From: a virus
Lineage: Duplodnaviria > Heunggongvirae > Uroviricota > Caudoviricetes
Length of the DNA stretch: 64,000 bases
Direction: 5' to 3' (one strand)
Virus record (IMG/VR): IMGVR_UViG_2627853872_000003
Within the stretch, counting starts at the first letter, position 1. Each line of letters begins with the position of its first letter. Below the pieces are notes generated by a model. The model saw nothing but the letters and a program-made list of their open reading frames with translations, made no database searches and was not told where the DNA came from. Positions 1 through 64,000 of the stretch are shown here, piece by piece. Both the position numbers and the translations under genes were made by a program.

Positions 1-1209
1 ATGGCAAGACCACCAAAATGGGCAGTAACGGTGCAGACCAAGTCGGGCCCGCGATACGAGGTCCGGACGCACGCCAAGCGCCCGGACGGCACGCGCTACC
101 AGCAAAAGCGCAGATTCAAGACTCTCGCGTCTGCTGTCGAGTGGCACACGCTAGTCATGTCTGAACTCCACAATGGCGGCCAGAATCTCGCCGCACCCCT
201 AACGGTCCAGCAGGCTGTCGAGGACTGGCTGGCAGGACAACGGATCCGGGAGACGACCATGGCCGCATACGTGGCCAGCCTTCGCCCCATTGTGGACATG
301 CTCGGAGACAGGCCTATCAGCTCGATCACCAAAAACGATATCGAAAGCGTGGTGCAAGCGCTACGCATAGGCGCATCGGTGTCGGGCACCTGGCGCGGAC
401 CCAAGAAGCTAAAAGGTAAACAGGTGCGATCGCGGTGGGAGGCAACAAGTATCAACCCGATGCTGGCCCGGATGCGGTCAATCATGTCCGACCTTGTGGA
501 TCAGGGCGCGTTGCCCCGCAACCCCGCCTCGCTGGTGAAGTCACTGCGGCCAGTGAGATCCACCATGAACCGGACTCTGGAAGCCGAAGAGATTCCGATC
601 CTGCTGCAAGACACGGAGACCCACCCTTTCGGAATCGCATGGCGGCTGGCGCTCATGGGGCTACGGCGCAGCGAGATCCTTGCGCTGACGTGGGACATGA
701 TCGATTTCCAGAAGAATGTGTTGGGCATCGCTACGGCGCGCCTTGCCGTTGCGGGCGGCTCCCGCATTGGTCCGACTAAGACACTCAGCAGCACCCGTAA
801 ATTACCGATGCCCACCGACCTCGTCTGGGCCCTGCTTCGCCTGCAGGGCCGGCAAGCCCAGAGGAGAGAAGCCCTCGGCTATCGGTGGTCGAACTCAAAT
901 TTGATCGTTCTCGACGAAAGCGGGAAGCCCCCGCATCCGCGCACACTGACGAAGGCGTGGAAGGAGGCGCTCAGAGCAGCCAATCTCCCCCTTGTTCGTC
1001 TTCATGACGCACGGCATTCGTGTGCCACGTTGATGCACCTGAACGGCGTCCCAGCCGTGGTAATCGCTGCCTGGTTGGGTCACGCAGACCCCGCGTTCAC
1101 CTTACGGACGTATACGCATTCGAACCCTGCAGCACTGTCTGCAGCAGCGCAGTATCTCGACAGCGTCACTCAGCAGATCGCGACGCCGGAACCGGACGCA
1201 GCCGCCTAG
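1..1209 (+). CDS. int: Tyrosine recombinase / phage-type integrase
   Basis: 402-aa ORF. C-terminal catalytic region HDARHSCATLMHLNGVPAVVIAAWLGHADPAFTLRTYTH has the R..H..R..Y signature of tyrosine recombinases. The N-terminal SAM-like core-binding region is typical of phage integrases. ATG at position 1. Confidence 0.9.
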   Translation: MARPPKWAVTVQTKSGPRYEVRTHAKRPDGTRYQQKRRFKTLASAVEWHTLVMSELHNGGQNLAAPLTVQQAVEDWLAGQRIRETTMAAYVASLRPIVDMLGDRPISSITKNDIESVVQALRIGASVSGTWRGPKKLKGKQVRSRWEATSINPMLARMRSIMSDLVDQGALPRNPASLVKSLRPVRSTMNRTLEAEEIPILLQDTETHPFGIAWRLALMGLRRSEILALTWDMIDFQKNVLGIATARLAVAGGSRIGPTKTLSSTRKLPMPTDLVWALLRLQGRQAQRREALGYRWSNSNLIVLDESGKPPHPRTLTKAWKEALRAANLPLVRLHDARHSCATLMHLNGVPAVVIAAWLGHADPAFTLRTYTHSNPAALSAAAQYLDSVTQQIATPEPDAAA

Positions 1210-1339
1210 CCGCCAGTTTTGACAAGCCGCTACTTCCACGTTGAGAGATTCGCAGACCGAGAGGTTAAGGCGCGAAAGCTGTTGCACAAGTATGCATTGC
1301 AACAACGACAACAGGTTTCTACATCCCCAGAAACAGCGA

Positions 1340-1369
1340 GACCTCCTTACCCACGGGTGTGGGGAGGTC
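1340..1369 (+). terminator. Imperfect stem-loop downstream of int (candidate terminator)
   Basis: gacctcc ... ggaggtc outer stem with nested cccac/gtggg inner stem, about 130 bp after the int stop. No clear U-tract. Confidence 0.35.
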
Positions 1370-1806
1370 TGCAATAACAAGAGTACCGCGCCTCAGCAAG
1401 CCACACGACTCCATTACTAATCTGCAAGAAACTGCGCAGTAGCCGGGGCGCGCTGCGGTGCGCCAAGCACTTTCAGGTCACATACACCAACGAGTTTCTC
1501 GGCTGAGCTGACACGCGTCGACCACTTGACTGGGGGTCAAGTGGTCACGGGCTCAAATCTTGCCAGCCCGGCCAGATATGAGGCGGTTTCGATGCCCCAA
1601 CTGGTTCAGTTGGGGCCGCAGGTAATTGGACAGCAGCTCACCTGCATGAACGACGCCAAAGCCGGGTACCGACCGGGCGAAAGCGGCGCCGGATTGCGGA
1701 TAGTCATTTGTGTGCCTGGTTCGAATTGTCGGGGGGCGGTCGTTCACCGACTTCGCATTCTGGGTCCGAGGTAGTTCGCCACGTACTTCAACGGTTTGTG
1801 GGCTTG

Positions 1807-2415
1807 CTACCGGCCCTGGCTCGCCTTTGCGTCAAGCTCGGTAACTGTGGATGCTCCGACCGTTTCGGCTAGTCGCAGTGCGACATTTGCGGCGGAGAGT
1901 GCGTCGGAGCCAGCTTCGTGGTGTTGGTCGAGTGTGATTCCCAGGTGCTTGCAGACGGCGGGAAGCTTGTAAGTGGGCAGTTGGAGCAACTTTTTTGACC
2001 ATTCCATGGTGCAGTGGTGGGCCGCTACGTGATGGGTATGTCCACACGCTTCCAGCGCCTGACGCAGGACACTGATGTCGAATTTTGCGTTGTGCGCCAG
2101 GACCGGCAGTCCGTCGAGGCGGGCCAGCAAGTCGGGTATCCGTTCGGCGAAGGTTGGCTGCCCGGCTACTTTATCTGGAGTGATCCCGTGGACCTTGATG
2201 TTCCATGCACCGAATGTTGTGTGCCCAGCTGGTGGTTGACACAACCAGGAACCGTGATCAACGATCTGCCCGCCGCGTACGGTGGCCCAGCCCGCTGCGC
2301 ATACCGACGCATACTTGGGGTTAGCGGTCTCGAAGTCAATCGCCACGAAATCCATTGCAGAAGAGCTCTTTTCTATTGTGTCGGTGGCATGTACGGGCGG
2401 ACTGAATGCCCTCAC
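1807..2415 (-). CDS. DnaQ-like DEDDh 3'-5' exonuclease (DNA pol III epsilon family)
   Basis: Motifs FVAIDFETAN (Exo I), HNAKFDISVL (Exo II), HHEAGSDALSAANV (Exo III with His). Likely real start at internal MDFVAIDFE (about 2355). Confidence 0.8.
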   Translation of the reverse strand: MRAFSPPVHATDTIEKSSSAMDFVAIDFETANPKYASVCAAGWATVRGGQIVDHGSWLCQPPAGHTTFGAWNIKVHGITPDKVAGQPTFAERIPDLLARLDGLPVLAHNAKFDISVLRQALEACGHTHHVAAHHCTMEWSKKLLQLPTYKLPAVCKHLGITLDQHHEAGSDALSAANVALRLAETVGASTVTELDAKASQGR

Positions 2416-2957
2416 ATGCTGGCATCAGTATCGGTGTCGTCCCATGACAGCGTTGGCAGTGGAGCCGAAAGGCCGAGCGAGCCTGGCGCGGCTAGGACAT
2501 CAAGGTGGCGCAGGCACACTCCCGGTGCGCCCTTGTAGGCCAGTACCCAGCGTCCGACACCGATCATGGGCGCCGAGGTTGCAAGCACAGCAGGGCCGAC
2601 GACGTTGTACTGTCCAAAATCGTCTTCGAAGGTGGCACGCACGATGGACCCATGCTCCAGGTCGGGCGCAGGATCTGCCGGCCCCTCGGCTCGGACTGAG
2701 CGCCCAGAGGTGTCGAAGCGCAAAATGTCGTTGGCGGGCTTGCCTTTTGACTCAATCGAGAACGCACTGAGCGCGAGGTCTCCGACGCTGACGCGCGTGA
2801 GATTGCCCCAGACCACGTACACCCCGAATGTCGGGCTCAGGAAGGTTGCCCCGATATGTGCGCCGATGCTCATCTCGCTGATCTGGAGCTTCATCTCGTT
2901 TACCGAGCGGCGCGCGGGAGGTGTCAGGAGAGCCCTGATCCAGTCTTCGTTGGTCAC
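2412..2957 (-). CDS. Hypothetical protein
   Basis: 181-aa ORF. Its stop overlaps the start of the downstream exonuclease gene by 4 nt (operon-like). No recognisable motif. Confidence 0.5.
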   Translation of the reverse strand: MTNEDWIRALLTPPARRSVNEMKLQISEMSIGAHIGATFLSPTFGVYVVWGNLTRVSVGDLALSAFSIESKGKPANDILRFDTSGRSVRAEGPADPAPDLEHGSIVRATFEDDFGQYNVVGPAVLATSAPMIGVGRWVLAYKGAPGVCLRHLDVLAAPGSLGLSAPLPTLSWDDTDTDASM

Positions 2958-3146
2958 ACCAGGGAGTATCTATGTCACGAGTCACAATTCCTGGCAGGCG
3001 CGCGGTTCGGATGCGCATGTCCGATCGTGTCTACCTGCCCGGGTGACATCCACAGCGAACCCGTTACGTCGGCTCGGACTACAGGCGCCATTTCGACCAC
3101 GCAAGTTGGGTTGCTGCATTAAATTGACGACGCGCGCTATCGATCA

Positions 3147-3758
3147 ATGGGGGGTGGATTCTTGCTCGGATTTGCGATCCTCGACAGTCAGCAATCGTCG
3201 GATGAGACCGCTGTTTGGCTTACATGCCGTGACGGGTCGCGGGTGGGCCACACCAATGCGGTCGTAATCGGCCGTGATGACGAACACCACGATTACAAGG
3301 TCTGGAGCCTGACGGCCGGCCGCGCTGTCGTTCTCACCGCGGGCACCACGCCGCCGTTAGCGTTCCAGCACACGCTTAGCCTCGATGCGTTCGACGGTCT
3401 TGTACGCGAGACGTCCGATCACCAAAAATCGATCGCTGCTGCTGTGGCCGACTACGCACGACGCGGAAAGAATCCGAATCTTGTCATACCGACATTCGCG
3501 AAGGCTCCCCAGCTCGCTATGGATAGCCGAGACCAGCCCGCGTATCGCGCACTGTCGGTAGCGAATTACGTGGCCAGTGTCTGGGCAGCATGGCTTGGTG
3601 CCGATGAGCAGCGTCTGCGTCGATCGGTAGATCCGCGAACCGGCGAGACCCCGTGGATCATGCCCGAGGAGCTTGGAAGCACCGTACTTGCCGAGTTCCC
3701 TCAGGGATTTGCACAACTGGTGCACGCAGAGCCGGCGACAAAATGCTTGATTACGTAG
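3147..3758 (+). CDS. Hypothetical protein (start uncertain)
   Basis: 203-aa ORF upstream of the exonuclease-BRCT gene. The 3' end overlaps the next gene in another frame, so the true extent may be shorter. Confidence 0.4.
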   Translation: MGGGFLLGFAILDSQQSSDETAVWLTCRDGSRVGHTNAVVIGRDDEHHDYKVWSLTAGRAVVLTAGTTPPLAFQHTLSLDAFDGLVRETSDHQKSIAAAVADYARRGKNPNLVIPTFAKAPQLAMDSRDQPAYRALSVANYVASVWAAWLGADEQRLRRSVDPRTGETPWIMPEELGSTVLAEFPQGFAQLVHAEPATKCLIT

Positions 3759-5323
3759 CCGTCGACTTTGAGACTGCGAATTCGTACCGGGGGTCGCCGT
3801 GCGCGGTGGGCCTTGTACGGGTGCGGCACGGAATGCCCGTGGCGGAACATCGTTGGCTGATACGACCGCCTGAACAAGTCGACTACTTCGACGGGTTCAA
3901 CACCGGTATTCACGGCATCACCGCTGACATGGTTGCGAACGCGCCGCGGTGGAAAGACGCGTTGCCACGCATCATCGAGTTCATCGGCAAGGACATCGTT
4001 GTCGCACACAACGCCGGTTTCGATATCGGCGTCATCCGGTACGCATGCGCTGTGGACAACATCGAATGGCCATCGCTGCGTTTCCTGTGCACGCTGGTAC
4101 TTGCGAGGCGGACCCTTTCCCTGCCTTCCTACCGATTACCGTTCGTGGTCAATGCCCTTGGAGGTCGTCTCGATGATCACCACGACCCCCTGGCAGACGC
4201 ACGTGCGGTAGTCGAAGTAATTCGAGGACTCGCAAAATCCCATAACGCTTGCGAGGTCAGCGATTTAGCTCAGTCCATCGGTATTCGTATCGGCCACATG
4301 CAAAGCGGTGTATACAAGGGCAGCGTGGCCGTTTCAAGTGGCGGCATATCCCGGCTTGTACAGCCGGATTTGAACCCGGATGCTGACCCCGAGGGATACC
4401 TGTACGGACGCGTTGTCGTCTTCACCGGCACCTTGATGTCGATGACTCGGCGGGTCGCCTGGGCCGAATGCGCGCGCGTCGGTGCGATAGCCCAAGAAGA
4501 CACCACGAAGCGAACCAACGTGCTTGTCGTCGGCGATATCAATCCTGCTGTGCTCCGGCCAGGTTCGGACCTCACTGGAAAGACGCGCCGCGCATTTGAG
4601 CTACAAGACAAAGGCCAAGCAATAGAAGTAATGACCGAGGACGACTTCCTTCGGTGCTTAGACGGAAAACCCCTGGCCGACATGGGTGTTCTGCTTGACT
4701 CAAGCCAACCGTCTCGGGTGGAACCCACCCCTCTGCCCACTGGTCTTCGGAAGTTGCCCCTAGCAGAACGCCCGGTCCCAGAACCGCCGAAGCCCCTTAA
4801 GGCTCCAAAACCGCTACGGAGGAAACGGGTTCCAACAGATCAGCAATGCTCGATTGAGGGCTGCACATCCGTAGCCGCGTTCAGAACCCGCTCGAAGCCG
4901 ACATGGTGCGAGGAGCACATTGCCAACCTACAACGACGTGGCGGGGTCGCGCCCCTCGAGCCATTTACCCATCCGAAGGACTGGCAACTGACGGAGTGCC
5001 TGACGTGCACCGTCCGCGCGCATTACCGCTTCGAGTACACCCTCGATAAGAACCGTCTCGATGAACCAACATGCAGGGCCTGCTATTGGCGCGGTTGGGC
5101 CGCACACCAGCGAGCAGTCCTAGGGGAATGGGCCAACGTGGAATCGATGCCCTACGAAGAAGTCAAGACATTCATCGAGGAGCACGGGTTTGATTACCTG
5201 GGCCCATTGACAGCCCCGTCACTGCGCGACGACCCACACCACACGCAGTGCCGAAGATGCGGCAAAATCAGCGCCGAACGCCTGGGCGACATCGCGTTCG
5301 GCTGCACCTGCACACGCGCTTAG
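3743..5323 (+). CDS. DEDDh exonuclease - BRCT - zinc-ribbon fusion protein
   Basis: Start at MLDYVAVDFETAN (Exo I). HNAGFDIGVI (Exo II) and HHDPLADARAV (Exo III) follow. BRCT-like segment RVVVFTGTLMSMTRRVAWAECARVGA...VLVVGD. Cys-rich C-terminus (CSIEGC...C..H; C..C...C..C) suggests zinc ribbons. Confidence 0.8.
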   Translation: MLDYVAVDFETANSYRGSPCAVGLVRVRHGMPVAEHRWLIRPPEQVDYFDGFNTGIHGITADMVANAPRWKDALPRIIEFIGKDIVVAHNAGFDIGVIRYACAVDNIEWPSLRFLCTLVLARRTLSLPSYRLPFVVNALGGRLDDHHDPLADARAVVEVIRGLAKSHNACEVSDLAQSIGIRIGHMQSGVYKGSVAVSSGGISRLVQPDLNPDADPEGYLYGRVVVFTGTLMSMTRRVAWAECARVGAIAQEDTTKRTNVLVVGDINPAVLRPGSDLTGKTRRAFELQDKGQAIEVMTEDDFLRCLDGKPLADMGVLLDSSQPSRVEPTPLPTGLRKLPLAERPVPEPPKPLKAPKPLRRKRVPTDQQCSIEGCTSVAAFRTRSKPTWCEEHIANLQRRGGVAPLEPFTHPKDWQLTECLTCTVRAHYRFEYTLDKNRLDEPTCRACYWRGWAAHQRAVLGEWANVESMPYEEVKTFIEEHGFDYLGPLTAPSLRDDPHHTQCRRCGKISAERLGDIAFGCTCTRA

Positions 5324-5940
5324 CGAGCTGCAACGCAGCGATCCGGAACGCTGAACCCTGCGCTTCGATCGGCGTTGATGGCCATTCCTTGGCCACGACA
5401 ACCCACAGGTCGCACGGTCAGCGAGGGGCGCGGGACCACACCGAGAACCAGACCAACGCCCGGCAGGCCCGCATCCGGACAATTCACAGCTGCTTTCGCC
5501 GCAGCATGCTCGACGGAATCCATCGCCGAATCATTCGGTCAATGTGCACCGCTACGCAGCGGTTAGCGAAATCGCGTTGGAACCGCGTAACACCGACCAG
5601 CCGCTCCACCCGCTTGGCGCCACGCAACCAGCTGCAACGTTCAGACCTCAAAAGAGGACGCCCACTACCGAGAACCTTCACCATCCAGGACTGGGTGTAG
5701 CTAGCGCGGACGGGGTCAGTACTGTGATTTCAACGCCCCACGCCGCGGGGTGGAGGTGCCCAGTTCTCGCGAGTTTAGGAAGCGACCCCTCCGCCGCAAC
5801 GCCTCATTCGATCGCTAAAGCGCCGCGAACAGCTCAGATGGATAACCCAGACTGGGTCATAAGTGGGTCAGCTCTTAATCCACTCTTAATTAACATGGAA
5901 TTCGGCTGAGTAGAAAAACCCCTCTGCCTGTACTTATACG

Positions 5941-5985
5941 GTGGTCCCGGCTGGGTTCGAACCAGCGACCCCTCGCGTGTGACTC
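5941..5985 (-). tRNA. tRNA 3'-terminal fragment (T-arm + acceptor 3' strand), putative att core
   Basis: Minus-strand sense reads ...gtc GCTGG TTCGAAC CCAGC CGGGACC A CC. This is a canonical T-stem/T-loop (TTCGAAC) followed by a 7-nt acceptor 3' strand and discriminator. No matching 5' acceptor strand (ggtcccg) or D/anticodon arms upstream, so it is partial. Confidence 0.45.
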
Positions 5986-6257
5986 GTGGCTCGTCTACGC
6001 TCGTCCATTCCGAACGTGCTGGTACAAAGCGTATCACCATTTGTCCAGGTAGAACAGGTTTGTCTAACCCTTACGGGTCATCGGCGGGTCAACGACGCTG
6101 GCGCGCGGATTCTCCAGACATGAGTCGCGAACGAGAGCTTCCCGGCTGCCGACTCAAACCTGAGTCACTGAGAACACCAAGATCCGAATCAGCTGTTTCT
6201 CGGCGTGTCGGAACCGCTCACTGGAGACCACCACACTCGCCCTAGACGATCAGAGTC

Positions 6258-6554
6258 ATGAGCAACAACGACCCCATTTCCGAGGCGCTAGGTACTTTGA
6301 TGCGCTCGGCCTCGCCTGAACAGGTTGAGCAGCTGGCGGCAATATTCCCCACAGCCAACGCGGCACAAGCTGTGTCGGCCACCGATCGTCCGAAGCTGTA
6401 TCGCGTGGAAGAAGCAGCCAAACAGCTTTGCATCAGCCGAGCCCACCTTTATGCATTGATTCGGTCAGGGGAAGTTAACGCGGTGAAACTCGGACGATCC
6501 CGACGAATCCCCACGGCTGAAGTTGAACGGCTCCTTAAAGGCAACGCGGCATAA
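6258..6554 (+). CDS. xis: Excisionase-like / MerR-type HTH DNA-binding protein
   Basis: C-terminal KLYRVEEAAKQLCISRAHLYALIRSGEVNAVKLGRSRRIPTAEVERLL is a typical HTH_17 excisionase fold. Lies about 270 bp from the tRNA-like fragment. Confidence 0.65.
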   Translation: MSNNDPISEALGTLMRSASPEQVEQLAAIFPTANAAQAVSATDRPKLYRVEEAAKQLCISRAHLYALIRSGEVNAVKLGRSRRIPTAEVERLLKGNAA

Positions 6555-6694
6555 CGGGCAATCGTCAGCGCTAATCCGCGCCGCCTTTCCACTCAAGAGC
6601 CGCACGCCGGCGCTCAGATCCGAGTTCCACCGCTGTATCGGCGTGTCGTCTCGGTCGCGGAGAGCGTAGGGCTGATCACTCCAATACTACTGTC

Positions 6695-7687
6695 ATGACG
6701 ATCCGAGACGGCGTCCAAAGTCGGCGCACAGCAGGCGAATCTTCCTCCCTGGCAGCATCGACCGGAGCTACCTCCGTCGTGATCGCGTTCCGCGGTGTCG
6801 GATCGCGTCGCGGATACGCCTATTGCGCGAAATCAGCCACCGGCGTTTGGTCGGGCATCGCGAAGTCCCCGAATCTGCAGACTGCACTGTTCGATGTCAT
6901 TGCGACTCTGCGGGTTACGCAGCCGAACCATTGTCACCTACAGGTGATGGTCCCACTCCGGGTCGTTTGGGCAGCACGGGCACAACTGACCGCTATCCAA
7001 TCGGCATTGAACGTCACCGTAATCAGCGGCGCCGAGGGGTACGTGAGACTGCTGATGGGCGAGGCCGCCCAGGTGCTCGACGAAATCGCCCCCGTTGCGC
7101 CTGAAAAGAAGAAATCCCCCAAACCACGCCCACCTGAGACCTTGCTACCGCCGGTCACAGTGGCCACCGATGGGTCGGTCCGCAAAACGTCCCTCGGTTG
7201 TGGATGGTTGGCAGACAGCGGCGCTTTCGGGTTGCGCGGATTCCAGCATTCGAATCGTATGCATGGAGGATCGAAAGTCTTGATATCGGAGCTTCGTGGA
7301 ATCGATGAGGCGTTGCGGCGTCTGGGACGACATGAGCACATCACGCTGTTCACCGACTGCCAAGCAGCGATCACGATGGCCAAGGCCTGGCAGAGAGGAG
7401 AGCAGGTAATGCCTGGCGGCTACATCACCGAGCTTGGAGAAGGCAAAGAGGCGGAACTGGTCTCAGCGTTTCGACGCATCCACCGACTCCGGGAACGCGT
7501 CGAGATCCGTTGGGTGCGCTCTCACAGCGGGGAACCACTGAACGAAGGTGCTGATGCGTTGGCGCGCCTTGCTTCCCGGTATATGCGTGGAGACAGCGGA
7601 CTGTCTCGACAGGAATACCGCCAGCGCGCCGCGGCGTTGGCCGAAGCCTTCGCCGGCGCATTCTGTGCCACGACCGCCGCAGCCTGA
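6695..7687 (+). CDS. Two-domain protein with C-terminal RNase H (type 1) domain
   Basis: RNase HI catalytic signature in order: VATDGS (D), SELRG (E), FTDCQ (D), VRSHSGEPLNEGADALAR (H, D). Linker EKKKSPKPRPPE separates it from an uncharacterised ~200-aa N-terminal domain. Confidence 0.7.
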   Translation: MTIRDGVQSRRTAGESSSLAASTGATSVVIAFRGVGSRRGYAYCAKSATGVWSGIAKSPNLQTALFDVIATLRVTQPNHCHLQVMVPLRVVWAARAQLTAIQSALNVTVISGAEGYVRLLMGEAAQVLDEIAPVAPEKKKSPKPRPPETLLPPVTVATDGSVRKTSLGCGWLADSGAFGLRGFQHSNRMHGGSKVLISELRGIDEALRRLGRHEHITLFTDCQAAITMAKAWQRGEQVMPGGYITELGEGKEAELVSAFRRIHRLRERVEIRWVRSHSGEPLNEGADALARLASRYMRGDSGLSRQEYRQRAAALAEAFAGAFCATTAAA

Positions 7688-7698
7688 AAGGACCACGC

Positions 7699-7938
7699 AT
7701 GAGCATCAAGACCCACGAGATCTCCAATCGACTCCGACAGCTCGGCGATGCTCCGATCCGAAGGCTGGTGCCAGCAGCCACGGCGGTAGCCGTGTTCTCC
7801 CTCGGCGCGATTAGCGGTGCGGCCTACATGCAGCTCCGTGATGACCGTGTCGCGCATTCGTCATCGGCCACGAGCACGGTGTCGGATGGGGAATTGAAAT
7901 ACGCTTTCTCGCGAATGGGTTGCGAAGCCGCCAGATGA
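7699..7938 (+). CDS. Hypothetical small protein
   Basis: 79-aa ORF with one hydrophobic stretch. Weak support. Confidence 0.3.
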   Translation: MSIKTHEISNRLRQLGDAPIRRLVPAATAVAVFSLGAISGAAYMQLRDDRVAHSSSATSTVSDGELKYAFSRMGCEAAR

Positions 7939-8306
7939 TCGAACTACGTGACCGGGCAGTGACCAATCTGCGCGCGGCTCGCACACAGACATCGAAATCG
8001 CTCTCCGCTGCCTGCCGCGATCCACGCGCGCTACAAGAGCCAGTCACCGGGACCACCACCGCGGCAGAGAGCGCGCTGTACGACGTCGAACGCTACAACG
8101 CGGCTCTGCACGAATACGGCACGTCAGCAGACCAGTTCCCTCTCATGACCTATCGCCCGGTAGGGCTCTACACCCGTGACGGTGCGAAGCTGGCCTACTT
8201 CACCGACGGATCCGGCCGAGTACAACGAGATCCTGCACTCGACGGAAAATCGTCGCTATACCAACTGGATTGGTGCCGGTCCCTGCGCGACTTCAACGCG
8301 GGATAG
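7920..8306 (+). CDS. Hypothetical protein
   Basis: 128-aa ORF, no motif recognised. Confidence 0.4.
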   Translation: MRSRQMIELRDRAVTNLRAARTQTSKSLSAACRDPRALQEPVTGTTTAAESALYDVERYNAALHEYGTSADQFPLMTYRPVGLYTRDGAKLAYFTDGSGRVQRDPALDGKSSLYQLDWCRSLRDFNAG

Positions 8307-8401
8307 TTCTATCCCTACTGCTGGCTCTGACCTGATTCCCGACAAACAGCGGAACCTCCTGGCGAATATGGTTTACCGCGACCTCGATAAGCGCCTGAAT
8401 G

Positions 8402-9025
8402 TCACGCCCCTCTCCGCTGCATCGACGTCCAGTAGCTCGCCGGAACCATCTTGGCTGAGGCCACTGCCCTCAACAGAACAGTGCGGTGTTTCGCGGGATC
8501 GAAGTCGGACTCGCCGATCACGACGTCGTTAGGCCCCAGCGCCTGAGTACCCGCGATGCGTACCCGGATCACGCGCAGGCCACGTCGCGCATAGAACCGA
8601 TTACGCATGATGTCCTCTGCGACCTTCTCCGGCGCTCCATGCCAGTGCGCCGGATCGACTTCCACCACCGCGAACGGCTTGCGCAGCAAGATGTCCGGCG
8701 TGAAAAAGCGGTTCTTGCCGGCGCTGTCACGTCCCATACACATCAGCGTCCCCTGCGGATAGGTGCGATACCCGGCATTTTCGAGCACCTTGCGCACACG
8801 CATCTCGGTCTTGGATGTCGCCGTGGAGCCACCAAGCGAAAGGTCACCTGGGCGCGCGTTGGCGCGGTCCATCTTCGGCAGAACCGGCGGCGTTTTGCGC
8901 TGGTGCCACCACATCATCGTCCAGACCGCCAGCAGCGCCATCGGCACCACCGGGTGCAGCAGAAACTCTTTCATGACCGAGACCGTAGGTAGACCCAGCA
9001 CACACGGGCCGACCGCGGCGCGCAC
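8402..9025 (-). CDS. Vsr/DUF559-like endonuclease-fold protein with N-terminal hydrophobic segment
   Basis: TEMRVRKVLENAGYR...FTPDILLRKPFAVVEVDPAHWHG resembles the Vsr / DUF559 core (T.E...L...G; vD..WHG). Start codon uncertain (internal Met candidates). Confidence 0.55.
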   Translation of the reverse strand: MRAAVGPCVLGLPTVSVMKEFLLHPVVPMALLAVWTMMWWHQRKTPPVLPKMDRANARPGDLSLGGSTATSKTEMRVRKVLENAGYRTYPQGTLMCMGRDSAGKNRFFTPDILLRKPFAVVEVDPAHWHGAPEKVAEDIMRNRFYARRGLRVIRVRIAGTQALGPNDVVIGESDFDPAKHRTVLLRAVASAKMVPASYWTSMQRRGA

Positions 9026-9529
9026 GTTGGGTGGTCGCGCGGCCTAACTGAGCATCGAGCTGCCTCGACTACAGAGCGTGGCGAGCTTGTTCGGCACATA
9101 TCACCAGGGAGGAGCCGTCTCAATGCACCGGCGAGAAGTCCGAATTCACTCCACCAGTCAGTACGAGCGCCACTGCCGCGCACTCGGATACAAACCAGCC
9201 GAGATCACCTTGCTCGTGATCGGATTCCACACCGGATGGGAACAGGGGTTTGCGACAAGTCAGAGTGAATTGCCGACATCGCAACTAGGCACCGCAGACC
9301 ACTAGCGCGCGGTTCACCAGTACTCCCCTCGTGCGTCCTCCCGATCCCCGCACATCCCCAAATCCGCATCGGGGTGCATAGGGGCACGGTCCATCTCGGA
9401 CATCGAAGCTCGAGCTGCTCGCGCCTCTTCGCGCTCAGCGGTATACGGGTCGTCCACGTTGTTCTCCTGTTGTTCGGTCGAATTGCGGTCGTTGAGCCGC
9501 AGCGTCTCGGCGTTTAGGGCGATTTCGGG

Positions 9530-9766
9530 TTATCCCCCACCTCCGGCCTCATAGGCGAGGCCGAGAGCCTTAAGCGCGGCGAGCGCTTGACCTTCGTCTT
9601 TCACTACGAAGTCCTCAAGATGTTCAGCGATACCGTGCGGCTGAACACGCCACCCTTCCGATCCGCCTACGACGGTTTCACCCTTGGCATACGCGAGGCA
9701 GTCGGTGTCGGAACCCGCAACATAGAGGCGATACTCGTTGTCCGCCTGGGCGATGAGGTGACTCAT
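9530..9766 (-). CDS. Hypothetical protein
   Basis: 78-aa ORF. Its start overlaps the upstream gene stop (ATGA coupling). Confidence 0.5.
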   Translation of the reverse strand: MSHLIAQADNEYRLYVAGSDTDCLAYAKGETVVGGSEGWRVQPHGIAEHLEDFVVKDEGQALAALKALGLAYEAGGGG

Positions 9767-9945
9767 GCCGCACCGGCCTGTTCAGTGCGGAGCTGACGCT
9801 GAAGGCGCATCAGCGACCTGGTCGTGTCATACACAGACTCTGGGTAGCCGCGCTCGTCCACCAACTTGCCCGCGATGGAAACGACCTCTCGCGGTGTCGA
9901 GGTCGCGGTGAAGCCAAGTTCGACAGCGTTCTCACTAAGGTCCAT
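9763..9945 (-). CDS. Hypothetical small protein
   Basis: ATG at 9945 preceded by AAAGGTGGGG RBS. The ORF-track start at 9960 would be TTG. First gene downstream of palindromic motif copy 1. Confidence 0.5.
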   Translation of the reverse strand: MDLSENAVELGFTATSTPREVVSIAGKLVDERGYPESVYDTTRSLMRLQRQLRTEQAGAA

Positions 9946-9961
9946 TACCCCACCTTTCAAT

Positions 9962-9978
9962 TTCTCTATTTTAGAGAA
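9962..9978. promoter_or_regulatory. 17-bp palindrome TTCTCTATTTTAGAGAA (copy 1), candidate operator/promoter element
   Basis: Perfect 7-bp inverted arms TTCTCTA/TAGAGAA around TTT. Lies in the divergent intergenic region, 17 bp upstream of the minus-strand start at 9945 and about 280 bp upstream of the plus gene at 10258. Confidence 0.7.
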
Positions 9979-10257
9979 TAGATGGTTGGGGTGACAAGCC
10001 GTCCAGCGGCTCGCGACACGCCGAGAGTCGTCAGTTCATCCGATTAGGTCCGATCGCAATTTGGAAGTACCTTCCCAACGGGGCCAGAACTGCTCCCGCG
10101 CCTGGACTCTCGACCAGCTCCGCTCCCCGGCGGCGGCTGACGAGAATCCGCAAGGGCCGAAGAACCTCGTGAAGGTCGCGTTCTGCGTTGCTCTCCCCTT
10201 TTCGTGGTGGGCGCGGGCCGGGGACGCACCGCTCGACGGAAAGGGAGGTCTCCTCTC

Positions 10258-12171
10258 ATGGCATCTGCCACCAATCGCACCGAAATGCTGGCCAAGGCGC
10301 TCATGCGCGCCCGGCCTGACTTCACGCTGCACAACGCCCGCGTTTTCTCTCGTGCAGTTATCGATGCGCCCGAGATCGTGTTCGGCGCCAAGCCTCTGAA
10401 ATACCTGCCTCGCGACACCGACCATGACGGCCCCGTCCGGTTCCCACTTGACGAGTTCGCGCAAGTCGGCGGCCCCCACGGCGCGATCATGGGAATCCCC
10501 AGTTACTGGAAGCCGCGCGTCACACGCTTCGCCGAACCACGGGACCACACACCACATGCGCGCCGGGACGCTCTCGCCGGGACGCAGCGACCTTCGAAAG
10601 CCGCGGCAGCCTGGTCCCAGGTAGCACTCACCGATGCTCGCCCAGGCGACCTGATACTCGACCCGGGTGGGGACGTTCTCGGCGTGGTGGTGGCCAACGG
10701 ACAGGTGTCCGTTGGCGGAAGCTGGAAACCACTGCCTGAGGTCATCCAGGCAGGTGGTTCTGTGCATCGCGTTGATGTACGCCACCTCGACCCTCTAGCT
10801 GAGCTGAAGCCGGGCGACGCCCGGGCTTGCATGCTGGCGCAGCTGCTGCCTTTGTTCGGCTGGGAGCCAACCTCAGCCGAGGCCATCTTCCTCGACAAAG
10901 TTCTCGCGGAGGATTTTCGGAAGCCACGAGGAATCGAGACGTTGCCCGAGCTGGTGCGCTGGCTGGATACCGCTGGCGAGCCGGAGGCTCGGCAGTTGCG
11001 TGAAGTGTTGCGCTTCTGGATCACTGATCCGAGCCCCTCCGCACCGACGAAAATCGACATTCGGGAACCGAACCCGCCTGCGTCGACCGACACTTCGAAG
11101 GCAAGAAGCATGATCGAGACACTGGCAGGGAGCCATTGGGACGAGCCGATACTGAAACTGTGGCCGCCGCAATCGTCGAAGCCACAGGTGCAGGCGAACG
11201 ATGCGGACCCACTGAATGACTACTGGCCCGATGAAAGTGCCGATGTCGCCGCGATCGTCGCAGACGCCGGCGGTGTCATGCCCCTCAGTGCCTTGTTCGA
11301 CCAACTCCACACGGCGCTGTCAGCGGCCAGCACGATCGTCCTTGGTGCGCTCAGTCGCGGCGACGTGTCATTGAACCCCGATCGCACCGTGACATTGCCC
11401 AACCGACAGCTGAAATCGTTTGAAACCACCACCAACAACGCCCAGTTCATCGCCGCAGTCCAGCTGGCGCGCGAGATGGAACGGCTCCCGGCACCATCAC
11501 CACATCCGTTGCCCACCGCTACCCCTAGTGCGCGCGAGCACGCGGCTTTTCCACTCGGGGTGGGTGCCACCGGTGAGCCAGTCACCTATAGCCCCGCTGC
11601 GGATGGACACTTGCTGGTATTCGGCGGCGCAGGCCGCGGTAAATCGATGCTGGTGCGAGGGTTGGTCCGGGACGCGCTAGCCACTAACTGGTGGGGTGCC
11701 AGACACCTTAATTCGCGGAAAGATCCGGACGCGGTTCTCGACCAAATCAGGGGAGTTCACGCAGAGATAGAGATACGCCGTGCCAATCCGAAACTCCACA
11801 AGCCCGAGCTCTTGGCGCTCGACGACGCACTGTGGGCTCACTTCGATGCGCCACAACGCGAAGAGCTACACACCCTGGTTACAGAACTGCTGTCCACCGG
11901 GCGCGAACTGGGTCTCCACCTGGTGCTGATCACCCTGACACTGGATAACGAGGAGAGATTCCCATCTCGGTGGCTCGACTTGTGCTCGACGGTGCTGCTG
12001 ACCTCCAAACCAACCCACGACGACGCGGTAAAGCTCATGGGCGATGATGCGGCTCAGCTTCCGCCATCAGGCTGGGACGGTTCTGGAAAGATGCTGCTGG
12101 TTCGCCGCTTGACCGGTGTATCGAGACCGCTACGCGCGTACACGCAAGCCGACAAGTACAAGGGGTACTGA
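10258..12171 (+). CDS. FtsK/SpoIIIE-family ATPase (TraB-like DNA translocase domain at C-terminus)
   Basis: Start ATG 10258 with AAGGGAGG RBS. Walker A at LLVFGGAGRGKSMLVRGL, Walker B-like GLHLVLITL. Large uncharacterised N-terminal domain. Confidence 0.75.
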   Translation: MASATNRTEMLAKALMRARPDFTLHNARVFSRAVIDAPEIVFGAKPLKYLPRDTDHDGPVRFPLDEFAQVGGPHGAIMGIPSYWKPRVTRFAEPRDHTPHARRDALAGTQRPSKAAAAWSQVALTDARPGDLILDPGGDVLGVVVANGQVSVGGSWKPLPEVIQAGGSVHRVDVRHLDPLAELKPGDARACMLAQLLPLFGWEPTSAEAIFLDKVLAEDFRKPRGIETLPELVRWLDTAGEPEARQLREVLRFWITDPSPSAPTKIDIREPNPPASTDTSKARSMIETLAGSHWDEPILKLWPPQSSKPQVQANDADPLNDYWPDESADVAAIVADAGGVMPLSALFDQLHTALSAASTIVLGALSRGDVSLNPDRTVTLPNRQLKSFETTTNNAQFIAAVQLAREMERLPAPSPHPLPTATPSAREHAAFPLGVGATGEPVTYSPAADGHLLVFGGAGRGKSMLVRGLVRDALATNWWGARHLNSRKDPDAVLDQIRGVHAEIEIRRANPKLHKPELLALDDALWAHFDAPQREELHTLVTELLSTGRELGLHLVLITLTLDNEERFPSRWLDLCSTVLLTSKPTHDDAVKLMGDDAAQLPPSGWDGSGKMLLVRRLTGVSRPLRAYTQADKYKGY

Positions 12172-12197
12172 CCTGGGAGCGACGTCATGTCCTCGAG

Positions 12198-12995
12198 TTA
12201 AAGCTCCTTGACGATCCTGATCTCGCCGGGAAGTGGTTCGGAGTCGACCAGCCGTGTGTCCAGCATGATCGCGACAGTGGCGTTCTGTCGGCGCAGAGCT
12301 TCAGCCCTGTGCTGTCCGTTGCCAAAGCGTGGCGGCTCATCCGGCTCAACAATGAGTCGGATGGGCTTGCGCCAAAACGACTGTGCGGCTTTCGCGAGGT
12401 CGCGCGGAACATGTGCTGGAAGGTCGGGCGGGAACTTCGATCCGGACGACAGACACTCCGCAGCCAGGGACACTGCGGCCGCCCAGTCAACGGCCATGAA
12501 CTTGTTCATATCGCGGAACAGATCGCCCTCCGGGAGTTCACACACTGCGACCTTCCGAAGAACCTCCAAGTGCGTGACTGGCGGATCTTGCAACGGAACG
12601 AAGCCAATCCCTTCATCCCATTCGGCTCCGAGCTGATTCAGCACAATGAGGTCGTGCTGGGAAATGTCGGTGAGACCCAGATACCTTCCGTCAGTGTCGA
12701 ACTCAGTGATGATTACTTCCCGCTCCGCATCGAACGCCGCCTTCGAACCCAACAGGTTGAAGATCACGACGGGTGGATGATGTGCATCTGAGAAGAACTC
12801 TCGCCATGCGGCCGAGCGATACTCCGCGGCGGCGACGTCGGGGCTCGCGTCGACGTCCCCATCGCGGAGCGTGATCAACGCGATGTCGCGCCCTTCCCGA
12901 TCGCGGAAAGTCTGAATACGCGCAGTGCCGCTGCCGTATTGATGGCTAGTCACCCACATGTGTACGTCGGCGCGTCGACCCGGTGCGATGTCCAT
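12198..12995 (-). CDS. Hypothetical protein with C-terminal ParB/Srx-like (GNGQHR) motif
   Basis: RFGNGQHRAEALRR near the C-terminus resembles the ParB/sulfiredoxin nuclease-domain motif. Last gene of the minus operon starting at 14352. Confidence 0.5.
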   Translation of the reverse strand: MDIAPGRRADVHMWVTSHQYGSGTARIQTFRDREGRDIALITLRDGDVDASPDVAAAEYRSAAWREFFSDAHHPPVVIFNLLGSKAAFDAEREVIITEFDTDGRYLGLTDISQHDLIVLNQLGAEWDEGIGFVPLQDPPVTHLEVLRKVAVCELPEGDLFRDMNKFMAVDWAAAVSLAAECLSSGSKFPPDLPAHVPRDLAKAAQSFWRKPIRLIVEPDEPPRFGNGQHRAEALRRQNATVAIMLDTRLVDSEPLPGEIRIVKEL

Positions 12996-13072
12996 GAATC
13001 AAGCTCAACACGGAACCGTGCCGGATTGTGCGTCATCGACCGCCGGCGTGGCGGATCGACGCAGAAGTCCGA

Positions 13073-13642
13073 CTAGCCCGAGCCAGAACCAAACAACCGG
13101 CGCAATCGCTGCTGCCATGACCTGCGGCGCTCTTCTGTTCTCGCCGCATCCATCGTCAGGCCCTGCCGCGGAGGTAGGCGAAAGCGCGAAGCATGATCAT
13201 CGCCCACAGCCAGGAGTTGATCCATGGGAGAGTCGTACCTACTGATGATCACCATCGGATCCGCGCCGGCGCGGCTAGCCATCTCCTCGGCCATTCGGTG
13301 CACGTAATCAATGAATTGGCGCATAGCCGACTCAGGATCGTCCACGGGTGGGCCCGCCGCAAAGGTGCTCGGAATGACCTGCATCGGGCCGTGACTCGCG
13401 CGCAACTCGTAGTGCTCGTCGATGTAAATCTCTCCGGCGGGTTCCTCCGATGGTTCGCGTTCCCCTACCGCGTGGCTTCCAGGGCAGCCGCCGCGGGGCA
13501 GGCCATGCCAGGGCGCACCACACCGGCATGCCGGTACACGCCCCGGCCTAGTCTCGCCGGCGGCTAGCTGACTGTCGATCAAATCGTCAGCTTCCAGCGC
13601 GTTGATCTCGGCGATCACAGCGTCTTCAGGATTTCCTTTCAA
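13073..13642 (-). CDS. Hypothetical protein
   Basis: 189-aa ORF, operon-internal (4-nt overlap with the upstream gene). Confidence 0.5.
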   Translation of the reverse strand: MKGNPEDAVIAEINALEADDLIDSQLAAGETRPGRVPACRCGAPWHGLPRGGCPGSHAVGEREPSEEPAGEIYIDEHYELRASHGPMQVIPSTFAAGPPVDDPESAMRQFIDYVHRMAEEMASRAGADPMVIISRYDSPMDQLLAVGDDHASRFRLPPRQGLTMDAARTEERRRSWQQRLRRLFGSGSG

Positions 13643-14352
13643 CGGCTCGCATCTCCCGCGTCGGCGCGCTCAATCACCGTGATCTTCGGCCGCTGCAATA
13701 CGGTCTGTAGCTGGCCTCGGTACATGCCGGTTCCGCACACTGTTCCGGTGATCTTCACACGATCGCCGCGACCTACGTCGTACAGGCAGCTGGCAGTTCC
13801 CTTGCACATGAGTACCTGACCGGTCTCCAGCGTGAACACAACGATCTTCACGTACTCGGTATGGCCGGTGTAACCGGTGCGTTCGAAGCCAGCCGAGACG
13901 GTCACCGAGGCCTCCAGATCGCGCAGACGCTCCCCTTCTGTTCCAGCCGGAGTGTTGTTCAGGACGGCGCGACGCTCCTGCTCGGCATGCGCTGCTTCCC
14001 ACGCCCAGTCGAATTCGGCGGCGCGTCTCGCGGTTTCAGCCGCCTGTGCAGCCGCCGCTGCTTCGTCGGCCAGCTGCTGTCCGTGCTCACGGAACAGCGC
14101 CTCCAGGCGTGCATCGCGACGGAACATCGACACAGCACGACTGCGCGACACGCGTCCGGCTCCGTCGCAGCCGAAGCAGGTTCCACCCGCCTGGCCGGTG
14201 CTGGTCCACCAGGTGAAGATTCCGCTACCGCCGCACCGGCCACATGTCTCGGTCCAGCAGATGCGATCTGTCGCCGCCTTGCCCGGGTAGGGGTCGACAT
14301 AGGTTTCCACCGTGAATCGGCGCCCCTGGTGAGTGACGACAGCAGTACTCAT
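13639..14352 (-). CDS. Zinc-ribbon / OB-fold-like protein
   Basis: Start MSTAVVTHQ at 14352. CGRCGGSG...CFGCDGAG four-Cys zinc ribbon. C-terminal VKIVVFTLETGQ...VKITGTV looks OB-like. Palindromic motif copy 2 sits 14 bp upstream. Confidence 0.55.
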   Translation of the reverse strand: MSTAVVTHQGRRFTVETYVDPYPGKAATDRICWTETCGRCGGSGIFTWWTSTGQAGGTCFGCDGAGRVSRSRAVSMFRRDARLEALFREHGQQLADEAAAAAQAAETARRAAEFDWAWEAAHAEQERRAVLNNTPAGTEGERLRDLEASVTVSAGFERTGYTGHTEYVKIVVFTLETGQVLMCKGTASCLYDVGRGDRVKITGTVCGTGMYRGQLQTVLQRPKITVIERADAGDASR

Positions 14353-14365
14353 ACGCCTCACTCTA

Positions 14366-14382
14366 TTCTCTATTTTAGAGAA
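14366..14382. promoter_or_regulatory. 17-bp palindrome TTCTCTATTTTAGAGAA (copy 2)
   Basis: Exact copy, preceded by a partial extra half-site ctctat. 14 bp upstream of the minus gene start at 14352. Confidence 0.7.
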
Positions 14383-14464
14383 TTTCAACGGAGAAGGACG
14401 TGCCCCCGTGTCATCACCTATCGAGATGAGCACCACGCGCACCCGTTGGGCGTACACATCGGAG

Positions 14465-14707
14465 CTATCCGATGACCTGCTGCGTCGACTTGGCCGCCAA
14501 AAGCGACAGCTGCGCGATCTGAGCAAGAAGTGCGTCAGAGGCTCCTCGGCTGAGCTTGGTCGGATTGAGGTCCAGACTCAGTCCCACCGAACCGGCTTGT
14601 CCGAAATCGAATCGCAAGCGGCCTTCTGCCGGTCCAGAGGCGGTCATCACCTCCAGCACTGTCGCTAACGGCTGCGAATCCCACCGCGCGGGCAGCCGAT
14701 CGGTCAC
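14465..14707 (-). CDS. Hypothetical small protein
   Basis: 80-aa ORF. 4-nt overlap with the upstream gene 14704-15558. Confidence 0.4.
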   Translation of the reverse strand: MTDRLPARWDSQPLATVLEVMTASGPAEGRLRFDFGQAGSVGLSLDLNPTKLSRGASDALLAQIAQLSLLAAKSTQQVIG

Positions 14708-15558
14708 TGCACTACTCCTTCAGCCCGCCGGTCCTTCTCGGCCTTCTGGGCTGCAGCGTCGGCTTCGATCGCGTCGAAGGCCGTAAGTAGCCCGAGATGT
14801 GACGGCTTATGAAAAGTCTCCGGATCGAGCATGAGCCACCAGCTCGCGTCGGGCCGGCGCTCCTCCAAAAGTGCGCTGATGGAGCGGTCCCACTGCTCTG
14901 CACCTGAAAGGGCGTCGAAGGCTTTTTCGGCGGCCCAACGCTCTTGGTCGGTTTGGCCGTCGGCGTAGAAGCCGGCCGCAGCGCCTTGCAACCAGGAAAG
15001 GGAAACGCCTTGACTGGTGGTGATGATCGCGGGGCTACGACTGTCCGACCGGAGCAGTTCAGCGGCGCCCTCCCACCCGGATTTGTCGCGCAGGATGTGT
15101 GCCTGCAGTCCGTCGTCAATGATTCCCGCGAGCCAGGATCGGTCCAGTCCCGTGACCAGCAGCCCCTCCTCTGAGTAGGCGTGAATTCGGGTCAGAAGTG
15201 CGATCGGGTCGCTACCTGCAACGACCGCGGTGTTGATCACGAACCCATCGGGACGCTCGGTCTTATCTCCGATACGAATGTCTGCCGAACCGTCCTCGTA
15301 CATCATCCCGGCTAGCGGCGCCCAGTGGGTGAAGGTATCGGTTAATGAGGCTGCGCGACCGTGCATTTGGGCGTTGAACTCTGCTTGCCGGAAAAAGATG
15401 TCCGGCAAGATGCGGCGATTGCGCTCCTGCGTGCGCTGCCCGTCGAGCTCCAGAATCGCCGCCGTGAGTCGCGCAGCCAGCGCAGCACCATATGGTCGTT
15501 CGGCGCCTCGGACGGACGCGCTGCCGTCCCGGGTTGTGAAGTCGATACCGCTCATCAT
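14704..15558 (-). CDS. Hypothetical protein
   Basis: 284-aa ORF with protein-like composition. No motif recognised. Confidence 0.55.
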   Translation of the reverse strand: MMSGIDFTTRDGSASVRGAERPYGAALAARLTAAILELDGQRTQERNRRILPDIFFRQAEFNAQMHGRAASLTDTFTHWAPLAGMMYEDGSADIRIGDKTERPDGFVINTAVVAGSDPIALLTRIHAYSEEGLLVTGLDRSWLAGIIDDGLQAHILRDKSGWEGAAELLRSDSRSPAIITTSQGVSLSWLQGAAAGFYADGQTDQERWAAEKAFDALSGAEQWDRSISALLEERRPDASWWLMLDPETFHKPSHLGLLTAFDAIEADAAAQKAEKDRRAEGVVQ

Positions 15559-15845
15559 GAGTCTCCTTGCGCTACTGGGTGATCGGTGTTAAGTGCCCAG
15601 GGCTCTGCTGGGTTATGGCAATCGGTCGGTTCCGGTGTGATGTCGAAGCGGCAGCACTGGGTGCATTCGGTTGTCCTGCACAGCTCTTCATGTGGGCACG
15701 CACACCCGACATCGGGATCACAGGCATGTTCTCGCGCAGCGGGCTCTGCTTCCGGTCTACCCTCGCTGCCCTTGGCGCCGCAGTCGCGGCAGTACCACCC
15801 CGCGACACCCACCCAGATGTCCGCGTTCCACCCGATGTCAGCCAT
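15555..15845 (-). CDS. Cys-rich small protein
   Basis: 96 aa with CRDCG, CDPDVGCACPHEELCRTTECTQCC. Possible metal-binding. Confidence 0.45.
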   Translation of the reverse strand: MADIGWNADIWVGVAGWYCRDCGAKGSEGRPEAEPAAREHACDPDVGCACPHEELCRTTECTQCCRFDITPEPTDCHNPAEPWALNTDHPVAQGDS

Positions 15846-15869
15846 GTGTGCACCATTCGTTCGGACATC

Positions 15870-16289
15870 TCAGCGGCCGTCACCGGGGTATCGGCAGACA
15901 CGGAATCCGTCGCTGTCGTAGCGCCAGTCCCCGTCAATGAGGATGGTCTTCCCATCAGCGACAGTCCGAAGCACTCGCGTACATGGGACCGAATCGTCGC
16001 CGAATCCGCGGACCGGCCGCGTAACTTCGACGGACCACCAATCAGTCCCCTGCCGCACGCGCGTTCCGGACTCACGCGACATGAAATCGTTTAGCTGCTC
16101 AGCTGATTTGAACTCGGACCACTCAATCGGTTGCGGTGGATCGCCTTCGATGAAGTGCCGCAGGCCCGGCGCAATTGCGAACCCAAAAAAGAGCGCCGCC
16201 GCTGTGATCAGCGCCCACGTTGTGATCCCCCGCGTCAGTTTGGCAGTCACAATGCGGACCAACATCGGACGCTTCTGTTCATCATTCAC
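15870..16289 (-). CDS. Membrane-anchored hypothetical protein
   Basis: N-terminal TM helix WALITAAALFFGFAIAPGL followed by a soluble domain. Confidence 0.5.
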   Translation of the reverse strand: MNDEQKRPMLVRIVTAKLTRGITTWALITAAALFFGFAIAPGLRHFIEGDPPQPIEWSEFKSAEQLNDFMSRESGTRVRQGTDWWSVEVTRPVRGFGDDSVPCTRVLRTVADGKTILIDGDWRYDSDGFRVCRYPGDGR

Positions 16290-17010
16290 GTTCGGTTCTC
16301 CTTTCTCGGAGTTCTACTTTGAGCGCCGCAGTAAGGCCGGCCCACGTAACCGGGTCAAGACCGGAGACCAGCTCGCTGAAGGCCTCGACCCATCCAGCGC
16401 CGTGAATCTTGTGGAGCTCATATGCCGCGTCTCTGAGCCGGTCCAGGTCCACCGGTTCAACGTGCTCAGCCTCCGGGAACATCTCGGCTGGATTGAACGT
16501 CCGGTCAGAGACGAAGCTCATGAACACGATGCCGTGTAGGCACATGTTTCGGCCGATCAGTTCGCGGCGTAACGCTACGGCGAGTTGGTCGCGCGCCGGA
16601 GACGACAGGGGGGCAATCGCACGTAGCGATTGATTGAACCAGTGGGCTCCGATGTATCCAGAGCCTCCCGGGTGCGGCCCGTCGTCCCGGCGGCCCGTCA
16701 ACTCTGAAATGATCCGCGCCAGAAGCGGGGTCGTACGGCAGATTCGTCCGCCGATCCACCACCACGGGTGATCCAATCGCAGGCGCCACACATGGAAGGT
16801 GTCGTCGTTGGAGACCAGCAGAGCAAGATCGCCCATCTTCTCGCGCCCGCCTGCCAATGCAACGGTGACCGGATCAGTTGAGCGCATGTGGTGGTTGTGT
16901 TTGAACCCCGGATTGGTTTCAGCGAGTGCGCCATACAGATCCAGCAGCAGTACGGCCCGCCTGTGCGCCTCCGCGCTTGGAATTACGCCGGAAGCTGTCA
17001 TACGTGTCAC
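16282..17010 (-). CDS. Hypothetical protein
   Basis: 242-aa ORF within the minus operon. Confidence 0.5.
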   Translation of the reverse strand: MTRMTASGVIPSAEAHRRAVLLLDLYGALAETNPGFKHNHHMRSTDPVTVALAGGREKMGDLALLVSNDDTFHVWRLRLDHPWWWIGGRICRTTPLLARIISELTGRRDDGPHPGGSGYIGAHWFNQSLRAIAPLSSPARDQLAVALRRELIGRNMCLHGIVFMSFVSDRTFNPAEMFPEAEHVEPVDLDRLRDAAYELHKIHGAGWVEAFSELVSGLDPVTWAGLTAALKVELRERRTERE

Positions 17011-17429
17011 TGATCGCCCTCTGGCACCGATCCGAGGTTCGACATGAGTTGACCGAGTCGGACTAGATCGCGGTCTTTCTGAGTGGGTAGTGCCGCTATG
17101 GCGCGAATGTGCTCGGATTTCAGTTCTTCGCGACTTCTGCGAAGGTGCTGAACACTCAGCTTGATCGGATCTGTTTCCGGTGGAAGGCGCTGATCCTCAG
17201 GGATGTCTTTCTCAGATTTGTAGATCTGCGGACACATCGTCGCGGCTTTGAGGCACCCGCGCGCAGCCTCGATCTGCTCATCGGACCACTGATCAGTAGG
17301 GGCGGTTGTGTCGGCATTCACGACTACCGACCGCGTCACTTCTGCCCGGGAATCGCGACGACCGCGCCCGCGCTGCCTGGCCAGCAGCCGGCAGGGCTGC
17401 CGCCCTTCTCGCGCACCAGATCCAGGCAC
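17007..17429 (-). CDS. Hypothetical protein (start uncertain; overlaps SPFH gene 3' end)
   Basis: True start may be the internal MCPQIYKSEKD (about 17237). Confidence 0.4.
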   Translation of the reverse strand: MPGSGAREGRQPCRLLARQRGRGRRDSRAEVTRSVVVNADTTAPTDQWSDEQIEAARGCLKAATMCPQIYKSEKDIPEDQRLPPETDPIKLSVQHLRRSREELKSEHIRAIAALPTQKDRDLVRLGQLMSNLGSVPEGDQ

Positions 17430-18271
17430 TTGCTCACCAAGACGTTCGGGTCGTGACTCACCGACTGGGACAGGATGCGGTTCGCTTCAGCCTCTGCCTC
17501 TGCGGTCTTCTGCCGCTGCAGCGCGATCTTGGTGTTGGCGATTTCGGTCTGTAGGTTGTTGATCGACTGCTGGGTGCGGTCATCGAAGTGAATGACTGGG
17601 ATGTTGACGCCGATCACCTCGATGCGGTTGCCTACCTTGGCCTTGAGCTTGTCAAGCACCATGGTGGCCAGCTTGCCGTTGATAGCTCCGTCGCCCTCGC
17701 CGACTTGAGTCAGTGGGTTGTACCCGGCGAGTACATCGTTGATCGCGGCAGTGAACTCACGGGTCACGAGGTTGTCGCGAATCGCGTCGAAGCCCCGGTA
17801 ATCCTGGAACAGGCTGGGCGCTGCCTCGGGCTTCAGACGCCACACCACGGTCGAGTCGACGCGTGCGGTCGAGTTGTTGCCCAATCGCGCGTCAATGGCG
17901 GTCTTCTTATCGCCTTCGTCGATGTGGTTGTCCGTCTGGATCGCGCCATCCAGTTCAGTGACTTCCTGCCAGGGCGCGGTGAGATGCAGTCCGTTGTCGA
18001 GGAACTGACTCGGCCGGCCGAAGGTCGTGACCACACCGATGTTCTTGGTGCTTACCAGCGTGATGCTCGACAAGACCAGACTCAGGACCGCCACAAAACC
18101 GACGACGGCGCTCACGCACCACGCCCAGAAGCTCGTGTCCGCTTTCTTCTCGTACACGCTCTGGGCTCCCCTCCGTTCTGCGAGCCTGGCCTGCCGGCCC
18201 GACCTGACAGCTACAGCGAAAGCGCCGATTGCGATCAGAAACAGAATGGCGATGATGATCGTGGTCCCCAC
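17336..18271 (-). CDS. SPFH/band-7 (stomatin/prohibitin-like) membrane protein
   Basis: Two N-terminal TM helices, then the SPFH core KNIGVVTTFGRP...LHLTAPWQEVTELDGAIQTD, then a coiled-coil tail (ALQRQKTAEAEAEANRIL). Confidence 0.7.
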   Translation of the reverse strand: MGTTIIIAILFLIAIGAFAVAVRSGRQARLAERRGAQSVYEKKADTSFWAWCVSAVVGFVAVLSLVLSSITLVSTKNIGVVTTFGRPSQFLDNGLHLTAPWQEVTELDGAIQTDNHIDEGDKKTAIDARLGNNSTARVDSTVVWRLKPEAAPSLFQDYRGFDAIRDNLVTREFTAAINDVLAGYNPLTQVGEGDGAINGKLATMVLDKLKAKVGNRIEVIGVNIPVIHFDDRTQQSINNLQTEIANTKIALQRQKTAEAEAEANRILSQSVSHDPNVLVSKCLDLVREKGGSPAGCWPGSAGAVVAIPGQK

Positions 18272-18328
18272 GAGAGAACTCCTTTTCGGTTTTAGCCGCG
18301 CACATCGCGACGTATCGACCCGATCGTA

Positions 18329-18345
18329 TTCTCTGTTTTAGAGAA
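18329..18345. promoter_or_regulatory. 17-bp palindrome variant TTCTCTGTTTTAGAGAA (copy 3)
   Basis: One mismatch from the consensus. Divergent intergenic region between the SPFH operon (start 18271) and the FtsK-AAA gene (start 18610). Confidence 0.65.
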
Positions 18346-18609
18346 GTCAATTGGGATACGAATCGCTTTCCTTCGGCGTGCCGCGCACTCGTGTCGCATT
18401 CGTCAGCCCCGGATGTGTGCCCGTAGCTTGCCCGTCAATCGCCGCGCCACGTGGCGGGAGCCGTGACGGCCGGGCCGCGACCCCGGTCATTCCGGCGGTC
18501 AGCCCCCCATAGGAGCCGTGGCACCGAATGAACCCTGTCCTCTGCGGATGTGGCAGGTGGTCGCGGCGCCGGTAGCCCACGTCCGCGTGAAGCAGGAGGT
18601 ACATCTCTC

Positions 18610-20616
18610 ATGGTCGATTCAGCACGCCTCAAGAAGAGCGCCCGCGAGTACATGGCAGCGCACCCGGGAGTCAAATATCAGCAGGCTCTCGCGATCGTTC
18701 GAGATCAAGACCTAGTTCCGATCGCAGCAGCGTCAGATACGCCGGTAGGTCCGCCGCCACCGGTGGCGGCGACTTCCCGTGCTGATGGCGGTGATCCGGC
18801 CGGCCCGGAGGCTTGGCTGAACGCACTCGGCGGCATCCCAACCGCCGACGAACTCGCAGCCCGCTGGGCCAATTCCGACACCGAACAGAGCCTGCGAGTT
18901 CCTATCGCAATGAGCGTCGATGACAATTTCAAGTTCAGCGATTCCCCAGAACCGGTCTGGCTAGATCTCGCCGAGGCCAAACTGGGCGGCAACGGCCCCC
19001 ACGTGTTGATCACTGGACGCACCGGCAGCGGCAGGTCGGTTGCAAGCGAAGTTTTGCTCACCGGCCTGGCAGCCCTATACAGCCCCGACCGCCTACAGTT
19101 CGTCCTCATCGGCGGCGGTGTGCACCACCCGTATTTCGATCGACTTGCACAGCTGCCCCATACCGCGGCCTGGCTCTCAGATTCATCAACAGATCGAGTA
19201 GGTCTGACGGCCCTGTTGGACCAGTTGGATGCCGAGATCGCCCGCCGCGATGATCGAATCACCAGACACGGAGTAAAAGACATAGGCGAGTATCGCCAAC
19301 TGGTGGAAGCCGGCAGCGCCGATCCGTTGCCGGATCTTCTAGTTGCGATCGAAGAAGTACGTACCGTTGTGCGCAATACCGAGTCGCTCGAAAAGCGCAT
19401 CTTGCGCGTGCTCAGGGTCGGCCGGTCACTGGGCATACACGTTCTGCTCATCGATCAAGGTAATTTTGATTCCGAACTAAGCCAGCACGTCACTGCGAGC
19501 CTGAGTCTGGTTACGGGCTCGCCAACGCGCAGCCGGACATTGTTCGGCGCCGATGCCTCGACTCTTCACGGCCAGCCGATCGGATCTGCCCTCCTCCACA
19601 CGCTCCCCCCTGTCGGAGCTGACGCCCTTACGTCACTGCGGATCTTCTGGATCTCCTCGCCAGCTGAATATGTACAGGAACTACTCAGAGTCTTGGTATC
19701 CATGCCGCGCCCGAGCTATCAGATCGTTCAACTCCCGAAGCGCCGCTGGGGTTTCGACACGTTGATCGGCTTGGACGATTTCAAGGATCAGAGCCGCGCC
19801 CTGATCGCCTCAGCACGCATCGAGGCAGAGCTCGTGCGGCGCGGTATGCCGCGCTCCCCTCGTGCCATGAACTTCGCATTCACCGGGCCGTCGGGAACAG
19901 GGAAAACACTGGCGGCAAAGGCACTTTCACACGAGCTGTTCCGGGGCGGTGTCACCACAAGGGATAGCTTCGTGCAGGCGAACCGGTCTTCATTGGTCGG
20001 CACCGTCGAGGGTGAATCGGCAGTAAAGACACGGAAAGTCCTGGAAGAAGCGCGGGGCGGAGTCATCCTCTTGGAGAACGCGCATGAACTCATACAGCAG
20101 CGAGGATTTGGAGGAGACCCCTTCGGCGCAGACGCCTTGAGCGCCTTGCTGGACTTCATGGACGGCAACAAAGGCGAACTTGTAGTGATATTCAGCGGCG
20201 ATGAACCATCCCTCGAGCGGTTCTTCAACGACAATCCCGGTGTCCGCACTCGTCTGCAGCACCAGATTCGTTTCGCCCCCGCAGATTCCGAACAACTTTG
20301 GGAAATTCTCGTTCGGCATGCAGAACAGAGCGGCCGAGTGATCGACGCCGGGGCACGTGAGAGGTTCCTTGAGACCGCTACGAAGCTCCGCGCCACGCTC
20401 AACGGTCGTGGATCATCGATGCTCGACGTACTCGGCAACGGGCGCTTCGCTTCCAGCATCTGTGAGCGCGCGCAACATCGTGCTGCGAGTCGACTCGCTG
20501 GCGCGGAATTGTTGACCCTGACTGATTTGGATCTACTGCTGCTCACGACTGACGATGTCAACGGCGCCATCGACGAACTGATCCGCACATTCAAGATCGA
20601 TCTCGCCGTTAGCTGA
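18610..20616 (+). CDS. FtsK/SpoIIIE-like ATPase fused to CbbX/EccA-type AAA+ ATPase
   Basis: N-terminal half: HVLITGRTGSGRSVASEVLL (Walker A), LLVAIEEV (Walker B-like). C-terminal half: NFAFTGPSGTGKTLAAKAL (Walker A), GGVILLENAHEL (Walker B), arginine-finger region. Resembles the CbbX-type AAA domain of EccA/SpoVK. Confidence 0.75.
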   Translation: MVDSARLKKSAREYMAAHPGVKYQQALAIVRDQDLVPIAAASDTPVGPPPPVAATSRADGGDPAGPEAWLNALGGIPTADELAARWANSDTEQSLRVPIAMSVDDNFKFSDSPEPVWLDLAEAKLGGNGPHVLITGRTGSGRSVASEVLLTGLAALYSPDRLQFVLIGGGVHHPYFDRLAQLPHTAAWLSDSSTDRVGLTALLDQLDAEIARRDDRITRHGVKDIGEYRQLVEAGSADPLPDLLVAIEEVRTVVRNTESLEKRILRVLRVGRSLGIHVLLIDQGNFDSELSQHVTASLSLVTGSPTRSRTLFGADASTLHGQPIGSALLHTLPPVGADALTSLRIFWISSPAEYVQELLRVLVSMPRPSYQIVQLPKRRWGFDTLIGLDDFKDQSRALIASARIEAELVRRGMPRSPRAMNFAFTGPSGTGKTLAAKALSHELFRGGVTTRDSFVQANRSSLVGTVEGESAVKTRKVLEEARGGVILLENAHELIQQRGFGGDPFGADALSALLDFMDGNKGELVVIFSGDEPSLERFFNDNPGVRTRLQHQIRFAPADSEQLWEILVRHAEQSGRVIDAGARERFLETATKLRATLNGRGSSMLDVLGNGRFASSICERAQHRAASRLAGAELLTLTDLDLLLLTTDDVNGAIDELIRTFKIDLAVS

Positions 20617-20624
20617 CGAAGGAC

Positions 20625-20664
20625 GCTCCCGGTGTCAGGTCCCCTCGGATTTGACACCGGGAGC
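20625..20664 (+). terminator. Intrinsic terminator-like hairpin (13-bp perfect stem)
   Basis: gctcccggtgtca ... tgacaccgggagc with a 14-nt loop, 9 bp after the stop of 18610-20616. Confidence 0.6.
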
Positions 20665-20770
20665 ATTAACTCCCGCTCGGCTGCTATGCGTCAGCTAGCC
20701 CAGATGTTGCCCTGCATGCAATCTCGCGCCGGACAGCTGTTTTGGGCCCTGGAGATGCGACTGTGCGGCC

Positions 20771-20968
20771 ATGGCAACATATACCGTCGCTCATCCGGAT
20801 CTGCCAGCGGATCTGAAAGAGACCACCATCAGCACGCTCAGCGGCCACGACGTCGCGCGGTCACTGGCAGCTGTGCATGTCGCGGGAATTCTGTGGCGCC
20901 GCGGTGATGGCACCGCTGTCCACGCGGCTGACCTACTCCCTGGAATCACCATCACGGAGGTGGCATAG
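20771..20968 (+). CDS. Hypothetical small protein
   Basis: 65-aa ORF immediately upstream of the 50-aa ORF. Confidence 0.4.
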   Translation: MATYTVAHPDLPADLKETTISTLSGHDVARSLAAVHVAGILWRRGDGTAVHAADLLPGITITEVA

Positions 20969-20970
20969 CA

Positions 20971-21123
20971 ATGCAGTTCAAGGCGATACACCCGGACTCG
21001 GCACACACTGTTCACGTCGAGGCCGAGGATGCGGTAACGGCACGCGCAATAGCCGCTACTGAATTCGGCGAAAGACTCGGCCGCACAGCCGACGCCGTGC
21101 TAGATCAGGTGTTTGTCAGCTGA
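20971..21123 (+). CDS. Small ORF (50 aa) not in ORF track
   Basis: ATG 20971 preceded by GGAGG (20956-20960). Translation MQFKAIHPDSAHTVHVEAEDAVTARAIAATEFGERLGRTADAVLDQVFVS. GC3-rich codons. Confidence 0.35.
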   Translation: MQFKAIHPDSAHTVHVEAEDAVTARAIAATEFGERLGRTADAVLDQVFVS

Positions 21124-21847
21124 TAGGTGTTTCTTGCCCCGAAACTCTGGACAGGGAGCCGATTCCGTACCGCTGGGCGAAAGCCTGGATGATCCCGATG
21201 GAGCGTCGACAGTCCTCCACGGTGCGATGACCGGACTCCGGTGTCGCCGCGGCCAACGCCTCATACCCCTGTGGGTCTATAAACCGTGCGAGTTCAGTGA
21301 GTGCCGAGGCATCGATCGTGCGATGCGTGAAGCGAGAGAACAGCTTCGGCATATACCGCTCCAGGAACGGCCCATCAAGTGACCTCACGGAGCTGCCCAC
21401 TAGCGGTACAGGTTCGAGGATCCCTTGCTCGTCGAGGAAGGCACAGAGCAGCGCCGTCGCCTGCTGATATCCCGCGACAACCGTTCGGGTTCCGTCTGCA
21501 TGGCTTTGCGCGAAGCTCATCGGCCGGTGTAGGTCACGGATTAGCCAGTTGTTCAGGTGCATGGTCTGCGCCACCGATAGCTGCGCTGATCTATCCCATT
21601 GCGCATAGGTATGTTTCGCCCAGGCCACATTCAACGGCGATGCGATCAAGACACAGAGGTGCGCAATCTCGTGCAACCTTGCATCGACGATCACGATGCC
21701 GACTTCGAGGATTAGATCGGAATCGGGGTCAAGCCCGGTTGTCTCGATGTCGAGTACAGCTAGCCGATCGAAAGCGGGTGTGCCTTGTTCAGCGGTGCCA
21801 TGTTTTCCACACATGGCAGACAGCCTGCACGAGAGCGTCACTGGCAC
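21116..21847 (-). CDS. Oligoribonuclease-like DEDDh 3'-5' exoribonuclease
   Basis: LAVLDIETTGLDPDSDLILEVGIV (Exo I, Orn-like) and HRTVEDCRRSI (Exo III His motif). Real start possibly internal (MCGKHG). Confidence 0.65.
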   Translation of the reverse strand: MPVTLSCRLSAMCGKHGTAEQGTPAFDRLAVLDIETTGLDPDSDLILEVGIVIVDARLHEIAHLCVLIASPLNVAWAKHTYAQWDRSAQLSVAQTMHLNNWLIRDLHRPMSFAQSHADGTRTVVAGYQQATALLCAFLDEQGILEPVPLVGSSVRSLDGPFLERYMPKLFSRFTHRTIDASALTELARFIDPQGYEALAAATPESGHRTVEDCRRSIGIIQAFAQRYGIGSLSRVSGQETPIS

Positions 21848-21876
21848 AAGGCGCCCGTAAGCGACACGCCGAGCCG

Positions 21877-22443
21877 CTACGGCAAAAGTGCGCGCCAGGC
21901 ATCGCGATCGATTCCGCGGGTGCGGCGATAAATCTGGTCCCGGGGCATGCCAAGGGTTCGGGCTACCCAGACCATGGGCACGGTCAACTCAACGGCAGCA
22001 GCGATGAGGCTCAACAGTGGTTGTGCATCATCACCGTTCAGCCCTCCTTCGCGGAGCTTGACCAGGGCATCGTCGAGGCCAGCGCCGGCCACCCACGCAA
22101 GTTCCAGCGTGGCGGCATCCGGGGAGTCGAAGCCTTCGACGAATTGGCGCACTGTGCGCGTCAGTTCAGTCGCCGTACTCGGATGTGGGTGCAACAACCA
22201 CCTTTCCATCGAGAGGGCCAGTGCCGGCGCCGCGCCGGTGTCGTCGGAATTCGCCGCCAGAACGTCAGCCACCAGGGATGACAACGCCCCAGCACGCCGC
22301 CGTGAGCCAGCGCCGTCACCTGCGGAATGGATCAAGGGGTACACCCGGCGCGAGGTCTGGGACCGCACCGGATCTGCTGATGTGAGCGCAGCCACGACCA
22401 GCGCGGTTGTCGCCGCGCGCTCGACGGTGTCAAACAGCTGCAT
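21877..22443 (-). CDS. Hypothetical protein with C-terminal HTH-like segment
   Basis: Start chosen at MQLFDTVERA (22443) to avoid overlap with the protease gene. C-terminal WVARTLGMPRDQIYRRTRGIDRDAW resembles a sigma-region-4-like HTH. Confidence 0.4.
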   Translation of the reverse strand: MQLFDTVERAATTALVVAALTSADPVRSQTSRRVYPLIHSAGDGAGSRRRAGALSSLVADVLAANSDDTGAAPALALSMERWLLHPHPSTATELTRTVRQFVEGFDSPDAATLELAWVAGAGLDDALVKLREGGLNGDDAQPLLSLIAAAVELTVPMVWVARTLGMPRDQIYRRTRGIDRDAWRALLP

Positions 22444-22505
22444 TCGGCCTTGCCCGCTGATCCGTCCCTGGTGACTCGTCACACCATCTGATTCGATCGT
22501 TGTCG

Positions 22506-23339
22506 TCACGCGCTGCCCTTCTTGTCGTCGACAATCAGCCGCACCTTGAGCCGCTCCAAGACCGGCGCCAGGTAAGTCGCGAAATTGTCGGTATCGCTCG
22601 GCCCACCGTGCAGCATGCCGATCGCCTGTGCGTCGCCTCTGCTGTTGACGACGAACACCGGCGCACCCGAGTCCCCCTGTACTGCGGCACCACCCCACTC
22701 GAGCTGGTCGTCTCCAGCAGCGATCAGCGGCCCGCATGTCAGACCTGAACGAGAACCATTCATGCACACCGGAGTTCCCACAGGAAGAGCCTTGGCCGAC
22801 GGGACCGACATCACGCCACGCAGCCGTATCCCGTCGTTTATCACAGTTCCGTAGGCCGTTTCTTGTTGTGCTGGAGACAAGAAGAACAGGGCCGCGTCAT
22901 ACCGGCGGCCGGCGTCATCGACTCCGCGTTCGGCGTTCTGCAGCGGCGAGAGGTTTAGGCGACCAGCGCCTTCAGCGTCGGTGTACATCCACAGGGGCGC
23001 ACCTTCTTTGCGATCGCAGTGCCCGGCTGTCAGGTACCCGATGTCGCTGCGAGTGCTGACAATCGGCCATGAAATGGTGCATTCAGACACCTCGGTGGGA
23101 TCGAACTGCTGGACCAAGCTCACCCCGGGTCGTGGGTACGCGGCAGCAGTGAATGCCACCGGCGGCCGTGAGCCGCGGACACCGGCGATCGATATCCACG
23201 CATCACTGCCGGGCGCCGGTTCGGCATTGGCCTTCGGCTCTGCGACCCAGCTGGTCGCCGTTGCAAGTACGAGCGCGACCGCCCAACCAGCGGCGCGCGC
23301 GGCGCACCTTCTCCCGCGCCGGGAGCTGGCAGATCTCAT
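22506..23339 (-). CDS. Secreted trypsin-like (S1) serine protease
   Basis: Signal peptide MRSASSRRGRRCAARAAGWAVALVLATA. Catalytic His in TAGHC and Ser in GDSGAPV. Confidence 0.75.
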   Translation of the reverse strand: MRSASSRRGRRCAARAAGWAVALVLATATSWVAEPKANAEPAPGSDAWISIAGVRGSRPPVAFTAAAYPRPGVSLVQQFDPTEVSECTISWPIVSTRSDIGYLTAGHCDRKEGAPLWMYTDAEGAGRLNLSPLQNAERGVDDAGRRYDAALFFLSPAQQETAYGTVINDGIRLRGVMSVPSAKALPVGTPVCMNGSRSGLTCGPLIAAGDDQLEWGGAAVQGDSGAPVFVVNSRGDAQAIGMLHGGPSDTDNFATYLAPVLERLKVRLIVDDKKGSA

Positions 23340-23536
23340 GGCCTCTCCTCGCTCGCGAATCTCTGCGTTCCAACGCGCGCAGAATACACAGATGCCGCTT
23401 TTGATTCGTTGGCATCACACGCGGTAACAGAACTCCCCGGACCGCACGCGCCGCAGCCCGGGCGCCAGGTCTGCGGGCCCTACTCTCCGCCGCAATATCG
23501 CGTCATCTCGACCGAGATCTTTCAGGAGACCGACTT

Positions 23537-24364
23537 ATGTCCACAGATAAGCGTCCAGTTCTGTCGGCGATAGTCGCCGCGGCGGCAATCGCTGCGATCG
23601 GAGGCGGCGTCGCGCATGCTGACCCCGCATCGGATCCGACTTCAGATGTGGCGACAATCACCTGCGATATGCCGGATTGCGGCACCGAACCGGCAACCAA
23701 ACCGATTGTCGAGCACCATCTCGTCGACGAAGAGTCAGCGCCTGAGCCGGTCATCGAGGCGACAGACGAAGAGGCCGCCGCCGAACCTGTCGACGAAGCA
23801 CCGTCAGTCGAGGATGCAGCACCCGACGAAGAACCCATCACGGTAGAGGAACCGATACCCGGCGCTGCTCCGTCACGTCCCCTGGTGCTCGTGCCGGTTG
23901 CTTCGACCAGGCCTGTCACCGAGGCAGCCGCGATCGATAAGTCCAAGATCATCTACACCGCACACCCTGTCCCCCATGTCACCGATGCGGACATCTCGGC
24001 CGGGTTGCAGGCCGCCGGCGTAAACCCACGGCTATTTGGGCAATTCGACACCGCCACACGCACGATCATGGGCGGGGAATCCGGCGGCGCAACCAACGCC
24101 GTGAACCGCGGAGATTCCAACGCCTGGGGCGCCCGGCAGCCTGACGGCGCACCAGCTGGAAGCTCGCGCGGCCTCATGCAGACTGTCCCAGGGACTTTCG
24201 CAGCCAATCATGCCCCAGGCACCTCCACGTTCATCTACGACCCGGTGGCAAATATCGCCGCGGCATGGCGCTACATCGCCGTGCGCTACCACGTTGATCT
24301 GCACACCGGCACCGGTTTGGTCACCTTCATGGCGCGCGGCGTCGGCCACGGCGTCGGCTACTGA
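23537..24364 (+). CDS. Secreted lytic transglycosylase (SLT domain) protein
   Basis: Signal peptide, acidic linker, C-terminal ESGGATNAVNRGDSNAWGARQ...SRGLMQ (ES...GLMQ motif of family-1 lytic transglycosylases). Confidence 0.7.
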   Translation: MSTDKRPVLSAIVAAAAIAAIGGGVAHADPASDPTSDVATITCDMPDCGTEPATKPIVEHHLVDEESAPEPVIEATDEEAAAEPVDEAPSVEDAAPDEEPITVEEPIPGAAPSRPLVLVPVASTRPVTEAAAIDKSKIIYTAHPVPHVTDADISAGLQAAGVNPRLFGQFDTATRTIMGGESGGATNAVNRGDSNAWGARQPDGAPAGSSRGLMQTVPGTFAANHAPGTSTFIYDPVANIAAAWRYIAVRYHVDLHTGTGLVTFMARGVGHGVGY

Positions 24365-24400
24365 GTTTCTGGCCCAGTCCCTGCCACGAGTGGAGCGCAT

Positions 24401-26635
24401 ATGACCGACCCCATCGAGCAAGCGATCGACCGCTACAACGCAGTCCTGACCCAACCAACCGGCAGACTGTGGGCGCCGGTGTGCCTCAGGCAAATCGAAG
24501 ACGCTGTCGATGCGAAGTACGGAGCGGGCACCTGGAAGCGGGACCTCGCACCCGAACTCAGTTCCGAGCTCGTCGCTGGCAAGCGCCTGGATCCGGCCAC
24601 ACTGGTCGCGCGGCTCAAGGACGCGGGATCCCACACTGACCGCACATCACCAGACTCGGGTTCGCCGGCGCCAGCTGGGACCACACCGGCAATCTCGACG
24701 CTGCTGTCGGGACCACCGGACGGTGAACGTAAATGGCTCCAGGGCAACGCAGTTCTCCCCGCATTGGATCCGAGCGACAACACCGCGCTCAACGCGCTCG
24801 ACGCAGGTATCGAGGCACTCAATCAGTCCTGGTTTGTCGTCGACCCGGCTCAAGCCTGGTTTCCGGACGGCGCGCGTTTCCCCGGTTCCGGCACGAACAT
24901 CTCCTCTCTGGGCGCAACGTACGATCTGGCCAAGAACCTGATCCCGCAATGGCGCATCGCAATCGACACTCTGCTCAAGGCATTCGAGGGTTCGGGTGAG
25001 CAACTGATCGAACAGCAGCTGGTGAAGATCCGAGCTTCGCTCACCACGCTGGCCACCGACGCCGAGTCGTCGAGCGATCTGCACAATCAGATTGCGCGCT
25101 ACGGGATCGCGGCAAACGACAGTTTCCAGCAGCTGCGCGGCGAGGAGCTGGCGAAACGAAAAGACATCGCCGACACCGCCAGGGAAGTGGCACGCGCGAA
25201 GATGAACGCGAGCCTCCCTCAAGGCATCCATGTCACCGACGAAGCAGTGGACAAGGCAGACGTCACCGCCTACAACTCGCGCGGCGAGTTCGTAAAGATT
25301 GCCCCCGTAGCGACCACGCTGAGCAAGACCGACGAAGTGACACGCCACGGCGCCGCAATCGCTGCCATCGCCAAACAGATCACCGTCCCGGCAACCGTGG
25401 CACCGGAGCTGATTAGTGCTGGAGTGACCGGCGCAGACAATGGCATCACGCATGTGACTACGCAGGCTGGTCGCCCCGGATCCTCTGTCGCCGCACCTGG
25501 CGGTCGGCCCGGGGCTTCGACTCCAGCCGGAGCGGGCAAAGGCGCCACTTCCGATCTGTCCAAACTGCTCTCTGCACTGGGCACCGGAGGACTCGGTCAA
25601 CAGCTTCCGGGCGCTATCGCGCCCGCTCAACAAGCCGCTCAACAAGCCGCTCAACCCCTCAATCAGGCTGCCCAACAAGCCGCACAACAGGCAGGGAAGG
25701 TTCCCGAAGAGCTGCTCAAGTCATTGAAAAGCGCAGCTCCGGACAATCAGCGCCACACCGGTCTGGACACCGCGGCGGCCAAGGCCGCGGGCAAGGATCG
25801 CTCAGCGGCGACCACAGCCACATTCAGCCCGCCCGGGCAGGCCACGCCGAAGTCTGTGGGCATGCCGGGCAGTGACGCGCGTCCGCACCAGCTCGATGCC
25901 ACCGGGAAGCCAGTGGATAAGGAACACACGGGGAAAGTCGACAAAGACGCTGTCCCCCTGTCCAAGAAGTCGATCAAGCCGTTCGATCTCGCCGTTCCGG
26001 CCAACGGACACAACGTCCAGGTCAAGAACATCCCGGACCCCCGCCTTGGCGAGATGATGCTGAACATGGCCGACGCCACGGCAGACAAGCCGTGTTCGGT
26101 GATCGATGCTGCGAAGGCCTCCGGGATGGATCTGACGTCCCTGGGCGATCCCATCGACCCCGAAGACGTTCAGGTGGGCAACGCGGTGATCGGCGCCTAT
26201 CAGTCCGGAATGTACCTAGGTGAGGGGCTGGTGATGACTTCGACCGGATTGATCGAGAACCTCGCAGAGGTGCTCGGCGACAACGGTTTCATCTCCGAGA
26301 TCCCGCTTCCGGATCTCCCCGATGATGCACCGCTGCCATCCGCCAACGGCGAAGCACCGCCGGCCAATCCGGCACCTGCTCCGTCTGACTCTGCGGCAAG
26401 GGACGTGACACCGCTTCCGCCGAATCCTGCTCCGGCCGTACCGAACGCGGCGCCGGCGCCCGCTGCAACACCGGCCGAGCCCGCGGCAGCACCACCACAA
26501 GTCGCGCCCATTCCTCCCCCGCCTCCGCCGGTGCAACCCTCTGCACCACCCGCACCGCCGGCAGCCGCGCCAGAGGTAGCGCCCACGGGCCCGATGCCCC
26601 AGCAGGTCAACTACCAAGGGCACGCATTGGGATGA
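24401..26635 (+). CDS. Large multidomain protein with Ala/Gln/Pro-rich linkers and NlpC/P60-like C-terminal region
   Basis: 744 aa. A/Q repeats (QQAAQQAAQ). C-terminal KPCSVIDAAKASG...GNAVIGAYQSGMYLGEGLVM resembles the NlpC/P60 Cys and G.Y.G.G motifs, but the catalytic His is not evident. Pro-rich tail. Confidence 0.5.
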   Translation: MTDPIEQAIDRYNAVLTQPTGRLWAPVCLRQIEDAVDAKYGAGTWKRDLAPELSSELVAGKRLDPATLVARLKDAGSHTDRTSPDSGSPAPAGTTPAISTLLSGPPDGERKWLQGNAVLPALDPSDNTALNALDAGIEALNQSWFVVDPAQAWFPDGARFPGSGTNISSLGATYDLAKNLIPQWRIAIDTLLKAFEGSGEQLIEQQLVKIRASLTTLATDAESSSDLHNQIARYGIAANDSFQQLRGEELAKRKDIADTAREVARAKMNASLPQGIHVTDEAVDKADVTAYNSRGEFVKIAPVATTLSKTDEVTRHGAAIAAIAKQITVPATVAPELISAGVTGADNGITHVTTQAGRPGSSVAAPGGRPGASTPAGAGKGATSDLSKLLSALGTGGLGQQLPGAIAPAQQAAQQAAQPLNQAAQQAAQQAGKVPEELLKSLKSAAPDNQRHTGLDTAAAKAAGKDRSAATTATFSPPGQATPKSVGMPGSDARPHQLDATGKPVDKEHTGKVDKDAVPLSKKSIKPFDLAVPANGHNVQVKNIPDPRLGEMMLNMADATADKPCSVIDAAKASGMDLTSLGDPIDPEDVQVGNAVIGAYQSGMYLGEGLVMTSTGLIENLAEVLGDNGFISEIPLPDLPDDAPLPSANGEAPPANPAPAPSDSAARDVTPLPPNPAPAVPNAAPAPAATPAEPAAAPPQVAPIPPPPPPVQPSAPPAPPAAAPEVAPTGPMPQQVNYQGHALG

Positions 26636-26682
26636 CGCGCCTCTGGCCATGATTCGGCCCGTGTCCGGGCACCCTGCGCCCC

Positions 26683-28053
26683 GTGATCAATGAGCAACTT
26701 CAGGCGATCCTCGAATCCGGAGCGAGCACGACAACCGACGAACAGCCACCCACGTCAGATGCGCTAGCACAGCAAGATCCACCGCTGTCGGAGTTCGGAG
26801 ACAGTCGTGGTGAATCCGCCCAGGACACAAACGAAGACGGCCAGGCTCGGCCCACCGAGGCGGATAAGCCCAAAGACACGGTTCAAGCGCGCATCCAGGC
26901 GGCCTTGACCGCCTATCCAGAAATGGCGCCGATCGCTGAGTCTGCCGGGGCCGATATTCGCATGAACCCTGACGGCACCATCAAAGTCTCCGACGCCATG
27001 CGCGCTGCGATGCGTGCGCTGGTTCCGGGACGTGACAAGGCCCCAGCTGACGGCCCCTATCGCCGCATCAACAGCTGGCTCACTGCTGACAACACCGTCA
27101 CACCGGTGACCGAGACGTCACCGTACTTCACGGTCTCCCACTGGCATTGGCTGGCTGCCAAATCGATGGTGCGCCAGATCCCGATCGAGCTGGGGCCGAC
27201 TTTTCCGCATCTATCCACCTCAGAGGCGCAGATTAGTCACGACCTCACGGCGTGGCAGGCCCTCGACGAACACGGCCACTTGACCGACGAGGCCAAGCAG
27301 ATGTTCGACGCAGTAACAGGTCACGCCGAACTGACTGTGTACTGCACGGTGCTTCTCTACGCACAGCGACGGGCGCCTGTAGAGGTTCCTGCCGAATTGA
27401 AGCCGTACGGCGTTCAGGCCGCGGTACGTGATGTTCCCCGTGTGACTTTCGTGATCGGCGTGGGCAAGCGCGAAGTGGTCTCAGCGCTGATCAACAACAC
27501 CACCGTGGTGTTCAGCCGCCGACTGCGCCGCGATGGAGCCAGCGCCGACGCCGCGGCTGCTGTTCTTGACCTCTTGGATCCTGAAGGCCAATGGCCGGCC
27601 TACCCGCTCAAGACCCCGATCGTCCTGCCGGGGGCTGTGGTCGATCAACTCCACTCGGACTCGGATGCCTCGAAACTCTTCGACAGCGAACCCGAGCCGG
27701 ACGCTGACGAGAAGATTCGTGCCGAAGCCGATGCGGTACGTGAGCGTGCCCGCAAGGCAGCCCGCAACGTGCTGAAAGCAGCCAAGACGCCCGCAGGAGC
27801 CCAGGCAGCAATTGCGGAAATCGCGGGGTGCACAACCCACGCGCTGGCGACAGTGACGGTCAGCACAAGTGATGTCGATGTGTCACGAGGCGAACCCGGC
27901 GCTCTGGCCTTGGCCTTCATGCGGGGCCGGGGAATTATCGCCTCATACCCAAGCGGCTCGGGCATGTTCAAACGCGTCACGTTCAAATCCGGCAACATAG
28001 ACGGCATCAAAAACGGCATCGATGCGCTCAGCAATGCCTTCAGAGGGGCTTAG
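26683..28053 (+). CDS. Hypothetical protein
   Basis: 456-aa ORF with GTG start. Acidic N-terminus. No motif recognised. Confidence 0.5.
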   Translation: MINEQLQAILESGASTTTDEQPPTSDALAQQDPPLSEFGDSRGESAQDTNEDGQARPTEADKPKDTVQARIQAALTAYPEMAPIAESAGADIRMNPDGTIKVSDAMRAAMRALVPGRDKAPADGPYRRINSWLTADNTVTPVTETSPYFTVSHWHWLAAKSMVRQIPIELGPTFPHLSTSEAQISHDLTAWQALDEHGHLTDEAKQMFDAVTGHAELTVYCTVLLYAQRRAPVEVPAELKPYGVQAAVRDVPRVTFVIGVGKREVVSALINNTTVVFSRRLRRDGASADAAAAVLDLLDPEGQWPAYPLKTPIVLPGAVVDQLHSDSDASKLFDSEPEPDADEKIRAEADAVRERARKAARNVLKAAKTPAGAQAAIAEIAGCTTHALATVTVSTSDVDVSRGEPGALALAFMRGRGIIASYPSGSGMFKRVTFKSGNIDGIKNGIDALSNAFRGA

Positions 28054-28116
28054 CGCGGATTTTTGCGCTACCATCTGCCTTGGAATCACCCATCGGCTAC
28101 GACCATCGGAGAAAAC

Positions 28117-28425
28117 ATGGGTACAAGCGGCAGCGTTGCGATCGCTCCCGAAGACGCACTCAAGATCTGCGACAACCTGCAGAACGACACCGACACTATG
28201 CGCCAGGCACTGGGACGGATCGGCAACACCATTGGCGATCTACAGGCCCACAGCTACATCTCGGACACCATGGACGCGTTCCAGGGCAAGTTTGAGAGTG
28301 AGTCCAGCCCCCAGCTGCTGAAGGTCCTTAACCGGGCGGACGCCGCTGTAGCCGGCACGCGTGAAGTGATCCGGGTCCAGCTGGAGCGCCAGGCCAGCGG
28401 CGCCCAAGCGGTGCAGCGAGCGTAA
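28117..28425 (+). CDS. Small helical protein (Esx/WXG100-like size, no WXG)
   Basis: About 102 aa from ATG 28117. First of a tandem pair. Confidence 0.5.
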   Translation: MGTSGSVAIAPEDALKICDNLQNDTDTMRQALGRIGNTIGDLQAHSYISDTMDAFQGKFESESSPQLLKVLNRADAAVAGTREVIRVQLERQASGAQAVQRA

Positions 28426-28463
28426 TCGGTCTCGGACAACCGACTCAGGAAAGGACCTAAACC

Positions 28464-28763
28464 ATGACCAAGCAACTTCACCTCGACATTCCCGGAGCCC
28501 AGGGCGACGTCCACAAGCTCGACACGGATCTGAAGATCCTCGACGAAGCCGCGGGCCGGCAGCTTCAGGCATACCAGCAGCTTGCGGGCTCCGTTAAGGG
28601 CGTCGGCATGGACACCGCCACCGACTTCTCGCGTGAGCAGAACTCGGCGATCACCAGCGTTCACAGTGTCGTCGAGCATTGCCGGACCTCGACGCAGGAC
28701 GCCATCAACGAGACGATCGGTTACGACCACAGCATCGCCGGCGGCAAGATGACCGGGCAGTAA
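28464..28763 (+). CDS. Small helical protein (Esx/WXG100-like size, no WXG)
   Basis: 99 aa. Second of the tandem pair, followed by a strong terminator. Confidence 0.5.
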   Translation: MTKQLHLDIPGAQGDVHKLDTDLKILDEAAGRQLQAYQQLAGSVKGVGMDTATDFSREQNSAITSVHSVVEHCRTSTQDAINETIGYDHSIAGGKMTGQ

Positions 28764-28785
28764 GCCGGATTTCCGGCGCAACAAG

Positions 28786-28820
28786 AAGGCCCCGCTCACC
28801 GAAATGGTGGCGGGGCCTTC
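28786..28820. terminator. Bidirectional intrinsic terminator hairpin
   Basis: gaaggccccgc ... gcggggccttc (11-bp perfect stem, 13-nt loop) followed by ctgctttg. Sits between convergent genes. Confidence 0.7.
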
Positions 28821-28843
28821 TGCTTTGACGAAGCAAAATGACT

Positions 28844-29734
28844 TCACGCGGCCGACAGCGGCACGCTCTGGGAGCCGTGTTCCCGAAGTGCTGCGTCCAG
28901 CCAGGCTGGCAACTTCCGGCATGGGCCCAGGCGCATCACAGGTGCCCCGCCCATCCGCGTAGGGGGGATCGGCACCGTCACCTGGCCGGCGCTGACGATG
29001 ATGTCCCCGACCGCGAAGTTCAGTCCGGTAACCGGTGCGTATCCGATGGCGGCGGGGTGCTGGTGATCAGCACCGGTGTCCGGTGTGGTGAACAGGTACA
29101 CACCACCACCGGGCAGCCCGGGCACCAGTAGCGTTGGTGCGGTGTGAAGCTCGAAGCGGTCACCGCTTGTCTCGGCCGCCCACCTACGCCATTGCGCCAG
29201 CGCGGTCCCGTCGGGAACGGCGACGGCGACCATATGAGAAAACGGTATGTAGATCCCGGCGCTTGGCGTAATCACTCCAGCATCAAGCAAGGCTGGCGCG
29301 CGCTGAGCTCCAACGATTTTGGTGATGTGCCGGTAGTAGGTGGTCACACGTGCGTTGATCTGCTCGCCAGTTCTGTCCACCTGGCCTTGGCCCGAGAGCT
29401 TGCCGGTGGACTCCTCCGGCATCGCGGCCTGCGAAGGGAAGCGCTGAGTCAGTTCCGCCAGCACAGTGAGAGTTTCGGCATCAAGACCGTCGGGAACTAC
29501 GACGTCCGGACCGAGCATGGTCACTGCGCAACCCGCGGCTGCGAGCTTGCGCAGGTATCCCTTCCACACCACCTGCGGTGAACGCGCGTCGAGCCCGGCG
29601 CCGAGTAGCGCTGCGATCGGGTCAGATCCGAGCATCATTGTCTCCCTGCTGATTGGAGGGGACGGGTTCGATATAGCGCGGAAGTCCAGGCGTATCTTCG
29701 TCACTCCAGCTGATGGCGAGTGTGTAGCTGCCAC
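28844..29734 (-). CDS. Hypothetical protein
   Basis: 296-aa ORF (start may be internal MMLGSDP). No motif recognised with confidence. Confidence 0.5.
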   Translation of the reverse strand: MAATHSPSAGVTKIRLDFRAISNPSPPISRETMMLGSDPIAALLGAGLDARSPQVVWKGYLRKLAAAGCAVTMLGPDVVVPDGLDAETLTVLAELTQRFPSQAAMPEESTGKLSGQGQVDRTGEQINARVTTYYRHITKIVGAQRAPALLDAGVITPSAGIYIPFSHMVAVAVPDGTALAQWRRWAAETSGDRFELHTAPTLLVPGLPGGGVYLFTTPDTGADHQHPAAIGYAPVTGLNFAVGDIIVSAGQVTVPIPPTRMGGAPVMRLGPCRKLPAWLDAALREHGSQSVPLSAA

Positions 29735-30016
29735 TCATGATGTCTCCTCCCCCTCTGCTCGTGATGCGTCGTGTCGCTGATGGCGTGTTTCTCGGTTCTT
29801 GGCCACGGCCCGCATCCACATACGCACGTAGTCGGACTCGTTGAGCGCAATGGGGACGGTGTTGATCCCAAAGAAGTTCGTGCCGACCAAGACGCCATGC
29901 GCGACGTGGTTGGTGGCCAACTCCGCCAGCGTCGGCATGGTCGCGGACGCCCCATCGTGTCCTCCGCGTTCGAGTGCCCCGTGCTGCCGCGCATACGAAT
30001 TCTCTTTACTCACACG
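29735..30016 (-). CDS. Small hypothetical protein downstream of polA
   Basis: Possible start [11 protein letters not shown]. Weak support. Confidence 0.3.
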
Positions 30017-32805
30017 TACTCCCATCGGCTGCCCATCTCGTTCACGTCGACGGCCAAGAACGCCTCGATACCGTGGTACTGCGCCACCGCTTCCAGGAAC
30101 GGGGGCGGCGTGGCCATGACTTCGGCCAGTTCCTCGGCAATCTCCTTGTCCGCCACGATCTCGTCGTGCATCCACAGATGGACGTGATCAGATAGCCCGC
30201 GGCGATCCAATTCGAGAATCGCGTAGTGCATGATGTCCAGCGCCGAGCCTTGGCAGAAGTGGTTGGGCGCAATGCGTTGTGCCACATCGCTCACCAGACG
30301 TCCACCCTCGTAGAAGCTGAATTTCTGATCGACCACCCTGCCGGTAAGCGTGGTCACGTGCCCGAATCGTTGCGACTGCGCCTTGAGTGCGTCGATCAGC
30401 TTGTACAGAATCGGCAGCGATCCGCGGATCGTGTTCTGAACGAACCGAGCTTGATCCAGTGACCAACCGTATTGCAGCGAAGCGGCTTTGAGTCCCTGCC
30501 CGTACATATCCGCAAGCATCTTTCGCTTGGCAAGCTTGCGATCAATACCGGCCGCTTGCCCCACCGGCTCGTACGGATCCATGCCGGCGCGCATGTCGGC
30601 GATGAACTGCCTGTCTCCGGACGCAGTCGCCAGCACCACGGGTTCGATCGATTTCCAGTCCGCCGAAATCCAGCCCTCGGCGTCTGAATCAGCGACGATG
30701 ACTCCTCGTGCCCGTTTGGGAAACTGTTGAATCTCCGGCTTGCTCGCACTGTTGCCCGTCAGGTACGGGCCATGTTCGCCCCATGCGGTGAATGTGCCCG
30801 AATCAGTTGTCACACACCACACATCGCCTTCTCCGGCATCACTCACAACCATGTTGGCCAGGCCGGAGCGCCCTCGATGTAGCACGACGGCAGCCCCTGC
30901 GGGTGCGTCAAAGATCAGGGATCGCAGACCGAGGCGATATCCCGCCAGCGCGAAAGCCTCGGCGTAGCGCCTATTGGGTGTAGGCAGCACGGTGACACCA
31001 GTGTGACTGGCGTTTGTCGCGTAGTGGCTCGCACCCTCCAGCATGTTCCAAAGCTCATCGAGAGACTTGTCGCACACCGAGTGCAGCGCGGTGTCTCGTG
31101 GCGCATGCTCGGGTACCCAGCAGGTTTCACCTTCGGTCTGCCAGCGCTCACGCAGGCTAGTCACCGTCGCGCGCCGCGTCTCGGCTGGACCGCATAGAGC
31201 ATCGGACAACTCGCCGGTGCGTTGTCGCGCAAGCTGAACAGTGACACGCCCGATGGTGTACGCGTCGTGCTGCGGAGCGGTCATGGAGTTCCCGCCTCCG
31301 CAGACCCCGGGAGTAATAGGCGGCGTGAGACGCAGATGGTCGGATTGCCGGGCACGGTCAAGAGACTGAACCTTGCGTTTACCGGCGGTGTTCTCGGTAA
31401 CCCAGCGGTGCTCGCGTGTGCAAATCAGTTCGATTCCGTCATCGAGTGTGTAACGGCGAAGCGGCGCATCGCTGTATCGGTGCACCTCCAGCACCGTCGT
31501 CCAGCGCCCGTCTGCATCCAGGGTTCGATCGCCGGTCCGGATCTCGTTCACAGACACGATGCCCCGGCGGGTCAGCAGCCGCTGATTCTCGGGCAGGCAC
31601 ATGCGGCCGGTGGCACTGGCGCCCAAAATCTTGATTTCTGGATGTAGGCGCCCTGTGGGCCCTGCATTTTCGACCACCTTCTCGACATAGCCGCGGTCCT
31701 TCTCGTTGTCGAAAACAGCACGGTGCGCCATCACCAGCGGGTTCTTCAGCGCGTCACTGATGTGCTCGCCGGTGAAGACCTCCAATGCCTTCTTATCGGC
31801 TTTCAGGCGGCCTGTGTCGGTACGCGGCCATTGCTGGTGCAGCAGACCGCGGGCATCGAGGGTGTTGACCAGGTCAGCGGCATTGCCCGGGCGGATTCCC
31901 GCCTCAGCGAGAGTCGTTGCGGCAGCCCGCGTCTGCTCAGCAGTCTCTTCAAGGAAACGCTGGGGGAACTCTTTGTCGACCGCGTATCCGCGTGCCGTCC
32001 GTTCCAGCACTATCGCGTTGACGCGCTGGATGTCCTCGACGAGTGCTTCAGCGTCAGTGGCTGTGAGAACACCATGGCCGCCGAAACCCGCTGACGGGGC
32101 CGTCAGGTAGCGAGCGGCCTTGGCCATGATGCCGTGTCCGTTAACGCCCGGGACACCCCAAAGGCGCTTTGTCGCGACGGTGTCGGACAACGCACCCACT
32201 ACATAGGTCGGAGTGTCGATATCAGTTCCCCGCCAACCGTCGTCCTTCTTAAGTCCTCGAGCGGAGAACACTTCGGTCATCGACGTGCGATCGTCGTCCA
32301 TCACGCGGAACACGTTCGCGAGGTCTTCGAGCGTGCGGCCGGCCTTGGCGTTGGTCCCCACCATCCGCGCGGCGACCAGCGTGTCGCCGAGCTTGCGAAT
32401 ATGCGCCTTCGTCATGAGCCTGTGGGCGTACAGCGGGGCGATGTCGAAGCTGGCGCCGTGGAAGACCAGGCGGTCCGCGTGGTCGAAGACCCGGGCCAGC
32501 ATCCCGCGGTGTTCAGCGCGGCGCAGAGGATCGAACAACAGCGCCACCATGTCTTGACCGAGTTCGAAGGCCACGGTGACACACGTGATGGTGAACTTGT
32601 TGACGTCAAGACCATGGGTCTCGATGTCGACGGCCACTGCGGCTGGCGGTGCCGACCGAAGCTCGTCGATCCACCTCGCCATCTGTTTGTCAGCGGTAAC
32701 TAGATGCGCCCCGACCGTGTGGTCATAGAACTGGAACTCGACCGCGTTGACACGCGGCAGATCGACCACTGGCACGTTGGGCTCATCGGACACGCGGCCA
32801 GTCAA
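30010..32805 (-). CDS. polA: Family-A DNA polymerase I (3'-5' exo + pol domains) interrupted by an intein
   Basis: Exo [12 protein letters not shown]. Pol motif A region LGASATGRM|C...N|[11 protein letters not shown] split by the insert. Motif B RQFIADMR...[12 protein letters not shown]. Motif [10 protein letters not shown]. Extein total about 648 aa. Confidence 0.85.
30751..31599 (-). other. Intein (283 aa) within polA
   Basis: Begins [33 protein letters not shown] (block A). Block B TREH. Ends ...[11 protein letters not shown] followed by Ser(+1). Inserted in the conserved TGR-SS/NLQNIP region. Confidence 0.7.
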
Positions 32806-33026
32806 GCATTCGATGCCGACATCATTGCCATCTAGTTGCCGACACGCCGATAGGTGGCATCGAAATAGGCATATTGCCCATTCGCCTGATCTCTACATCG
32901 AAATATCGCCAATGCTGATCTCGCCGACACCAGCCCCCCGCTCGCCACTGCTGCACATTTCCGCCTCTGCGATGTGCACCTGTGTTCACGGTGCGAATCG
33001 TTCGGTGTGCACGGTTTCTCGCCGCG

Positions 33027-33358
33027 TTGACCTGCGTAAATGGTCAAAATGGCGCGCACTTCTCGGCCTACCAGCAGTTTTACGCAGATGCCTTGTAGAT
33101 GGGGGGTGCCTCGGCGCGGCTCTGACTTCATAAAATTGCCCACACGGTAGGCCTATAAAGAAACCCCAGGTAGATATATGTAATTAGTTTAGCTAATGCT
33201 TTGTTTTACCCGTTACGTGAGGCAAAGCCGGTCAGAACGCGTGTGTATATGTGCACGCCGAGGGGGTCTCCGAGGCACCCCCCACTTACAAGGCATCAAC
33301 GCAAACACGCAGGTAGCCCAACAAGTGCACGCCATGTTGACAGAAACCGCAGGTCAAC
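33027..33358. repeat. Large imperfect palindrome around AT-rich core (candidate origin / divergent control region)
   Basis: 28-bp arms gatgccttgtagatggggggtgcctcgg (33088-33115) and ccgaggcaccccccacttacaaggcatc (33270-33297), 26/28 matching. AT-rich centre 33160-33210. Symmetric outer sub-IRs ttgacc-N9-ggtcaa (33027-33047) and gttgac-N11-gtcaac (33336-33358). Confidence 0.55.
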
Positions 33359-33830
33359 ACGGAAAGTTACACACCACGACGAACAGATTCACGCCAGCCG
33401 GCGGAGAGCCGGGGCTGGCGGGCGGGCTGTGAGTCGATGCCGGGTAGCCAGACATAGTTGGAGGCCTGGCGCGAGTTTGACGGGAACCCGTCGACCAACC
33501 TGCCGAAACTTACTTTCGCGCAATGCCCTGGGGACGTGACAGGCAACAACCGGCAACTAGCCACGCGCCCGCCCATTCACTCCCCACTGACTTCCCCGCA
33601 CATTTCCCCAGGCTGAGGGCGGGATAGTGCCCACTTGTCAGACCCCAGGCGTACAACGACACGCAGAAACAGAACAGGTGTTGCGTAGGCATCACAACCG
33701 GCATTACGCTCACCGAGACGACGGCAATTGCCGGTGATGGAAACGTGGATGATTCGCAAATTCGATTCATCTCCTCCGGATGCCGGACATCCTCGTCACT
33801 CGGACCGACCACTTCGAGGAGACCGCACTC

Positions 33831-34280
33831 ATGACCGCTTCACCGCCGTTAGTACCCACGGCTCCGCCTTTACACGGGGTTGCCCCCGCGGGCCTGCTCG
33901 CACCACAAGCGCCTGCCCCGACAGGTGCCACATCGACTCTGTCGACAGACGAAATCGTGGCGTTCATCGAGGCGTCGGCTGACCCCGCTGCCGAACTCGC
34001 ACACCTGGTCCTGCAGGTGTCCATGCGGGCAGCCACGGCGACGCGACAGGGCCAGATTCTGAGCTCCGTCAGCAGCCGGTGCGCGAAGGCCTTGAAGGCG
34101 GTCCGTGTTGCGCTGCTCACCGCCGTGGCCAACACCCCTGGCGTCTACGACGGATTCACGGTCACTCAGAAGGCAGGGGCGCGCTCGGTCAAGTACGACC
34201 TGTTCGAGGAGCGCTACCCCGATGTGTACGCCGAGCTGGTCTCCGTCGCCGCGCCAACGCTGAACCTCAGCTACACCTGA
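33831..34280 (+). CDS. Hypothetical protein
   Basis: 149 aa from ATG 33831. First gene rightward of the palindromic control region. Confidence 0.55.
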   Translation: MTASPPLVPTAPPLHGVAPAGLLAPQAPAPTGATSTLSTDEIVAFIEASADPAAELAHLVLQVSMRAATATRQGQILSSVSSRCAKALKAVRVALLTAVANTPGVYDGFTVTQKAGARSVKYDLFEERYPDVYAELVSVAAPTLNLSYT

Positions 34281-34330
34281 GGACCGTTTCCACTCACCTG
34301 ATTCACCCACCACCCAAGGAGATATCCACC

Positions 34331-35485
34331 ATGTCTGCACCAGTAGCCGTTCCCGCACTCAGTGACATCACACACCCGCCCGCCGCCGCTGTCGCCCCAC
34401 CTGTTGTCGCTCCGGCGGCCGCTCCCGTTGCGCCCGTTGCACCGCCGGCAGCTCCGGCCACACCAACGGTCAGCCCGGTTGCACCCGTTGCGCCGGTCGT
34501 ACCCTTGAACGTCGCGGCGCCGATTGTTCCGGCTCCCACATCCGTTCCAGATGCCCCGGTTACTTCGTCTGAGCCGGTCCCCGTACCTGCGCCAGCCGCT
34601 CCCGCCGTCACCCCAGTGACCGTGGCTGCAGTCGAGCCAGCACCCTCGACTTCCCCGATCGCCGGAATTGCTCCGGTCACACCGCCTCCGGTCGCGCCGC
34701 CTGTCACTCCTCCGGTGGCCCCGATCTCTGCACCAGTTGCGGCTGCTCAACCGGCACAGACCGCAGAACCCGCCCCGGCGCCTGAACCGGTCTATGCCCA
34801 GGGCACGGTCGTCGGCGCCGTTGATGTGGCACCGGTGGTTGCACCGGTTGTCGCAGCACCGAGTATCGAATCGGTAGCTGCGCAAGCTGTCTCGGTGCCT
34901 GTGTCGGACAGCGTGCGGGCATTCGCAGCCCGGCACAACATCGACCTATCGACCGTGACAGGAACCGGCAGTCGCGGGCGTATCACCCGCAAGGATCTCG
35001 AAGCGATCGTCGCAGCAGCTGCGGCACTTAGCTCCGAGGCCCCTGTCGCAGAGCCCGAAGTCGCCGCAGCGCCGGTAGCCGAGCCTGTTGCGCCTCCGGT
35101 GGTTCCTGCGCCCTCCCCCGCCTCGGTGGCGCCGGTTATCGTTGAGCCCACCACCACACCGGTGGAACCGGCTCCCGCACCTGCTTTCTCGGCGCCGATC
35201 GTGGCCGCCCCGAGCGCCACAGAGGAGCCCGCACCTTCGGCTCTTACACCGGCAGCACCCGTTGACTCATCCCCGTCCCAGGTGGTCAGTGGCGGAATCA
35301 ATCTGCGCGTGCCGATCGACCTGAGTGCCGGGAACAAGTTCGCGTTCGATGCCGGAACCGACTTGGTAGCGCTTGCTCGCGATGTCCTGCCCGCTCTGAA
35401 CGTGCTGTCGGCGTTCGTCGAGCTCACCGTCGAAGGTCCTGCACTTGTGGTCACCGTGGCCGCGACGACGGCGGTCAGCTTGTGA
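34331..35485 (+). CDS. Pro/Ala/Val-rich protein containing an E3-binding (PSBD-like) domain
   Basis: ATG 34331 with AAGGAGATATCCACC RBS. Long PAAPV-type low-complexity linkers flank SVRAFAARHNIDLSTVTGTGSRGRITRKDLEAIV, which matches the peripheral-subunit-binding-domain consensus of 2-oxoacid dehydrogenase E2 proteins. Confidence 0.6.
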   Translation: MSAPVAVPALSDITHPPAAAVAPPVVAPAAAPVAPVAPPAAPATPTVSPVAPVAPVVPLNVAAPIVPAPTSVPDAPVTSSEPVPVPAPAAPAVTPVTVAAVEPAPSTSPIAGIAPVTPPPVAPPVTPPVAPISAPVAAAQPAQTAEPAPAPEPVYAQGTVVGAVDVAPVVAPVVAAPSIESVAAQAVSVPVSDSVRAFAARHNIDLSTVTGTGSRGRITRKDLEAIVAAAAALSSEAPVAEPEVAAAPVAEPVAPPVVPAPSPASVAPVIVEPTTTPVEPAPAPAFSAPIVAAPSATEEPAPSALTPAAPVDSSPSQVVSGGINLRVPIDLSAGNKFAFDAGTDLVALARDVLPALNVLSAFVELTVEGPALVVTVAATTAVSL

Positions 35486-36279
35486 CCGCTGTACCTTCAG
35501 ACATTCTCGACAGCCGGGCATTGGGTGCGCAAGCACCCGGTGCGCAGCCGATCCTGTTGCCTCGCGCGGTATCTGGCCGCAGCGATGGCCTGATTCCTGT
35601 GCGTGTTGCTCCCCTGGTCTCGCACGATTCCGAAGAGTCGAGCGCTGCTGCTGAGAAAGTCACCGAGACTGTCATGGACATGCAGCTGATCGTGGATTAC
35701 ACGAACGCGTTGGCCAAGCGAACAGCCGCCAATATCCAGGCCGACAACATCACTGAGCTCGCGCAAGCACACGAACACCCGCAGCAGGGTGCCGCGTGCC
35801 TGCGGTGCTCGATTCTTGGTTCCTCGCGCAACCTGACACTGGGAACCACGCTGCTGGAAATTCTCGCGCGCACCAATGCCGACGAAGAGTGGAACCACAG
35901 CCAGGAGTGCACGGACACCAAAATCATCTCGCGGCTGAAGCGATTGGTGGTCAGCGCTGCATCTCTGAAGGACATCTACGGCCCCTACTGGGGTCCAGTG
36001 ATGCTCACGTGCCTGCGTATCGAGGCTGCTGATTTCGCACTGCTGCACCATCTCACGCAGAAATACCAACACAGCAAGGTGCTGACCGTGCACACGCGAG
36101 AAGCACTGGCGGCCTACCACCTCGCCATGGTGACTTGCCCATTCACGAGCACCGTGCGCGGTACGGCCAATCCGATGCTTCGCAGCGCGGTAGCCGTGCG
36201 TCTGGCCACCGCAACCGCAATGGTCGCCGTCGGCAAGCCACCGGTCTGGCTTGATCACCTGCCTGCCCCGGTTCTGTGA
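35482..36279 (+). CDS. Hypothetical protein
   Basis: 265-aa ORF. Start overlaps the previous stop. Confidence 0.5.
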   Translation: MTAVPSDILDSRALGAQAPGAQPILLPRAVSGRSDGLIPVRVAPLVSHDSEESSAAAEKVTETVMDMQLIVDYTNALAKRTAANIQADNITELAQAHEHPQQGAACLRCSILGSSRNLTLGTTLLEILARTNADEEWNHSQECTDTKIISRLKRLVVSAASLKDIYGPYWGPVMLTCLRIEAADFALLHHLTQKYQHSKVLTVHTREALAAYHLAMVTCPFTSTVRGTANPMLRSAVAVRLATATAMVAVGKPPVWLDHLPAPVL

Positions 36280-37046
36280 ACACTCACGCACAGCCGCTCG
36301 ACACGGCGATACCGACCCCTGACGGATTCCGCCGTCTGGATGATCTCGTCCCCGGCGACATGGTGTTTGGTTCCGATGGAACCCCGATACCGGTTCTTGC
36401 CGTCAACGACATCGGATCCGTTTCGATGGCGCGTCTGCATTTCGATGACGGCGCCAAGACCGACGTAGCCGCGGAAACTCTGTGGCAGGCTCGTGACGGC
36501 GCCACCGGCGCGATCGGCATCTATCGCACCGCTGATATCTGCGCCAATCTGGTGCTGCCGGGAGGTGCACCGCGTTGGACGATCCCGACTGCGGCAGCCG
36601 TTGCGTTCCCGGAGGCCGCTGGTCTCCCGGTCGACCCACTAACATTCGGGTCCGAACTGCGTAGCGGCGAGGCTACTGACGCAGGCCTTCTTTGGCGGTA
36701 CCTCACCGCGGACGTCTCACAGCGGCGCGAAACGCTCGCCGGTGTACTGGGCACGCGGTCCAGCATCGGGGCGTCGGCTCCCCCCATGGCGCTGGCCGCC
36801 GCCGGCTCTCTGATCCGTTCGCTTGGCGGACTGCCCACATGGGTTCGGCACGGAGCCGGATACAGCCTCGTGCCGTTGTGGGGGCGCGACGACGAACTAC
36901 GCCGCGAAATCGTTTCGTTCGAGCAGGTTCCCGATCAGCCTTGCCGCGCAATCACGGTGGCCGCAGCTGACGGGCTGTACGTCACTGGCGGTGACTTCGT
37001 TCTCACGCTCGGCGCCGCGATCGCCGAACAGCGAGGCGCTGCATGA
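36276..37046 (+). CDS. Stand-alone Hint (Hedgehog/intein)-like domain protein
   Basis: N-terminal DTAIPTPDGFRRLDDLVPGDMVFGSDGTPIPVLAV resembles intein block A without Cys1. C-terminal DGLYVTGGDFVLTLG resembles block G but lacks the terminal HN. Confidence 0.45.
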   Translation: MNTHAQPLDTAIPTPDGFRRLDDLVPGDMVFGSDGTPIPVLAVNDIGSVSMARLHFDDGAKTDVAAETLWQARDGATGAIGIYRTADICANLVLPGGAPRWTIPTAAAVAFPEAAGLPVDPLTFGSELRSGEATDAGLLWRYLTADVSQRRETLAGVLGTRSSIGASAPPMALAAAGSLIRSLGGLPTWVRHGAGYSLVPLWGRDDELRREIVSFEQVPDQPCRAITVAAADGLYVTGGDFVLTLGAAIAEQRGAA

Positions 37047-39016
37047 CAGTCACCGACTTGGCTCCCGCCGCAGATCAAGAGCAGATGGCTTTCCCTGTCG
37101 CAGCCCCTGCAACCAACGAGCCACGTGCACTGCGCGAGTATCAGATCGAAGCCGCCGACGCGGTATGCGCTGCCTACAACCGTGGCGTCGTGGGACCGGC
37201 GGTCGTGCTGCCGACCGGGACGGGAAAATCGACCGTCATCGCAGAGCTGGCGCGCCGTGAGGTGACCAACAGCGGCCGGGTGCTGCTGATGGCCCACCGC
37301 GACGAATTGATCAAGCAGATGGCCATTGCCGTCTCAGCGGTGAACCCGGCCGGCCCCGTCCCCTCGCTGATCGGAGGAGGCAATCGCGATGACCCAACTG
37401 CTCAGATTGTCTCGGCCACAGTGCAATCACTACAGACTGAGGCAGCCCTAGCCAGAATCGGACACCGCGACCTCGTCATCGTCGACGAGGCCCACCACGC
37501 GCCCGCCCGAACCTACCGCAAGGTGCTCGACCACTTCACTGCTCTGGGCGCGCGCCGTGCCGGATTCACCGCGACGATGATCCGCCACGCCCCGAGCAGG
37601 GACGAGCCCGCCTTGAGGACCATCTGGGAAGAGGTGGTTTTCGAGCGGGACATCAACTGGGCCATCGAAAACGGCTTCTTGATCGCGCCAGAAGGCGTGA
37701 CCGTTGAACTCCCGGAACTTGATGTCTCGAAGCTGTCCTCCGGTAGTGGCGGAGACATCTCCGACGAGGTCGCCGAAGAGGCGATGATGCGAGAGACCAC
37801 GCTAAACGCCACTGTCGAGGCGGTGTTGACACGCACCGAGGGCCGCTCGTCCATCGTCTTTGGCGCTTCGTTGTTGCACTGCGAGCAACTAGCCAAGTCC
37901 CTTGTCGAACAAGGCGTGTCCGCCGAAGTGGTCGTCGGAGAGACCAAAACCCGCGTCCGTAACGGCATTTACAACCGATTCCGACACGGGAGCACCCAGG
38001 TGCTGGTGACGGTCGACGTGCTCACTGAGGGAGCAGACTTCCCTCGCTGCGAAGCGGTCGTGCTGGCCAGACCGACGCGCAGCCAGTCCAGGCTTGTCCA
38101 ATGTGTAGGGCGCGCTCTCCGGCCACACACCTTCGAAGACGGAACCGTCAAAGACACCGCTCTCGTCGTGGACCTCGTGGGCGCCGGATCTCTCGGGCTG
38201 ATCGTCAAGACCCGCCTGGACCCCGAACACCGCGAGAAACCGGAGAGCGACGAAGACGGGTTCGGTTGCTTCTGCCAGCAGCCCTGCACAAGTGACGAGT
38301 GCGACTTCTCCTGCACGGGAATAGGTTGTGAATGCAACTGCACGTGTGCGAACGAGTCGTCTGAGTCAGGCCCAGCCAGCGACCCCGTGTCCAGTGTCCC
38401 CTGCACATGCACATGCACGCTGACCTTCGGACTCTGCCGTTGCGGTTGTGAATGCGACCTGCACCGAGTAGATCCGCTGCGGACTTTCGATCCGGTTACC
38501 GGCGACGTCCTAGCCGCCGGAAAACAGCGGCGAGGCGACTCCAGCTGGTCGCAGCGCACCTCCACCATCCGCTGGGTACACCACCCCCGCGGCCTCGTGC
38601 GCTCGGTGTACCGCGCCAACGGCCACAAAGGCGTACTGATGCTCGCCGATATGCGTGGTGTCACGGGGACCGTCGCGGGCCGTGATTGGGCCTTCGGATT
38701 CTTCGACAGCACGGTGCACCGCATGTTCTGGGTCGGCCTCGATGGGCAGTGGACCGAACCGGGCCCCAGGTGCTACCTGCAAGGGCTGAGCCTGGCAGAG
38801 GCAGACGCGCTGGCGCAGAATATCTTTCCCGATCACATGCGTGATCTCCCCCGCGCTAAGTCCTCCGATGCGCAGATCGACTTCGCGTCGCAATTGGGAG
38901 TCCCCGACGCCGGCCAGCTCGACCGCCGTGACCTCAGCGACCTGATCGCACTTGCCCAAGCCGAGAAGTGGCTCCCGGCCTTCCAGCGCCCCGGCGCCGT
39001 TGAAACCGCAGCTTGA
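37043..39016 (+). CDS. SF2 DEAH-box helicase with Cys-rich insertion
   Basis: Walker A VVLPTGTGKST. Motif II IVDEAHH. Motif VI-like VQCVGRALR. Unusual Cys-rich block GFGCFCQQPCTSDECDFSCTGIGCECNCTCAN...CTCTCTLTFGLCRCGCECD. Confidence 0.8.
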   Translation: MTVTDLAPAADQEQMAFPVAAPATNEPRALREYQIEAADAVCAAYNRGVVGPAVVLPTGTGKSTVIAELARREVTNSGRVLLMAHRDELIKQMAIAVSAVNPAGPVPSLIGGGNRDDPTAQIVSATVQSLQTEAALARIGHRDLVIVDEAHHAPARTYRKVLDHFTALGARRAGFTATMIRHAPSRDEPALRTIWEEVVFERDINWAIENGFLIAPEGVTVELPELDVSKLSSGSGGDISDEVAEEAMMRETTLNATVEAVLTRTEGRSSIVFGASLLHCEQLAKSLVEQGVSAEVVVGETKTRVRNGIYNRFRHGSTQVLVTVDVLTEGADFPRCEAVVLARPTRSQSRLVQCVGRALRPHTFEDGTVKDTALVVDLVGAGSLGLIVKTRLDPEHREKPESDEDGFGCFCQQPCTSDECDFSCTGIGCECNCTCANESSESGPASDPVSSVPCTCTCTLTFGLCRCGCECDLHRVDPLRTFDPVTGDVLAAGKQRRGDSSWSQRTSTIRWVHHPRGLVRSVYRANGHKGVLMLADMRGVTGTVAGRDWAFGFFDSTVHRMFWVGLDGQWTEPGPRCYLQGLSLAEADALAQNIFPDHMRDLPRAKSSDAQIDFASQLGVPDAGQLDRRDLSDLIALAQAEKWLPAFQRPGAVETAA

Positions 39017-39048
39017 CAGACCGACCACGAAACGCAGGAGGAGGACCG

Positions 39049-40044
39049 ATGTCGATGACGCAGGAAGTGCGTGACGAGTTGAGTCGCGCCACATCAATAC
39101 ACCAGGGGTGCAGGCGTGTTCAGGTCGCAGCTATCGTCCGACTCGCTGGTGAGCTTCGTGTCTCCCGTACCGGGCTGACGGTGCACATCGAGGTCGGCAC
39201 CGGTGCCGTCGCGCGGTACCTGCGCCGGGAAATCGCAGCGCTGTATGGCCACAAAGCAGTAGTGATCGTGAACAGCGAAACCGGATTGCGCCGTGGTGCC
39301 CGTTACACGGTGCGCGTGAGCGAAGGTGGGCGTGATCTCGCCCTACAGACTGGTCTCATCGACCTGCGCGGCCGGCCCGTCACCGGGCTACCCGCGATGG
39401 TGGTCGGCGGATCACCGGGCGAGGTCGCCGCAGCCTGGCGCGGCGCCTTCATGGTCGCTGGATCATTGATCGGACCGAGCCGATCCAGCGCGCTGGAGAT
39501 CAGCTGCCCCAACCCCGAAGTGGCATTCGCGCTGACCAGCTGCGCGCGCCGGCTGGGTGTTCAGTCGATGGTGCGCACGGCTCGTGGCATCGACCGTGTC
39601 GTGATTCACGACCATGACAGCATCGGAACGCTCTTGACCCGAATCGGTGCAGACGAGTCGCGCATCTCCTGGGAGAGGCGAATCGCTCAGCGCGCAATGC
39701 AGTCGACCGCAATCCGGCTGGTCAACCTCGATGACGCCAACGCGCGTAGATCAGCACGAGCAGCGGCAGCCACGGCGGCCAAGGTGAAGCAGGCACTAGC
39801 GATTTTGGGGGCAGAAGCACCCGAGCACCTGGTGCACACCGGACAGCTCCGCCTGGATCACCGCGAGGCATCTCTGGAAGAGCTTGGGCAGCTCGCCCAG
39901 CCGCCCATCACCAAAGACGCTGTCGCAGGCCGGTTGCGGCGGTTGCTCATCATGGCCGACCGCCGCGCCGCCGGAGAAGAGCAGGACGAGTTCGATTCAG
40001 AGCGCCCCGACGGTGGGGCCGTCCGACTCCTGGCAGGTGCGTAA
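39049..40044 (+). CDS. WhiA-like transcription regulator (paralog 1)
   Basis: ATG 39049 with CAGGAGGAGG RBS. C-terminal HTH region LDHREASLEELGQLAQPPITKDAVAGRLRRLL matches the WhiA C-terminal domain. Degenerate LAGLIDADG-like N-terminal domains. Confidence 0.65.
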   Translation: MSMTQEVRDELSRATSIHQGCRRVQVAAIVRLAGELRVSRTGLTVHIEVGTGAVARYLRREIAALYGHKAVVIVNSETGLRRGARYTVRVSEGGRDLALQTGLIDLRGRPVTGLPAMVVGGSPGEVAAAWRGAFMVAGSLIGPSRSSALEISCPNPEVAFALTSCARRLGVQSMVRTARGIDRVVIHDHDSIGTLLTRIGADESRISWERRIAQRAMQSTAIRLVNLDDANARRSARAAAATAAKVKQALAILGAEAPEHLVHTGQLRLDHREASLEELGQLAQPPITKDAVAGRLRRLLIMADRRAAGEEQDEFDSERPDGGAVRLLAGA

Positions 40045-40047
40045 TCC

Positions 40048-40290
40048 ATGGATACCACCGATGTGTGCACCTGCCCTGATGGCCGCAATCACGTGGACTG
40101 CCAAGAACATCGGTGTAGCGACATTCGCCAAGCCCTGGACACTCCCATCTGGATTGAGCTCGCCTGGGAGATGGACCTCAACTGGGCGGGCAATGCCGGT
40201 GAGTTGTTCTGGCAGCACGGCCGGATCGAGCTGTGGACGTTCGACCAGCCCCCAACCGAGAAAGCACAGGAGACTAAGCATGTTGAGTGA
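40048..40290 (+). CDS. Small Cys/His-containing hypothetical protein
   Basis: 80-aa ORF. Confidence 0.4.
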   Translation: MDTTDVCTCPDGRNHVDCQEHRCSDIRQALDTPIWIELAWEMDLNWAGNAGELFWQHGRIELWTFDQPPTEKAQETKHVE

Positions 40291-40549
40291 CTGGGAATCC
40301 CATAACATTCCACCTTTCAAGTTGCCTGATATGAGCCCGCGGCATGCGCCAGAGACCTTGTTTCGGCCGCACACGGTGAACGTTCAGCGCGATCAGGACG
40401 CAGAAGTCGTGATCGTCAGTATTTCCGGAAATCGACTGTTCAACGGAACACCGCATTTCGGCTGGCTCGACAAGTGGGAATGGGATCGCGATCGTGACCC
40501 TCGGGAGCCATGGATCGACGACCTTATCGCCGAGGTGGTGAATCGATGA
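40280..40549 (+). CDS. Hypothetical small protein
   Basis: 89 aa from ATG 40280. Confidence 0.4.
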   Translation: MLSDWESHNIPPFKLPDMSPRHAPETLFRPHTVNVQRDQDAEVVIVSISGNRLFNGTPHFGWLDKWEWDRDRDPREPWIDDLIAEVVNR

Positions 40550-40884
40550 GTCCACGAAGATGGCCCATTGCTATCGCGTTGGTTTGTGCGCTCACCGCCT
40601 GCGGCAATGGCCCCGCTGAAGGAAAGGTCGTAGACACCGAGTACAGCCCCGCGTGGACCCAGTACGTGCCGGGCACCCCGGGATCAACGACATGTAGTGG
40701 GAGCCCGCCACGCTGCAACACATATCCCGGCACGCCGCCACAGTGGATCCCCCACTCGGAATCTTGGCGCCTGAGATTGGACAACGGGAAAGAGATCGGC
40801 TGGCGTGAGGTTAGCCGCGAGGAATACGAGGCTTGCTCACGGGACGAGCACTACCCCGAATGCGCGAAGGGCGAGACTCGATGA
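40546..40884 (+). CDS. Putative lipoprotein
   Basis: MSPRRWPIAIALVCALTACGNG: signal peptide with a lipobox-like LTAC. Confidence 0.5.
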   Translation: MSPRRWPIAIALVCALTACGNGPAEGKVVDTEYSPAWTQYVPGTPGSTTCSGSPPRCNTYPGTPPQWIPHSESWRLRLDNGKEIGWREVSREEYEACSRDEHYPECAKGETR

Positions 40885-41195
40885 GCTGCCGATACGCGAC
40901 GAAGCACCTGTTTCTGACACGCGAACTCGCCCAGGCAGGCGCCCAGAATATCCGCGCGACAGTGGAATCCGCGGGCCGCACTTTCCAGACGCTCCACCCA
41001 TACAAGTGCCCCGACGACGCGGGGCACTGGCACCTTTCGCACTACCCGCAGGGCTTTGCCACCTGCTCATGGTGCCGACGTCGGGCGGAGGCTTGGTACG
41101 GCGGGAAGTTCTGGGTGATGGCCGCACACACCACCGACGCCGGGCCTTGCCTGGGCGTTGGCGGCATGGGCAGCGACGGAGGTGACTCCCTGTGA
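40881..41195 (+). CDS. Hypothetical Cys/His-containing protein
   Basis: 104 aa from ATG 40881. Confidence 0.4.
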   Translation: MSCRYATKHLFLTRELAQAGAQNIRATVESAGRTFQTLHPYKCPDDAGHWHLSHYPQGFATCSWCRRRAEAWYGGKFWVMAAHTTDAGPCLGVGGMGSDGGDSL

Positions 41196-41279
41196 GCGAT
41201 GCGCCGATGCCCCACCAGACCCTGTGCACGGGTCGCTTTCCTGCCTCGGGCCGTCAGCAGCCTGAGAGGAGCAAGTGAT

Positions 41280-41537
41280 ATGCGGCGAACCCCGTACCTG
41301 GCCACGCTGACCGAGAATGGCACCCAGATCGAGCATGCCGACGCCTATGCACACAACTCGGCTGTTCGTAAGTCTGAAGCTCTGGTACGCAAACACGCCC
41401 GCACCCGTGGGATCACATTGACCGGTGACAAGCCGACTCGTGACGGCACCGTGTACATGCGCCGCTGGCACGCATCAACCTGCGAAGTGATAGTCACAGT
41501 ACGGCCGAAGTCGCCTGTACCCGAGGAAACCCCATGA
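41280..41537 (+). CDS. Hypothetical small protein
   Basis: 85 aa from ATG 41280. Confidence 0.4.
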   Translation: MRRTPYLATLTENGTQIEHADAYAHNSAVRKSEALVRKHARTRGITLTGDKPTRDGTVYMRRWHASTCEVIVTVRPKSPVPEETP

Positions 41538-41851
41538 GCACCGCTGAGGTGCCCACGAGCATCGCCCAGCAGTACCCAGCGCGCACCGACACCAACGGAA
41601 ACACCTGGTACCGGCCAGTGCGCCCCAAGGGATTTGACTTCGATCAGTGGGGCTGGACGTCCGACCCCGCGCAGGCTGATCCGAGCTACGCAGCCGATGC
41701 GGCGTCCTGCACATTGACGGCGCCGGGCACTTCGTTGACGCCGGAGGACCGCGCTGCTGTCTTGGAGTTCCGGCAGTACCTCACCGGCGTGTCCCTCCCA
41801 TACTTGCCGGTTCTCGTCGACGTTCCCAGCCACACCACTGATCAGGGATAG
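41534..41851 (+). CDS. Hypothetical small protein
   Basis: 105-aa ORF. Start overlaps the previous stop. Confidence 0.4.
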   Translation: MSTAEVPTSIAQQYPARTDTNGNTWYRPVRPKGFDFDQWGWTSDPAQADPSYAADAASCTLTAPGTSLTPEDRAAVLEFRQYLTGVSLPYLPVLVDVPSHTTDQG

Positions 41852-41860
41852 GAGTATCCG

Positions 41861-42814
41861 GTGAATCCACTGACGCAACGGGTCAAATACGAATTGAATC
41901 GTGTACTTCCGTCGATCAGCGACAAGCCTTCGACCAGACGTGCGCAGGTCTCAGCGATGCTGCGCTTCGGCGGCGGGTTTTTCAGTGAGGGCCGCCGCTG
42001 CTGGATCGACGTCGAGCTCGATACGCGCGAAGCCGCGGTGTTCTTGCGCGACGAGATCACCAAGCTCTTCGACGCGGCGCCGCGCGCGTTCGAGCTATCG
42101 GCGGGAACCTTCAAGGTGCGCCAGATACATCGCGCCCACAACCTAGCGGCGCAGGTGGGCCTGCTCAGCCCATCGGGCCGGCCGGTACTGGGTATGTCGC
42201 CGGCGGTCGTGGCAGGCACACGCGCTGACGCGGCAGCCGCACTTCGCGGTGCGTTCTTGGCAAGCGGACAGATCATCACCCACGAGCTCCGCCGACCGCG
42301 CCTCGAGGTTGTGTGCCCGACTGCCCCAGCGGCGATGGCACTCGGTGGGTTCGCCCGCCGCCACGGAGTACAGAGTCAGATGCGCGAATACACCCGCGAC
42401 GGAGCATCTGTCGATGTATTCGAGATTCGCAAAACCCCGGAGATAGGTAGATTCCTCATAGCCGTGGGAGCACCCGAAGCTGCACACACCCTCATGAGCA
42501 CGCGCCGCGAATCGATGAGCGTCGAGAACCTCGAGGCTGCCAACAGATCCAGGTTCATCCAGGCGGCACACGACCAAGCCGAATCAGTGGGGCGTGCGCT
42601 CCGAATCCTCGGCGATGACGTGCCACCACAGCTGGCCGAGGCGGCGCGACTACGCCTGGAGAACCCGGAAGCCCGAATGAGCGAGCTTGCAGCCAACGCC
42701 GATCCACCGATCACCAAGGACGCCTACGCCGGCCGAATCTGGCGCCTGCTGCAGCGCGCGGAAGAGCGCGCGAGGGACTCGGCAGCAGTTTCCGACAATG
42801 CCGCCGTTCGATAG
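41861..42814 (+). CDS. WhiA-like transcription regulator (paralog 2)
   Basis: C-terminal LENPEARMSELAANADPPITKDAYAGRIWRLLQRAE mirrors the WhiA HTH domain of paralog 1. Same overall architecture. Confidence 0.65.
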   Translation: MNPLTQRVKYELNRVLPSISDKPSTRRAQVSAMLRFGGGFFSEGRRCWIDVELDTREAAVFLRDEITKLFDAAPRAFELSAGTFKVRQIHRAHNLAAQVGLLSPSGRPVLGMSPAVVAGTRADAAAALRGAFLASGQIITHELRRPRLEVVCPTAPAAMALGGFARRHGVQSQMREYTRDGASVDVFEIRKTPEIGRFLIAVGAPEAAHTLMSTRRESMSVENLEAANRSRFIQAAHDQAESVGRALRILGDDVPPQLAEAARLRLENPEARMSELAANADPPITKDAYAGRIWRLLQRAEERARDSAAVSDNAAVR

Positions 42815-42836
42815 ACCGCCACCATCACGAGTGATA

Positions 42837-42853
42837 TTCTCTATTTTAGAGAA
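42837..42853. promoter_or_regulatory. 17-bp palindrome TTCTCTATTTTAGAGAA (copy 4)
   Basis: Exact copy. 23 bp after the WhiA-2 stop and 23 bp upstream of ATG 42876 (RBS AAAGGGG). Confidence 0.7.
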
Positions 42854-42875
42854 TAAGCGAAAGGGGCACGCCTGC

Positions 42876-43718
42876 ATGCCAGCAATCACACCGCTACAGG
42901 GGCCGATGACTCTGGCGGCTCAAACCATCGCTGACAGCGTCTCCGCGAGGTTCGCGGGAAGCCCGACCCGGTTCTACCCGTCGATCGAGCGTGACCCCAA
43001 AGAACCATACTCGGCGGCCATCGCACAGAGCTCAGATCTAACCTGGCGCAAAGGTCGTGGAAAGTCCCGCAAGGGATTCGGTCTCTGGATTCGCCCCAGA
43101 ACCGCACCCACGATGAAAGCCGTGCCTACCCGCATCTGCGAAAACATCGCTGCCTGCGCCGCACTTGGACTGAGCTACTGGAGCGAAGCGCCGGATCATG
43201 GGGCGTTGTGGGCGTTAGACACCGAGACCGTCATTCACATGGTGATGATCACTCGTCATTCGAATACCGCGAAGCACATCTGCGGCACCGACAAGGCGCT
43301 GCGCTACGGGGACACTCGCAGGCGTTGCACCGGTACTGGCGAAAGCGCCGAGTACGCGGCTACACCTGACGACGAAGGATTATGGGCGCTCGCCGATTTT
43401 CGACCCACCCCAGGTGCCTTCATTGGCACGGTCGACGCACCCGCACAACGGGACCCGCGGAAGGCGGTGAAACTCAAAATCGACCAACAGTTGCTGCTGT
43501 TCGTTGCTGCTCAGATCCGCGAAAACAACAGCGCCATCACCGCCCTTGATGCGGAGATACTTGCCGCTCTGTACTCGACCCGTCAGTATTCGAGCTCCTT
43601 AACACTCAGCGTCTCGGTCGCACGCGACCTCATGCCACTCATCGAAGCTGAGATCAAGCGCCGAGCCGAGGCCGCCAATGAATGCGCCACCAACATGCGA
43701 GAGGCTGCCATAGCATGA
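42876..43718 (+). CDS. Hypothetical protein
   Basis: 280 aa. First gene after motif copy 4. Confidence 0.5.
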   Translation: MPAITPLQGPMTLAAQTIADSVSARFAGSPTRFYPSIERDPKEPYSAAIAQSSDLTWRKGRGKSRKGFGLWIRPRTAPTMKAVPTRICENIAACAALGLSYWSEAPDHGALWALDTETVIHMVMITRHSNTAKHICGTDKALRYGDTRRRCTGTGESAEYAATPDDEGLWALADFRPTPGAFIGTVDAPAQRDPRKAVKLKIDQQLLLFVAAQIRENNSAITALDAEILAALYSTRQYSSSLTLSVSVARDLMPLIEAEIKRRAEAANECATNMREAAIA

Positions 43719-44350
43719 GCTACTATCCCGATCGAATGAAACTGCGGCCCTTGGAGAATTGGCCTGGAACGTTTCCAAGCCTGCACATCCGCTCCCCTTT
43801 CTCGGCGCCACTGCGGACGACACTCGAAGAGCTCGACCGTGAGTTATCGTTCCTCGGCTCGGACGGCTCGAACGCCCCGTCTGTACTTGAGCTGGCTCTC
43901 AGAGAGGGGGATTTTCGTATCGACGGCTTGCCTCGCGCTGATGCGCGGGTGCAGCACCCGGGCGTGATTCTGCGTATCGAGTCGCGCTTCGGCCCTCTGT
44001 CGTATCCCGCGGCGAAGTTCGCGACATGGCAAGACAACCTGCGCGCGATCACCCTGGGGCTCAATGGGCTCCGGCGTCTCGATCGCTATGGAATCACTCC
44101 AGGAAGCGAGCAGTACACCGGGTGGAAGCAGCTTCCGCCTGCTGGCCGGTCGAGTGTGACGACGCCCAGCGCGGATGACGCCGAGAAGTTCCTGCGCGAT
44201 CTCACAGGAAACTACGACGCACCACTGGACAAGGTGTACCGAACCTCACGGCGTGAAATGCATCCTGACCGCCACGATAACGACCAGGAGATGTGGGACA
44301 GGGTCGAGGCGGCTGGCGACGTTCTGCGACGCGCCGGACGCCTGGCGTGA
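43715..44350 (+). CDS. J-domain (DnaJ-like) protein
   Basis: C-terminal LDKVYRTSRREMHPDRHDNDQEMWDRVEAAGDVL contains the HPD tripeptide in J-domain context. Confidence 0.6.
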   Translation: MSYYPDRMKLRPLENWPGTFPSLHIRSPFSAPLRTTLEELDRELSFLGSDGSNAPSVLELALREGDFRIDGLPRADARVQHPGVILRIESRFGPLSYPAAKFATWQDNLRAITLGLNGLRRLDRYGITPGSEQYTGWKQLPPAGRSSVTTPSADDAEKFLRDLTGNYDAPLDKVYRTSRREMHPDRHDNDQEMWDRVEAAGDVLRRAGRLA

Positions 44351-44446
44351 GATTCCGGAATCCCGCAACCAACCGATACCTGTTGATACTCCCTCCACCG
44401 TCGGCCCCGTGTTATCGCCAACAGCATCGAAAGGACTCGAGCAGCC

Positions 44447-44788
44447 TTGAACGACAAAGAGGCACTACCCATCGGCACCGAAGTGGTCGTATACGGACGA
44501 TCACTCCAACTCGGCATCATTGAGAGCGGTCCAGAAGAGAATCTGTTGGGAAACGTCGCATACCGGATCCGTTGCGAGAACGGCGAGATCCTCAGACGCG
44601 CACCGTCGATTGTCGTGCGACGCACCGACTTCGCCACCAGCTGGCATGTCTGGAAAGCCGACCAGGTCGTCGCCGGCGGCCCAGAAATCTCACGCGAACG
44701 AATGGACCAGTATGCCGCTGAGCACGGTGGAGAGGTCCTCTACGGCTGGCCAGAAGGTCATCCGGAAGCGCAGACACCGGCGCAGTGA
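44447..44788 (+). CDS. Hypothetical protein
   Basis: 113-aa ORF with TTG start. Confidence 0.45.
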   Translation: MNDKEALPIGTEVVVYGRSLQLGIIESGPEENLLGNVAYRIRCENGEILRRAPSIVVRRTDFATSWHVWKADQVVAGGPEISRERMDQYAAEHGGEVLYGWPEGHPEAQTPAQ

Positions 44789-44810
44789 ACTGAAAGGACT
44801 ATGAACCACC

Positions 44811-45878
44811 GTGAGTGACAAGACCATTGCGCGCATCGCCGCACTGCTGAACAAAGCGGACAACACCGACAACGAGCACGAGGCCGACGCGTTCCTCAAG
44901 GCCGCACAGCGCATCGCCACGCTCGAATCGATCGACCTGGCCAAAGCACGGGCACACACTCGGTCCAAGGAATCAACGACGCCGGAGCAGCGGGAGATTG
45001 TCATAGGAGGGCGCCGCCAGCGAGGCTTGACCACACTCATCGAGCTGTTCTTGGAGATCGCTGCGGCCAACGATGTGCGCGTAGCCGTGGCACACAACAA
45101 CACGCGGGTCTACGCCCACGGGTACCGCGATGACATCGACGTGGTGCAGGCCCTGTACGTTCGCCTGCTCCCACAGATGGCCGCGGCTAGCCACGCGTTC
45201 CTGGCGCGCGGGGACTACCAGCGCGAGGAAGTGCCATATTCCGTTCGGGTTCGCGATCGTGGCACCGGCGCCCAGGTCTGGGAAACGCGCTACAAGCCGA
45301 TGGCCACCATCACCGCGCGGCTGGAATTCCAAGCGGGTTTTGCACGGCGCATCGGCCGGCGGCTCTGGGAAGCCCGACGCGACGCCGAGGCTGAGTCTCG
45401 CGCGACCGATCCCATCGACCCTGGACAAGGTGCATCCACAGAGCTGGTTCTGGCAGACAAGCGCAAGGCAGTGGCGGACTACTACAAGAAGTACTCGAAC
45501 ACCGGTCGGCGAACACACCGTGGATACCGCCCCAATACCGTGAGCTTCGTCAGTCGCGACGCCGGCCAGATCCGGGTGAGATTCCCAGCCGCTGTCGGGA
45601 TCGGCACCGCGGATCCGCCATGGCGTGAACACGTTTTGTGCCGGCTGCGAAGCATCACCTTCCTGATCGCGGGCCGTCACTGCCCCTTCGGCGTCGCTGA
45701 TCTCGACGTGCCAGAGCCGAATGTCTTTGAGGGGCTCACTGGGTTGTCCTTCCCAGCCGGGCAGGGTCGTCACCGGGCTGTATCTATCGCCGTCATCACG
45801 AAACATCTTGTACAACCCATCGCACACGTAGGCCTGCCACCCTCCGGGAACTTTCTTCAACGACTGGATGTGAAGTAA
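44811..45878 (+). CDS. DUF2786-type N-terminal domain protein (3' extent uncertain)
   Basis: N-terminal IARIAALLNKADNTDNEHEADAFLKAAQRIA is a phage-common DUF2786 signature. GC3 is about 83% in the first 150 nt but falls to about 55% near 45420-45480. The long antiparallel overlap with 44973-46313 is unresolved. Confidence 0.5.
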   Translation: MSDKTIARIAALLNKADNTDNEHEADAFLKAAQRIATLESIDLAKARAHTRSKESTTPEQREIVIGGRRQRGLTTLIELFLEIAAANDVRVAVAHNNTRVYAHGYRDDIDVVQALYVRLLPQMAAASHAFLARGDYQREEVPYSVRVRDRGTGAQVWETRYKPMATITARLEFQAGFARRIGRRLWEARRDAEAESRATDPIDPGQGASTELVLADKRKAVADYYKKYSNTGRRTHRGYRPNTVSFVSRDAGQIRVRFPAAVGIGTADPPWREHVLCRLRSITFLIAGRHCPFGVADLDVPEPNVFEGLTGLSFPAGQGRHRAVSIAVITKHLVQPIAHVGLPPSGNFLQRLDVK

Positions 45879-46313
45879 CTCATTGCCGTAGAAGCGTTTT
45901 GAGGTGTATCGCTGTTGATCACTTCGATAGATATCGCCGTAGGATTCGTCCAATGTCGGCCGTGTGCTGGTCAGCATGTACGGCGGGACCTCGCGGGGCT
46001 GTATGAAATTTTCGTAGGTGAGCTCTTGGTTCTCCGGAACTGCCGCCTCAAACCCAGGGTATGCCGCGCCCATGTTCGACTCCATCAGCACAACGCGCCA
46101 GGACTCCACATACGCACGTAACGGCACCGCGGGCCCGGACGCAAGGTCTATCCCCGGCTCGGCTGTCCACCGGAATTGGAAATCGGCCAGATTCGCCCGC
46201 CAGTCCAACGGTGTATCGGGTAGCTGTCCGGGGGTTCGCCACAGCGGCACGCTCCCCACCAGAGCGGCGGCCAGCAGCGCAGCTGCCGCACCTCCAAACA
46301 CCGTCCTGATCAT
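44973..46313 (-). CDS. Putative secreted protein (only the N-terminal ~215 aa look genuine; conflicts with the plus-strand ORF)
   Basis: Signal-peptide-like MIRTVFGGAAAALLAAALVGS and protein-like composition to about 45650. Minus-frame GC3 is about 75% at 46200-46260 and at 45420-45480. No in-frame stop before 44973. Confidence 0.3.
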   Translation of the reverse strand: MIRTVFGGAAAALLAAALVGSVPLWRTPGQLPDTPLDWRANLADFQFRWTAEPGIDLASGPAVPLRAYVESWRVVLMESNMGAAYPGFEAAVPENQELTYENFIQPREVPPYMLTSTRPTLDESYGDIYRSDQQRYTSKRFYGNELLHIQSLKKVPGGWQAYVCDGLYKMFRDDGDRYSPVTTLPGWEGQPSEPLKDIRLWHVEISDAEGAVTARDQEGDASQPAQNVFTPWRIRGADPDSGWESHPDLAGVATDEAHGIGAVSTVCSPTGVRVLLVVVRHCLALVCQNQLCGCTLSRVDGIGRARLSLGVASGFPEPPADAPCKTRLEFQPRGDGGHRLVARFPDLGAGATIANPNGIWHFLALVVPARQERVASRGHLWEQANVQGLHHVDVIAVPVGVDPRVVVCHGYAHIVGRSDLQEQLDECGQASLAAPSYDNLPLLRRR

Positions 46314-46604
46314 GCACTCCCCCTCTACGCATTGGGAATGGCCCCTAATACCCGTCCCAAACCGCTCGCGCTGATCCTATCCTCGCCTTCACGACGCAGA
46401 ACAGGGCCACTCAGCGCCCGGTCTTCCTCTAGTCGGTGATCAGTCGGAGGTGCCGACCGTCATGCCCCTCACAACGCGCAAGCAGCGCGATCGCGTCGTC
46501 GCGGAGGCTGCGGCCAACCGGCGACAGCAGGCGTGGATCGCGCGCGGCAAGGCGCCGCGCTGACGCGAGCATTTGCGCCTCCAGCCAATGTGCGTCCTTG
46601 GCAC

Positions 46605-47171
46605 TCACGTCAGCTCCTGCGCTCCGGGATGCCTTTCCCCGGCTTCAGCCTCCGGGTGTAGATCCTTGGCGATCCGGGCAGCTGTACGTAGACCCATCAC
46701 GGAGTAGGCGATCACCGACAACCCCCACAGGACCAGCATCGCGTACCGGATTGGGTCGAGGTACTCAGGGCCTGGCGTCGGGATTATCAGTGCTAGCGCG
46801 CCGATGGCGGCATATAGCGCAAACGCCAACCCGCGGGAGGTGCGCAGCCATTGCCGACTTGCGAGGAATGGTCCGGCCAGCAGCCCGATACCGAATGCGA
46901 GGACGAAGGCGGCCCAGCCGAGCACAGCTGAGAAATCATGAATCATGTCGTAGCTCGACATACCGAAGCGATCACAACCCACACGCCGCGGATCGTCGTA
47001 CTCAAGTGCGCATAAGAACTCGCTTGTTCGTGTGCGCACTAGCCAGCGCAGTGCCATGAACAGCCCGGTCACCGCGCTGAACACCAGCGATGCGATGGCC
47101 AGGTCCGACGCGGCGGGATCTCGTCCTTCGCCGCTGGATCCGCTTGGAACAACAATGGGAATCGGAATCAT
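46605..47171 (-). CDS. Integral membrane protein (about 4 TM)
   Basis: Hydrophobic segments IASLVFSAVTGLFMAL, LGWAAFVLAFGIGLLAG, LAFALYAAIGALALII, AMLVLWGLSVIAYSV. Confidence 0.55.
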   Translation of the reverse strand: MIPIPIVVPSGSSGEGRDPAASDLAIASLVFSAVTGLFMALRWLVRTRTSEFLCALEYDDPRRVGCDRFGMSSYDMIHDFSAVLGWAAFVLAFGIGLLAGPFLASRQWLRTSRGLAFALYAAIGALALIIPTPGPEYLDPIRYAMLVLWGLSVIAYSVMGLRTAARIAKDLHPEAEAGERHPGAQELT

Positions 47172-47575
47172 TGGGTCTGCCTGCTTTCGTGTTTGGTGTA
47201 GATGTATGGGCCAGCGCCAGAATCGACGATCACAGGTATTCCCGCGGCGTCCGCCCGCCTGACGCAGTCCCAGGTACCGCGAGAATCCGCGTCAGGAAAA
47301 GCAAGGCAGACGTCGGCACCAAGGTCGACCATCTCTTGGTTTCGCAAGGGGCCAGCGGCTTTACCGTGTTCTTGCCACGCCGCTGGATGAGGTTCGACCA
47401 CGAACCCAAGCCTGTCGCCAATCGCGGCTGCGATGATGTCCGCCCCGCCGCAGGGGCATGCACCATGCACCACTGTCACCGTTCTCGGGTGGAGGTCGGC
47501 TGCAGTTTCACGGAGGGCGGTTTCGATTGTGGCCCGATCTGTCCAGCGGCGACTGCCGGTAATCAGAACGCGCAT
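47168..47575 (-). CDS. SLOG/DUF2493 (DprA-LOG-like Rossmann) protein
   Basis: MRVLITGSRRWTD...VVHGACPCGGADIIAAAIG...GADVCLAFP matches the GSR-motif SLOG fold frequently found in phages. Confidence 0.55.
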   Translation of the reverse strand: MRVLITGSRRWTDRATIETALRETAADLHPRTVTVVHGACPCGGADIIAAAIGDRLGFVVEPHPAAWQEHGKAAGPLRNQEMVDLGADVCLAFPDADSRGTWDCVRRADAAGIPVIVDSGAGPYIYTKHESRQTQ

Positions 47576-47877
47576 CAGCTCTCTCCTGCAATCGCTTTGG
47601 CCCGGATAGGCTCACCGTCGTCCGGCTCGGTCACTGCGCGACACAACAGCTCTTTGAGCACCGAGTCTGCGACGCCATCGAGAACCATTCGAACCACGAA
47701 ATCAACGTCACCATGATCGGCGCCGCACTTCTTCTTGTGACACTCAGGAAACCGCCATTGCACATCCGCGCGACTTAGCGCGGTCGCATAGATGGCCTGC
47801 CGGACGCGTGGCCACAAAGCCATTTCGTCCACGAGTGGTGGAGTTTTGACCGCCCCGCTGTCGACGCCGCCGGTCAT
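47575..47877 (-). CDS. Hypothetical protein
   Basis: About 100 aa from MTGGVDSGAV. The upstream part of the ORF looks spurious. Confidence 0.35.
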   Translation of the reverse strand: MTGGVDSGAVKTPPLVDEMALWPRVRQAIYATALSRADVQWRFPECHKKKCGADHGDVDFVVRMVLDGVADSVLKELLCRAVTEPDDGEPIRAKAIAGES

Positions 47878-48224
47878 GCTGTGTCCGCTGTGGATTCGCA
47901 CACTCTGGCCACGCGACGAAGGCCACTGCGGGTCCGGTGTTGTATCACAACTTCGAACGTGAGAAAGAGGATGCCGATGAAACTTGCCGCTAGCGGCGGA
48001 AGCGCCGTACAGGTAAAGGCCAGAAGGCCTATTTCGAGTACAAAGATGCCCGCCTGATTGGCCGCACCGATGCGGCGCCACCGTCGATAGTCCTGAGCTC
48101 CGGCGTCATTAGCTATCTGCGAAAGCGCGAGCGTCGCGCGCTCTCGTGGTGTGAGTCGGAATAGAGAAACGGCCACCGCGCCGTCCATGAAAGGCACGAG
48201 GCGTGACCGGACGCGGACGCTCAC
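47874..48224 (-). CDS. Possible small membrane protein
   Basis: Hydrophobic GIFVLEIGLLAFTCTALPPLAASFIGILFLTF. Weak support. Confidence 0.3.
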   Translation of the reverse strand: MSVRVRSRLVPFMDGAVAVSLFRLTPRERATLALSQIANDAGAQDYRRWRRIGAANQAGIFVLEIGLLAFTCTALPPLAASFIGILFLTFEVVIQHRTRSGLRRVARVCESTADTA

Positions 48225-48565
48225 CTGTCACCACCAGCGACCGGCTGCTTATCGTTCCAATCACAGTCGGCAGCAACGCCGTTCACATGGTTGTAGCGGG
48301 GGTCGCCGTCATAGGCGTGCTCGTAACACAGCACCTTCTCCTTGCCACCAGGAAGAAGCATCCAGTAGGTGCTGAACCCGCCATCGACATTGGGGGTTTT
48401 CGTCTCTGGCGCCGGGGCCGGAATCGGCCTCGTCGTTGGTGTAGCAGGGCTCTCGAACCCGGGAAGCAGGGTGTCCGTACTGCACCCCACCACTGACCCA
48501 GCCACGCCACCGAAGATCAGCGATGCCGCCACGATGCGGGGGACCAGGCGGCGGGTCACTGGCAT
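48221..48565 (-). CDS. Putative lipoprotein
   Basis: Signal peptide plus VVGCS lipobox, Pro/Thr-rich linker, Cys-containing C-terminus. Confidence 0.5.
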   Translation of the reverse strand: MPVTRRLVPRIVAASLIFGGVAGSVVGCSTDTLLPGFESPATPTTRPIPAPAPETKTPNVDGGFSTYWMLLPGGKEKVLCYEHAYDGDPRYNHVNGVAADCDWNDKQPVAGGDR

Positions 48566-48666
48566 ATCCCAGCAATCAAAACAGCAGCGATCGCCACGAC
48601 GATGGCGATGAGCACCGCTGCCGCAGGCCAGCCATGCAAGCTCTGCAATGGTGTGTTGAAGTCCAT
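48558..48666 (-). CDS. Small hydrophobic peptide (36 aa) not in ORF track
   Basis: MDFNTPLQSLHGWPAAAVLIAIVVAIAAVLIAGICQ. Stop overlaps the start of the lipoprotein gene (ATGCCAGTGA). Confidence 0.35.
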
Positions 48667-48671
48667 GTTCC

Positions 48672-48953
48672 TCAGCCCTTCTCGCTGCGTGGCTCGGACC
48701 CCAGACTCAGCAGCGAGGTGAGGTTGAGATCGCGCTGAATGTTCCCGCCCGTCACGGTGTCGACGACGAGCAAGGTCCCGGTCACGATGATGGCGATCAG
48801 GGCGACGTGCAGGAGCTTTCTCACGATGCCGCTGACAGCAGTGACCACGGCGACAACAACGGCCACCGACGCGGTCGGCCAGTGATTCATGCCAGGCACA
48901 AGGGTTGTAGCGGTACCGCCGACACCCGTCGTCAACGCTCCCGCCAACGCCAT
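48672..48953 (-). CDS. Small membrane protein
   Basis: Two hydrophobic helices (VAVVVAVVTAVSGIV; LHVALIAIIVTGTLLVV). First gene downstream of motif copy 5. Confidence 0.45.
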   Translation of the reverse strand: MALAGALTTGVGGTATTLVPGMNHWPTASVAVVVAVVTAVSGIVRKLLHVALIAIIVTGTLLVVDTVTGGNIQRDLNLTSLLSLGSEPRSEKG

Positions 48954-48999
48954 GCGGCGAAAAGCTGCCGTTCTGAACACGACTACCACCTATTCCAAG

Positions 49000-49016
49000 T
49001 TCTCTAAAATGGAGAA
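49000..49016. promoter_or_regulatory. 17-bp palindrome variant TTCTCTAAAATGGAGAA (copy 5)
   Basis: Reverse-orientation spacer with one arm mismatch. Followed by TAGAT as in copy 1. Upstream of the minus-strand membrane-protein operon. Confidence 0.6.
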
Positions 49017-49020
49017 TAGA

Positions 49021-49296
49021 TCAGTTGCGTTGCGTAGACAACACTCGGCGCGCGACACGCGCAAACATGGCGGGACACGTTGCCCCCTCCCCTCTCGTCG
49101 ACTCCCGAGAGCCGCCGGTCACGTCCCCGACAAGTTGCCTGGCTCGCGTTCGAAGCTCATGGGCCTCAGCATGTTTACCCATCCCCTCCAACTTCTTGGC
49201 ACGGGTCAAGAAGACATCCGCAGCGATTCGATCGGGGGTTCTCGCAGCAGGGTCGACAGAGCGCTTCACAGCGGCAACACCTTTCTGCCCGCGCAA
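49021..49296 (-). CDS. Hypothetical small basic protein
   Basis: 91-aa ORF. Weak support. Confidence 0.35.
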   Translation of the reverse strand: MRGQKGVAAVKRSVDPAARTPDRIAADVFLTRAKKLEGMGKHAEAHELRTRARQLVGDVTGGSRESTRGEGATCPAMFARVARRVLSTQRN

Positions 49297-49389
49297 CTGG
49301 TGCCCGGGGCAATGGGGACACAGACCTATGACATGAACAAGGCCGGAGACGGGGGCGCTTCCTGCACCCGCCTCCGGCCTTCCGGTAGC

Positions 49390-49956
49390 TCAGTCGAACA
49401 GGTTTCTCATGTCCCCGATCACTTCGGAGTCGAAGGGATTGGCACCCGCCTTGGCATATTTCTCAGCAGCTGCAGCCCTTTCAGAGTCTGCCTTCGCAGT
49501 GTACCGGCGCGCCGCTTCTGCGTTGGTGCGCTCTTCCTCCTGCAGCGCGGCTTCGCTGGCGGTCGTGGGGATTTCGAACTCGACGTGGGCATCGACCCGT
49601 TCTCCGAAAAATCCCTCGGCCAACGCGGACAGTCGCGGGTCGTCCGGTTCAGCGTCGGTGAGATAGGCGATAACCGTGGAGAACACCATCGGTGTCTGAT
49701 TCACGCCGCTCTCGTCGGGCTCAATCTCCTGCATGATGCGGATGCGGCCATGCGTGATCGTTGGGCGAATACCGATTCCAAGACGGTCCAGCTCATCGCG
49801 TACGTCAGCTGCGAGCTCATCAGTTTGTTTGGCGAGGTCGTACTCGTGAGCGCGCAGGATGTCGAACAGCGCAGCTGTGAAGTACACCGCCAACGTCGGG
49901 GCTCCCGTATCGGCATTGATCGGCCGGAGGTAGGTAGTGCTATCGAGGGCAGTCAT
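49390..49956 (-). CDS. Hypothetical acidic protein
   Basis: 188 aa with protein-like composition. Confidence 0.5.
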   Translation of the reverse strand: MTALDSTTYLRPINADTGAPTLAVYFTAALFDILRAHEYDLAKQTDELAADVRDELDRLGIGIRPTITHGRIRIMQEIEPDESGVNQTPMVFSTVIAYLTDAEPDDPRLSALAEGFFGERVDAHVEFEIPTTASEAALQEEERTNAEAARRYTAKADSERAAAAEKYAKAGANPFDSEVIGDMRNLFD

Positions 49957-50046
49957 GATTCAAAGTGCCTTTCATTGGCAGTGATATTCATGCGAGATGC
50001 TAGGTCTAATGCGTGGTGCATGCGGAGCGCAACACCTATGAAGACA

Positions 50047-50080
50047 GAAGACCCGCACCCAGTTGCGAGTGCGGGTCTTC
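50047..50080 (-). terminator. Intrinsic terminator-like hairpin (12-bp perfect stem)
   Basis: gaagacccgcac ... gtgcgggtcttc with a 10-nt loop, 28 bp after the stop of 50108-50758. Confidence 0.55.
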
Positions 50081-50107
50081 ATATGCCGTCACACAGCGGT
50101 TCGCCGA

Positions 50108-50758
50108 TTAGGCGGCGGACGTCGTCCACCACTGGAATTGGCTGATGGCGGCTTCACGAAGGAAGCCGATCACCTGCTCGACGCTGTATCCAACGGCGGC
50201 GTATCCCGAGTTCTGATCGTCCAGCGCTCGCAGAACCTTCGCGTCGTTGTCATTGTTGGTAGGGACCTTGATCGCGACACCGGTAACCGCCTGTTCGCCG
50301 CGATGGAAGCAGGTCACCAGTTCATTGCGGATGTTCTTCTGCATGATCGTGATGTTCTTGGCCTCCGTGAACTGACCGGTGGCCGGATCAAGCACGATGT
50401 AGTCGACGGTCGGAGCCATGACCTGCTCCTTCTCGTACTTGCTGGTGCGCTGAGCGATGCCCAGAAGCCGGAAAAGGATCGGCTTGTTGAAGTGCTCTTC
50501 CGGAATTCCGCCTCCGCCACTGTTCGGGATAACGCCGATGTTGGGTGCGACAGAACTGACGCCCGCGTAACCCGCCGGCAGACCGACAGGAGCGGCGGTC
50601 GGCACGGCTGCAGCTGCCACAGGCGCCGCAGCGACGGGGGCAGCGGCAGGAACAGCGGCCGGTGCTGGAGCTGCGGCCACCGGGGCGGCTGCCACTGGAG
50701 CGGGGGCTGCTGGAGCGGCTGCCACAGGAACAGCGGCAGGAGCGATAGGAGCGGTCAT
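50108..50758 (-). CDS. Protein with Ala/Pro-rich N-terminus and conserved-looking C-terminal domain
   Basis: Start MTAPIAPAAV (ATG 50758, RBS AAGAGG). C-terminal domain is K/N/I-rich (IPEEHFNKPILFRLLGIAQRTSKYEKEQV...), unlike the local GC-driven composition. Confidence 0.55.
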   Translation of the reverse strand: MTAPIAPAAVPVAAAPAAPAPVAAAPVAAAPAPAAVPAAAPVAAAPVAAAAVPTAAPVGLPAGYAGVSSVAPNIGVIPNSGGGGIPEEHFNKPILFRLLGIAQRTSKYEKEQVMAPTVDYIVLDPATGQFTEAKNITIMQKNIRNELVTCFHRGEQAVTGVAIKVPTNNDNDAKVLRALDDQNSGYAAVGYSVEQVIGFLREAAISQFQWWTTSAA

Positions 50759-51160
50759 GGTAGTGCCTCTTTTCTGGTGCTGTTGAGTTGCTGTTGCTGA
50801 TCTATGCCGGTGTGGATGCATCGTCGACGGGCTTCCCTACCTGTCGAAGATGCATGCATCCGTGCCGACTGCCTAACTATTTACACCCCATGACCGACAA
50901 GCAACTGAGACGGCAAATGCCGGTTTTCTCGGCGTGTCGCGGCTTCAGTAGTGCCCCTTACACCGCGCGAAGACCGCTGTGATGTGGGGGCGTTGACGTA
51001 ACGCACGCGGTGGTCATCGGCCTGGCTGTGCGCCGTTTCAGGATCAGACAAAGTCAGCTCGTACAACTGGTGAAGCCTCTGCAGCCGTTGCGGTTTGGTC
51101 GCAGGTGACAGGTGCGCCGTCTATGCGCATCGGCGACCGTAGCCTTGCTCGGCGCGGCAC

Positions 51161-51814
51161 CTACACCAGGAATCGGTATACGTGCCCTGGACGGCCGGTT
51201 GGTGCTGGCTTACGCAGCTCCTCGGTTCGGCGGTATAGCAGTGAGCGGTCCAGGCGCTTGCGGGCTGCACCCGCGGTTGTCGGGCCGCAGACACTGAGCA
51301 GCGCGCGAACTTGGGCGAGAGTGGTCTCGTCGCCGAGCATGGCGCGTGTGGTGTCCGGGTCGACCAGCAGGCGCTCCCCCAGGCGCAAGATGGCCGACCT
51401 TGCGATCGCCGTGTGGCCGAATGGCATTGCCTCCGGTATCTGGGTCACTGGCACTGCGCCCCTGACCTCGGCGGGGACACGGGCCACCACGACGATCGAT
51501 ACGGTGTGTCCCCGTTCGTCGCGACCCGGGTCGCTGACGACGTCGACGACAGCGATGCCGCCGGTCAACTCGGTACCGGCCTTGTCCCGCACGATGCGCT
51601 GCGCGCACTGCTCGACGGTCTCCCCCTCCCAGGCGGCCAGCAGCCCACCAGGCAAAGTGATTTCGCCTTTGTGCGGTGCACCGGCGCGCTCGATCAGCAC
51701 GATCTTCGGCTCAGGGTCATCGGTGAGTGCAACGACATCCACGCTGAGCCAGGTGCCGTGCACCGGATGATCGTCGGGTGGCACGGCCAGGTTCGATTCG
51801 GTCATCGATCTCAT
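51161..51814 (-). CDS. NrtR-like protein: degenerate Nudix domain + C-terminal winged-helix-like domain
   Basis: Nudix-fold region LPGGLLAAWEGETVEQCAQRIVRDKAGTE has a degenerate REx2EE box. C-terminal TLAQVRALLSVCGPTTAGAARKRLDRSLL...GRPGHVYRF looks like a wHTH. The architecture matches NrtR-family ADP-ribose-responsive regulators. Confidence 0.6.
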   Translation of the reverse strand: MRSMTESNLAVPPDDHPVHGTWLSVDVVALTDDPEPKIVLIERAGAPHKGEITLPGGLLAAWEGETVEQCAQRIVRDKAGTELTGGIAVVDVVSDPGRDERGHTVSIVVVARVPAEVRGAVPVTQIPEAMPFGHTAIARSAILRLGERLLVDPDTTRAMLGDETTLAQVRALLSVCGPTTAGAARKRLDRSLLYRRTEELRKPAPTGRPGHVYRFLV

Positions 51815-53334
51815 GACCGCTGCCTCCTCGAGTGGCTGTAACGCTGATAGACACCGGTCTCACGGGCCAACGTTTCGCGCACTTCGGTGAAGCTGTATTG
51901 CCGCAACAGCTTTCCATCCTCGAACACCAGCTTCAGTTCGTTGTCGGCTTCCTGATCGGCATCGGCGTGTTCGATCAGGTACGGCTCGCCGCTCATCGCG
52001 CGTCGCACCGCCAATCGTCCGGTAGCCGACTTCTTGGATCCGTCATCGGTGACCGGGTCTTTGAGGATGCCGTGGCCGACACCGTCGATCTGAACCCATG
52101 TCGCCTTGACGGCCAGCTTGAAAACGTCGCGTGTTTGGTATTGGTAGGTGTAGGAACCGAAGCCGAAAACCACAGTGGTGGAGGCATAGCCCTGCACCAT
52201 CAGGTTCCGCGTGATCGCGTCAGCGCGCTCAAAGGTGATCGAATCCCCATAGATCGCGCCGATGTGAGGCTCCAGCTCGCGGTACCCCTTTGCGTTGGTC
52301 ACGGTGCCGAACGTCTCGGCTAGCAGGTTCACCACGCCCTTGCGAGCCGGACTGCCTTCGGGCGCCGCTGGATCTCCGCACAGGATCAGCTCAGGGTCAC
52401 CGCTGTCGGGCCGGATCACGAGCTTTCCGTCGCGAGCCATGATCTGTTCCTTGCGCGCGGGCAGATACTCGGTGAGCACCCGCCACAGATCCCAGGTGTC
52501 GGAGACGACCGACAGGATTCCTTCGGGATACAGGCTCAGCAGCCGATCGAAGGTCACCAGCTCGCCGTCTTGTCCGCCGGCACACATCACCGAGTGCTCG
52601 GTCGCCGGAACTGATGCGCCGATCAAGGCGTCGCCGTTGCCGGGATAGAACCGTTCGATGAACCGGATCGCGGGCAATCCGTCGGTGCCCGTGAAGCTGA
52701 CCAGGTGGCCCGCACCTGATGCGGCCGCCGCTGCGTCTCCAGCCATGCCCCGGTAGGAGAAGTCATGACCCTGGAACTGCACCGCGGTTTCATCGCCAGA
52801 CTCGGCAGCGCGTTCGTCGAGCAGCTTGCGGTTGTTCCAGGCGATGGTGGCACTGGTGATCGGCTGCCACAGCTCAGCCGACAACTGCGTCTCGAAGTAG
52901 TTGGTCAGCCAGAAGAACCGGGAATCGGTGTTCTCCACAGTTAGATACGGAACCCGCAAAGGTACTAGCGATCCTTCCCGCACCGCCCGCACACGCAGTG
53001 GCAGGTAGCCCAACGTGTGTAGGTCGCGGAAGTGCTGAACGCCAACCGTGTTCGGCCCCAACAGCGCGGTCACAAACCGCTCGTATCCGGCCAGCACCGG
53101 TTCGAGTTCGTCGGCGGTCAGGTCGAAGAACACCTGCCAGTCTTCGATCAGCCGCTGCAGATATGCCTGCAGACCGAAGAACACCGTGGCATCGATGCCC
53201 GGCACCCGGGTACCCCGCGCGGTGAGGTTGGAGTAGACGAACTCGGTTCCGTCCGGGTACTGGCGCCGGTGGTCGAGCTTGTAGGCGTCGGTGGCCAGCA
53301 GCGTGTCCAGCGCACGGTTCTGCTTGTCGTTCAT
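51811..53334 (-). CDS. Nicotinamide phosphoribosyltransferase (NAMPT/NadV)-family protein, candidate nicotinamide-ADPR transferase
   Basis: DTLLATDAYKLDHRRQYP and VFFGLQAYL motifs of the NAMPT family. Alternative start 53375. RBS AGGGGGAA before ATG 53334. Confidence 0.8.
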   Translation of the reverse strand: MNDKQNRALDTLLATDAYKLDHRRQYPDGTEFVYSNLTARGTRVPGIDATVFFGLQAYLQRLIEDWQVFFDLTADELEPVLAGYERFVTALLGPNTVGVQHFRDLHTLGYLPLRVRAVREGSLVPLRVPYLTVENTDSRFFWLTNYFETQLSAELWQPITSATIAWNNRKLLDERAAESGDETAVQFQGHDFSYRGMAGDAAAAASGAGHLVSFTGTDGLPAIRFIERFYPGNGDALIGASVPATEHSVMCAGGQDGELVTFDRLLSLYPEGILSVVSDTWDLWRVLTEYLPARKEQIMARDGKLVIRPDSGDPELILCGDPAAPEGSPARKGVVNLLAETFGTVTNAKGYRELEPHIGAIYGDSITFERADAITRNLMVQGYASTTVVFGFGSYTYQYQTRDVFKLAVKATWVQIDGVGHGILKDPVTDDGSKKSATGRLAVRRAMSGEPYLIEHADADQEADNELKLVFEDGKLLRQYSFTEVRETLARETGVYQRYSHSRRQRS

Positions 53335-53381
53335 CGGTTCCCCCTGTGTGTTGGTGTTGTCGGCAGTCCTGGCCTGCGTGT

Positions 53382-53792
53382 TCATCGTTGGTCCTCTGCT
53401 ATCCATTGACGGGCGATCTCGCAGAGCGCGATCCACACGGCGTCCTTCACACGCTCTTCCCAGCCCAGTTCGTTGAACGGGACCATGTCCGGATGTGTCT
53501 TCGCAGCTACATCGCGCACGGGGCCGTATGTCCACCCCAGCTGCTCGTACGCATGCCACCAACTGTCGTGCGCCTGTTCAGGCGTCGCATACCGGTCGGG
53601 GCCCATCATCTTCTCGGTGATTTCCAGGAACTGCGCCCGGAAATGCTCCTCGCGCGCCGACCAGGGCTCCGGTACGACGGGCGCGTTCACTGCGGCTGCC
53701 TGTAGCCGCGCGGCCTCGTAGATGAAGATGGCTTGTCGCTCAAGCAGAGTGCCTTTGGTCGGCCATTCGATGGCAGAAAAATTCTGAGTCAT
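53382..53792 (-). CDS. RyR (ryanodine-receptor Ry) domain protein
   Basis: [46 protein letters not shown] matches the bacterial/phage RyR-domain consensus (H..W....GW.YG....D...K.HP.lVP...L). Confidence 0.6.
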
Positions 53793-54676
53793 TTCGGTTC
53801 CTCGCTGATGTTGTGCAGGACGTCGATCACGTAGCGGCCAAGTGGGTGGATCTGTACTGCCGCGCCCTCGGGTGATGTCACGGCGGCCGCTACTGCCGAG
53901 CGCAGCGAGTCGGTGGTGTGGATGCTCCGGTAGTTGTCAGTCAAGACATCGGTGCCCTTGGTGAACCCGCCGTGGGTGATCCACAGATCAAGCTCGAAGC
54001 CGGCACCCAGTCCCTGAGCCAGCAGCGCGAACGTTCCACCGCCGTCGCAGATGTCATCGACCACCAAGTACCGGCCCGGTCGATCCTTCACCTCAGCGGG
54101 GGCGTTGTAGCCCAGAAGTTGTCCGGTGGCGGGATCGCGCTTCTTGTCGGCCACCGACACCGGCAGCTCTAGCTGCGCGGCGACTGTGCTCGCGCGCCGC
54201 AGCGAGCCGGCATCCGGACCGATCACCCCGAGGTAGTCGCCAGCGTCAACCGCCGCAGCCGCAACCTCGGCCAGGGAGATCATGTGAACGGAAACAGTGG
54301 GGTTGACGGCCCGCAGCGTGTCCAGCCACACCGGCGAGTGCGGGTCGATGGTGACTATCCCGGTGATTCCTGACAGCGCGGCCAGACGCGCGTTGGTGTG
54401 CGCGGGGCAGGGCGTGTCTTTGTCGCCGCGGGCGCTGGGCAGAAACGGCATCACCAAGATTCGGTGCGGGTACGCCGCTGTCAGAGCTGCCCAGTTGAAC
54501 ACGACGGTCCAGTCCGGCGCGGCTGTGTGCACCCAGAGCACCTGCACACCCGGGACGAGATCTGCCCCATCGACGGAGCGCACCGTCAGATCACCCATCG
54601 GGTAGGCGAATATCTCTATCGCAGCTGCTGTGAGCTGCCCCCCGTCATAGGCGAAGAACTCGTAGTCGTTCGTCAT
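53789..54676 (-). CDS. Ribose-phosphate pyrophosphokinase (Prs)-like protein, candidate ADP-ribose pyrophosphokinase
   Basis: PRTase type-I fold motifs [21 protein letters not shown] and the PRPP-binding loop [16 protein letters not shown]. Confidence 0.75.
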
Positions 54677-54684
54677 AGCAGAGA

Positions 54685-54727
54685 CCCTACACCACTTTCG
54701 TACATTTTGTACGTAAGTGGTGTAGGG
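54685..54727. promoter_or_regulatory. 43-bp nested palindrome (candidate NrtR operator / intra-operon attenuator)
   Basis: Outer arms ccctacaccact / agtggtgtaggg (12 bp perfect). Inner cgtaca-ttt-tgtacg. Located 8 bp upstream of the Prs-like start and 9 bp after the macro gene stop, overlapping the RBS region. Confidence 0.6.
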
Positions 54728-54736
54728 CTCAGGTGT

Positions 54737-55192
54737 TCAGCCGAACAGAACCAGCGTCACAGCGACCGGCGAAGCCTCTGCGACCTCACGAATGATCTGC
54801 TCGGCCACGGCAGGATCCAGACCGCCGATACCGCCGCCGATAAGTGGTAGCGCGACAGAACCGATCCCCTGCTTATGCGCCAGGTCTAGCCCCTGAGTCA
54901 GAGATGCGCGCAGCCACTGCTCGGTCGCATCGGGACCTGGCTGATCCTGACTCGCACAGTGGATGATGGGGCGACCCAGCCCGGCGTCACGGCTCGTGTT
55001 ACGAGTGAACACGGCCGACCCGGGCGTGATCCGCCCCTGCTGCGCAAGGATGCCGTACTGAGTCATCGCGTCGGGATAGCGGTCCGCCATCACCGAGGCC
55101 AGGCCCCCGGTGACGCCCTGGCAATTCACTCCGTGCGCCAATGCCTCAGCTGGATGGGCGAACAAGTCGCCGGTCTCGACGGTGAAGCTCAT
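54737..55192 (-). CDS. Macro domain (ADP-ribose binding/processing) protein
   Basis: GDLFAHPAEALAHGVNCQGVTGGLA, GSAVFT, ALPLIGGGIGGLDP are typical MacroD/YmdB-type motifs. Confidence 0.75.
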   Translation of the reverse strand: MSFTVETGDLFAHPAEALAHGVNCQGVTGGLASVMADRYPDAMTQYGILAQQGRITPGSAVFTRNTSRDAGLGRPIIHCASQDQPGPDATEQWLRASLTQGLDLAHKQGIGSVALPLIGGGIGGLDPAVAEQIIREVAEASPVAVTLVLFG

Positions 55193-56262
55193 CGATGCCT
55201 CCTCAGACTCGATCCGAATGGGGGACGTGACAGATTGTCTTGTATGTCCCCCAGCTGCCAGGGTTCAATGGCACGGGCCCGGCTCAGTTTTGCGAGCTTG
55301 CCGAGCAGTAGGTCCGACATCTTGTCGCCCTGAGCTTCGGCGTCACAGTCACCTTGGACGTCTACGAGAGCCGGATACCTTGCGTCGATGTGGAAGCCGA
55401 CCATTGGGGTTGGATACAGATCCGATGGCAACTTGCGCAGCATTTTTCCGTACGGTCGGCCAGCCGTTATGTGAGCGGCCTCGTCAGTCCCAATCAGCGC
55501 ACGTGAGTGCTCCGGTCTGTTGACTCTCAGTGAGAACTTGAATCCCAGTTGAGCATCCAGACCTTCAAGCGTCGACTCGGAGAAGTGTTCCCCGGCCAGA
55601 ACCACGTGCACTCCGGTCAAGCCTCCGTCCAGTGCGATGCCCATGAGCCGGTATCGCTTCTCTGGACTCTCCTGCAGGACCCAGCAGAAATCGTCGATGA
55701 CCGCTACCAGATCTGGTAGTGGCGGCCAGTCGCCTTCGACAGAGTGTGCACAGCGTCTGCGGCGGTACTCAGCGCTACTTCGGCATCGATGTAGTGCGAG
55801 CAGTTTTGTGCGCCGTTGAATCTCCTCGGCGATCGCGGAGATCACCATGTCAAAGGATTCTTCGGAGGAGTTGTCGGCCCACACGTTAGCGACCGTGTGG
55901 GGCAACTTTTCGAAACCTCGGAACATAGCGGGCCCCATGCCGTCAGCCAAGAACAGCGAAAGCCGATCCGGCCCATACCTGGTCGCGAGCGACAAGACCA
56001 TCGATCGCAGGAAGTAACTTCTTCCTGCCCCGGTGCGCCCCTGCACGGCACCGTTGGTTCCGTCACGTGAAAAGTCCAGGGTGCTCAGCTCTGGGATAAG
56101 CGCATCGCCCACACGCAGATGGCCTATCGGTATCGCGACCGAGTCAGCGTTAGCGTTCCGCGCCCATGCCGCCTCGGGGTCGTAGGTTTCGATGTCGCTG
56201 ATACCGAGCACGTCGAAGAAGCCCGGAACCCTGCCCTCATTTTCTGTATCGATGGTGCTCAT
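55189..56262 (-). CDS. FtsK/SpoIIIE-like single-domain ATPase
   Basis: Walker A GRTGAGRSYFLRSMVLSL, Walker B VAVIDDF. Stop overlaps the macro gene start (ATGA), indicating translational coupling. Confidence 0.7.
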   Translation of the reverse strand: MSTIDTENEGRVPGFFDVLGISDIETYDPEAAWARNANADSVAIPIGHLRVGDALIPELSTLDFSRDGTNGAVQGRTGAGRSYFLRSMVLSLATRYGPDRLSLFLADGMGPAMFRGFEKLPHTVANVWADNSSEESFDMVISAIAEEIQRRTKLLALHRCRSSAEYRRRRCAHSVEGDWPPLPDLVAVIDDFCWVLQESPEKRYRLMGIALDGGLTGVHVVLAGEHFSESTLEGLDAQLGFKFSLRVNRPEHSRALIGTDEAAHITAGRPYGKMLRKLPSDLYPTPMVGFHIDARYPALVDVQGDCDAEAQGDKMSDLLLGKLAKLSRARAIEPWQLGDIQDNLSRPPFGSSLRRHR

Positions 56263-57050
56263 GTGGCATCGTGATCCTCATCGTCCTCCTCATCCATTCC
56301 GAGGGAGACGGCTACGGGGACTTCCGGGTCGTCAACGTCCAGATCCGGGTGATACGTGTGCGCAGACAGCACCGCTCGAAACACTCCAGCACACGTGAGG
56401 GTGACAATCGATGCTGGGTGCTCTCGCGTGTACAGCTCGACGGGTTCCTTGAATACCGCGGCGATAGCGCTCATCTTCTTGATCACGTCCGAGCCGAACG
56501 CCTGGACCTTGCCGACCTTCAGCGGTGCCGTCGTCTGGTCGTCACCAAGACCGCGCGTGCTCAGAATTTCCTTGGCGCCGCGGGCCGACAGTCGAGAGAT
56601 CGTCGATGCGATCGGGAAGTCGTCGACGTCTTGCAACGGGATGTAGTGCCGCGAGTCCGCTTCTCCAGGGGCTCCGTCGGTGAGTGTGCGCATGAGCAGC
56701 GTGGAGCCGTTATCGACGACCGACAACTCGACATCACACTGAGATTCCTTGTCGATCTTCTTGACGGCCGACGCCGCGTTCTTGGCTGCCGACAGCAACT
56801 GGGAAGCCTGATCGGTCGAGAACTTCACCAGAGGCAGCGTTCCGTCACATCCGAAGATCGCTTGGCCCGGACTGTTTCCGTCCGAGGCGATGAACGCCAA
56901 GCTGTTCTGCGTCCCAACTTCGCCGGTCTCGACGCGCGTGGAGCCCAGTACGACAGCGGCATGCGTGGGGTCATCGTTGCCTGCATACGCCATGACCTTG
57001 GCTGCTGAGAGTCCTTGCACGAATAGTTGGTTGTCGATAACAACGGTCAT
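56259..57050 (-). CDS. Hypothetical protein with acidic C-terminal tail
   Basis: 263 aa ending DEEDDEDHDAT. 4-nt overlap with the downstream FtsK-like gene. Two repeated about 120-aa halves are possible (clamp-like?), which is unsupported. Confidence 0.45.
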   Translation of the reverse strand: MTVVIDNQLFVQGLSAAKVMAYAGNDDPTHAAVVLGSTRVETGEVGTQNSLAFIASDGNSPGQAIFGCDGTLPLVKFSTDQASQLLSAAKNAASAVKKIDKESQCDVELSVVDNGSTLLMRTLTDGAPGEADSRHYIPLQDVDDFPIASTISRLSARGAKEILSTRGLGDDQTTAPLKVGKVQAFGSDVIKKMSAIAAVFKEPVELYTREHPASIVTLTCAGVFRAVLSAHTYHPDLDVDDPEVPVAVSLGMDEEDDEDHDAT

Positions 57051-57199
57051 GTCCCGTCGTCCCTTCCATTGATTGAAACGGCGCCTGGTCGTTCACGCGT
57101 TGTGTCCGCGCTAGATGAAGCGAGCCGCAATCTAGGGCTGATCGACCGACGATCCAGACAGCGGCGCGTTGCCGGAAATGCCTGAGAGCACACCCACGA

Positions 57200-57487
57200 T
57201 CACGCATCGCTCAAATCGCCCCTATCAATTGCCCCGCTGACCGGTTTCATCAGCAGATCCGATCCAATGCGGATCCGGGTCGTGGAGTTGTCGCCAACGC
57301 GCGTGCGTACGCGCAAGACTGCCGTTGCCCCGGATTCGCTCAATGTCACGCTCAGAGGTGCGTTCAGTGCGTCGATCAGCACCTCGCTCACACGACCCGT
57401 CAGAATTCCGCTCAAATCTGCAGTCAATGTTGTGATACGGGTTAAACCGCCACGGCGGAACAGCTTTTCGCGATCCTGCACGATCAA
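57200..57487 (-). CDS. Hypothetical small protein
   Basis: 95-aa ORF. Confidence 0.4.
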   Translation of the reverse strand: MIVQDREKLFRRGGLTRITTLTADLSGILTGRVSEVLIDALNAPLSVTLSESGATAVLRVRTRVGDNSTTRIRIGSDLLMKPVSGAIDRGDLSDA

Positions 57488-57668
57488 CGCTCAGATGTCC
57501 GCCCAGTCTTTACATCGCTCAGCTGCGTGCTCAATGCGACGATACGAAACCTCCGGCTGCGGCCCGGCGCACGAAGACCGTGAAACAGGGACGTGACATA
57601 CATAGCGCCGCGGCCGCTGTCGTGTCGCGTGCGATCTGTTTCCAGGTTCCGCCGCACACTGCGCCACC

Positions 57669-58445
57669 ATGAGCTCGCTGAAATCTCCACCTGAAAACGA
57701 CAAGCTGCTGAGTCAGCTCCTACAGACGCTATTCGCGCTGGCTGCCGTGGCGGTCATTGTGGTGCTGATCGTGAACGGCACCTTGTTCGGCAAGGACAAC
57801 CGGATACCGTCGGAGCTCAGCAAAATCACCGGTCAGGAACAACGCGATGAAGGAGCGCCACCGAGCGAATCGACAATAAGCGGTACCGGAACTCCCAGTC
57901 CTGATCCATCCACACTGACCGTCGCTGCGCCCGGATCCAAAAATGGATACGCCCGAGCACGATTCGGACAACCGTGGACAGATGACGTCGACATCGAAGG
58001 TGGGCACAACGGCTGCAGTACCCGAGACGATATTTTGCAGCGCGACCTCACTGGCATAACCCTTTCCGGCTCATGCAAAGTCATGTCCGGAACACTTGCC
58101 GACCCGTACACCGGACAGGTCATTTCGTTCGTCTACGGCAAGAAGACATCCGCACTCGTACAGATCGATCATCTGGTGAGTTTGGCGAACGTTTGGGTCT
58201 CCGGCGCAGCGACCTGGGACTTGCCCGAACTCAAGAAGATCGCGAATGATCCACTGAATCTGCTTGCCGTCAACGGATCTTCAAACGAGAGCAAGGGCGA
58301 GAAATCAGCCGATCAGTGGCTGCCGGAAAACACAGCTTTCGACTGCTCGTACGTCAAGCGCCAAGTGATGGTGAAGAACAAGTACCGGCTGACGGTGACA
58401 GCTGCCGAGAAAGCCACTATGCAGCAGTTTTACGGCGCCTGCTGA
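57669..58445 (+). CDS. Membrane-anchored DUF1524/HNH-like (GmrSD C-terminal type) nuclease
   Basis: N-terminal TM helix LFALAAVAVIVVLIV. Motifs IDHLVSLANVW...NLLAVNGSSNESKGEKSADQWLP resemble the His-Me finger DUF1524 family. Confidence 0.55.
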   Translation: MSSLKSPPENDKLLSQLLQTLFALAAVAVIVVLIVNGTLFGKDNRIPSELSKITGQEQRDEGAPPSESTISGTGTPSPDPSTLTVAAPGSKNGYARARFGQPWTDDVDIEGGHNGCSTRDDILQRDLTGITLSGSCKVMSGTLADPYTGQVISFVYGKKTSALVQIDHLVSLANVWVSGAATWDLPELKKIANDPLNLLAVNGSSNESKGEKSADQWLPENTAFDCSYVKRQVMVKNKYRLTVTAAEKATMQQFYGAC

Positions 58446-58501
58446 ACGGCTCGACGTGCCGTACCCTTCGGCCTCGTTGACCGGGATCTACGGTGCCCGC
58501 C

Positions 58502-59236
58502 ATGACAAACACACTTACGCGTTTAGCCGCTGTCGGGTTCAGCGCCGCCGTCGCGCTCCTGGCCGTCGGATGCCAACAGCAGCGGCCCAGCGAGAACACG
58601 GCGGCCAGCGCTTATGTTTCCGCGACGGCAGGAGCCGAAACCCACCTTGATGTGAACCAATTGATGAATGCTGCGATAGCAACAGCCCGGGCGATGCGGT
58701 CCGCACACCTGATGTTCTCCAGTACTGGAGTTACAGATCTGCTGGCGAAGGCCTACGCCGCTGACGTGACCCTCACCCCGATCGTTGCAGCGCGGGGAAA
58801 CGCCACGCTGAAGATCAACGGAGACTACAGCCAGACGCAGTTCCAGACTGTAGAGGCGGATTTGTGGATCCAGGACGCCAACGGCACATTCGTCGATGCC
58901 GGGCCGGCGCAGGGCACTCTGAACCCTGCGGCCCTCTTGGACCCACAACACGGAGTCGCCAGTGTGCTCGCCGCCGTGGCATCTCCTGTAATTGTTGATC
59001 CCAAGGCACACGCCGGTCCGGACGAGGCTGTGAAAGTCGCTGGGACTTTGTCCGCCGCGGCAGCCAGCGTGCTGGTGCCGCGGTCCTCGCTGGGAGACGC
59101 GACGGATTTTTCGGTGGCCGTGTGGCTGGCTCCAGTCGACCCGCATCCCCTTCTCCAGATAATCGTCACCGTCGGTGAAGGATCACTGACCCTCAGAGCC
59201 GATAGGGCCGAGCCTTTCGCCGTTTCGGTCCCGTAG
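58502..59236 (+). CDS. Lipoprotein (LppX/LprAFG-like)
   Basis: MTNTLTRLAAVGFSAAVALLAVGC lipobox. Size (about 244 aa) and composition fit the family. Confidence 0.5.
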   Translation: MTNTLTRLAAVGFSAAVALLAVGCQQQRPSENTAASAYVSATAGAETHLDVNQLMNAAIATARAMRSAHLMFSSTGVTDLLAKAYAADVTLTPIVAARGNATLKINGDYSQTQFQTVEADLWIQDANGTFVDAGPAQGTLNPAALLDPQHGVASVLAAVASPVIVDPKAHAGPDEAVKVAGTLSAAAASVLVPRSSLGDATDFSVAVWLAPVDPHPLLQIIVTVGEGSLTLRADRAEPFAVSVP

Positions 59237-59252
59237 ACGGATCCGAACGATA

Positions 59253-59289
59253 CAGCGCCCCGGCGCCTTTCACAGATACCGGGGCGCTG
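59253..59289. terminator. Bidirectional terminator hairpin
   Basis: cagcgccccgg ... ccggggcgctg (11-bp perfect stem, 15-nt loop) between convergent genes. Confidence 0.65.
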
Positions 59290-59307
59290 CGCTGAGCAAC
59301 ATCGATG

Positions 59308-62300
59308 CTATGCAGACTGCCGAAGCGCCTGCTGCTCTTGCTGCGATCGCCGGGCCACCGCGTCGACGTCGATTCGTGCGGTCTGCACCATCACGTAGTC
59401 GTCGGCGTCGACGATGATCCGCCCCTGTCCGGCACGCCAGCGCATCGGCTTGAGGTGGTACGCCTGACCGATCGGATCGCCGGACGACGGCGGGCTGGCC
59501 AGCTGCAGGATGGGCGCCATCATGTTCTCGCGCAACGCCACCAGGAACTCAGATGACTTCACCCTGCCCGCGAACCCGCTGCTGCTGTCCGAGACGATGA
59601 AGTGCACGCCGAGGTCCGTTCCGGTAGCGAGCAGTTCACTGACGCTCACGCCGCCGTATCGCACCTCATCGAACACCGACTTGGCCGAGTGCCCCTTGGA
59701 CATGTTGGCGAAGTTGTCGACAAACACGTACACCTCGGGTCCGGTGAAGAACGTCCGCGAGCTCAGTTGCTCGGCGGTCGCATCATCGGTGGGACGGCGC
59801 GACCCCATCAGCTTGACCAACATCTCCGCTGTGTCAGCGATGTCCTCGGCGCTGGTGACATATCCCGGTGGACGTATCCGCTCGCGAACCATCGCTCCGT
59901 CGCGCTCCACTTCCCGGAACTTGGCAGGCTTGACGAATCCTCGCGCGTACAGACGATCTCGTTCTCCTAGGTGCTGCCGCAACGGATCGATCACAATGAT
60001 GATCGCGTCCTTCGGGGTGAATTGACGCATCACCGACTCCATGACGCTGCGCAGCAAGTTGGTCTTGCCGGCGCCCTTCTCGCTGTAGACCAACAAGTTC
60101 TGCGAGAAGTTCGGAACCGGAGCCAAGGACAAGGTGTCCATCCGCACGCCCAGCGGGATGATCGTGTTCACAGGGTGGCGGTCCTTGTCGCTGAGCGGGG
60201 CGAAGGCAGACCACACCTGCTCGTAGTCGATCACCGGGTCTGCCGGCAGCACCCTGACCACGCGCTGCTCGGCCAGTTCAGCTGATAGATGCAGGCACAG
60301 GTTCCGAATCTCTTCACCATGATCGTGGATCTTGAAATCCTTCATACCCTTGACATAACCGTCCTCTTCGATCTCCCGGAAGATCGGAACAGCGGTGCGG
60401 CACTGCAGCAGTGTCAGCGGGTCCAAAGACCGACCAGGCTGATCCACCGGAATGCGCTCGCTCAGGGTGAAGCGCACTTCGGAAGAAACCTTGGCCCCGG
60501 CGTAGTCCGTCGACGGCAGCTGAACACCGCCGTTGACCTCCGCGGTGTAGTGAGTCACGTTGCCCGCGTTACCCGACCCTCCCGAGTCCGCGGTGTACAC
60601 CAGGTGCACACCCACAGCTGCACCCTTATCGAGGATCGGGCGCAGCAGCTGCGCACGCACAGCGCGGTCATCCTTCTCACCGAGGAATCCACCAATGCCG
60701 TCAATGGCCACAATCACGTACCCATACGGGTCATCTGCCACAGGGGTATTGGCCTTGGACGCCAAATATGCGTCAACCGAGGATGCTTGGCGGTCGACCA
60801 TCTCGCGGCGTCGCACTTCGATCAAGCGTGAAGCCTCACCGAGAATGCGCGCGGTGGTCTCGTCGTCTTCCGGTCGTGCGTACGCCGCGACATTGGGGCT
60901 GTCTTTGACCTCTCCGAGCTTGCCGGTGCCGTAGTCGGCGAGCATGAATGCCAAACGCTCCGGGCCGTGTTGAATGCAGCCGCACACGACCAGTGTCTGA
61001 AGCAGCGTGGTACGCCCCGACTTGCCTGCACCGGCGATCACCTGGTGCGGGATGTTCCCGCCGAAGTCCATGAACCACGGCAGTCGCGTGTGCTTTTCGG
61101 GGGCATCAAGGTCGCCCACGCGGATTTTCAACCCCTTCACCTCTCGGGTCAGATTGAGCGTCGGCAGCGACAAAGGCTCGCGCAGCGACGGCTTCCACAG
61201 GTCCAAGGTGCGCATATCGGACAGTCGCGAGGCCTTCTCCAGGAGCACGTCGGCCATCTTCTCGCCGAATTGTTCCTCGGTGACCTCCACCGTGTCTTCT
61301 CCGACCTCCGGAGTGAATCCCCGGGTAGTGAACAGCGTGAACGGAACTACAGGCTCTGCAACTACACCTGAGCCGTCCGCCCGGGAGCGGGCACGCTCTG
61401 TCACGGTTCGTCGGATGTAGGGGGCCTCGTGGTGGAACGCCGCCACTTCGACAGGAGCTGCGTCAGTGGTGAACTTGCGCAGGATCTTTCCCTTGAGGCC
61501 ACCTTTCTTGCCCACCATCGTCGCTGCGTCGTCGGTGCCGAGCATCGCGATGGAATAGCTCGCGCTGTTAACCGACAGCGAGTAGCGGAAACTCAAGTGC
61601 TCAAAGAGGTCACCGATCACGTCCTTGTTGATGAACTGGCTGCACATCACCAGGTGCATACCCAGCGAGCGACCAACGCGACCGACGCGGATCAACAGAT
61701 CCAAGTAGCCGGGACGTTCCTTGAGAAACTCACCGAACTCGTCGATGATGACGATCAAGTCCGGAAGCGGAGGCCAGCTTGGATCGTTCGGGTGCTTCTT
61801 CTGCTGCTCCCGGTAGTCGAAGATGTCCTTGCAACCCTTTTCGGTGGTGATGAACTCCTCGCGGCGATTCACTTCGCCGTTGATCACCGCACCGAGCCGG
61901 TCGACCAGCTCCATCGTGTTCTCAAGGTTGGAGATAGATGCCACGACATGCGGCAGCCCGTCCATTCCCAGGAACGTTGCGCCGCCCTTGAAGTCGGCCA
62001 GGATCAGTGCGACTTTGTCCGGGCCGTACATGGCGATGAGCGCCAGCACTATCGCGCGCAGGAAGTACGACTTACCCGATCCGGTACGTCCGGCCACCGC
62101 GCCGTGTGGGCCGTTGCCGTCGCGGTTCTCCTCGTAGAAGTTCAGGTAGGTCAGCTCTGAGGTGAGTTCGTCGCCCTTGCGGTAGTAGCCGAACGGAACC
62201 TTGATTTCATCGGTATAGGCGTTGCGCTTCCACACTTCGATCAAGTCGTGGGTCTCGATATCGCCGATCTCGAGTACTTCGAAGAAGTCCGGAATGTGGT

Positions 62301-63585
62301 CGGGGCGATCGTCGACGACGGCTCCGTCGACGCCGTAGTTGCGTGGGCGCCACTTGTACATGGCCCGTGCGAATACCTCGGCTTGCGCGATCGTTACCGA
62401 GTCCGCGGCGGCCGCGTCGTAGTCGTCGACTGTTGAAACACGGCCGTCCTTGAGCAGAATGCGGCTCTTCATCTTTACGGGATCGGTGACCAGGTCTTGG
62501 CCGTAGCGCACCACGAACCAGGTCATGCCGTTGACTCCGCCGGAGATGTTCGCCGGCCATGACACCATCGCGTCGGGCAGATCGATGATCAGTAGCAGAT
62601 GTGGTGGGCGATCGTCGCTGTCCTCGTTGCGCATCCGCTCGATCTGCGCCGCGTGCATCGCTGCGAATTCGTCGAGGCTGCGCCATGTGAGCAGCCGTGC
62701 GCCCAACCCCTTTTCAACCCGCGTCACATCTTCGGTATGTGGCAGCCACTTCACCCATTCCCACGTCTTGGGGTCGTTGGTCACCACGCCGATGTTCAGA
62801 TCACTGGGCCGATGGTTGAATGCCAGCGACATAAGCATGGCCCGTACAAGCCCTAGCCTGCCTTCCTCGTCACCGCGCATCGCATACGCAGGAAACTCGT
62901 TGAGCCGCACATCGATCGGAAGGTTTGCCACTACAGACAACGTGTTGATGGCGCGGTCGTAGCGCACCATTGTCGCCGGTTCCTGCATCTCGGGGACGAC
63001 GTCGTCCGCCTGGATCAGCTTGGGATACAAGGGCGCCACACCGATCCCGACACGGGCACGCAGGTATGGGTTGGACGTCAGATTCTTGACATCCGGGTCC
63101 GATTCATCGGCTGGCGCAACTACCCGGCCGATGTCGAGATTACGGTCGGCCTGCCACATCTCGTGAGTGCCGACCAGCGACAGAAGGTCAGCCGGATGCG
63201 GGAAGCACATGGTACGTAGGTCGTGCATAGCGCGGCCCTGGTCGTAGATCTCGAAACGCCTCTCGCGCAGCTCGAGATCGTATTCCTCTATCTCTTGGTC
63301 GATGTCGCCCCCGCTGCTGCCCTGGTTGCGCATCTGCATGGCGTACATCAGCGGCATCATGAGCATGAGCGGCATGCTGGAGAGCATGGTGACGATGGCG
63401 CGCTGACCGGTGACCAGTGACATCACCACCATGCCGATCATCGCGGCGACCATGATCAAAGGCATTGCGCGAAGCCAAATGGGCCGCTTGTCCGGAGCGG
63501 GCAAGCCGAGCGGTTCCTTGATCTGCACACCGGTGGGCAACAGCTGAACTGACTCTCGCGGCGGAGCCCGGAAAACGGTAAACAT
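59308..63585 (-). CDS. EccC/EssC-like type VII secretion FtsK/SpoIIIE triple-ATPase
   Basis: 1425 aa. Two N-terminal TM helices. ATPase domain 1 GRTGSGKSYFLRAIVLAL / IIDEFGEF, domain 2 AGAGKSGRTTLLQTL, domain 3 SEKGAGKTNLLRSVMESV. Domains 2 and 3 are degenerate, as in EccC. Confidence 0.85.
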   Translation of the reverse strand: MFTVFRAPPRESVQLLPTGVQIKEPLGLPAPDKRPIWLRAMPLIMVAAMIGMVVMSLVTGQRAIVTMLSSMPLMLMMPLMYAMQMRNQGSSGGDIDQEIEEYDLELRERRFEIYDQGRAMHDLRTMCFPHPADLLSLVGTHEMWQADRNLDIGRVVAPADESDPDVKNLTSNPYLRARVGIGVAPLYPKLIQADDVVPEMQEPATMVRYDRAINTLSVVANLPIDVRLNEFPAYAMRGDEEGRLGLVRAMLMSLAFNHRPSDLNIGVVTNDPKTWEWVKWLPHTEDVTRVEKGLGARLLTWRSLDEFAAMHAAQIERMRNEDSDDRPPHLLLIIDLPDAMVSWPANISGGVNGMTWFVVRYGQDLVTDPVKMKSRILLKDGRVSTVDDYDAAAADSVTIAQAEVFARAMYKWRPRNYGVDGAVVDDRPDHIPDFFEVLEIGDIETHDLIEVWKRNAYTDEIKVPFGYYRKGDELTSELTYLNFYEENRDGNGPHGAVAGRTGSGKSYFLRAIVLALIAMYGPDKVALILADFKGGATFLGMDGLPHVVASISNLENTMELVDRLGAVINGEVNRREEFITTEKGCKDIFDYREQQKKHPNDPSWPPLPDLIVIIDEFGEFLKERPGYLDLLIRVGRVGRSLGMHLVMCSQFINKDVIGDLFEHLSFRYSLSVNSASYSIAMLGTDDAATMVGKKGGLKGKILRKFTTDAAPVEVAAFHHEAPYIRRTVTERARSRADGSGVVAEPVVPFTLFTTRGFTPEVGEDTVEVTEEQFGEKMADVLLEKASRLSDMRTLDLWKPSLREPLSLPTLNLTREVKGLKIRVGDLDAPEKHTRLPWFMDFGGNIPHQVIAGAGKSGRTTLLQTLVVCGCIQHGPERLAFMLADYGTGKLGEVKDSPNVAAYARPEDDETTARILGEASRLIEVRRREMVDRQASSVDAYLASKANTPVADDPYGYVIVAIDGIGGFLGEKDDRAVRAQLLRPILDKGAAVGVHLVYTADSGGSGNAGNVTHYTAEVNGGVQLPSTDYAGAKVSSEVRFTLSERIPVDQPGRSLDPLTLLQCRTAVPIFREIEEDGYVKGMKDFKIHDHGEEIRNLCLHLSAELAEQRVVRVLPADPVIDYEQVWSAFAPLSDKDRHPVNTIIPLGVRMDTLSLAPVPNFSQNLLVYSEKGAGKTNLLRSVMESVMRQFTPKDAIIIVIDPLRQHLGERDRLYARGFVKPAKFREVERDGAMVRERIRPPGYVTSAEDIADTAEMLVKLMGSRRPTDDATAEQLSSRTFFTGPEVYVFVDNFANMSKGHSAKSVFDEVRYGGVSVSELLATGTDLGVHFIVSDSSSGFAGRVKSSEFLVALRENMMAPILQLASPPSSGDPIGQAYHLKPMRWRAGQGRIIVDADDYVMVQTARIDVDAVARRSQQEQQALRQSA

Positions 63586-63605
63586 GGGTGTTCCTTCCTT
63601 GGCGG

Positions 63606-64000
63606 TCAGCGACCGGCAGTTGAGGGATCGTTGACGGCGGGCACAGGCGTGGCGGTCTCACCGCTTGCATTGGCCGCGGGATCAGCGGTGGGCGAGCCCG
63701 GTTGTTGTGGGGACGAGGGTTCTTGCGCTTCTTCTTCGGAAGGCGGGGGCGGTGGCGGTTGCCCTTGCGTGGAGGGCGGATTCGGAACCTGGGATGAGGG
63801 GTTGATGGTTCCTTGCATGACTTGGGCGTTCTTGATCGACAAGGTCGCGCCAGGGGCATAGAGCTTGGCAACAGCCGCCGGAATCGGTGTCGGCGAAATC
63901 GAATCGAATCCCAGCGCTTTGACGGTTGGGTCATACGAGACTCCGCCGTTGCGCGCGATTACTACATCGATGGGGAATCGGGTTCCGTTGGGGTCGATCC
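63606..64000 (-). CDS. Partial CDS (C-terminal Pro/Gln-rich end of a gene continuing beyond the window)
   Basis: Open minus-strand frame ending 21 bp upstream of the EccC-like start. Pro-rich tail PPPPPPSEEEAQEP. Identity unknown. Confidence 0.35.
   Translation of the reverse strand, partial: IDPNGTRFPIDVVIARNGGVSYDPTVKALGFDSISPTPIPAAVAKLYAPGATLSIKNAQVMQGTINPSSQVPNPPSTQGQPPPPPPSEEEAQEPSSPQQPGSPTADPAANASGETATPVPAVNDPSTAGR

What the first reader, a model, noticed from the sequence alone, without database searches (positions are those of the whole stretch)
54685..54727. 43-bp nested perfect palindrome inside the NAD operon, overlapping the Prs-like RBS
Outer arms ccctacaccact/agtggtgtaggg and inner arms cgtaca-ttt-tgtacg form a two-tier palindrome in the 60-bp gap between the macro stop and the Prs-like start. 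No U-tract follows, so a simple terminator is unlikely. The size and dyad symmetry fit an NrtR-type operator (the NrtR-like gene is at the operon end) or an RNA hairpin that occludes the RBS. Either would make NAD rebuilding inducible, for example by ADP-ribose released by defence NADases.
Basis: inference. Interest (0 to 1): 0.6.

Follow-up and report, generated by a model that had tools for sequence, protein, structure and literature searches.

The report
NrtR-type operator and promoter before prs
The 43-bp palindrome is real and is most likely the binding site of an ADP-ribose-sensing NrtR-type repressor, laid over the promoter of a mobile NAD-salvage operon in a Mycobacteroides abscessus plasmid-like element; this is a known kind of switch in a new host and setting, not a ribosome-binding-site hairpin.

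Summary
The palindrome at 54685-54727 is confirmed: 20-nt arms, 19 of 20 complementary, 3-nt centre, in the 60-nt gap between the macro and prs genes on the minus strand. The window comes from a Mycobacteroides abscessus element that carries type VII secretion genes. prs-(RyR)-nadV-nudix is a mobile cassette found in at least seven genomic contexts. In every context a core palindrome (CGTACAAAATGTACG) is followed about 12 nt later by TAnGGT, then 7 nt, then the ATG. That pattern is a mycobacterial -10 box for a leaderless mRNA, so there is no ribosome binding site to occlude. The 217-aa Nudix product is an NrtR-family protein: its catalytic box is degenerate, it has a C-terminal winged helix, and it matches S. 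oneidensis NrtR over its full length. Similar 20-27-bp palindromes at the same position precede prs-nadV-nudix cassettes across Actinobacteria, but not phage prs-nadV genes, which lack the regulator. The outer 12-bp arms are specific to the macro-adjacent lineage. Their downstream arm is the promoter spacer plus the -10 box, and their upstream arm mirrors it, with one compensatory change. The stem starts 9 nt after the macro stop, like the two other best hairpins of the window, so it may also end or insulate the macro operon. Verdict: a new member of the known NrtR-controlled prs-nadV-nrtR kind; moderate interest.

The parts
54685..54727 (.). 43-bp palindrome: 20-nt arms, 19 of 20 complementary, 3-nt centre
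54693..54719 (.). Inner 27 bp, candidate NrtR-family operator (sense strand CACTTACGTACAAAATGTACGAAAGTG)
   Evidence: It is a perfect 27-bp palindrome in L170 and is retained in L176. Palindromes of 20-27 bp sit at the same position in other actinobacterial cassettes. S. oneidensis NrtR was crystallised on a 27-mer (title of the 3gz6 entry).
54699..54713 (.). 15-bp core CGTACAAAATGTACG, present upstream of prs in every context
   Evidence: It occurs once in the window. L175 has CTCACATTTTGTGAG, with changes on both sides of the dyad.
54716..54727 (-). Upstream outer arm on the sense strand (CCCTACACCACT), specific to macro-adjacent lineages. It mirrors the promoter spacer and -10 box and starts 9 nt after the macro stop.
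   Evidence: CCCTA/TAGGG in the window becomes CCATA/TATGG in L179 and L091.
54684..54689 (-). Predicted -10 hexamer TAGGGT (TAnGGT in all 13 variants); 5 of its 6 bases lie inside the downstream arm
   Evidence: TANNNT 7-12 bp upstream of transcription start sites is the mycobacterial -10 motif (PMC3898074).
54708..54713 (-). Weak -35-like hexamer CGTACA, 18 nt upstream of the -10 box and inside the operator core
   Evidence: Direct reading of the sequence; inference only.
54674..54676 (-). prs ATG; the transcription start of a leaderless mRNA is predicted at A54676
   Evidence: The 7-nt stretch between the -10 box and the ATG varies in sequence, keeps its length and has no Shine-Dalgarno sequence.
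53789..54676 (-). prs-like ribose-phosphate diphosphokinase paralogue (295 aa), first gene of the cassette
53382..53792 (-). RyR-domain protein (136 aa), present in five of the six macro-adjacent cassette variants (absent in L179)
51811..53385 (-). nadV / nicotinamide phosphoribosyltransferase (524 aa as called)
51161..51814 (-). NrtR-family regulator (217 aa): Nudix fold with a degenerate catalytic box, plus a C-terminal winged helix
54737..55192 (-). Macro-domain gene, last gene of the upstream co-directional operon; the palindrome is the only hairpin between it and prs

Best explanation
The palindrome is a composite control region of a mobile NAD-salvage cassette, prs-(RyR)-nadV-nrtR. (1) The central 23-27 bp, with the core CGTACAAAATGTACG, is the operator of the NrtR-family repressor encoded by the last gene of the cassette. 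(2) The operator lies over the -35 region and spacer of the cassette's own promoter. The -10 box (TAGGGT, 54684-54689) forms the outer end of the downstream arm, and transcription starts at the A of the prs ATG, giving a leaderless mRNA. A bound repressor dimer would therefore exclude RNA polymerase. By analogy with characterised NrtR proteins, ADP-ribose (the product of NAD cleavage) would release the repressor and switch on PRPP synthesis and nicotinamide salvage. (3) In the macro-adjacent plasmid lineages the upstream arm has been extended to mirror the spacer and the -10 box. Transcripts reading through from the macro operon would then fold into a 20-bp stem that begins 9 nt after the macro stop. 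I infer that this stem ends or insulates the upstream operon, leaving the cassette under NrtR control alone. What is shown: the anatomy, the conservation, the family of the regulator, and the promoter signature. What is inferred: binding, the ADP-ribose response, the transcription start, and the role of the outer arms. My confidence is about 0.75 for (1) and (2), and about 0.35 for (3); the figure given for the whole statement is 0.6.
For: Regulator. The family profile matches S. oneidensis NrtR over residues 4-217 at E = 1e-14, and also matches AraR and 2fml. The AlphaFold model has pLDDT 87.9 and a C-terminal helix-helix-strand-helix-helix-strand-strand domain. The top Foldseek hits are all full-length NrtR-family regulators: 5bs6, 3gz6, 3gz5, 2fml. 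The Nudix box REUXEE reads RIVRDK.

Operator. The core sits upstream of prs in plasmid, prophage and chromosomal contexts whose upstream neighbours differ: macro, divergent WXG100, RNR, GmrSD_N, Lsr2. Nine pairs of the dyad show changes on both sides, and 0 of 500 shuffles reach this. A cassette with 60% identical Prs has CTCACATTTTGTGAG at the same place. The core occurs once in the window.

Wider pattern. Palindromes scoring at least 8 lie within 70 nt of the start in 31 of 63 nudix-linked cassettes and in 0 of 70 phage prs-nadV loci. The phage loci, with one exception (L026), also show no nudix gene downstream. The Curtobacterium version carries the published GT-N7-AC core (PMC2330246).

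Promoter. TAnGGT followed by 7 nt (6 in L175) and ATG is found in 13 of 13 variants. TANNNT lies 6-8 nt before the start in 60 of 63 nudix-linked cassettes, 3 of 70 phage loci and 1 of 780 internal control codons. This is the mycobacterial -10 motif (PMC3898074).

Known precedent. Operator-prs-nadV-nrtR operons and ADP-ribose as anti-repressor are described in PMC2330246 and PMC6800001.

Outer arms. Four of five distinct macro-adjacent lineages have 19-20-bp stems of -33 to -40 kcal/mol; other contexts give -12 to -27. CCCTA/TAGGG becomes CCATA/TATGG. The window's two other best hairpins start 8 nt after stop codons and lack U tracts. Contexts with a longer gap (L170, L172) carry a separate hairpin upstream of the operator.
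Against: No binding, transcription-start or expression data exist for this element. The published GT-N7-AC core of most NrtR sites is not present here: the equivalent positions read TA-N7-TA, and GT/AC are spaced by 9. The mycobacterial chromosomal NrtR motif GTTTTCGA-N7-TCGAAAAC is also absent. In two contexts with divergent upstream genes (L088, L174) only the 13-15-bp core and the downstream half remain. Either the operator is shorter than 27 bp, or conservation of the downstream half reflects the promoter rather than the repressor. One macro-adjacent lineage (L176) has a degraded upstream arm (-21.5 kcal/mol). The excess of sense-strand G-U over A-C mismatches (11 against 4) is not significant, so nothing separates an RNA stem from DNA dyad symmetry. 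Mycobacterial RNA polymerase is reported to need a U tract for intrinsic termination (my recollection of Czyz et al. 2014, not checked here).
Confidence: 0.6

Rival explanations
1. The outer arms have no function of their own. A short operator palindrome repeatedly seeds template switching during replication (quasi-palindrome correction). This copies the constrained downstream flank, the spacer and -10 box, onto the unconstrained upstream flank. That would lengthen the palindrome and keep it perfect without selection. The operator and promoter reading of the centre still holds.
For: The downstream side is constant in all contexts, while the upstream arm mirrors it to very different extents: 0 extra bp in L174, 6 in L170, 14 in the window. 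The same graded series occurs independently in Leucobacter (23, 25, 31 and 49 bp in L097, L104, L096, L119) and in Paeniglutamicibacter (40 bp in L120). L120 has no ORF of at least 70 aa with raised third-position GC ending within about 800 bp upstream, so insulation from an upstream gene is not an obvious need there. Apparent compensatory changes follow the -10 variant, as copying from the downstream arm would give.
Against: The upstream arm differs at only 1-2 of 20 positions between macro-adjacent lineages whose adjoining 9-12-nt spacer is unrecognisable and whose macro proteins are 67-82% identical. The stem has the same position after a stop codon as the window's two other strong hairpins.
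Confidence: 0.2
2. The palindrome is only an RNA stem-loop that terminates or stabilises the macro operon transcript, and is not a protein-binding operator.
For: It is a very stable hairpin that starts 9 nt after the macro stop. This matches the geometry of the hairpins at 20625-20664 and 49339-49381.
Against: The core and its downstream flank are conserved upstream of prs where the upstream gene is divergent or far away and no long stem can form (L088, L174, L175). The element follows prs, not macro. It is AT-rich at the centre (46% GC against 62% for the window by my count of the 43 bases; window GC), unlike the other two hairpins. No U tract follows.
Confidence: 0.07
3. One reading: an mRNA hairpin that hides the prs ribosome binding site and makes translation inducible.
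For: The downstream arm ends 8 nt before the ATG and contains GGTG and AGGG. The hairpin is very stable.
Against: There is no conserved Shine-Dalgarno sequence. What is conserved is TAnGGT at a fixed 7 nt from the ATG, with a variable pyrimidine-rich spacer. That is the leaderless-promoter signature. An mRNA starting at the ATG would not contain the hairpin. The long stem is missing in most cassette contexts. No Rfam family matches.
Confidence: 0.05
4. The core palindrome is the site of a regulator other than the cassette's Nudix protein, for example a host factor or a plasmid or phage repressor.
For: The canonical GT-N7-AC core is absent. The left half-site is lost in L088 and L174. No binding data exist.
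Against: The site moves with the three-gene cassette between plasmid, prophage and chromosome. The only DNA-binding protein that always moves with it is the NrtR-family product. Phage prs-nadV clusters that show no nudix gene downstream (all but one, L026) also lack the palindrome and the promoter. Operator sequences differ by genus, as expected for private regulator-operator pairs.
Confidence: 0.08

Closest known systems
NrtR-controlled prs-nadV(-nrtR) operons of gamma-proteobacteria (Shewanella oneidensis SO1979, Acinetobacter sp. ADP1; Rodionov et al. 2008, PMC2330246)
   Same: The gene set is the same: a prs paralogue, nadV and a Nudix plus winged-helix regulator. The Acinetobacter order is the same (operator, prs, nadV, nrtR). 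A palindromic operator of about 21-27 bp lies directly upstream of prs. The regulator matches SoNrtR over its full length by profile and by fold.
   Different: The host is an actinobacterium. The cassette sits on mobile elements (a plasmid-like element with type VII secretion genes, prophages). The operator sequence lacks the GT-N7-AC core. The promoter appears leaderless. The palindrome is extended to 43 bp and takes in the -10 box. S. oneidensis has two sites; here there is one.
Mycobacterial chromosomal NrtR (MSMEG_3198) and its nadA/B/C operator GTTTTCGA-N7-TCGAAAAC (Gao et al. 2019, PMC6800001)
   Same: The regulator family is the same. The operator is a 23-bp palindrome with TT..CG / CG..AA half-sites. 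ADP-ribose antagonises binding. The host group is related.
   Different: The target is different (de novo synthesis against salvage). The half-site register differs (CG-N11-CG here against CG-N9-CG). That motif has no match in the window with up to 3 mismatches. The cassette regulator is therefore probably a private one.
Phage NAD reconstitution pathway NARP2 and phage prs-nadV clusters
   Same: nadV (NAMPT), often next to a prs paralogue, serves to rebuild NAD. The RyR gene of the plasmid cassette is 74-77% identical to RyR genes at the same position in three phage contigs.
   Different: The phage clusters examined show no NrtR-type gene downstream (one exception, L026), no palindrome and no leaderless promoter (3 of 70 and 0 of 70). 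This cassette has no NMN adenylyltransferase.
Stem-loops without a U tract after mycobacterial stop codons ('I-shaped terminators')
   Same: A long stem begins 8-9 nt after a stop codon with no U tract, like the hairpins at 20625-20664 and 49339-49381.
   Different: The centre is AT-rich and conserved as sequence. It also occurs where no upstream gene reads into it, and it overlaps a promoter.

Membership tests
NrtR-family regulator with its operator | N-terminal Nudix-fold effector domain, usually with a degenerate catalytic signature | tested here: met
   Pfam NUDIX E = 2.5e-9. The box REUXEE reads R73-I-V-R-D-K78.
NrtR-family regulator with its operator | [quoted passage not shown] | tested here: met
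   The AlphaFold model (pLDDT 87.9) has this domain at residues 131-215. Foldseek top hits are 5bs6, 3gz6, 3gz5 and 2fml over 209-241 alignment columns. The profile matches 3gz5 over residues 4-217 at E = 1e-14. The NCBIfam NtrR model scores far below its cut-off (25.5 against 400 bits), so this is a distant member.
NrtR-family regulator with its operator | Regulator gene linked to NAD-metabolism genes (prs-nadV in the known cases) | tested here: met
   prs-(RyR)-nadV-nudix have overlapping stops and starts in all contexts.
NrtR-family regulator with its operator | Palindromic operator of about 21 bp in the promoter region of the target operon | tested here: met
   The 15-bp core and 27-bp inner palindrome end 3 nt before the -10 box. 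They are conserved across contexts, with changes on both sides of the dyad.
NrtR-family regulator with its operator | Conserved operator core GT-N7-AC (stated for most, not all, groups in PMC2330246) | tested here: not met
   Here the equivalent positions read TA-CAAAATG-TA, and GT/AC are 9 apart. The Curtobacterium cassettes do carry GT-CACACTG-AC.
NrtR-family regulator with its operator | Specific DNA binding that is relieved by ADP-ribose | not testable with these tools
   This needs a gel-shift or anisotropy assay with purified protein. Conservation of the ADP-ribose-contacting residues was not examined.
Mycobacterial chromosomal NrtR regulon | Operator GTTTTCGA-N7-TCGAAAAC | tested here: not met
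   No match in the window with up to 3 mismatches.
Mycobacterial leaderless promoter | TANNNT -10 motif 7-12 bp upstream of a transcription start that coincides with the start codon, and no Shine-Dalgarno sequence | tested here: inconclusive
   The sequence signature is fully met: TAGGGT, 7 nt, ATG in 13 of 13 variants; 60 of 63 against 1 of 780. The transcription start itself cannot be mapped here.
Canonical intrinsic terminator | GC-rich stem-loop followed by a U tract | tested here: not met
   The terminator scan does not report it. The tail is UCUCUGCUAU and the stem is 46% GC.
RBS-sequestering mRNA hairpin or known cis-regulatory RNA | A Shine-Dalgarno sequence inside the stem of the gene's own mRNA, or a match to a described RNA family | tested here: not met
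   There is no conserved Shine-Dalgarno sequence. The predicted mRNA starts at the ATG. Rfam gives only a sub-threshold microRNA hit (18.9 against 100 bits).

The most novel reading that the evidence does not exclude
One palindrome works at two levels. As DNA it is the operator of an ADP-ribose-sensing NrtR repressor placed on a leaderless promoter. As RNA it is a 20-bp stem that closes the upstream macro operon, so no read-through reaches the cassette. The conjugative element or prophage would then carry a self-contained NAD-rebuilding module. The module stays silent until NAD is being cleaved, by defence NADases, toxins or de-ADP-ribosylation by the neighbouring macro protein, and then switches on. 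The repeated independent lengthening of such operators over their -10 boxes (Mycobacteroides, Leucobacter, Paeniglutamicibacter) would be a selected design and not a replication by-product.
Probability: 0.22. Interest if true: 0.55.

Novelty: new member of a known kind. Interest (0 to 1): 0.35.

Why it matters
NAD depletion is a common anti-phage and toxin strategy, and phages are known to carry NAD-rebuilding genes. This locus suggests that plasmids and prophages of Mycobacteroides abscessus, a clinically difficult pathogen, carry a salvage module (PRPP synthetase plus nicotinamide phosphoribosyltransferase). It comes with its own ADP-ribose-type sensor and a private operator, so it would be expressed only on demand. 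The comparison made here gives a sharp, testable map: operator, -10 box, and a leaderless start at 54676. It also shows that the same layout is general for prs-nadV-nrtR cassettes in Actinobacteria and absent from the phage versions. The switch itself has been a known kind since 2008. The new points are the host, the mobility, the leaderless promoter, and the unexplained extension of the palindrome over the -10 box.

Tried and rejected
1. Further copies. The outer arm with up to 2 mismatches and the core with up to 3 mismatches occur only at this site in the window. So the palindrome is not a dispersed repeat or a generic terminator family.

2. Exact 43-mer in IMG/VR: no hit. The 19-mer GTACAAAATGTACGWAAGT in IMG/VR gave two chance matches inside AT-rich coding DNA. 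A pattern of core, -10 box and ATG in the JGI metagenomes returned only two contigs I already had.

3. Megablast of 50000-58000 found nothing useful in phages or plasmids. The element has no close relative in those collections.

4. Close relatives of Prs in IMG/VR are at most 39-42% identical and belong to a different, phage-type prs-nadV arrangement.

5. Bidirectional promoter. I considered whether the mirrored -10 box in the upstream arm drives transcription antisense to macro. I rejected this for the window, because the palindrome stops one base short of the essential last T. The mirrored hexamers read TAGGGC, TATGGG or TATGTG. In L119 the mirror is complete, so the idea stays open there.

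6. Strand test. Sense G-U mismatches against A-C mismatches were 11 against 4, with non-independent sequences, so the result is inconclusive.

7. Known RNA families and tRNA or tmRNA genes: nothing.

8. Sigma-70 consensus scan: no site at the locus. This is expected, because mycobacterial promoters lack a conserved -35 region (PMC3898074).

9. Structure paper of SoNrtR (PMC2896262): not held. I could not compare base contacts.

Full report
**Observation**

The plus strand at 54685-54727 reads ccctacaccactttcgtacattttgtacgtaagtggtgtaggg.
- The outer 12-nt arms are exact reverse complements, and so are the inner 6-nt arms.
- Between the two tiers there is one more T-A pair and one mismatch. The repeat finder therefore reports 20-nt arms, 95% complementary, 3 nt apart (I2).
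- From base composition I estimate about 1e-4 such palindromes by chance in 64 kb.
- As sense-strand RNA the region folds at -40.8 kcal/mol, z = -7.5.
- All genes here are on the minus strand. The macro gene is 54737-55192 and the prs-like gene is 53789-54676, so the gap is 60 nt.

**What the surroundings are**

- The exact Prs protein is listed in 92 blocks of the assembly collection (24 contigs were read), mostly Mycobacteroides abscessus.
- The window carries EccB/EccC-type secretion genes, several FtsK-like ATPases, a DNA polymerase and helicases. It is therefore a plasmid-like mobile element, not a phage.
- Read in the direction of transcription, the locus is a 263-aa gene, an FtsK-like gene and macro, with overlapping stops and starts. 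Then comes the 60-nt gap, then prs, RyR, nadV and nudix, again overlapping.

**The cassette moves, and the centre of the palindrome moves with it**

Homologues of Prs at 60-95% identity were traced to their contigs. prs-nadV-nudix recurs with unrelated upstream neighbours:
- macro, in plasmid-like contexts;
- a divergent WXG100 pair next to a lysin, in prophages;
- ribonucleotide reductase, on the chromosome of M. salmoniphilum;
- a GmrSD_N gene;
- Lsr2, among others.

In every Mycobacteroides context the sequence upstream of prs contains GTACAAAATGTAC or a close variant. About 12 nt further comes TAnGGT, then 7 nt, then ATGACGAAC. A cassette with only 60% identical Prs has CTCACATTTTGTGAG at the same place, with both sides of two pairs changed. 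On the 13-sequence alignment, 9 of the 20 pairs show changes on both sides, and 0 of 500 shuffles reach this value. The core occurs once in the 64-kb window. The element therefore belongs to prs, not to macro, and its dyad symmetry is maintained.

**The regulator**

- The 217-aa product of 51161-51814 has a Nudix domain. Its catalytic box REUXEE reads RIVRDK.
- Homologues are conserved over the whole length.
- The AlphaFold model (pLDDT 87.9) has a C-terminal winged-helix-like domain.
- Its best matches among solved structures are all full-length NrtR-family regulators: B. thetaiotaomicron AraR, S. oneidensis NrtR with and without DNA, and E. faecalis 2fml.
- A profile of the family matches S. 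oneidensis NrtR over residues 4-217 at E = 1e-14.
- It is a distant but clear NrtR-family member.
- NrtR proteins are repressors released by ADP-ribose. The layout operator-prs-nadV-nrtR was described in 2008 (PMC2330246; PMC6800001).

**A promoter, not a ribosome binding site**

- TAnGGT at a fixed 7 nt (6 in one case) from the ATG is invariant, while the 7 nt in between vary freely and contain no Shine-Dalgarno sequence.
- TANNNT 7-12 bp upstream of the transcription start is the mycobacterial -10 motif, and leaderless mRNAs are common there (PMC3898074).
- I tested this on all loci fetched, counting TANNNT 6-8 nt before an in-frame start that is open to the Prs match:

| Set | With TANNNT 6-8 nt before the start |
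|---|---|
| Distinct cassettes with a nudix gene | 60 of 63 |
| Cassettes where tblastn found no nudix gene | 21 of 28 |
| Phage prs-nadV loci | 3 of 70 |
| Internal in-frame ATG/GTG codons (control) | 1 of 780 |

The prs mRNA of these cassettes is therefore very probably leaderless. In the window the -10 box is 54684-54689 and the predicted start is A54676. The operator covers the spacer and the -35 region. The cassette's own mRNA would not contain the palindrome, which removes the RBS-occlusion reading.

**The wider family**

Across Actinobacteria the same position holds genus-specific palindromes of 20-27 bp that end 2-6 nt before the -10 box:
- GTACTTGTCACACTGACAAATAC in Curtobacterium, which contains the published GT-N7-AC core;
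- CTATTCATCAAAATGATGAATAG in Leucobacter;
- ATAAACATCA..TGATGTTTAT in Glutamicibacter;
- CTATTCGTAAATCTACGAATAG in Pseudoclavibacter;
- TAGTTTTGGTT-N5-AACCAAAACTA in Nocardia;
- AGATACGGGCA-N4-TGCCCGTATCT in Mycolicibacterium.

Palindromes scoring at least 8 occur in 31 of 63 cassettes with a nudix gene, 13 of 28 without a detected one, and 0 of 70 phage loci. The phage loci, with one exception (L026), also show no nudix gene downstream. Regulator, operator and stand-alone promoter thus occur together. The Mycobacteroides operator itself lacks GT-N7-AC. It also does not match the chromosomal mycobacterial NrtR site GTTTTCGA-N7-TCGAAAAC, so it looks like a private regulator-operator pair.

**The outer arms**

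- Only the inner 23-27 bp has the size of such operators.
- The downstream outer arm (sense AGTGGTGTAGGG) is the promoter spacer plus five bases of the -10 box. It is conserved in all contexts.
- The upstream outer arm (sense CCCTACACCACT, 54716-54727) is the variable part. It is absent in L174, partly retained in L088, extends 6 bp beyond the core in L170, and is full length in the macro-adjacent lineages.
- Stems of 19-20 bp (-33 to -40 kcal/mol) occur in four of five distinct macro-adjacent lineages. The fifth, L176, is degraded.
- Where the -10 box reads TATGGT instead of TAGGGT, the upstream arm reads CCATA instead of CCCTA (L179, L091).
- The stem begins 9 nt after the macro stop.
- The two other best hairpins of the window (20625-20664 and 49339-49381) begin 8 nt after stop codons and also lack U tracts.
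- Cassettes with longer upstream gaps carry a separate hairpin before the operator (L170, L172).
- I therefore favour, weakly, a second role as the 3' stem of the macro operon that keeps read-through out of the cassette.

The main rival is neutral. Template switching at a quasi-palindrome would copy the constrained downstream flank onto the free upstream flank. This would also explain the same graded extension seen independently in Leucobacter (up to 49 bp in L119) and Paeniglutamicibacter (40 bp in L120). The count of G-U against A-C mismatches (11 against 4) does not decide between an RNA role and a DNA role.

**Comparison and verdict**

The locus works like, and by most tests belongs to, the NrtR-controlled prs-nadV-nrtR operons known from Shewanella and Acinetobacter.
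- It differs in host, mobility, operator sequence, the leaderless promoter, and the extension of the palindrome over the -10 box.
- The RBS-hairpin idea is not supported.
- The dismissal of a terminator role was premature.
- Binding, the ADP-ribose response and the transcription start are inferred, not shown.
- It is a new member of a known kind, of moderate interest.

Noticed in passing
window 53382-53792 (-); L018 6795-7199, L027 6840-7244, L034 6676-7071: The RyR-domain gene between prs and nadV is present in five of the six macro-adjacent cassette variants (absent in L179) and in none of the other contexts. It is 74-77% identical in protein to RyR genes at the same position in three IMG/VR phage contigs, whose prs is only 35-40% identical. 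This suggests recent exchange of this one gene between phage and plasmid NAD clusters.
   Followed up: partly
window 20625-20664 and 49339-49381: These are the two other near-perfect 18-nt-arm hairpins of the window. Each begins 8 nt after a stop codon (gene 18550-20616 on the plus strand; gene 49390-49956 on the minus strand) and lacks a U tract. They look like the element's usual 3'-end stem-loops.
   Followed up: partly
L119 about 4954-5002 (Leucobacter soli); L120 about 4958-4997 (Paeniglutamicibacter terrestris): The operator palindromes before prs are extended to 49 bp and 40 bp and run into the -10 box, as in the window. In L119 the mirror copy of the -10 box (TAGCCT) is complete, so a divergent promoter is conceivable there.
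   Followed up: partly
L001-L080 (IMG/VR phage contigs) against L091-L179: Phage prs-nadV clusters almost never carry the NrtR-type gene, the palindrome or the leaderless promoter. Chromosomal and plasmid cassettes of Actinobacteria usually carry all three.
   Followed up: yes
window 54737-55192 (-): The best NCBIfam match of the macro protein is the macro domain of the antitoxin DarG (E = 1.5e-15, far below the family cut-off). No DarT-like gene was looked for. A de-ADP-ribosylating enzyme directly upstream of an ADP-ribose-sensing cassette may be more than coincidence.
   Followed up: no
window 55189-56262 (-), 59308-63585 (-), 18550-20616 (+): There are three FtsK/SpoIIIE-type ATPases. The 1425-aa one is EccC-like and lies next to EccB. 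The 357-aa one matches only the EccCa domain. These are type VII secretion genes of a plasmid-like element.
   Followed up: no
window 57669-58445 (+) and 58493-59236 (+): A GmrSD_C-type restriction endonuclease gene and an LppX/LprAFG lipoprotein gene lie on the opposite strand between the secretion genes and the macro operon.
   Followed up: no
window 51811-53562 (-): The mechanical ORF list gives nadV 583 aa from a TTG at 53562. Gene callers start it at 53385 (524 aa), overlapping the RyR stop, and that start fits the coupled layout of the cassette.
   Followed up: yes
L088-L090, L177-L178, about 3914-4012: In the prophage context the 98-bp region between the divergent WXG100 gene and prs keeps the outermost piece of the upstream arm (CATGCAC, pairing with GTGTATG), although the piece next to the core is replaced. 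This is unexplained. The operator might also serve the divergent WXG100 promoter.
   Followed up: no
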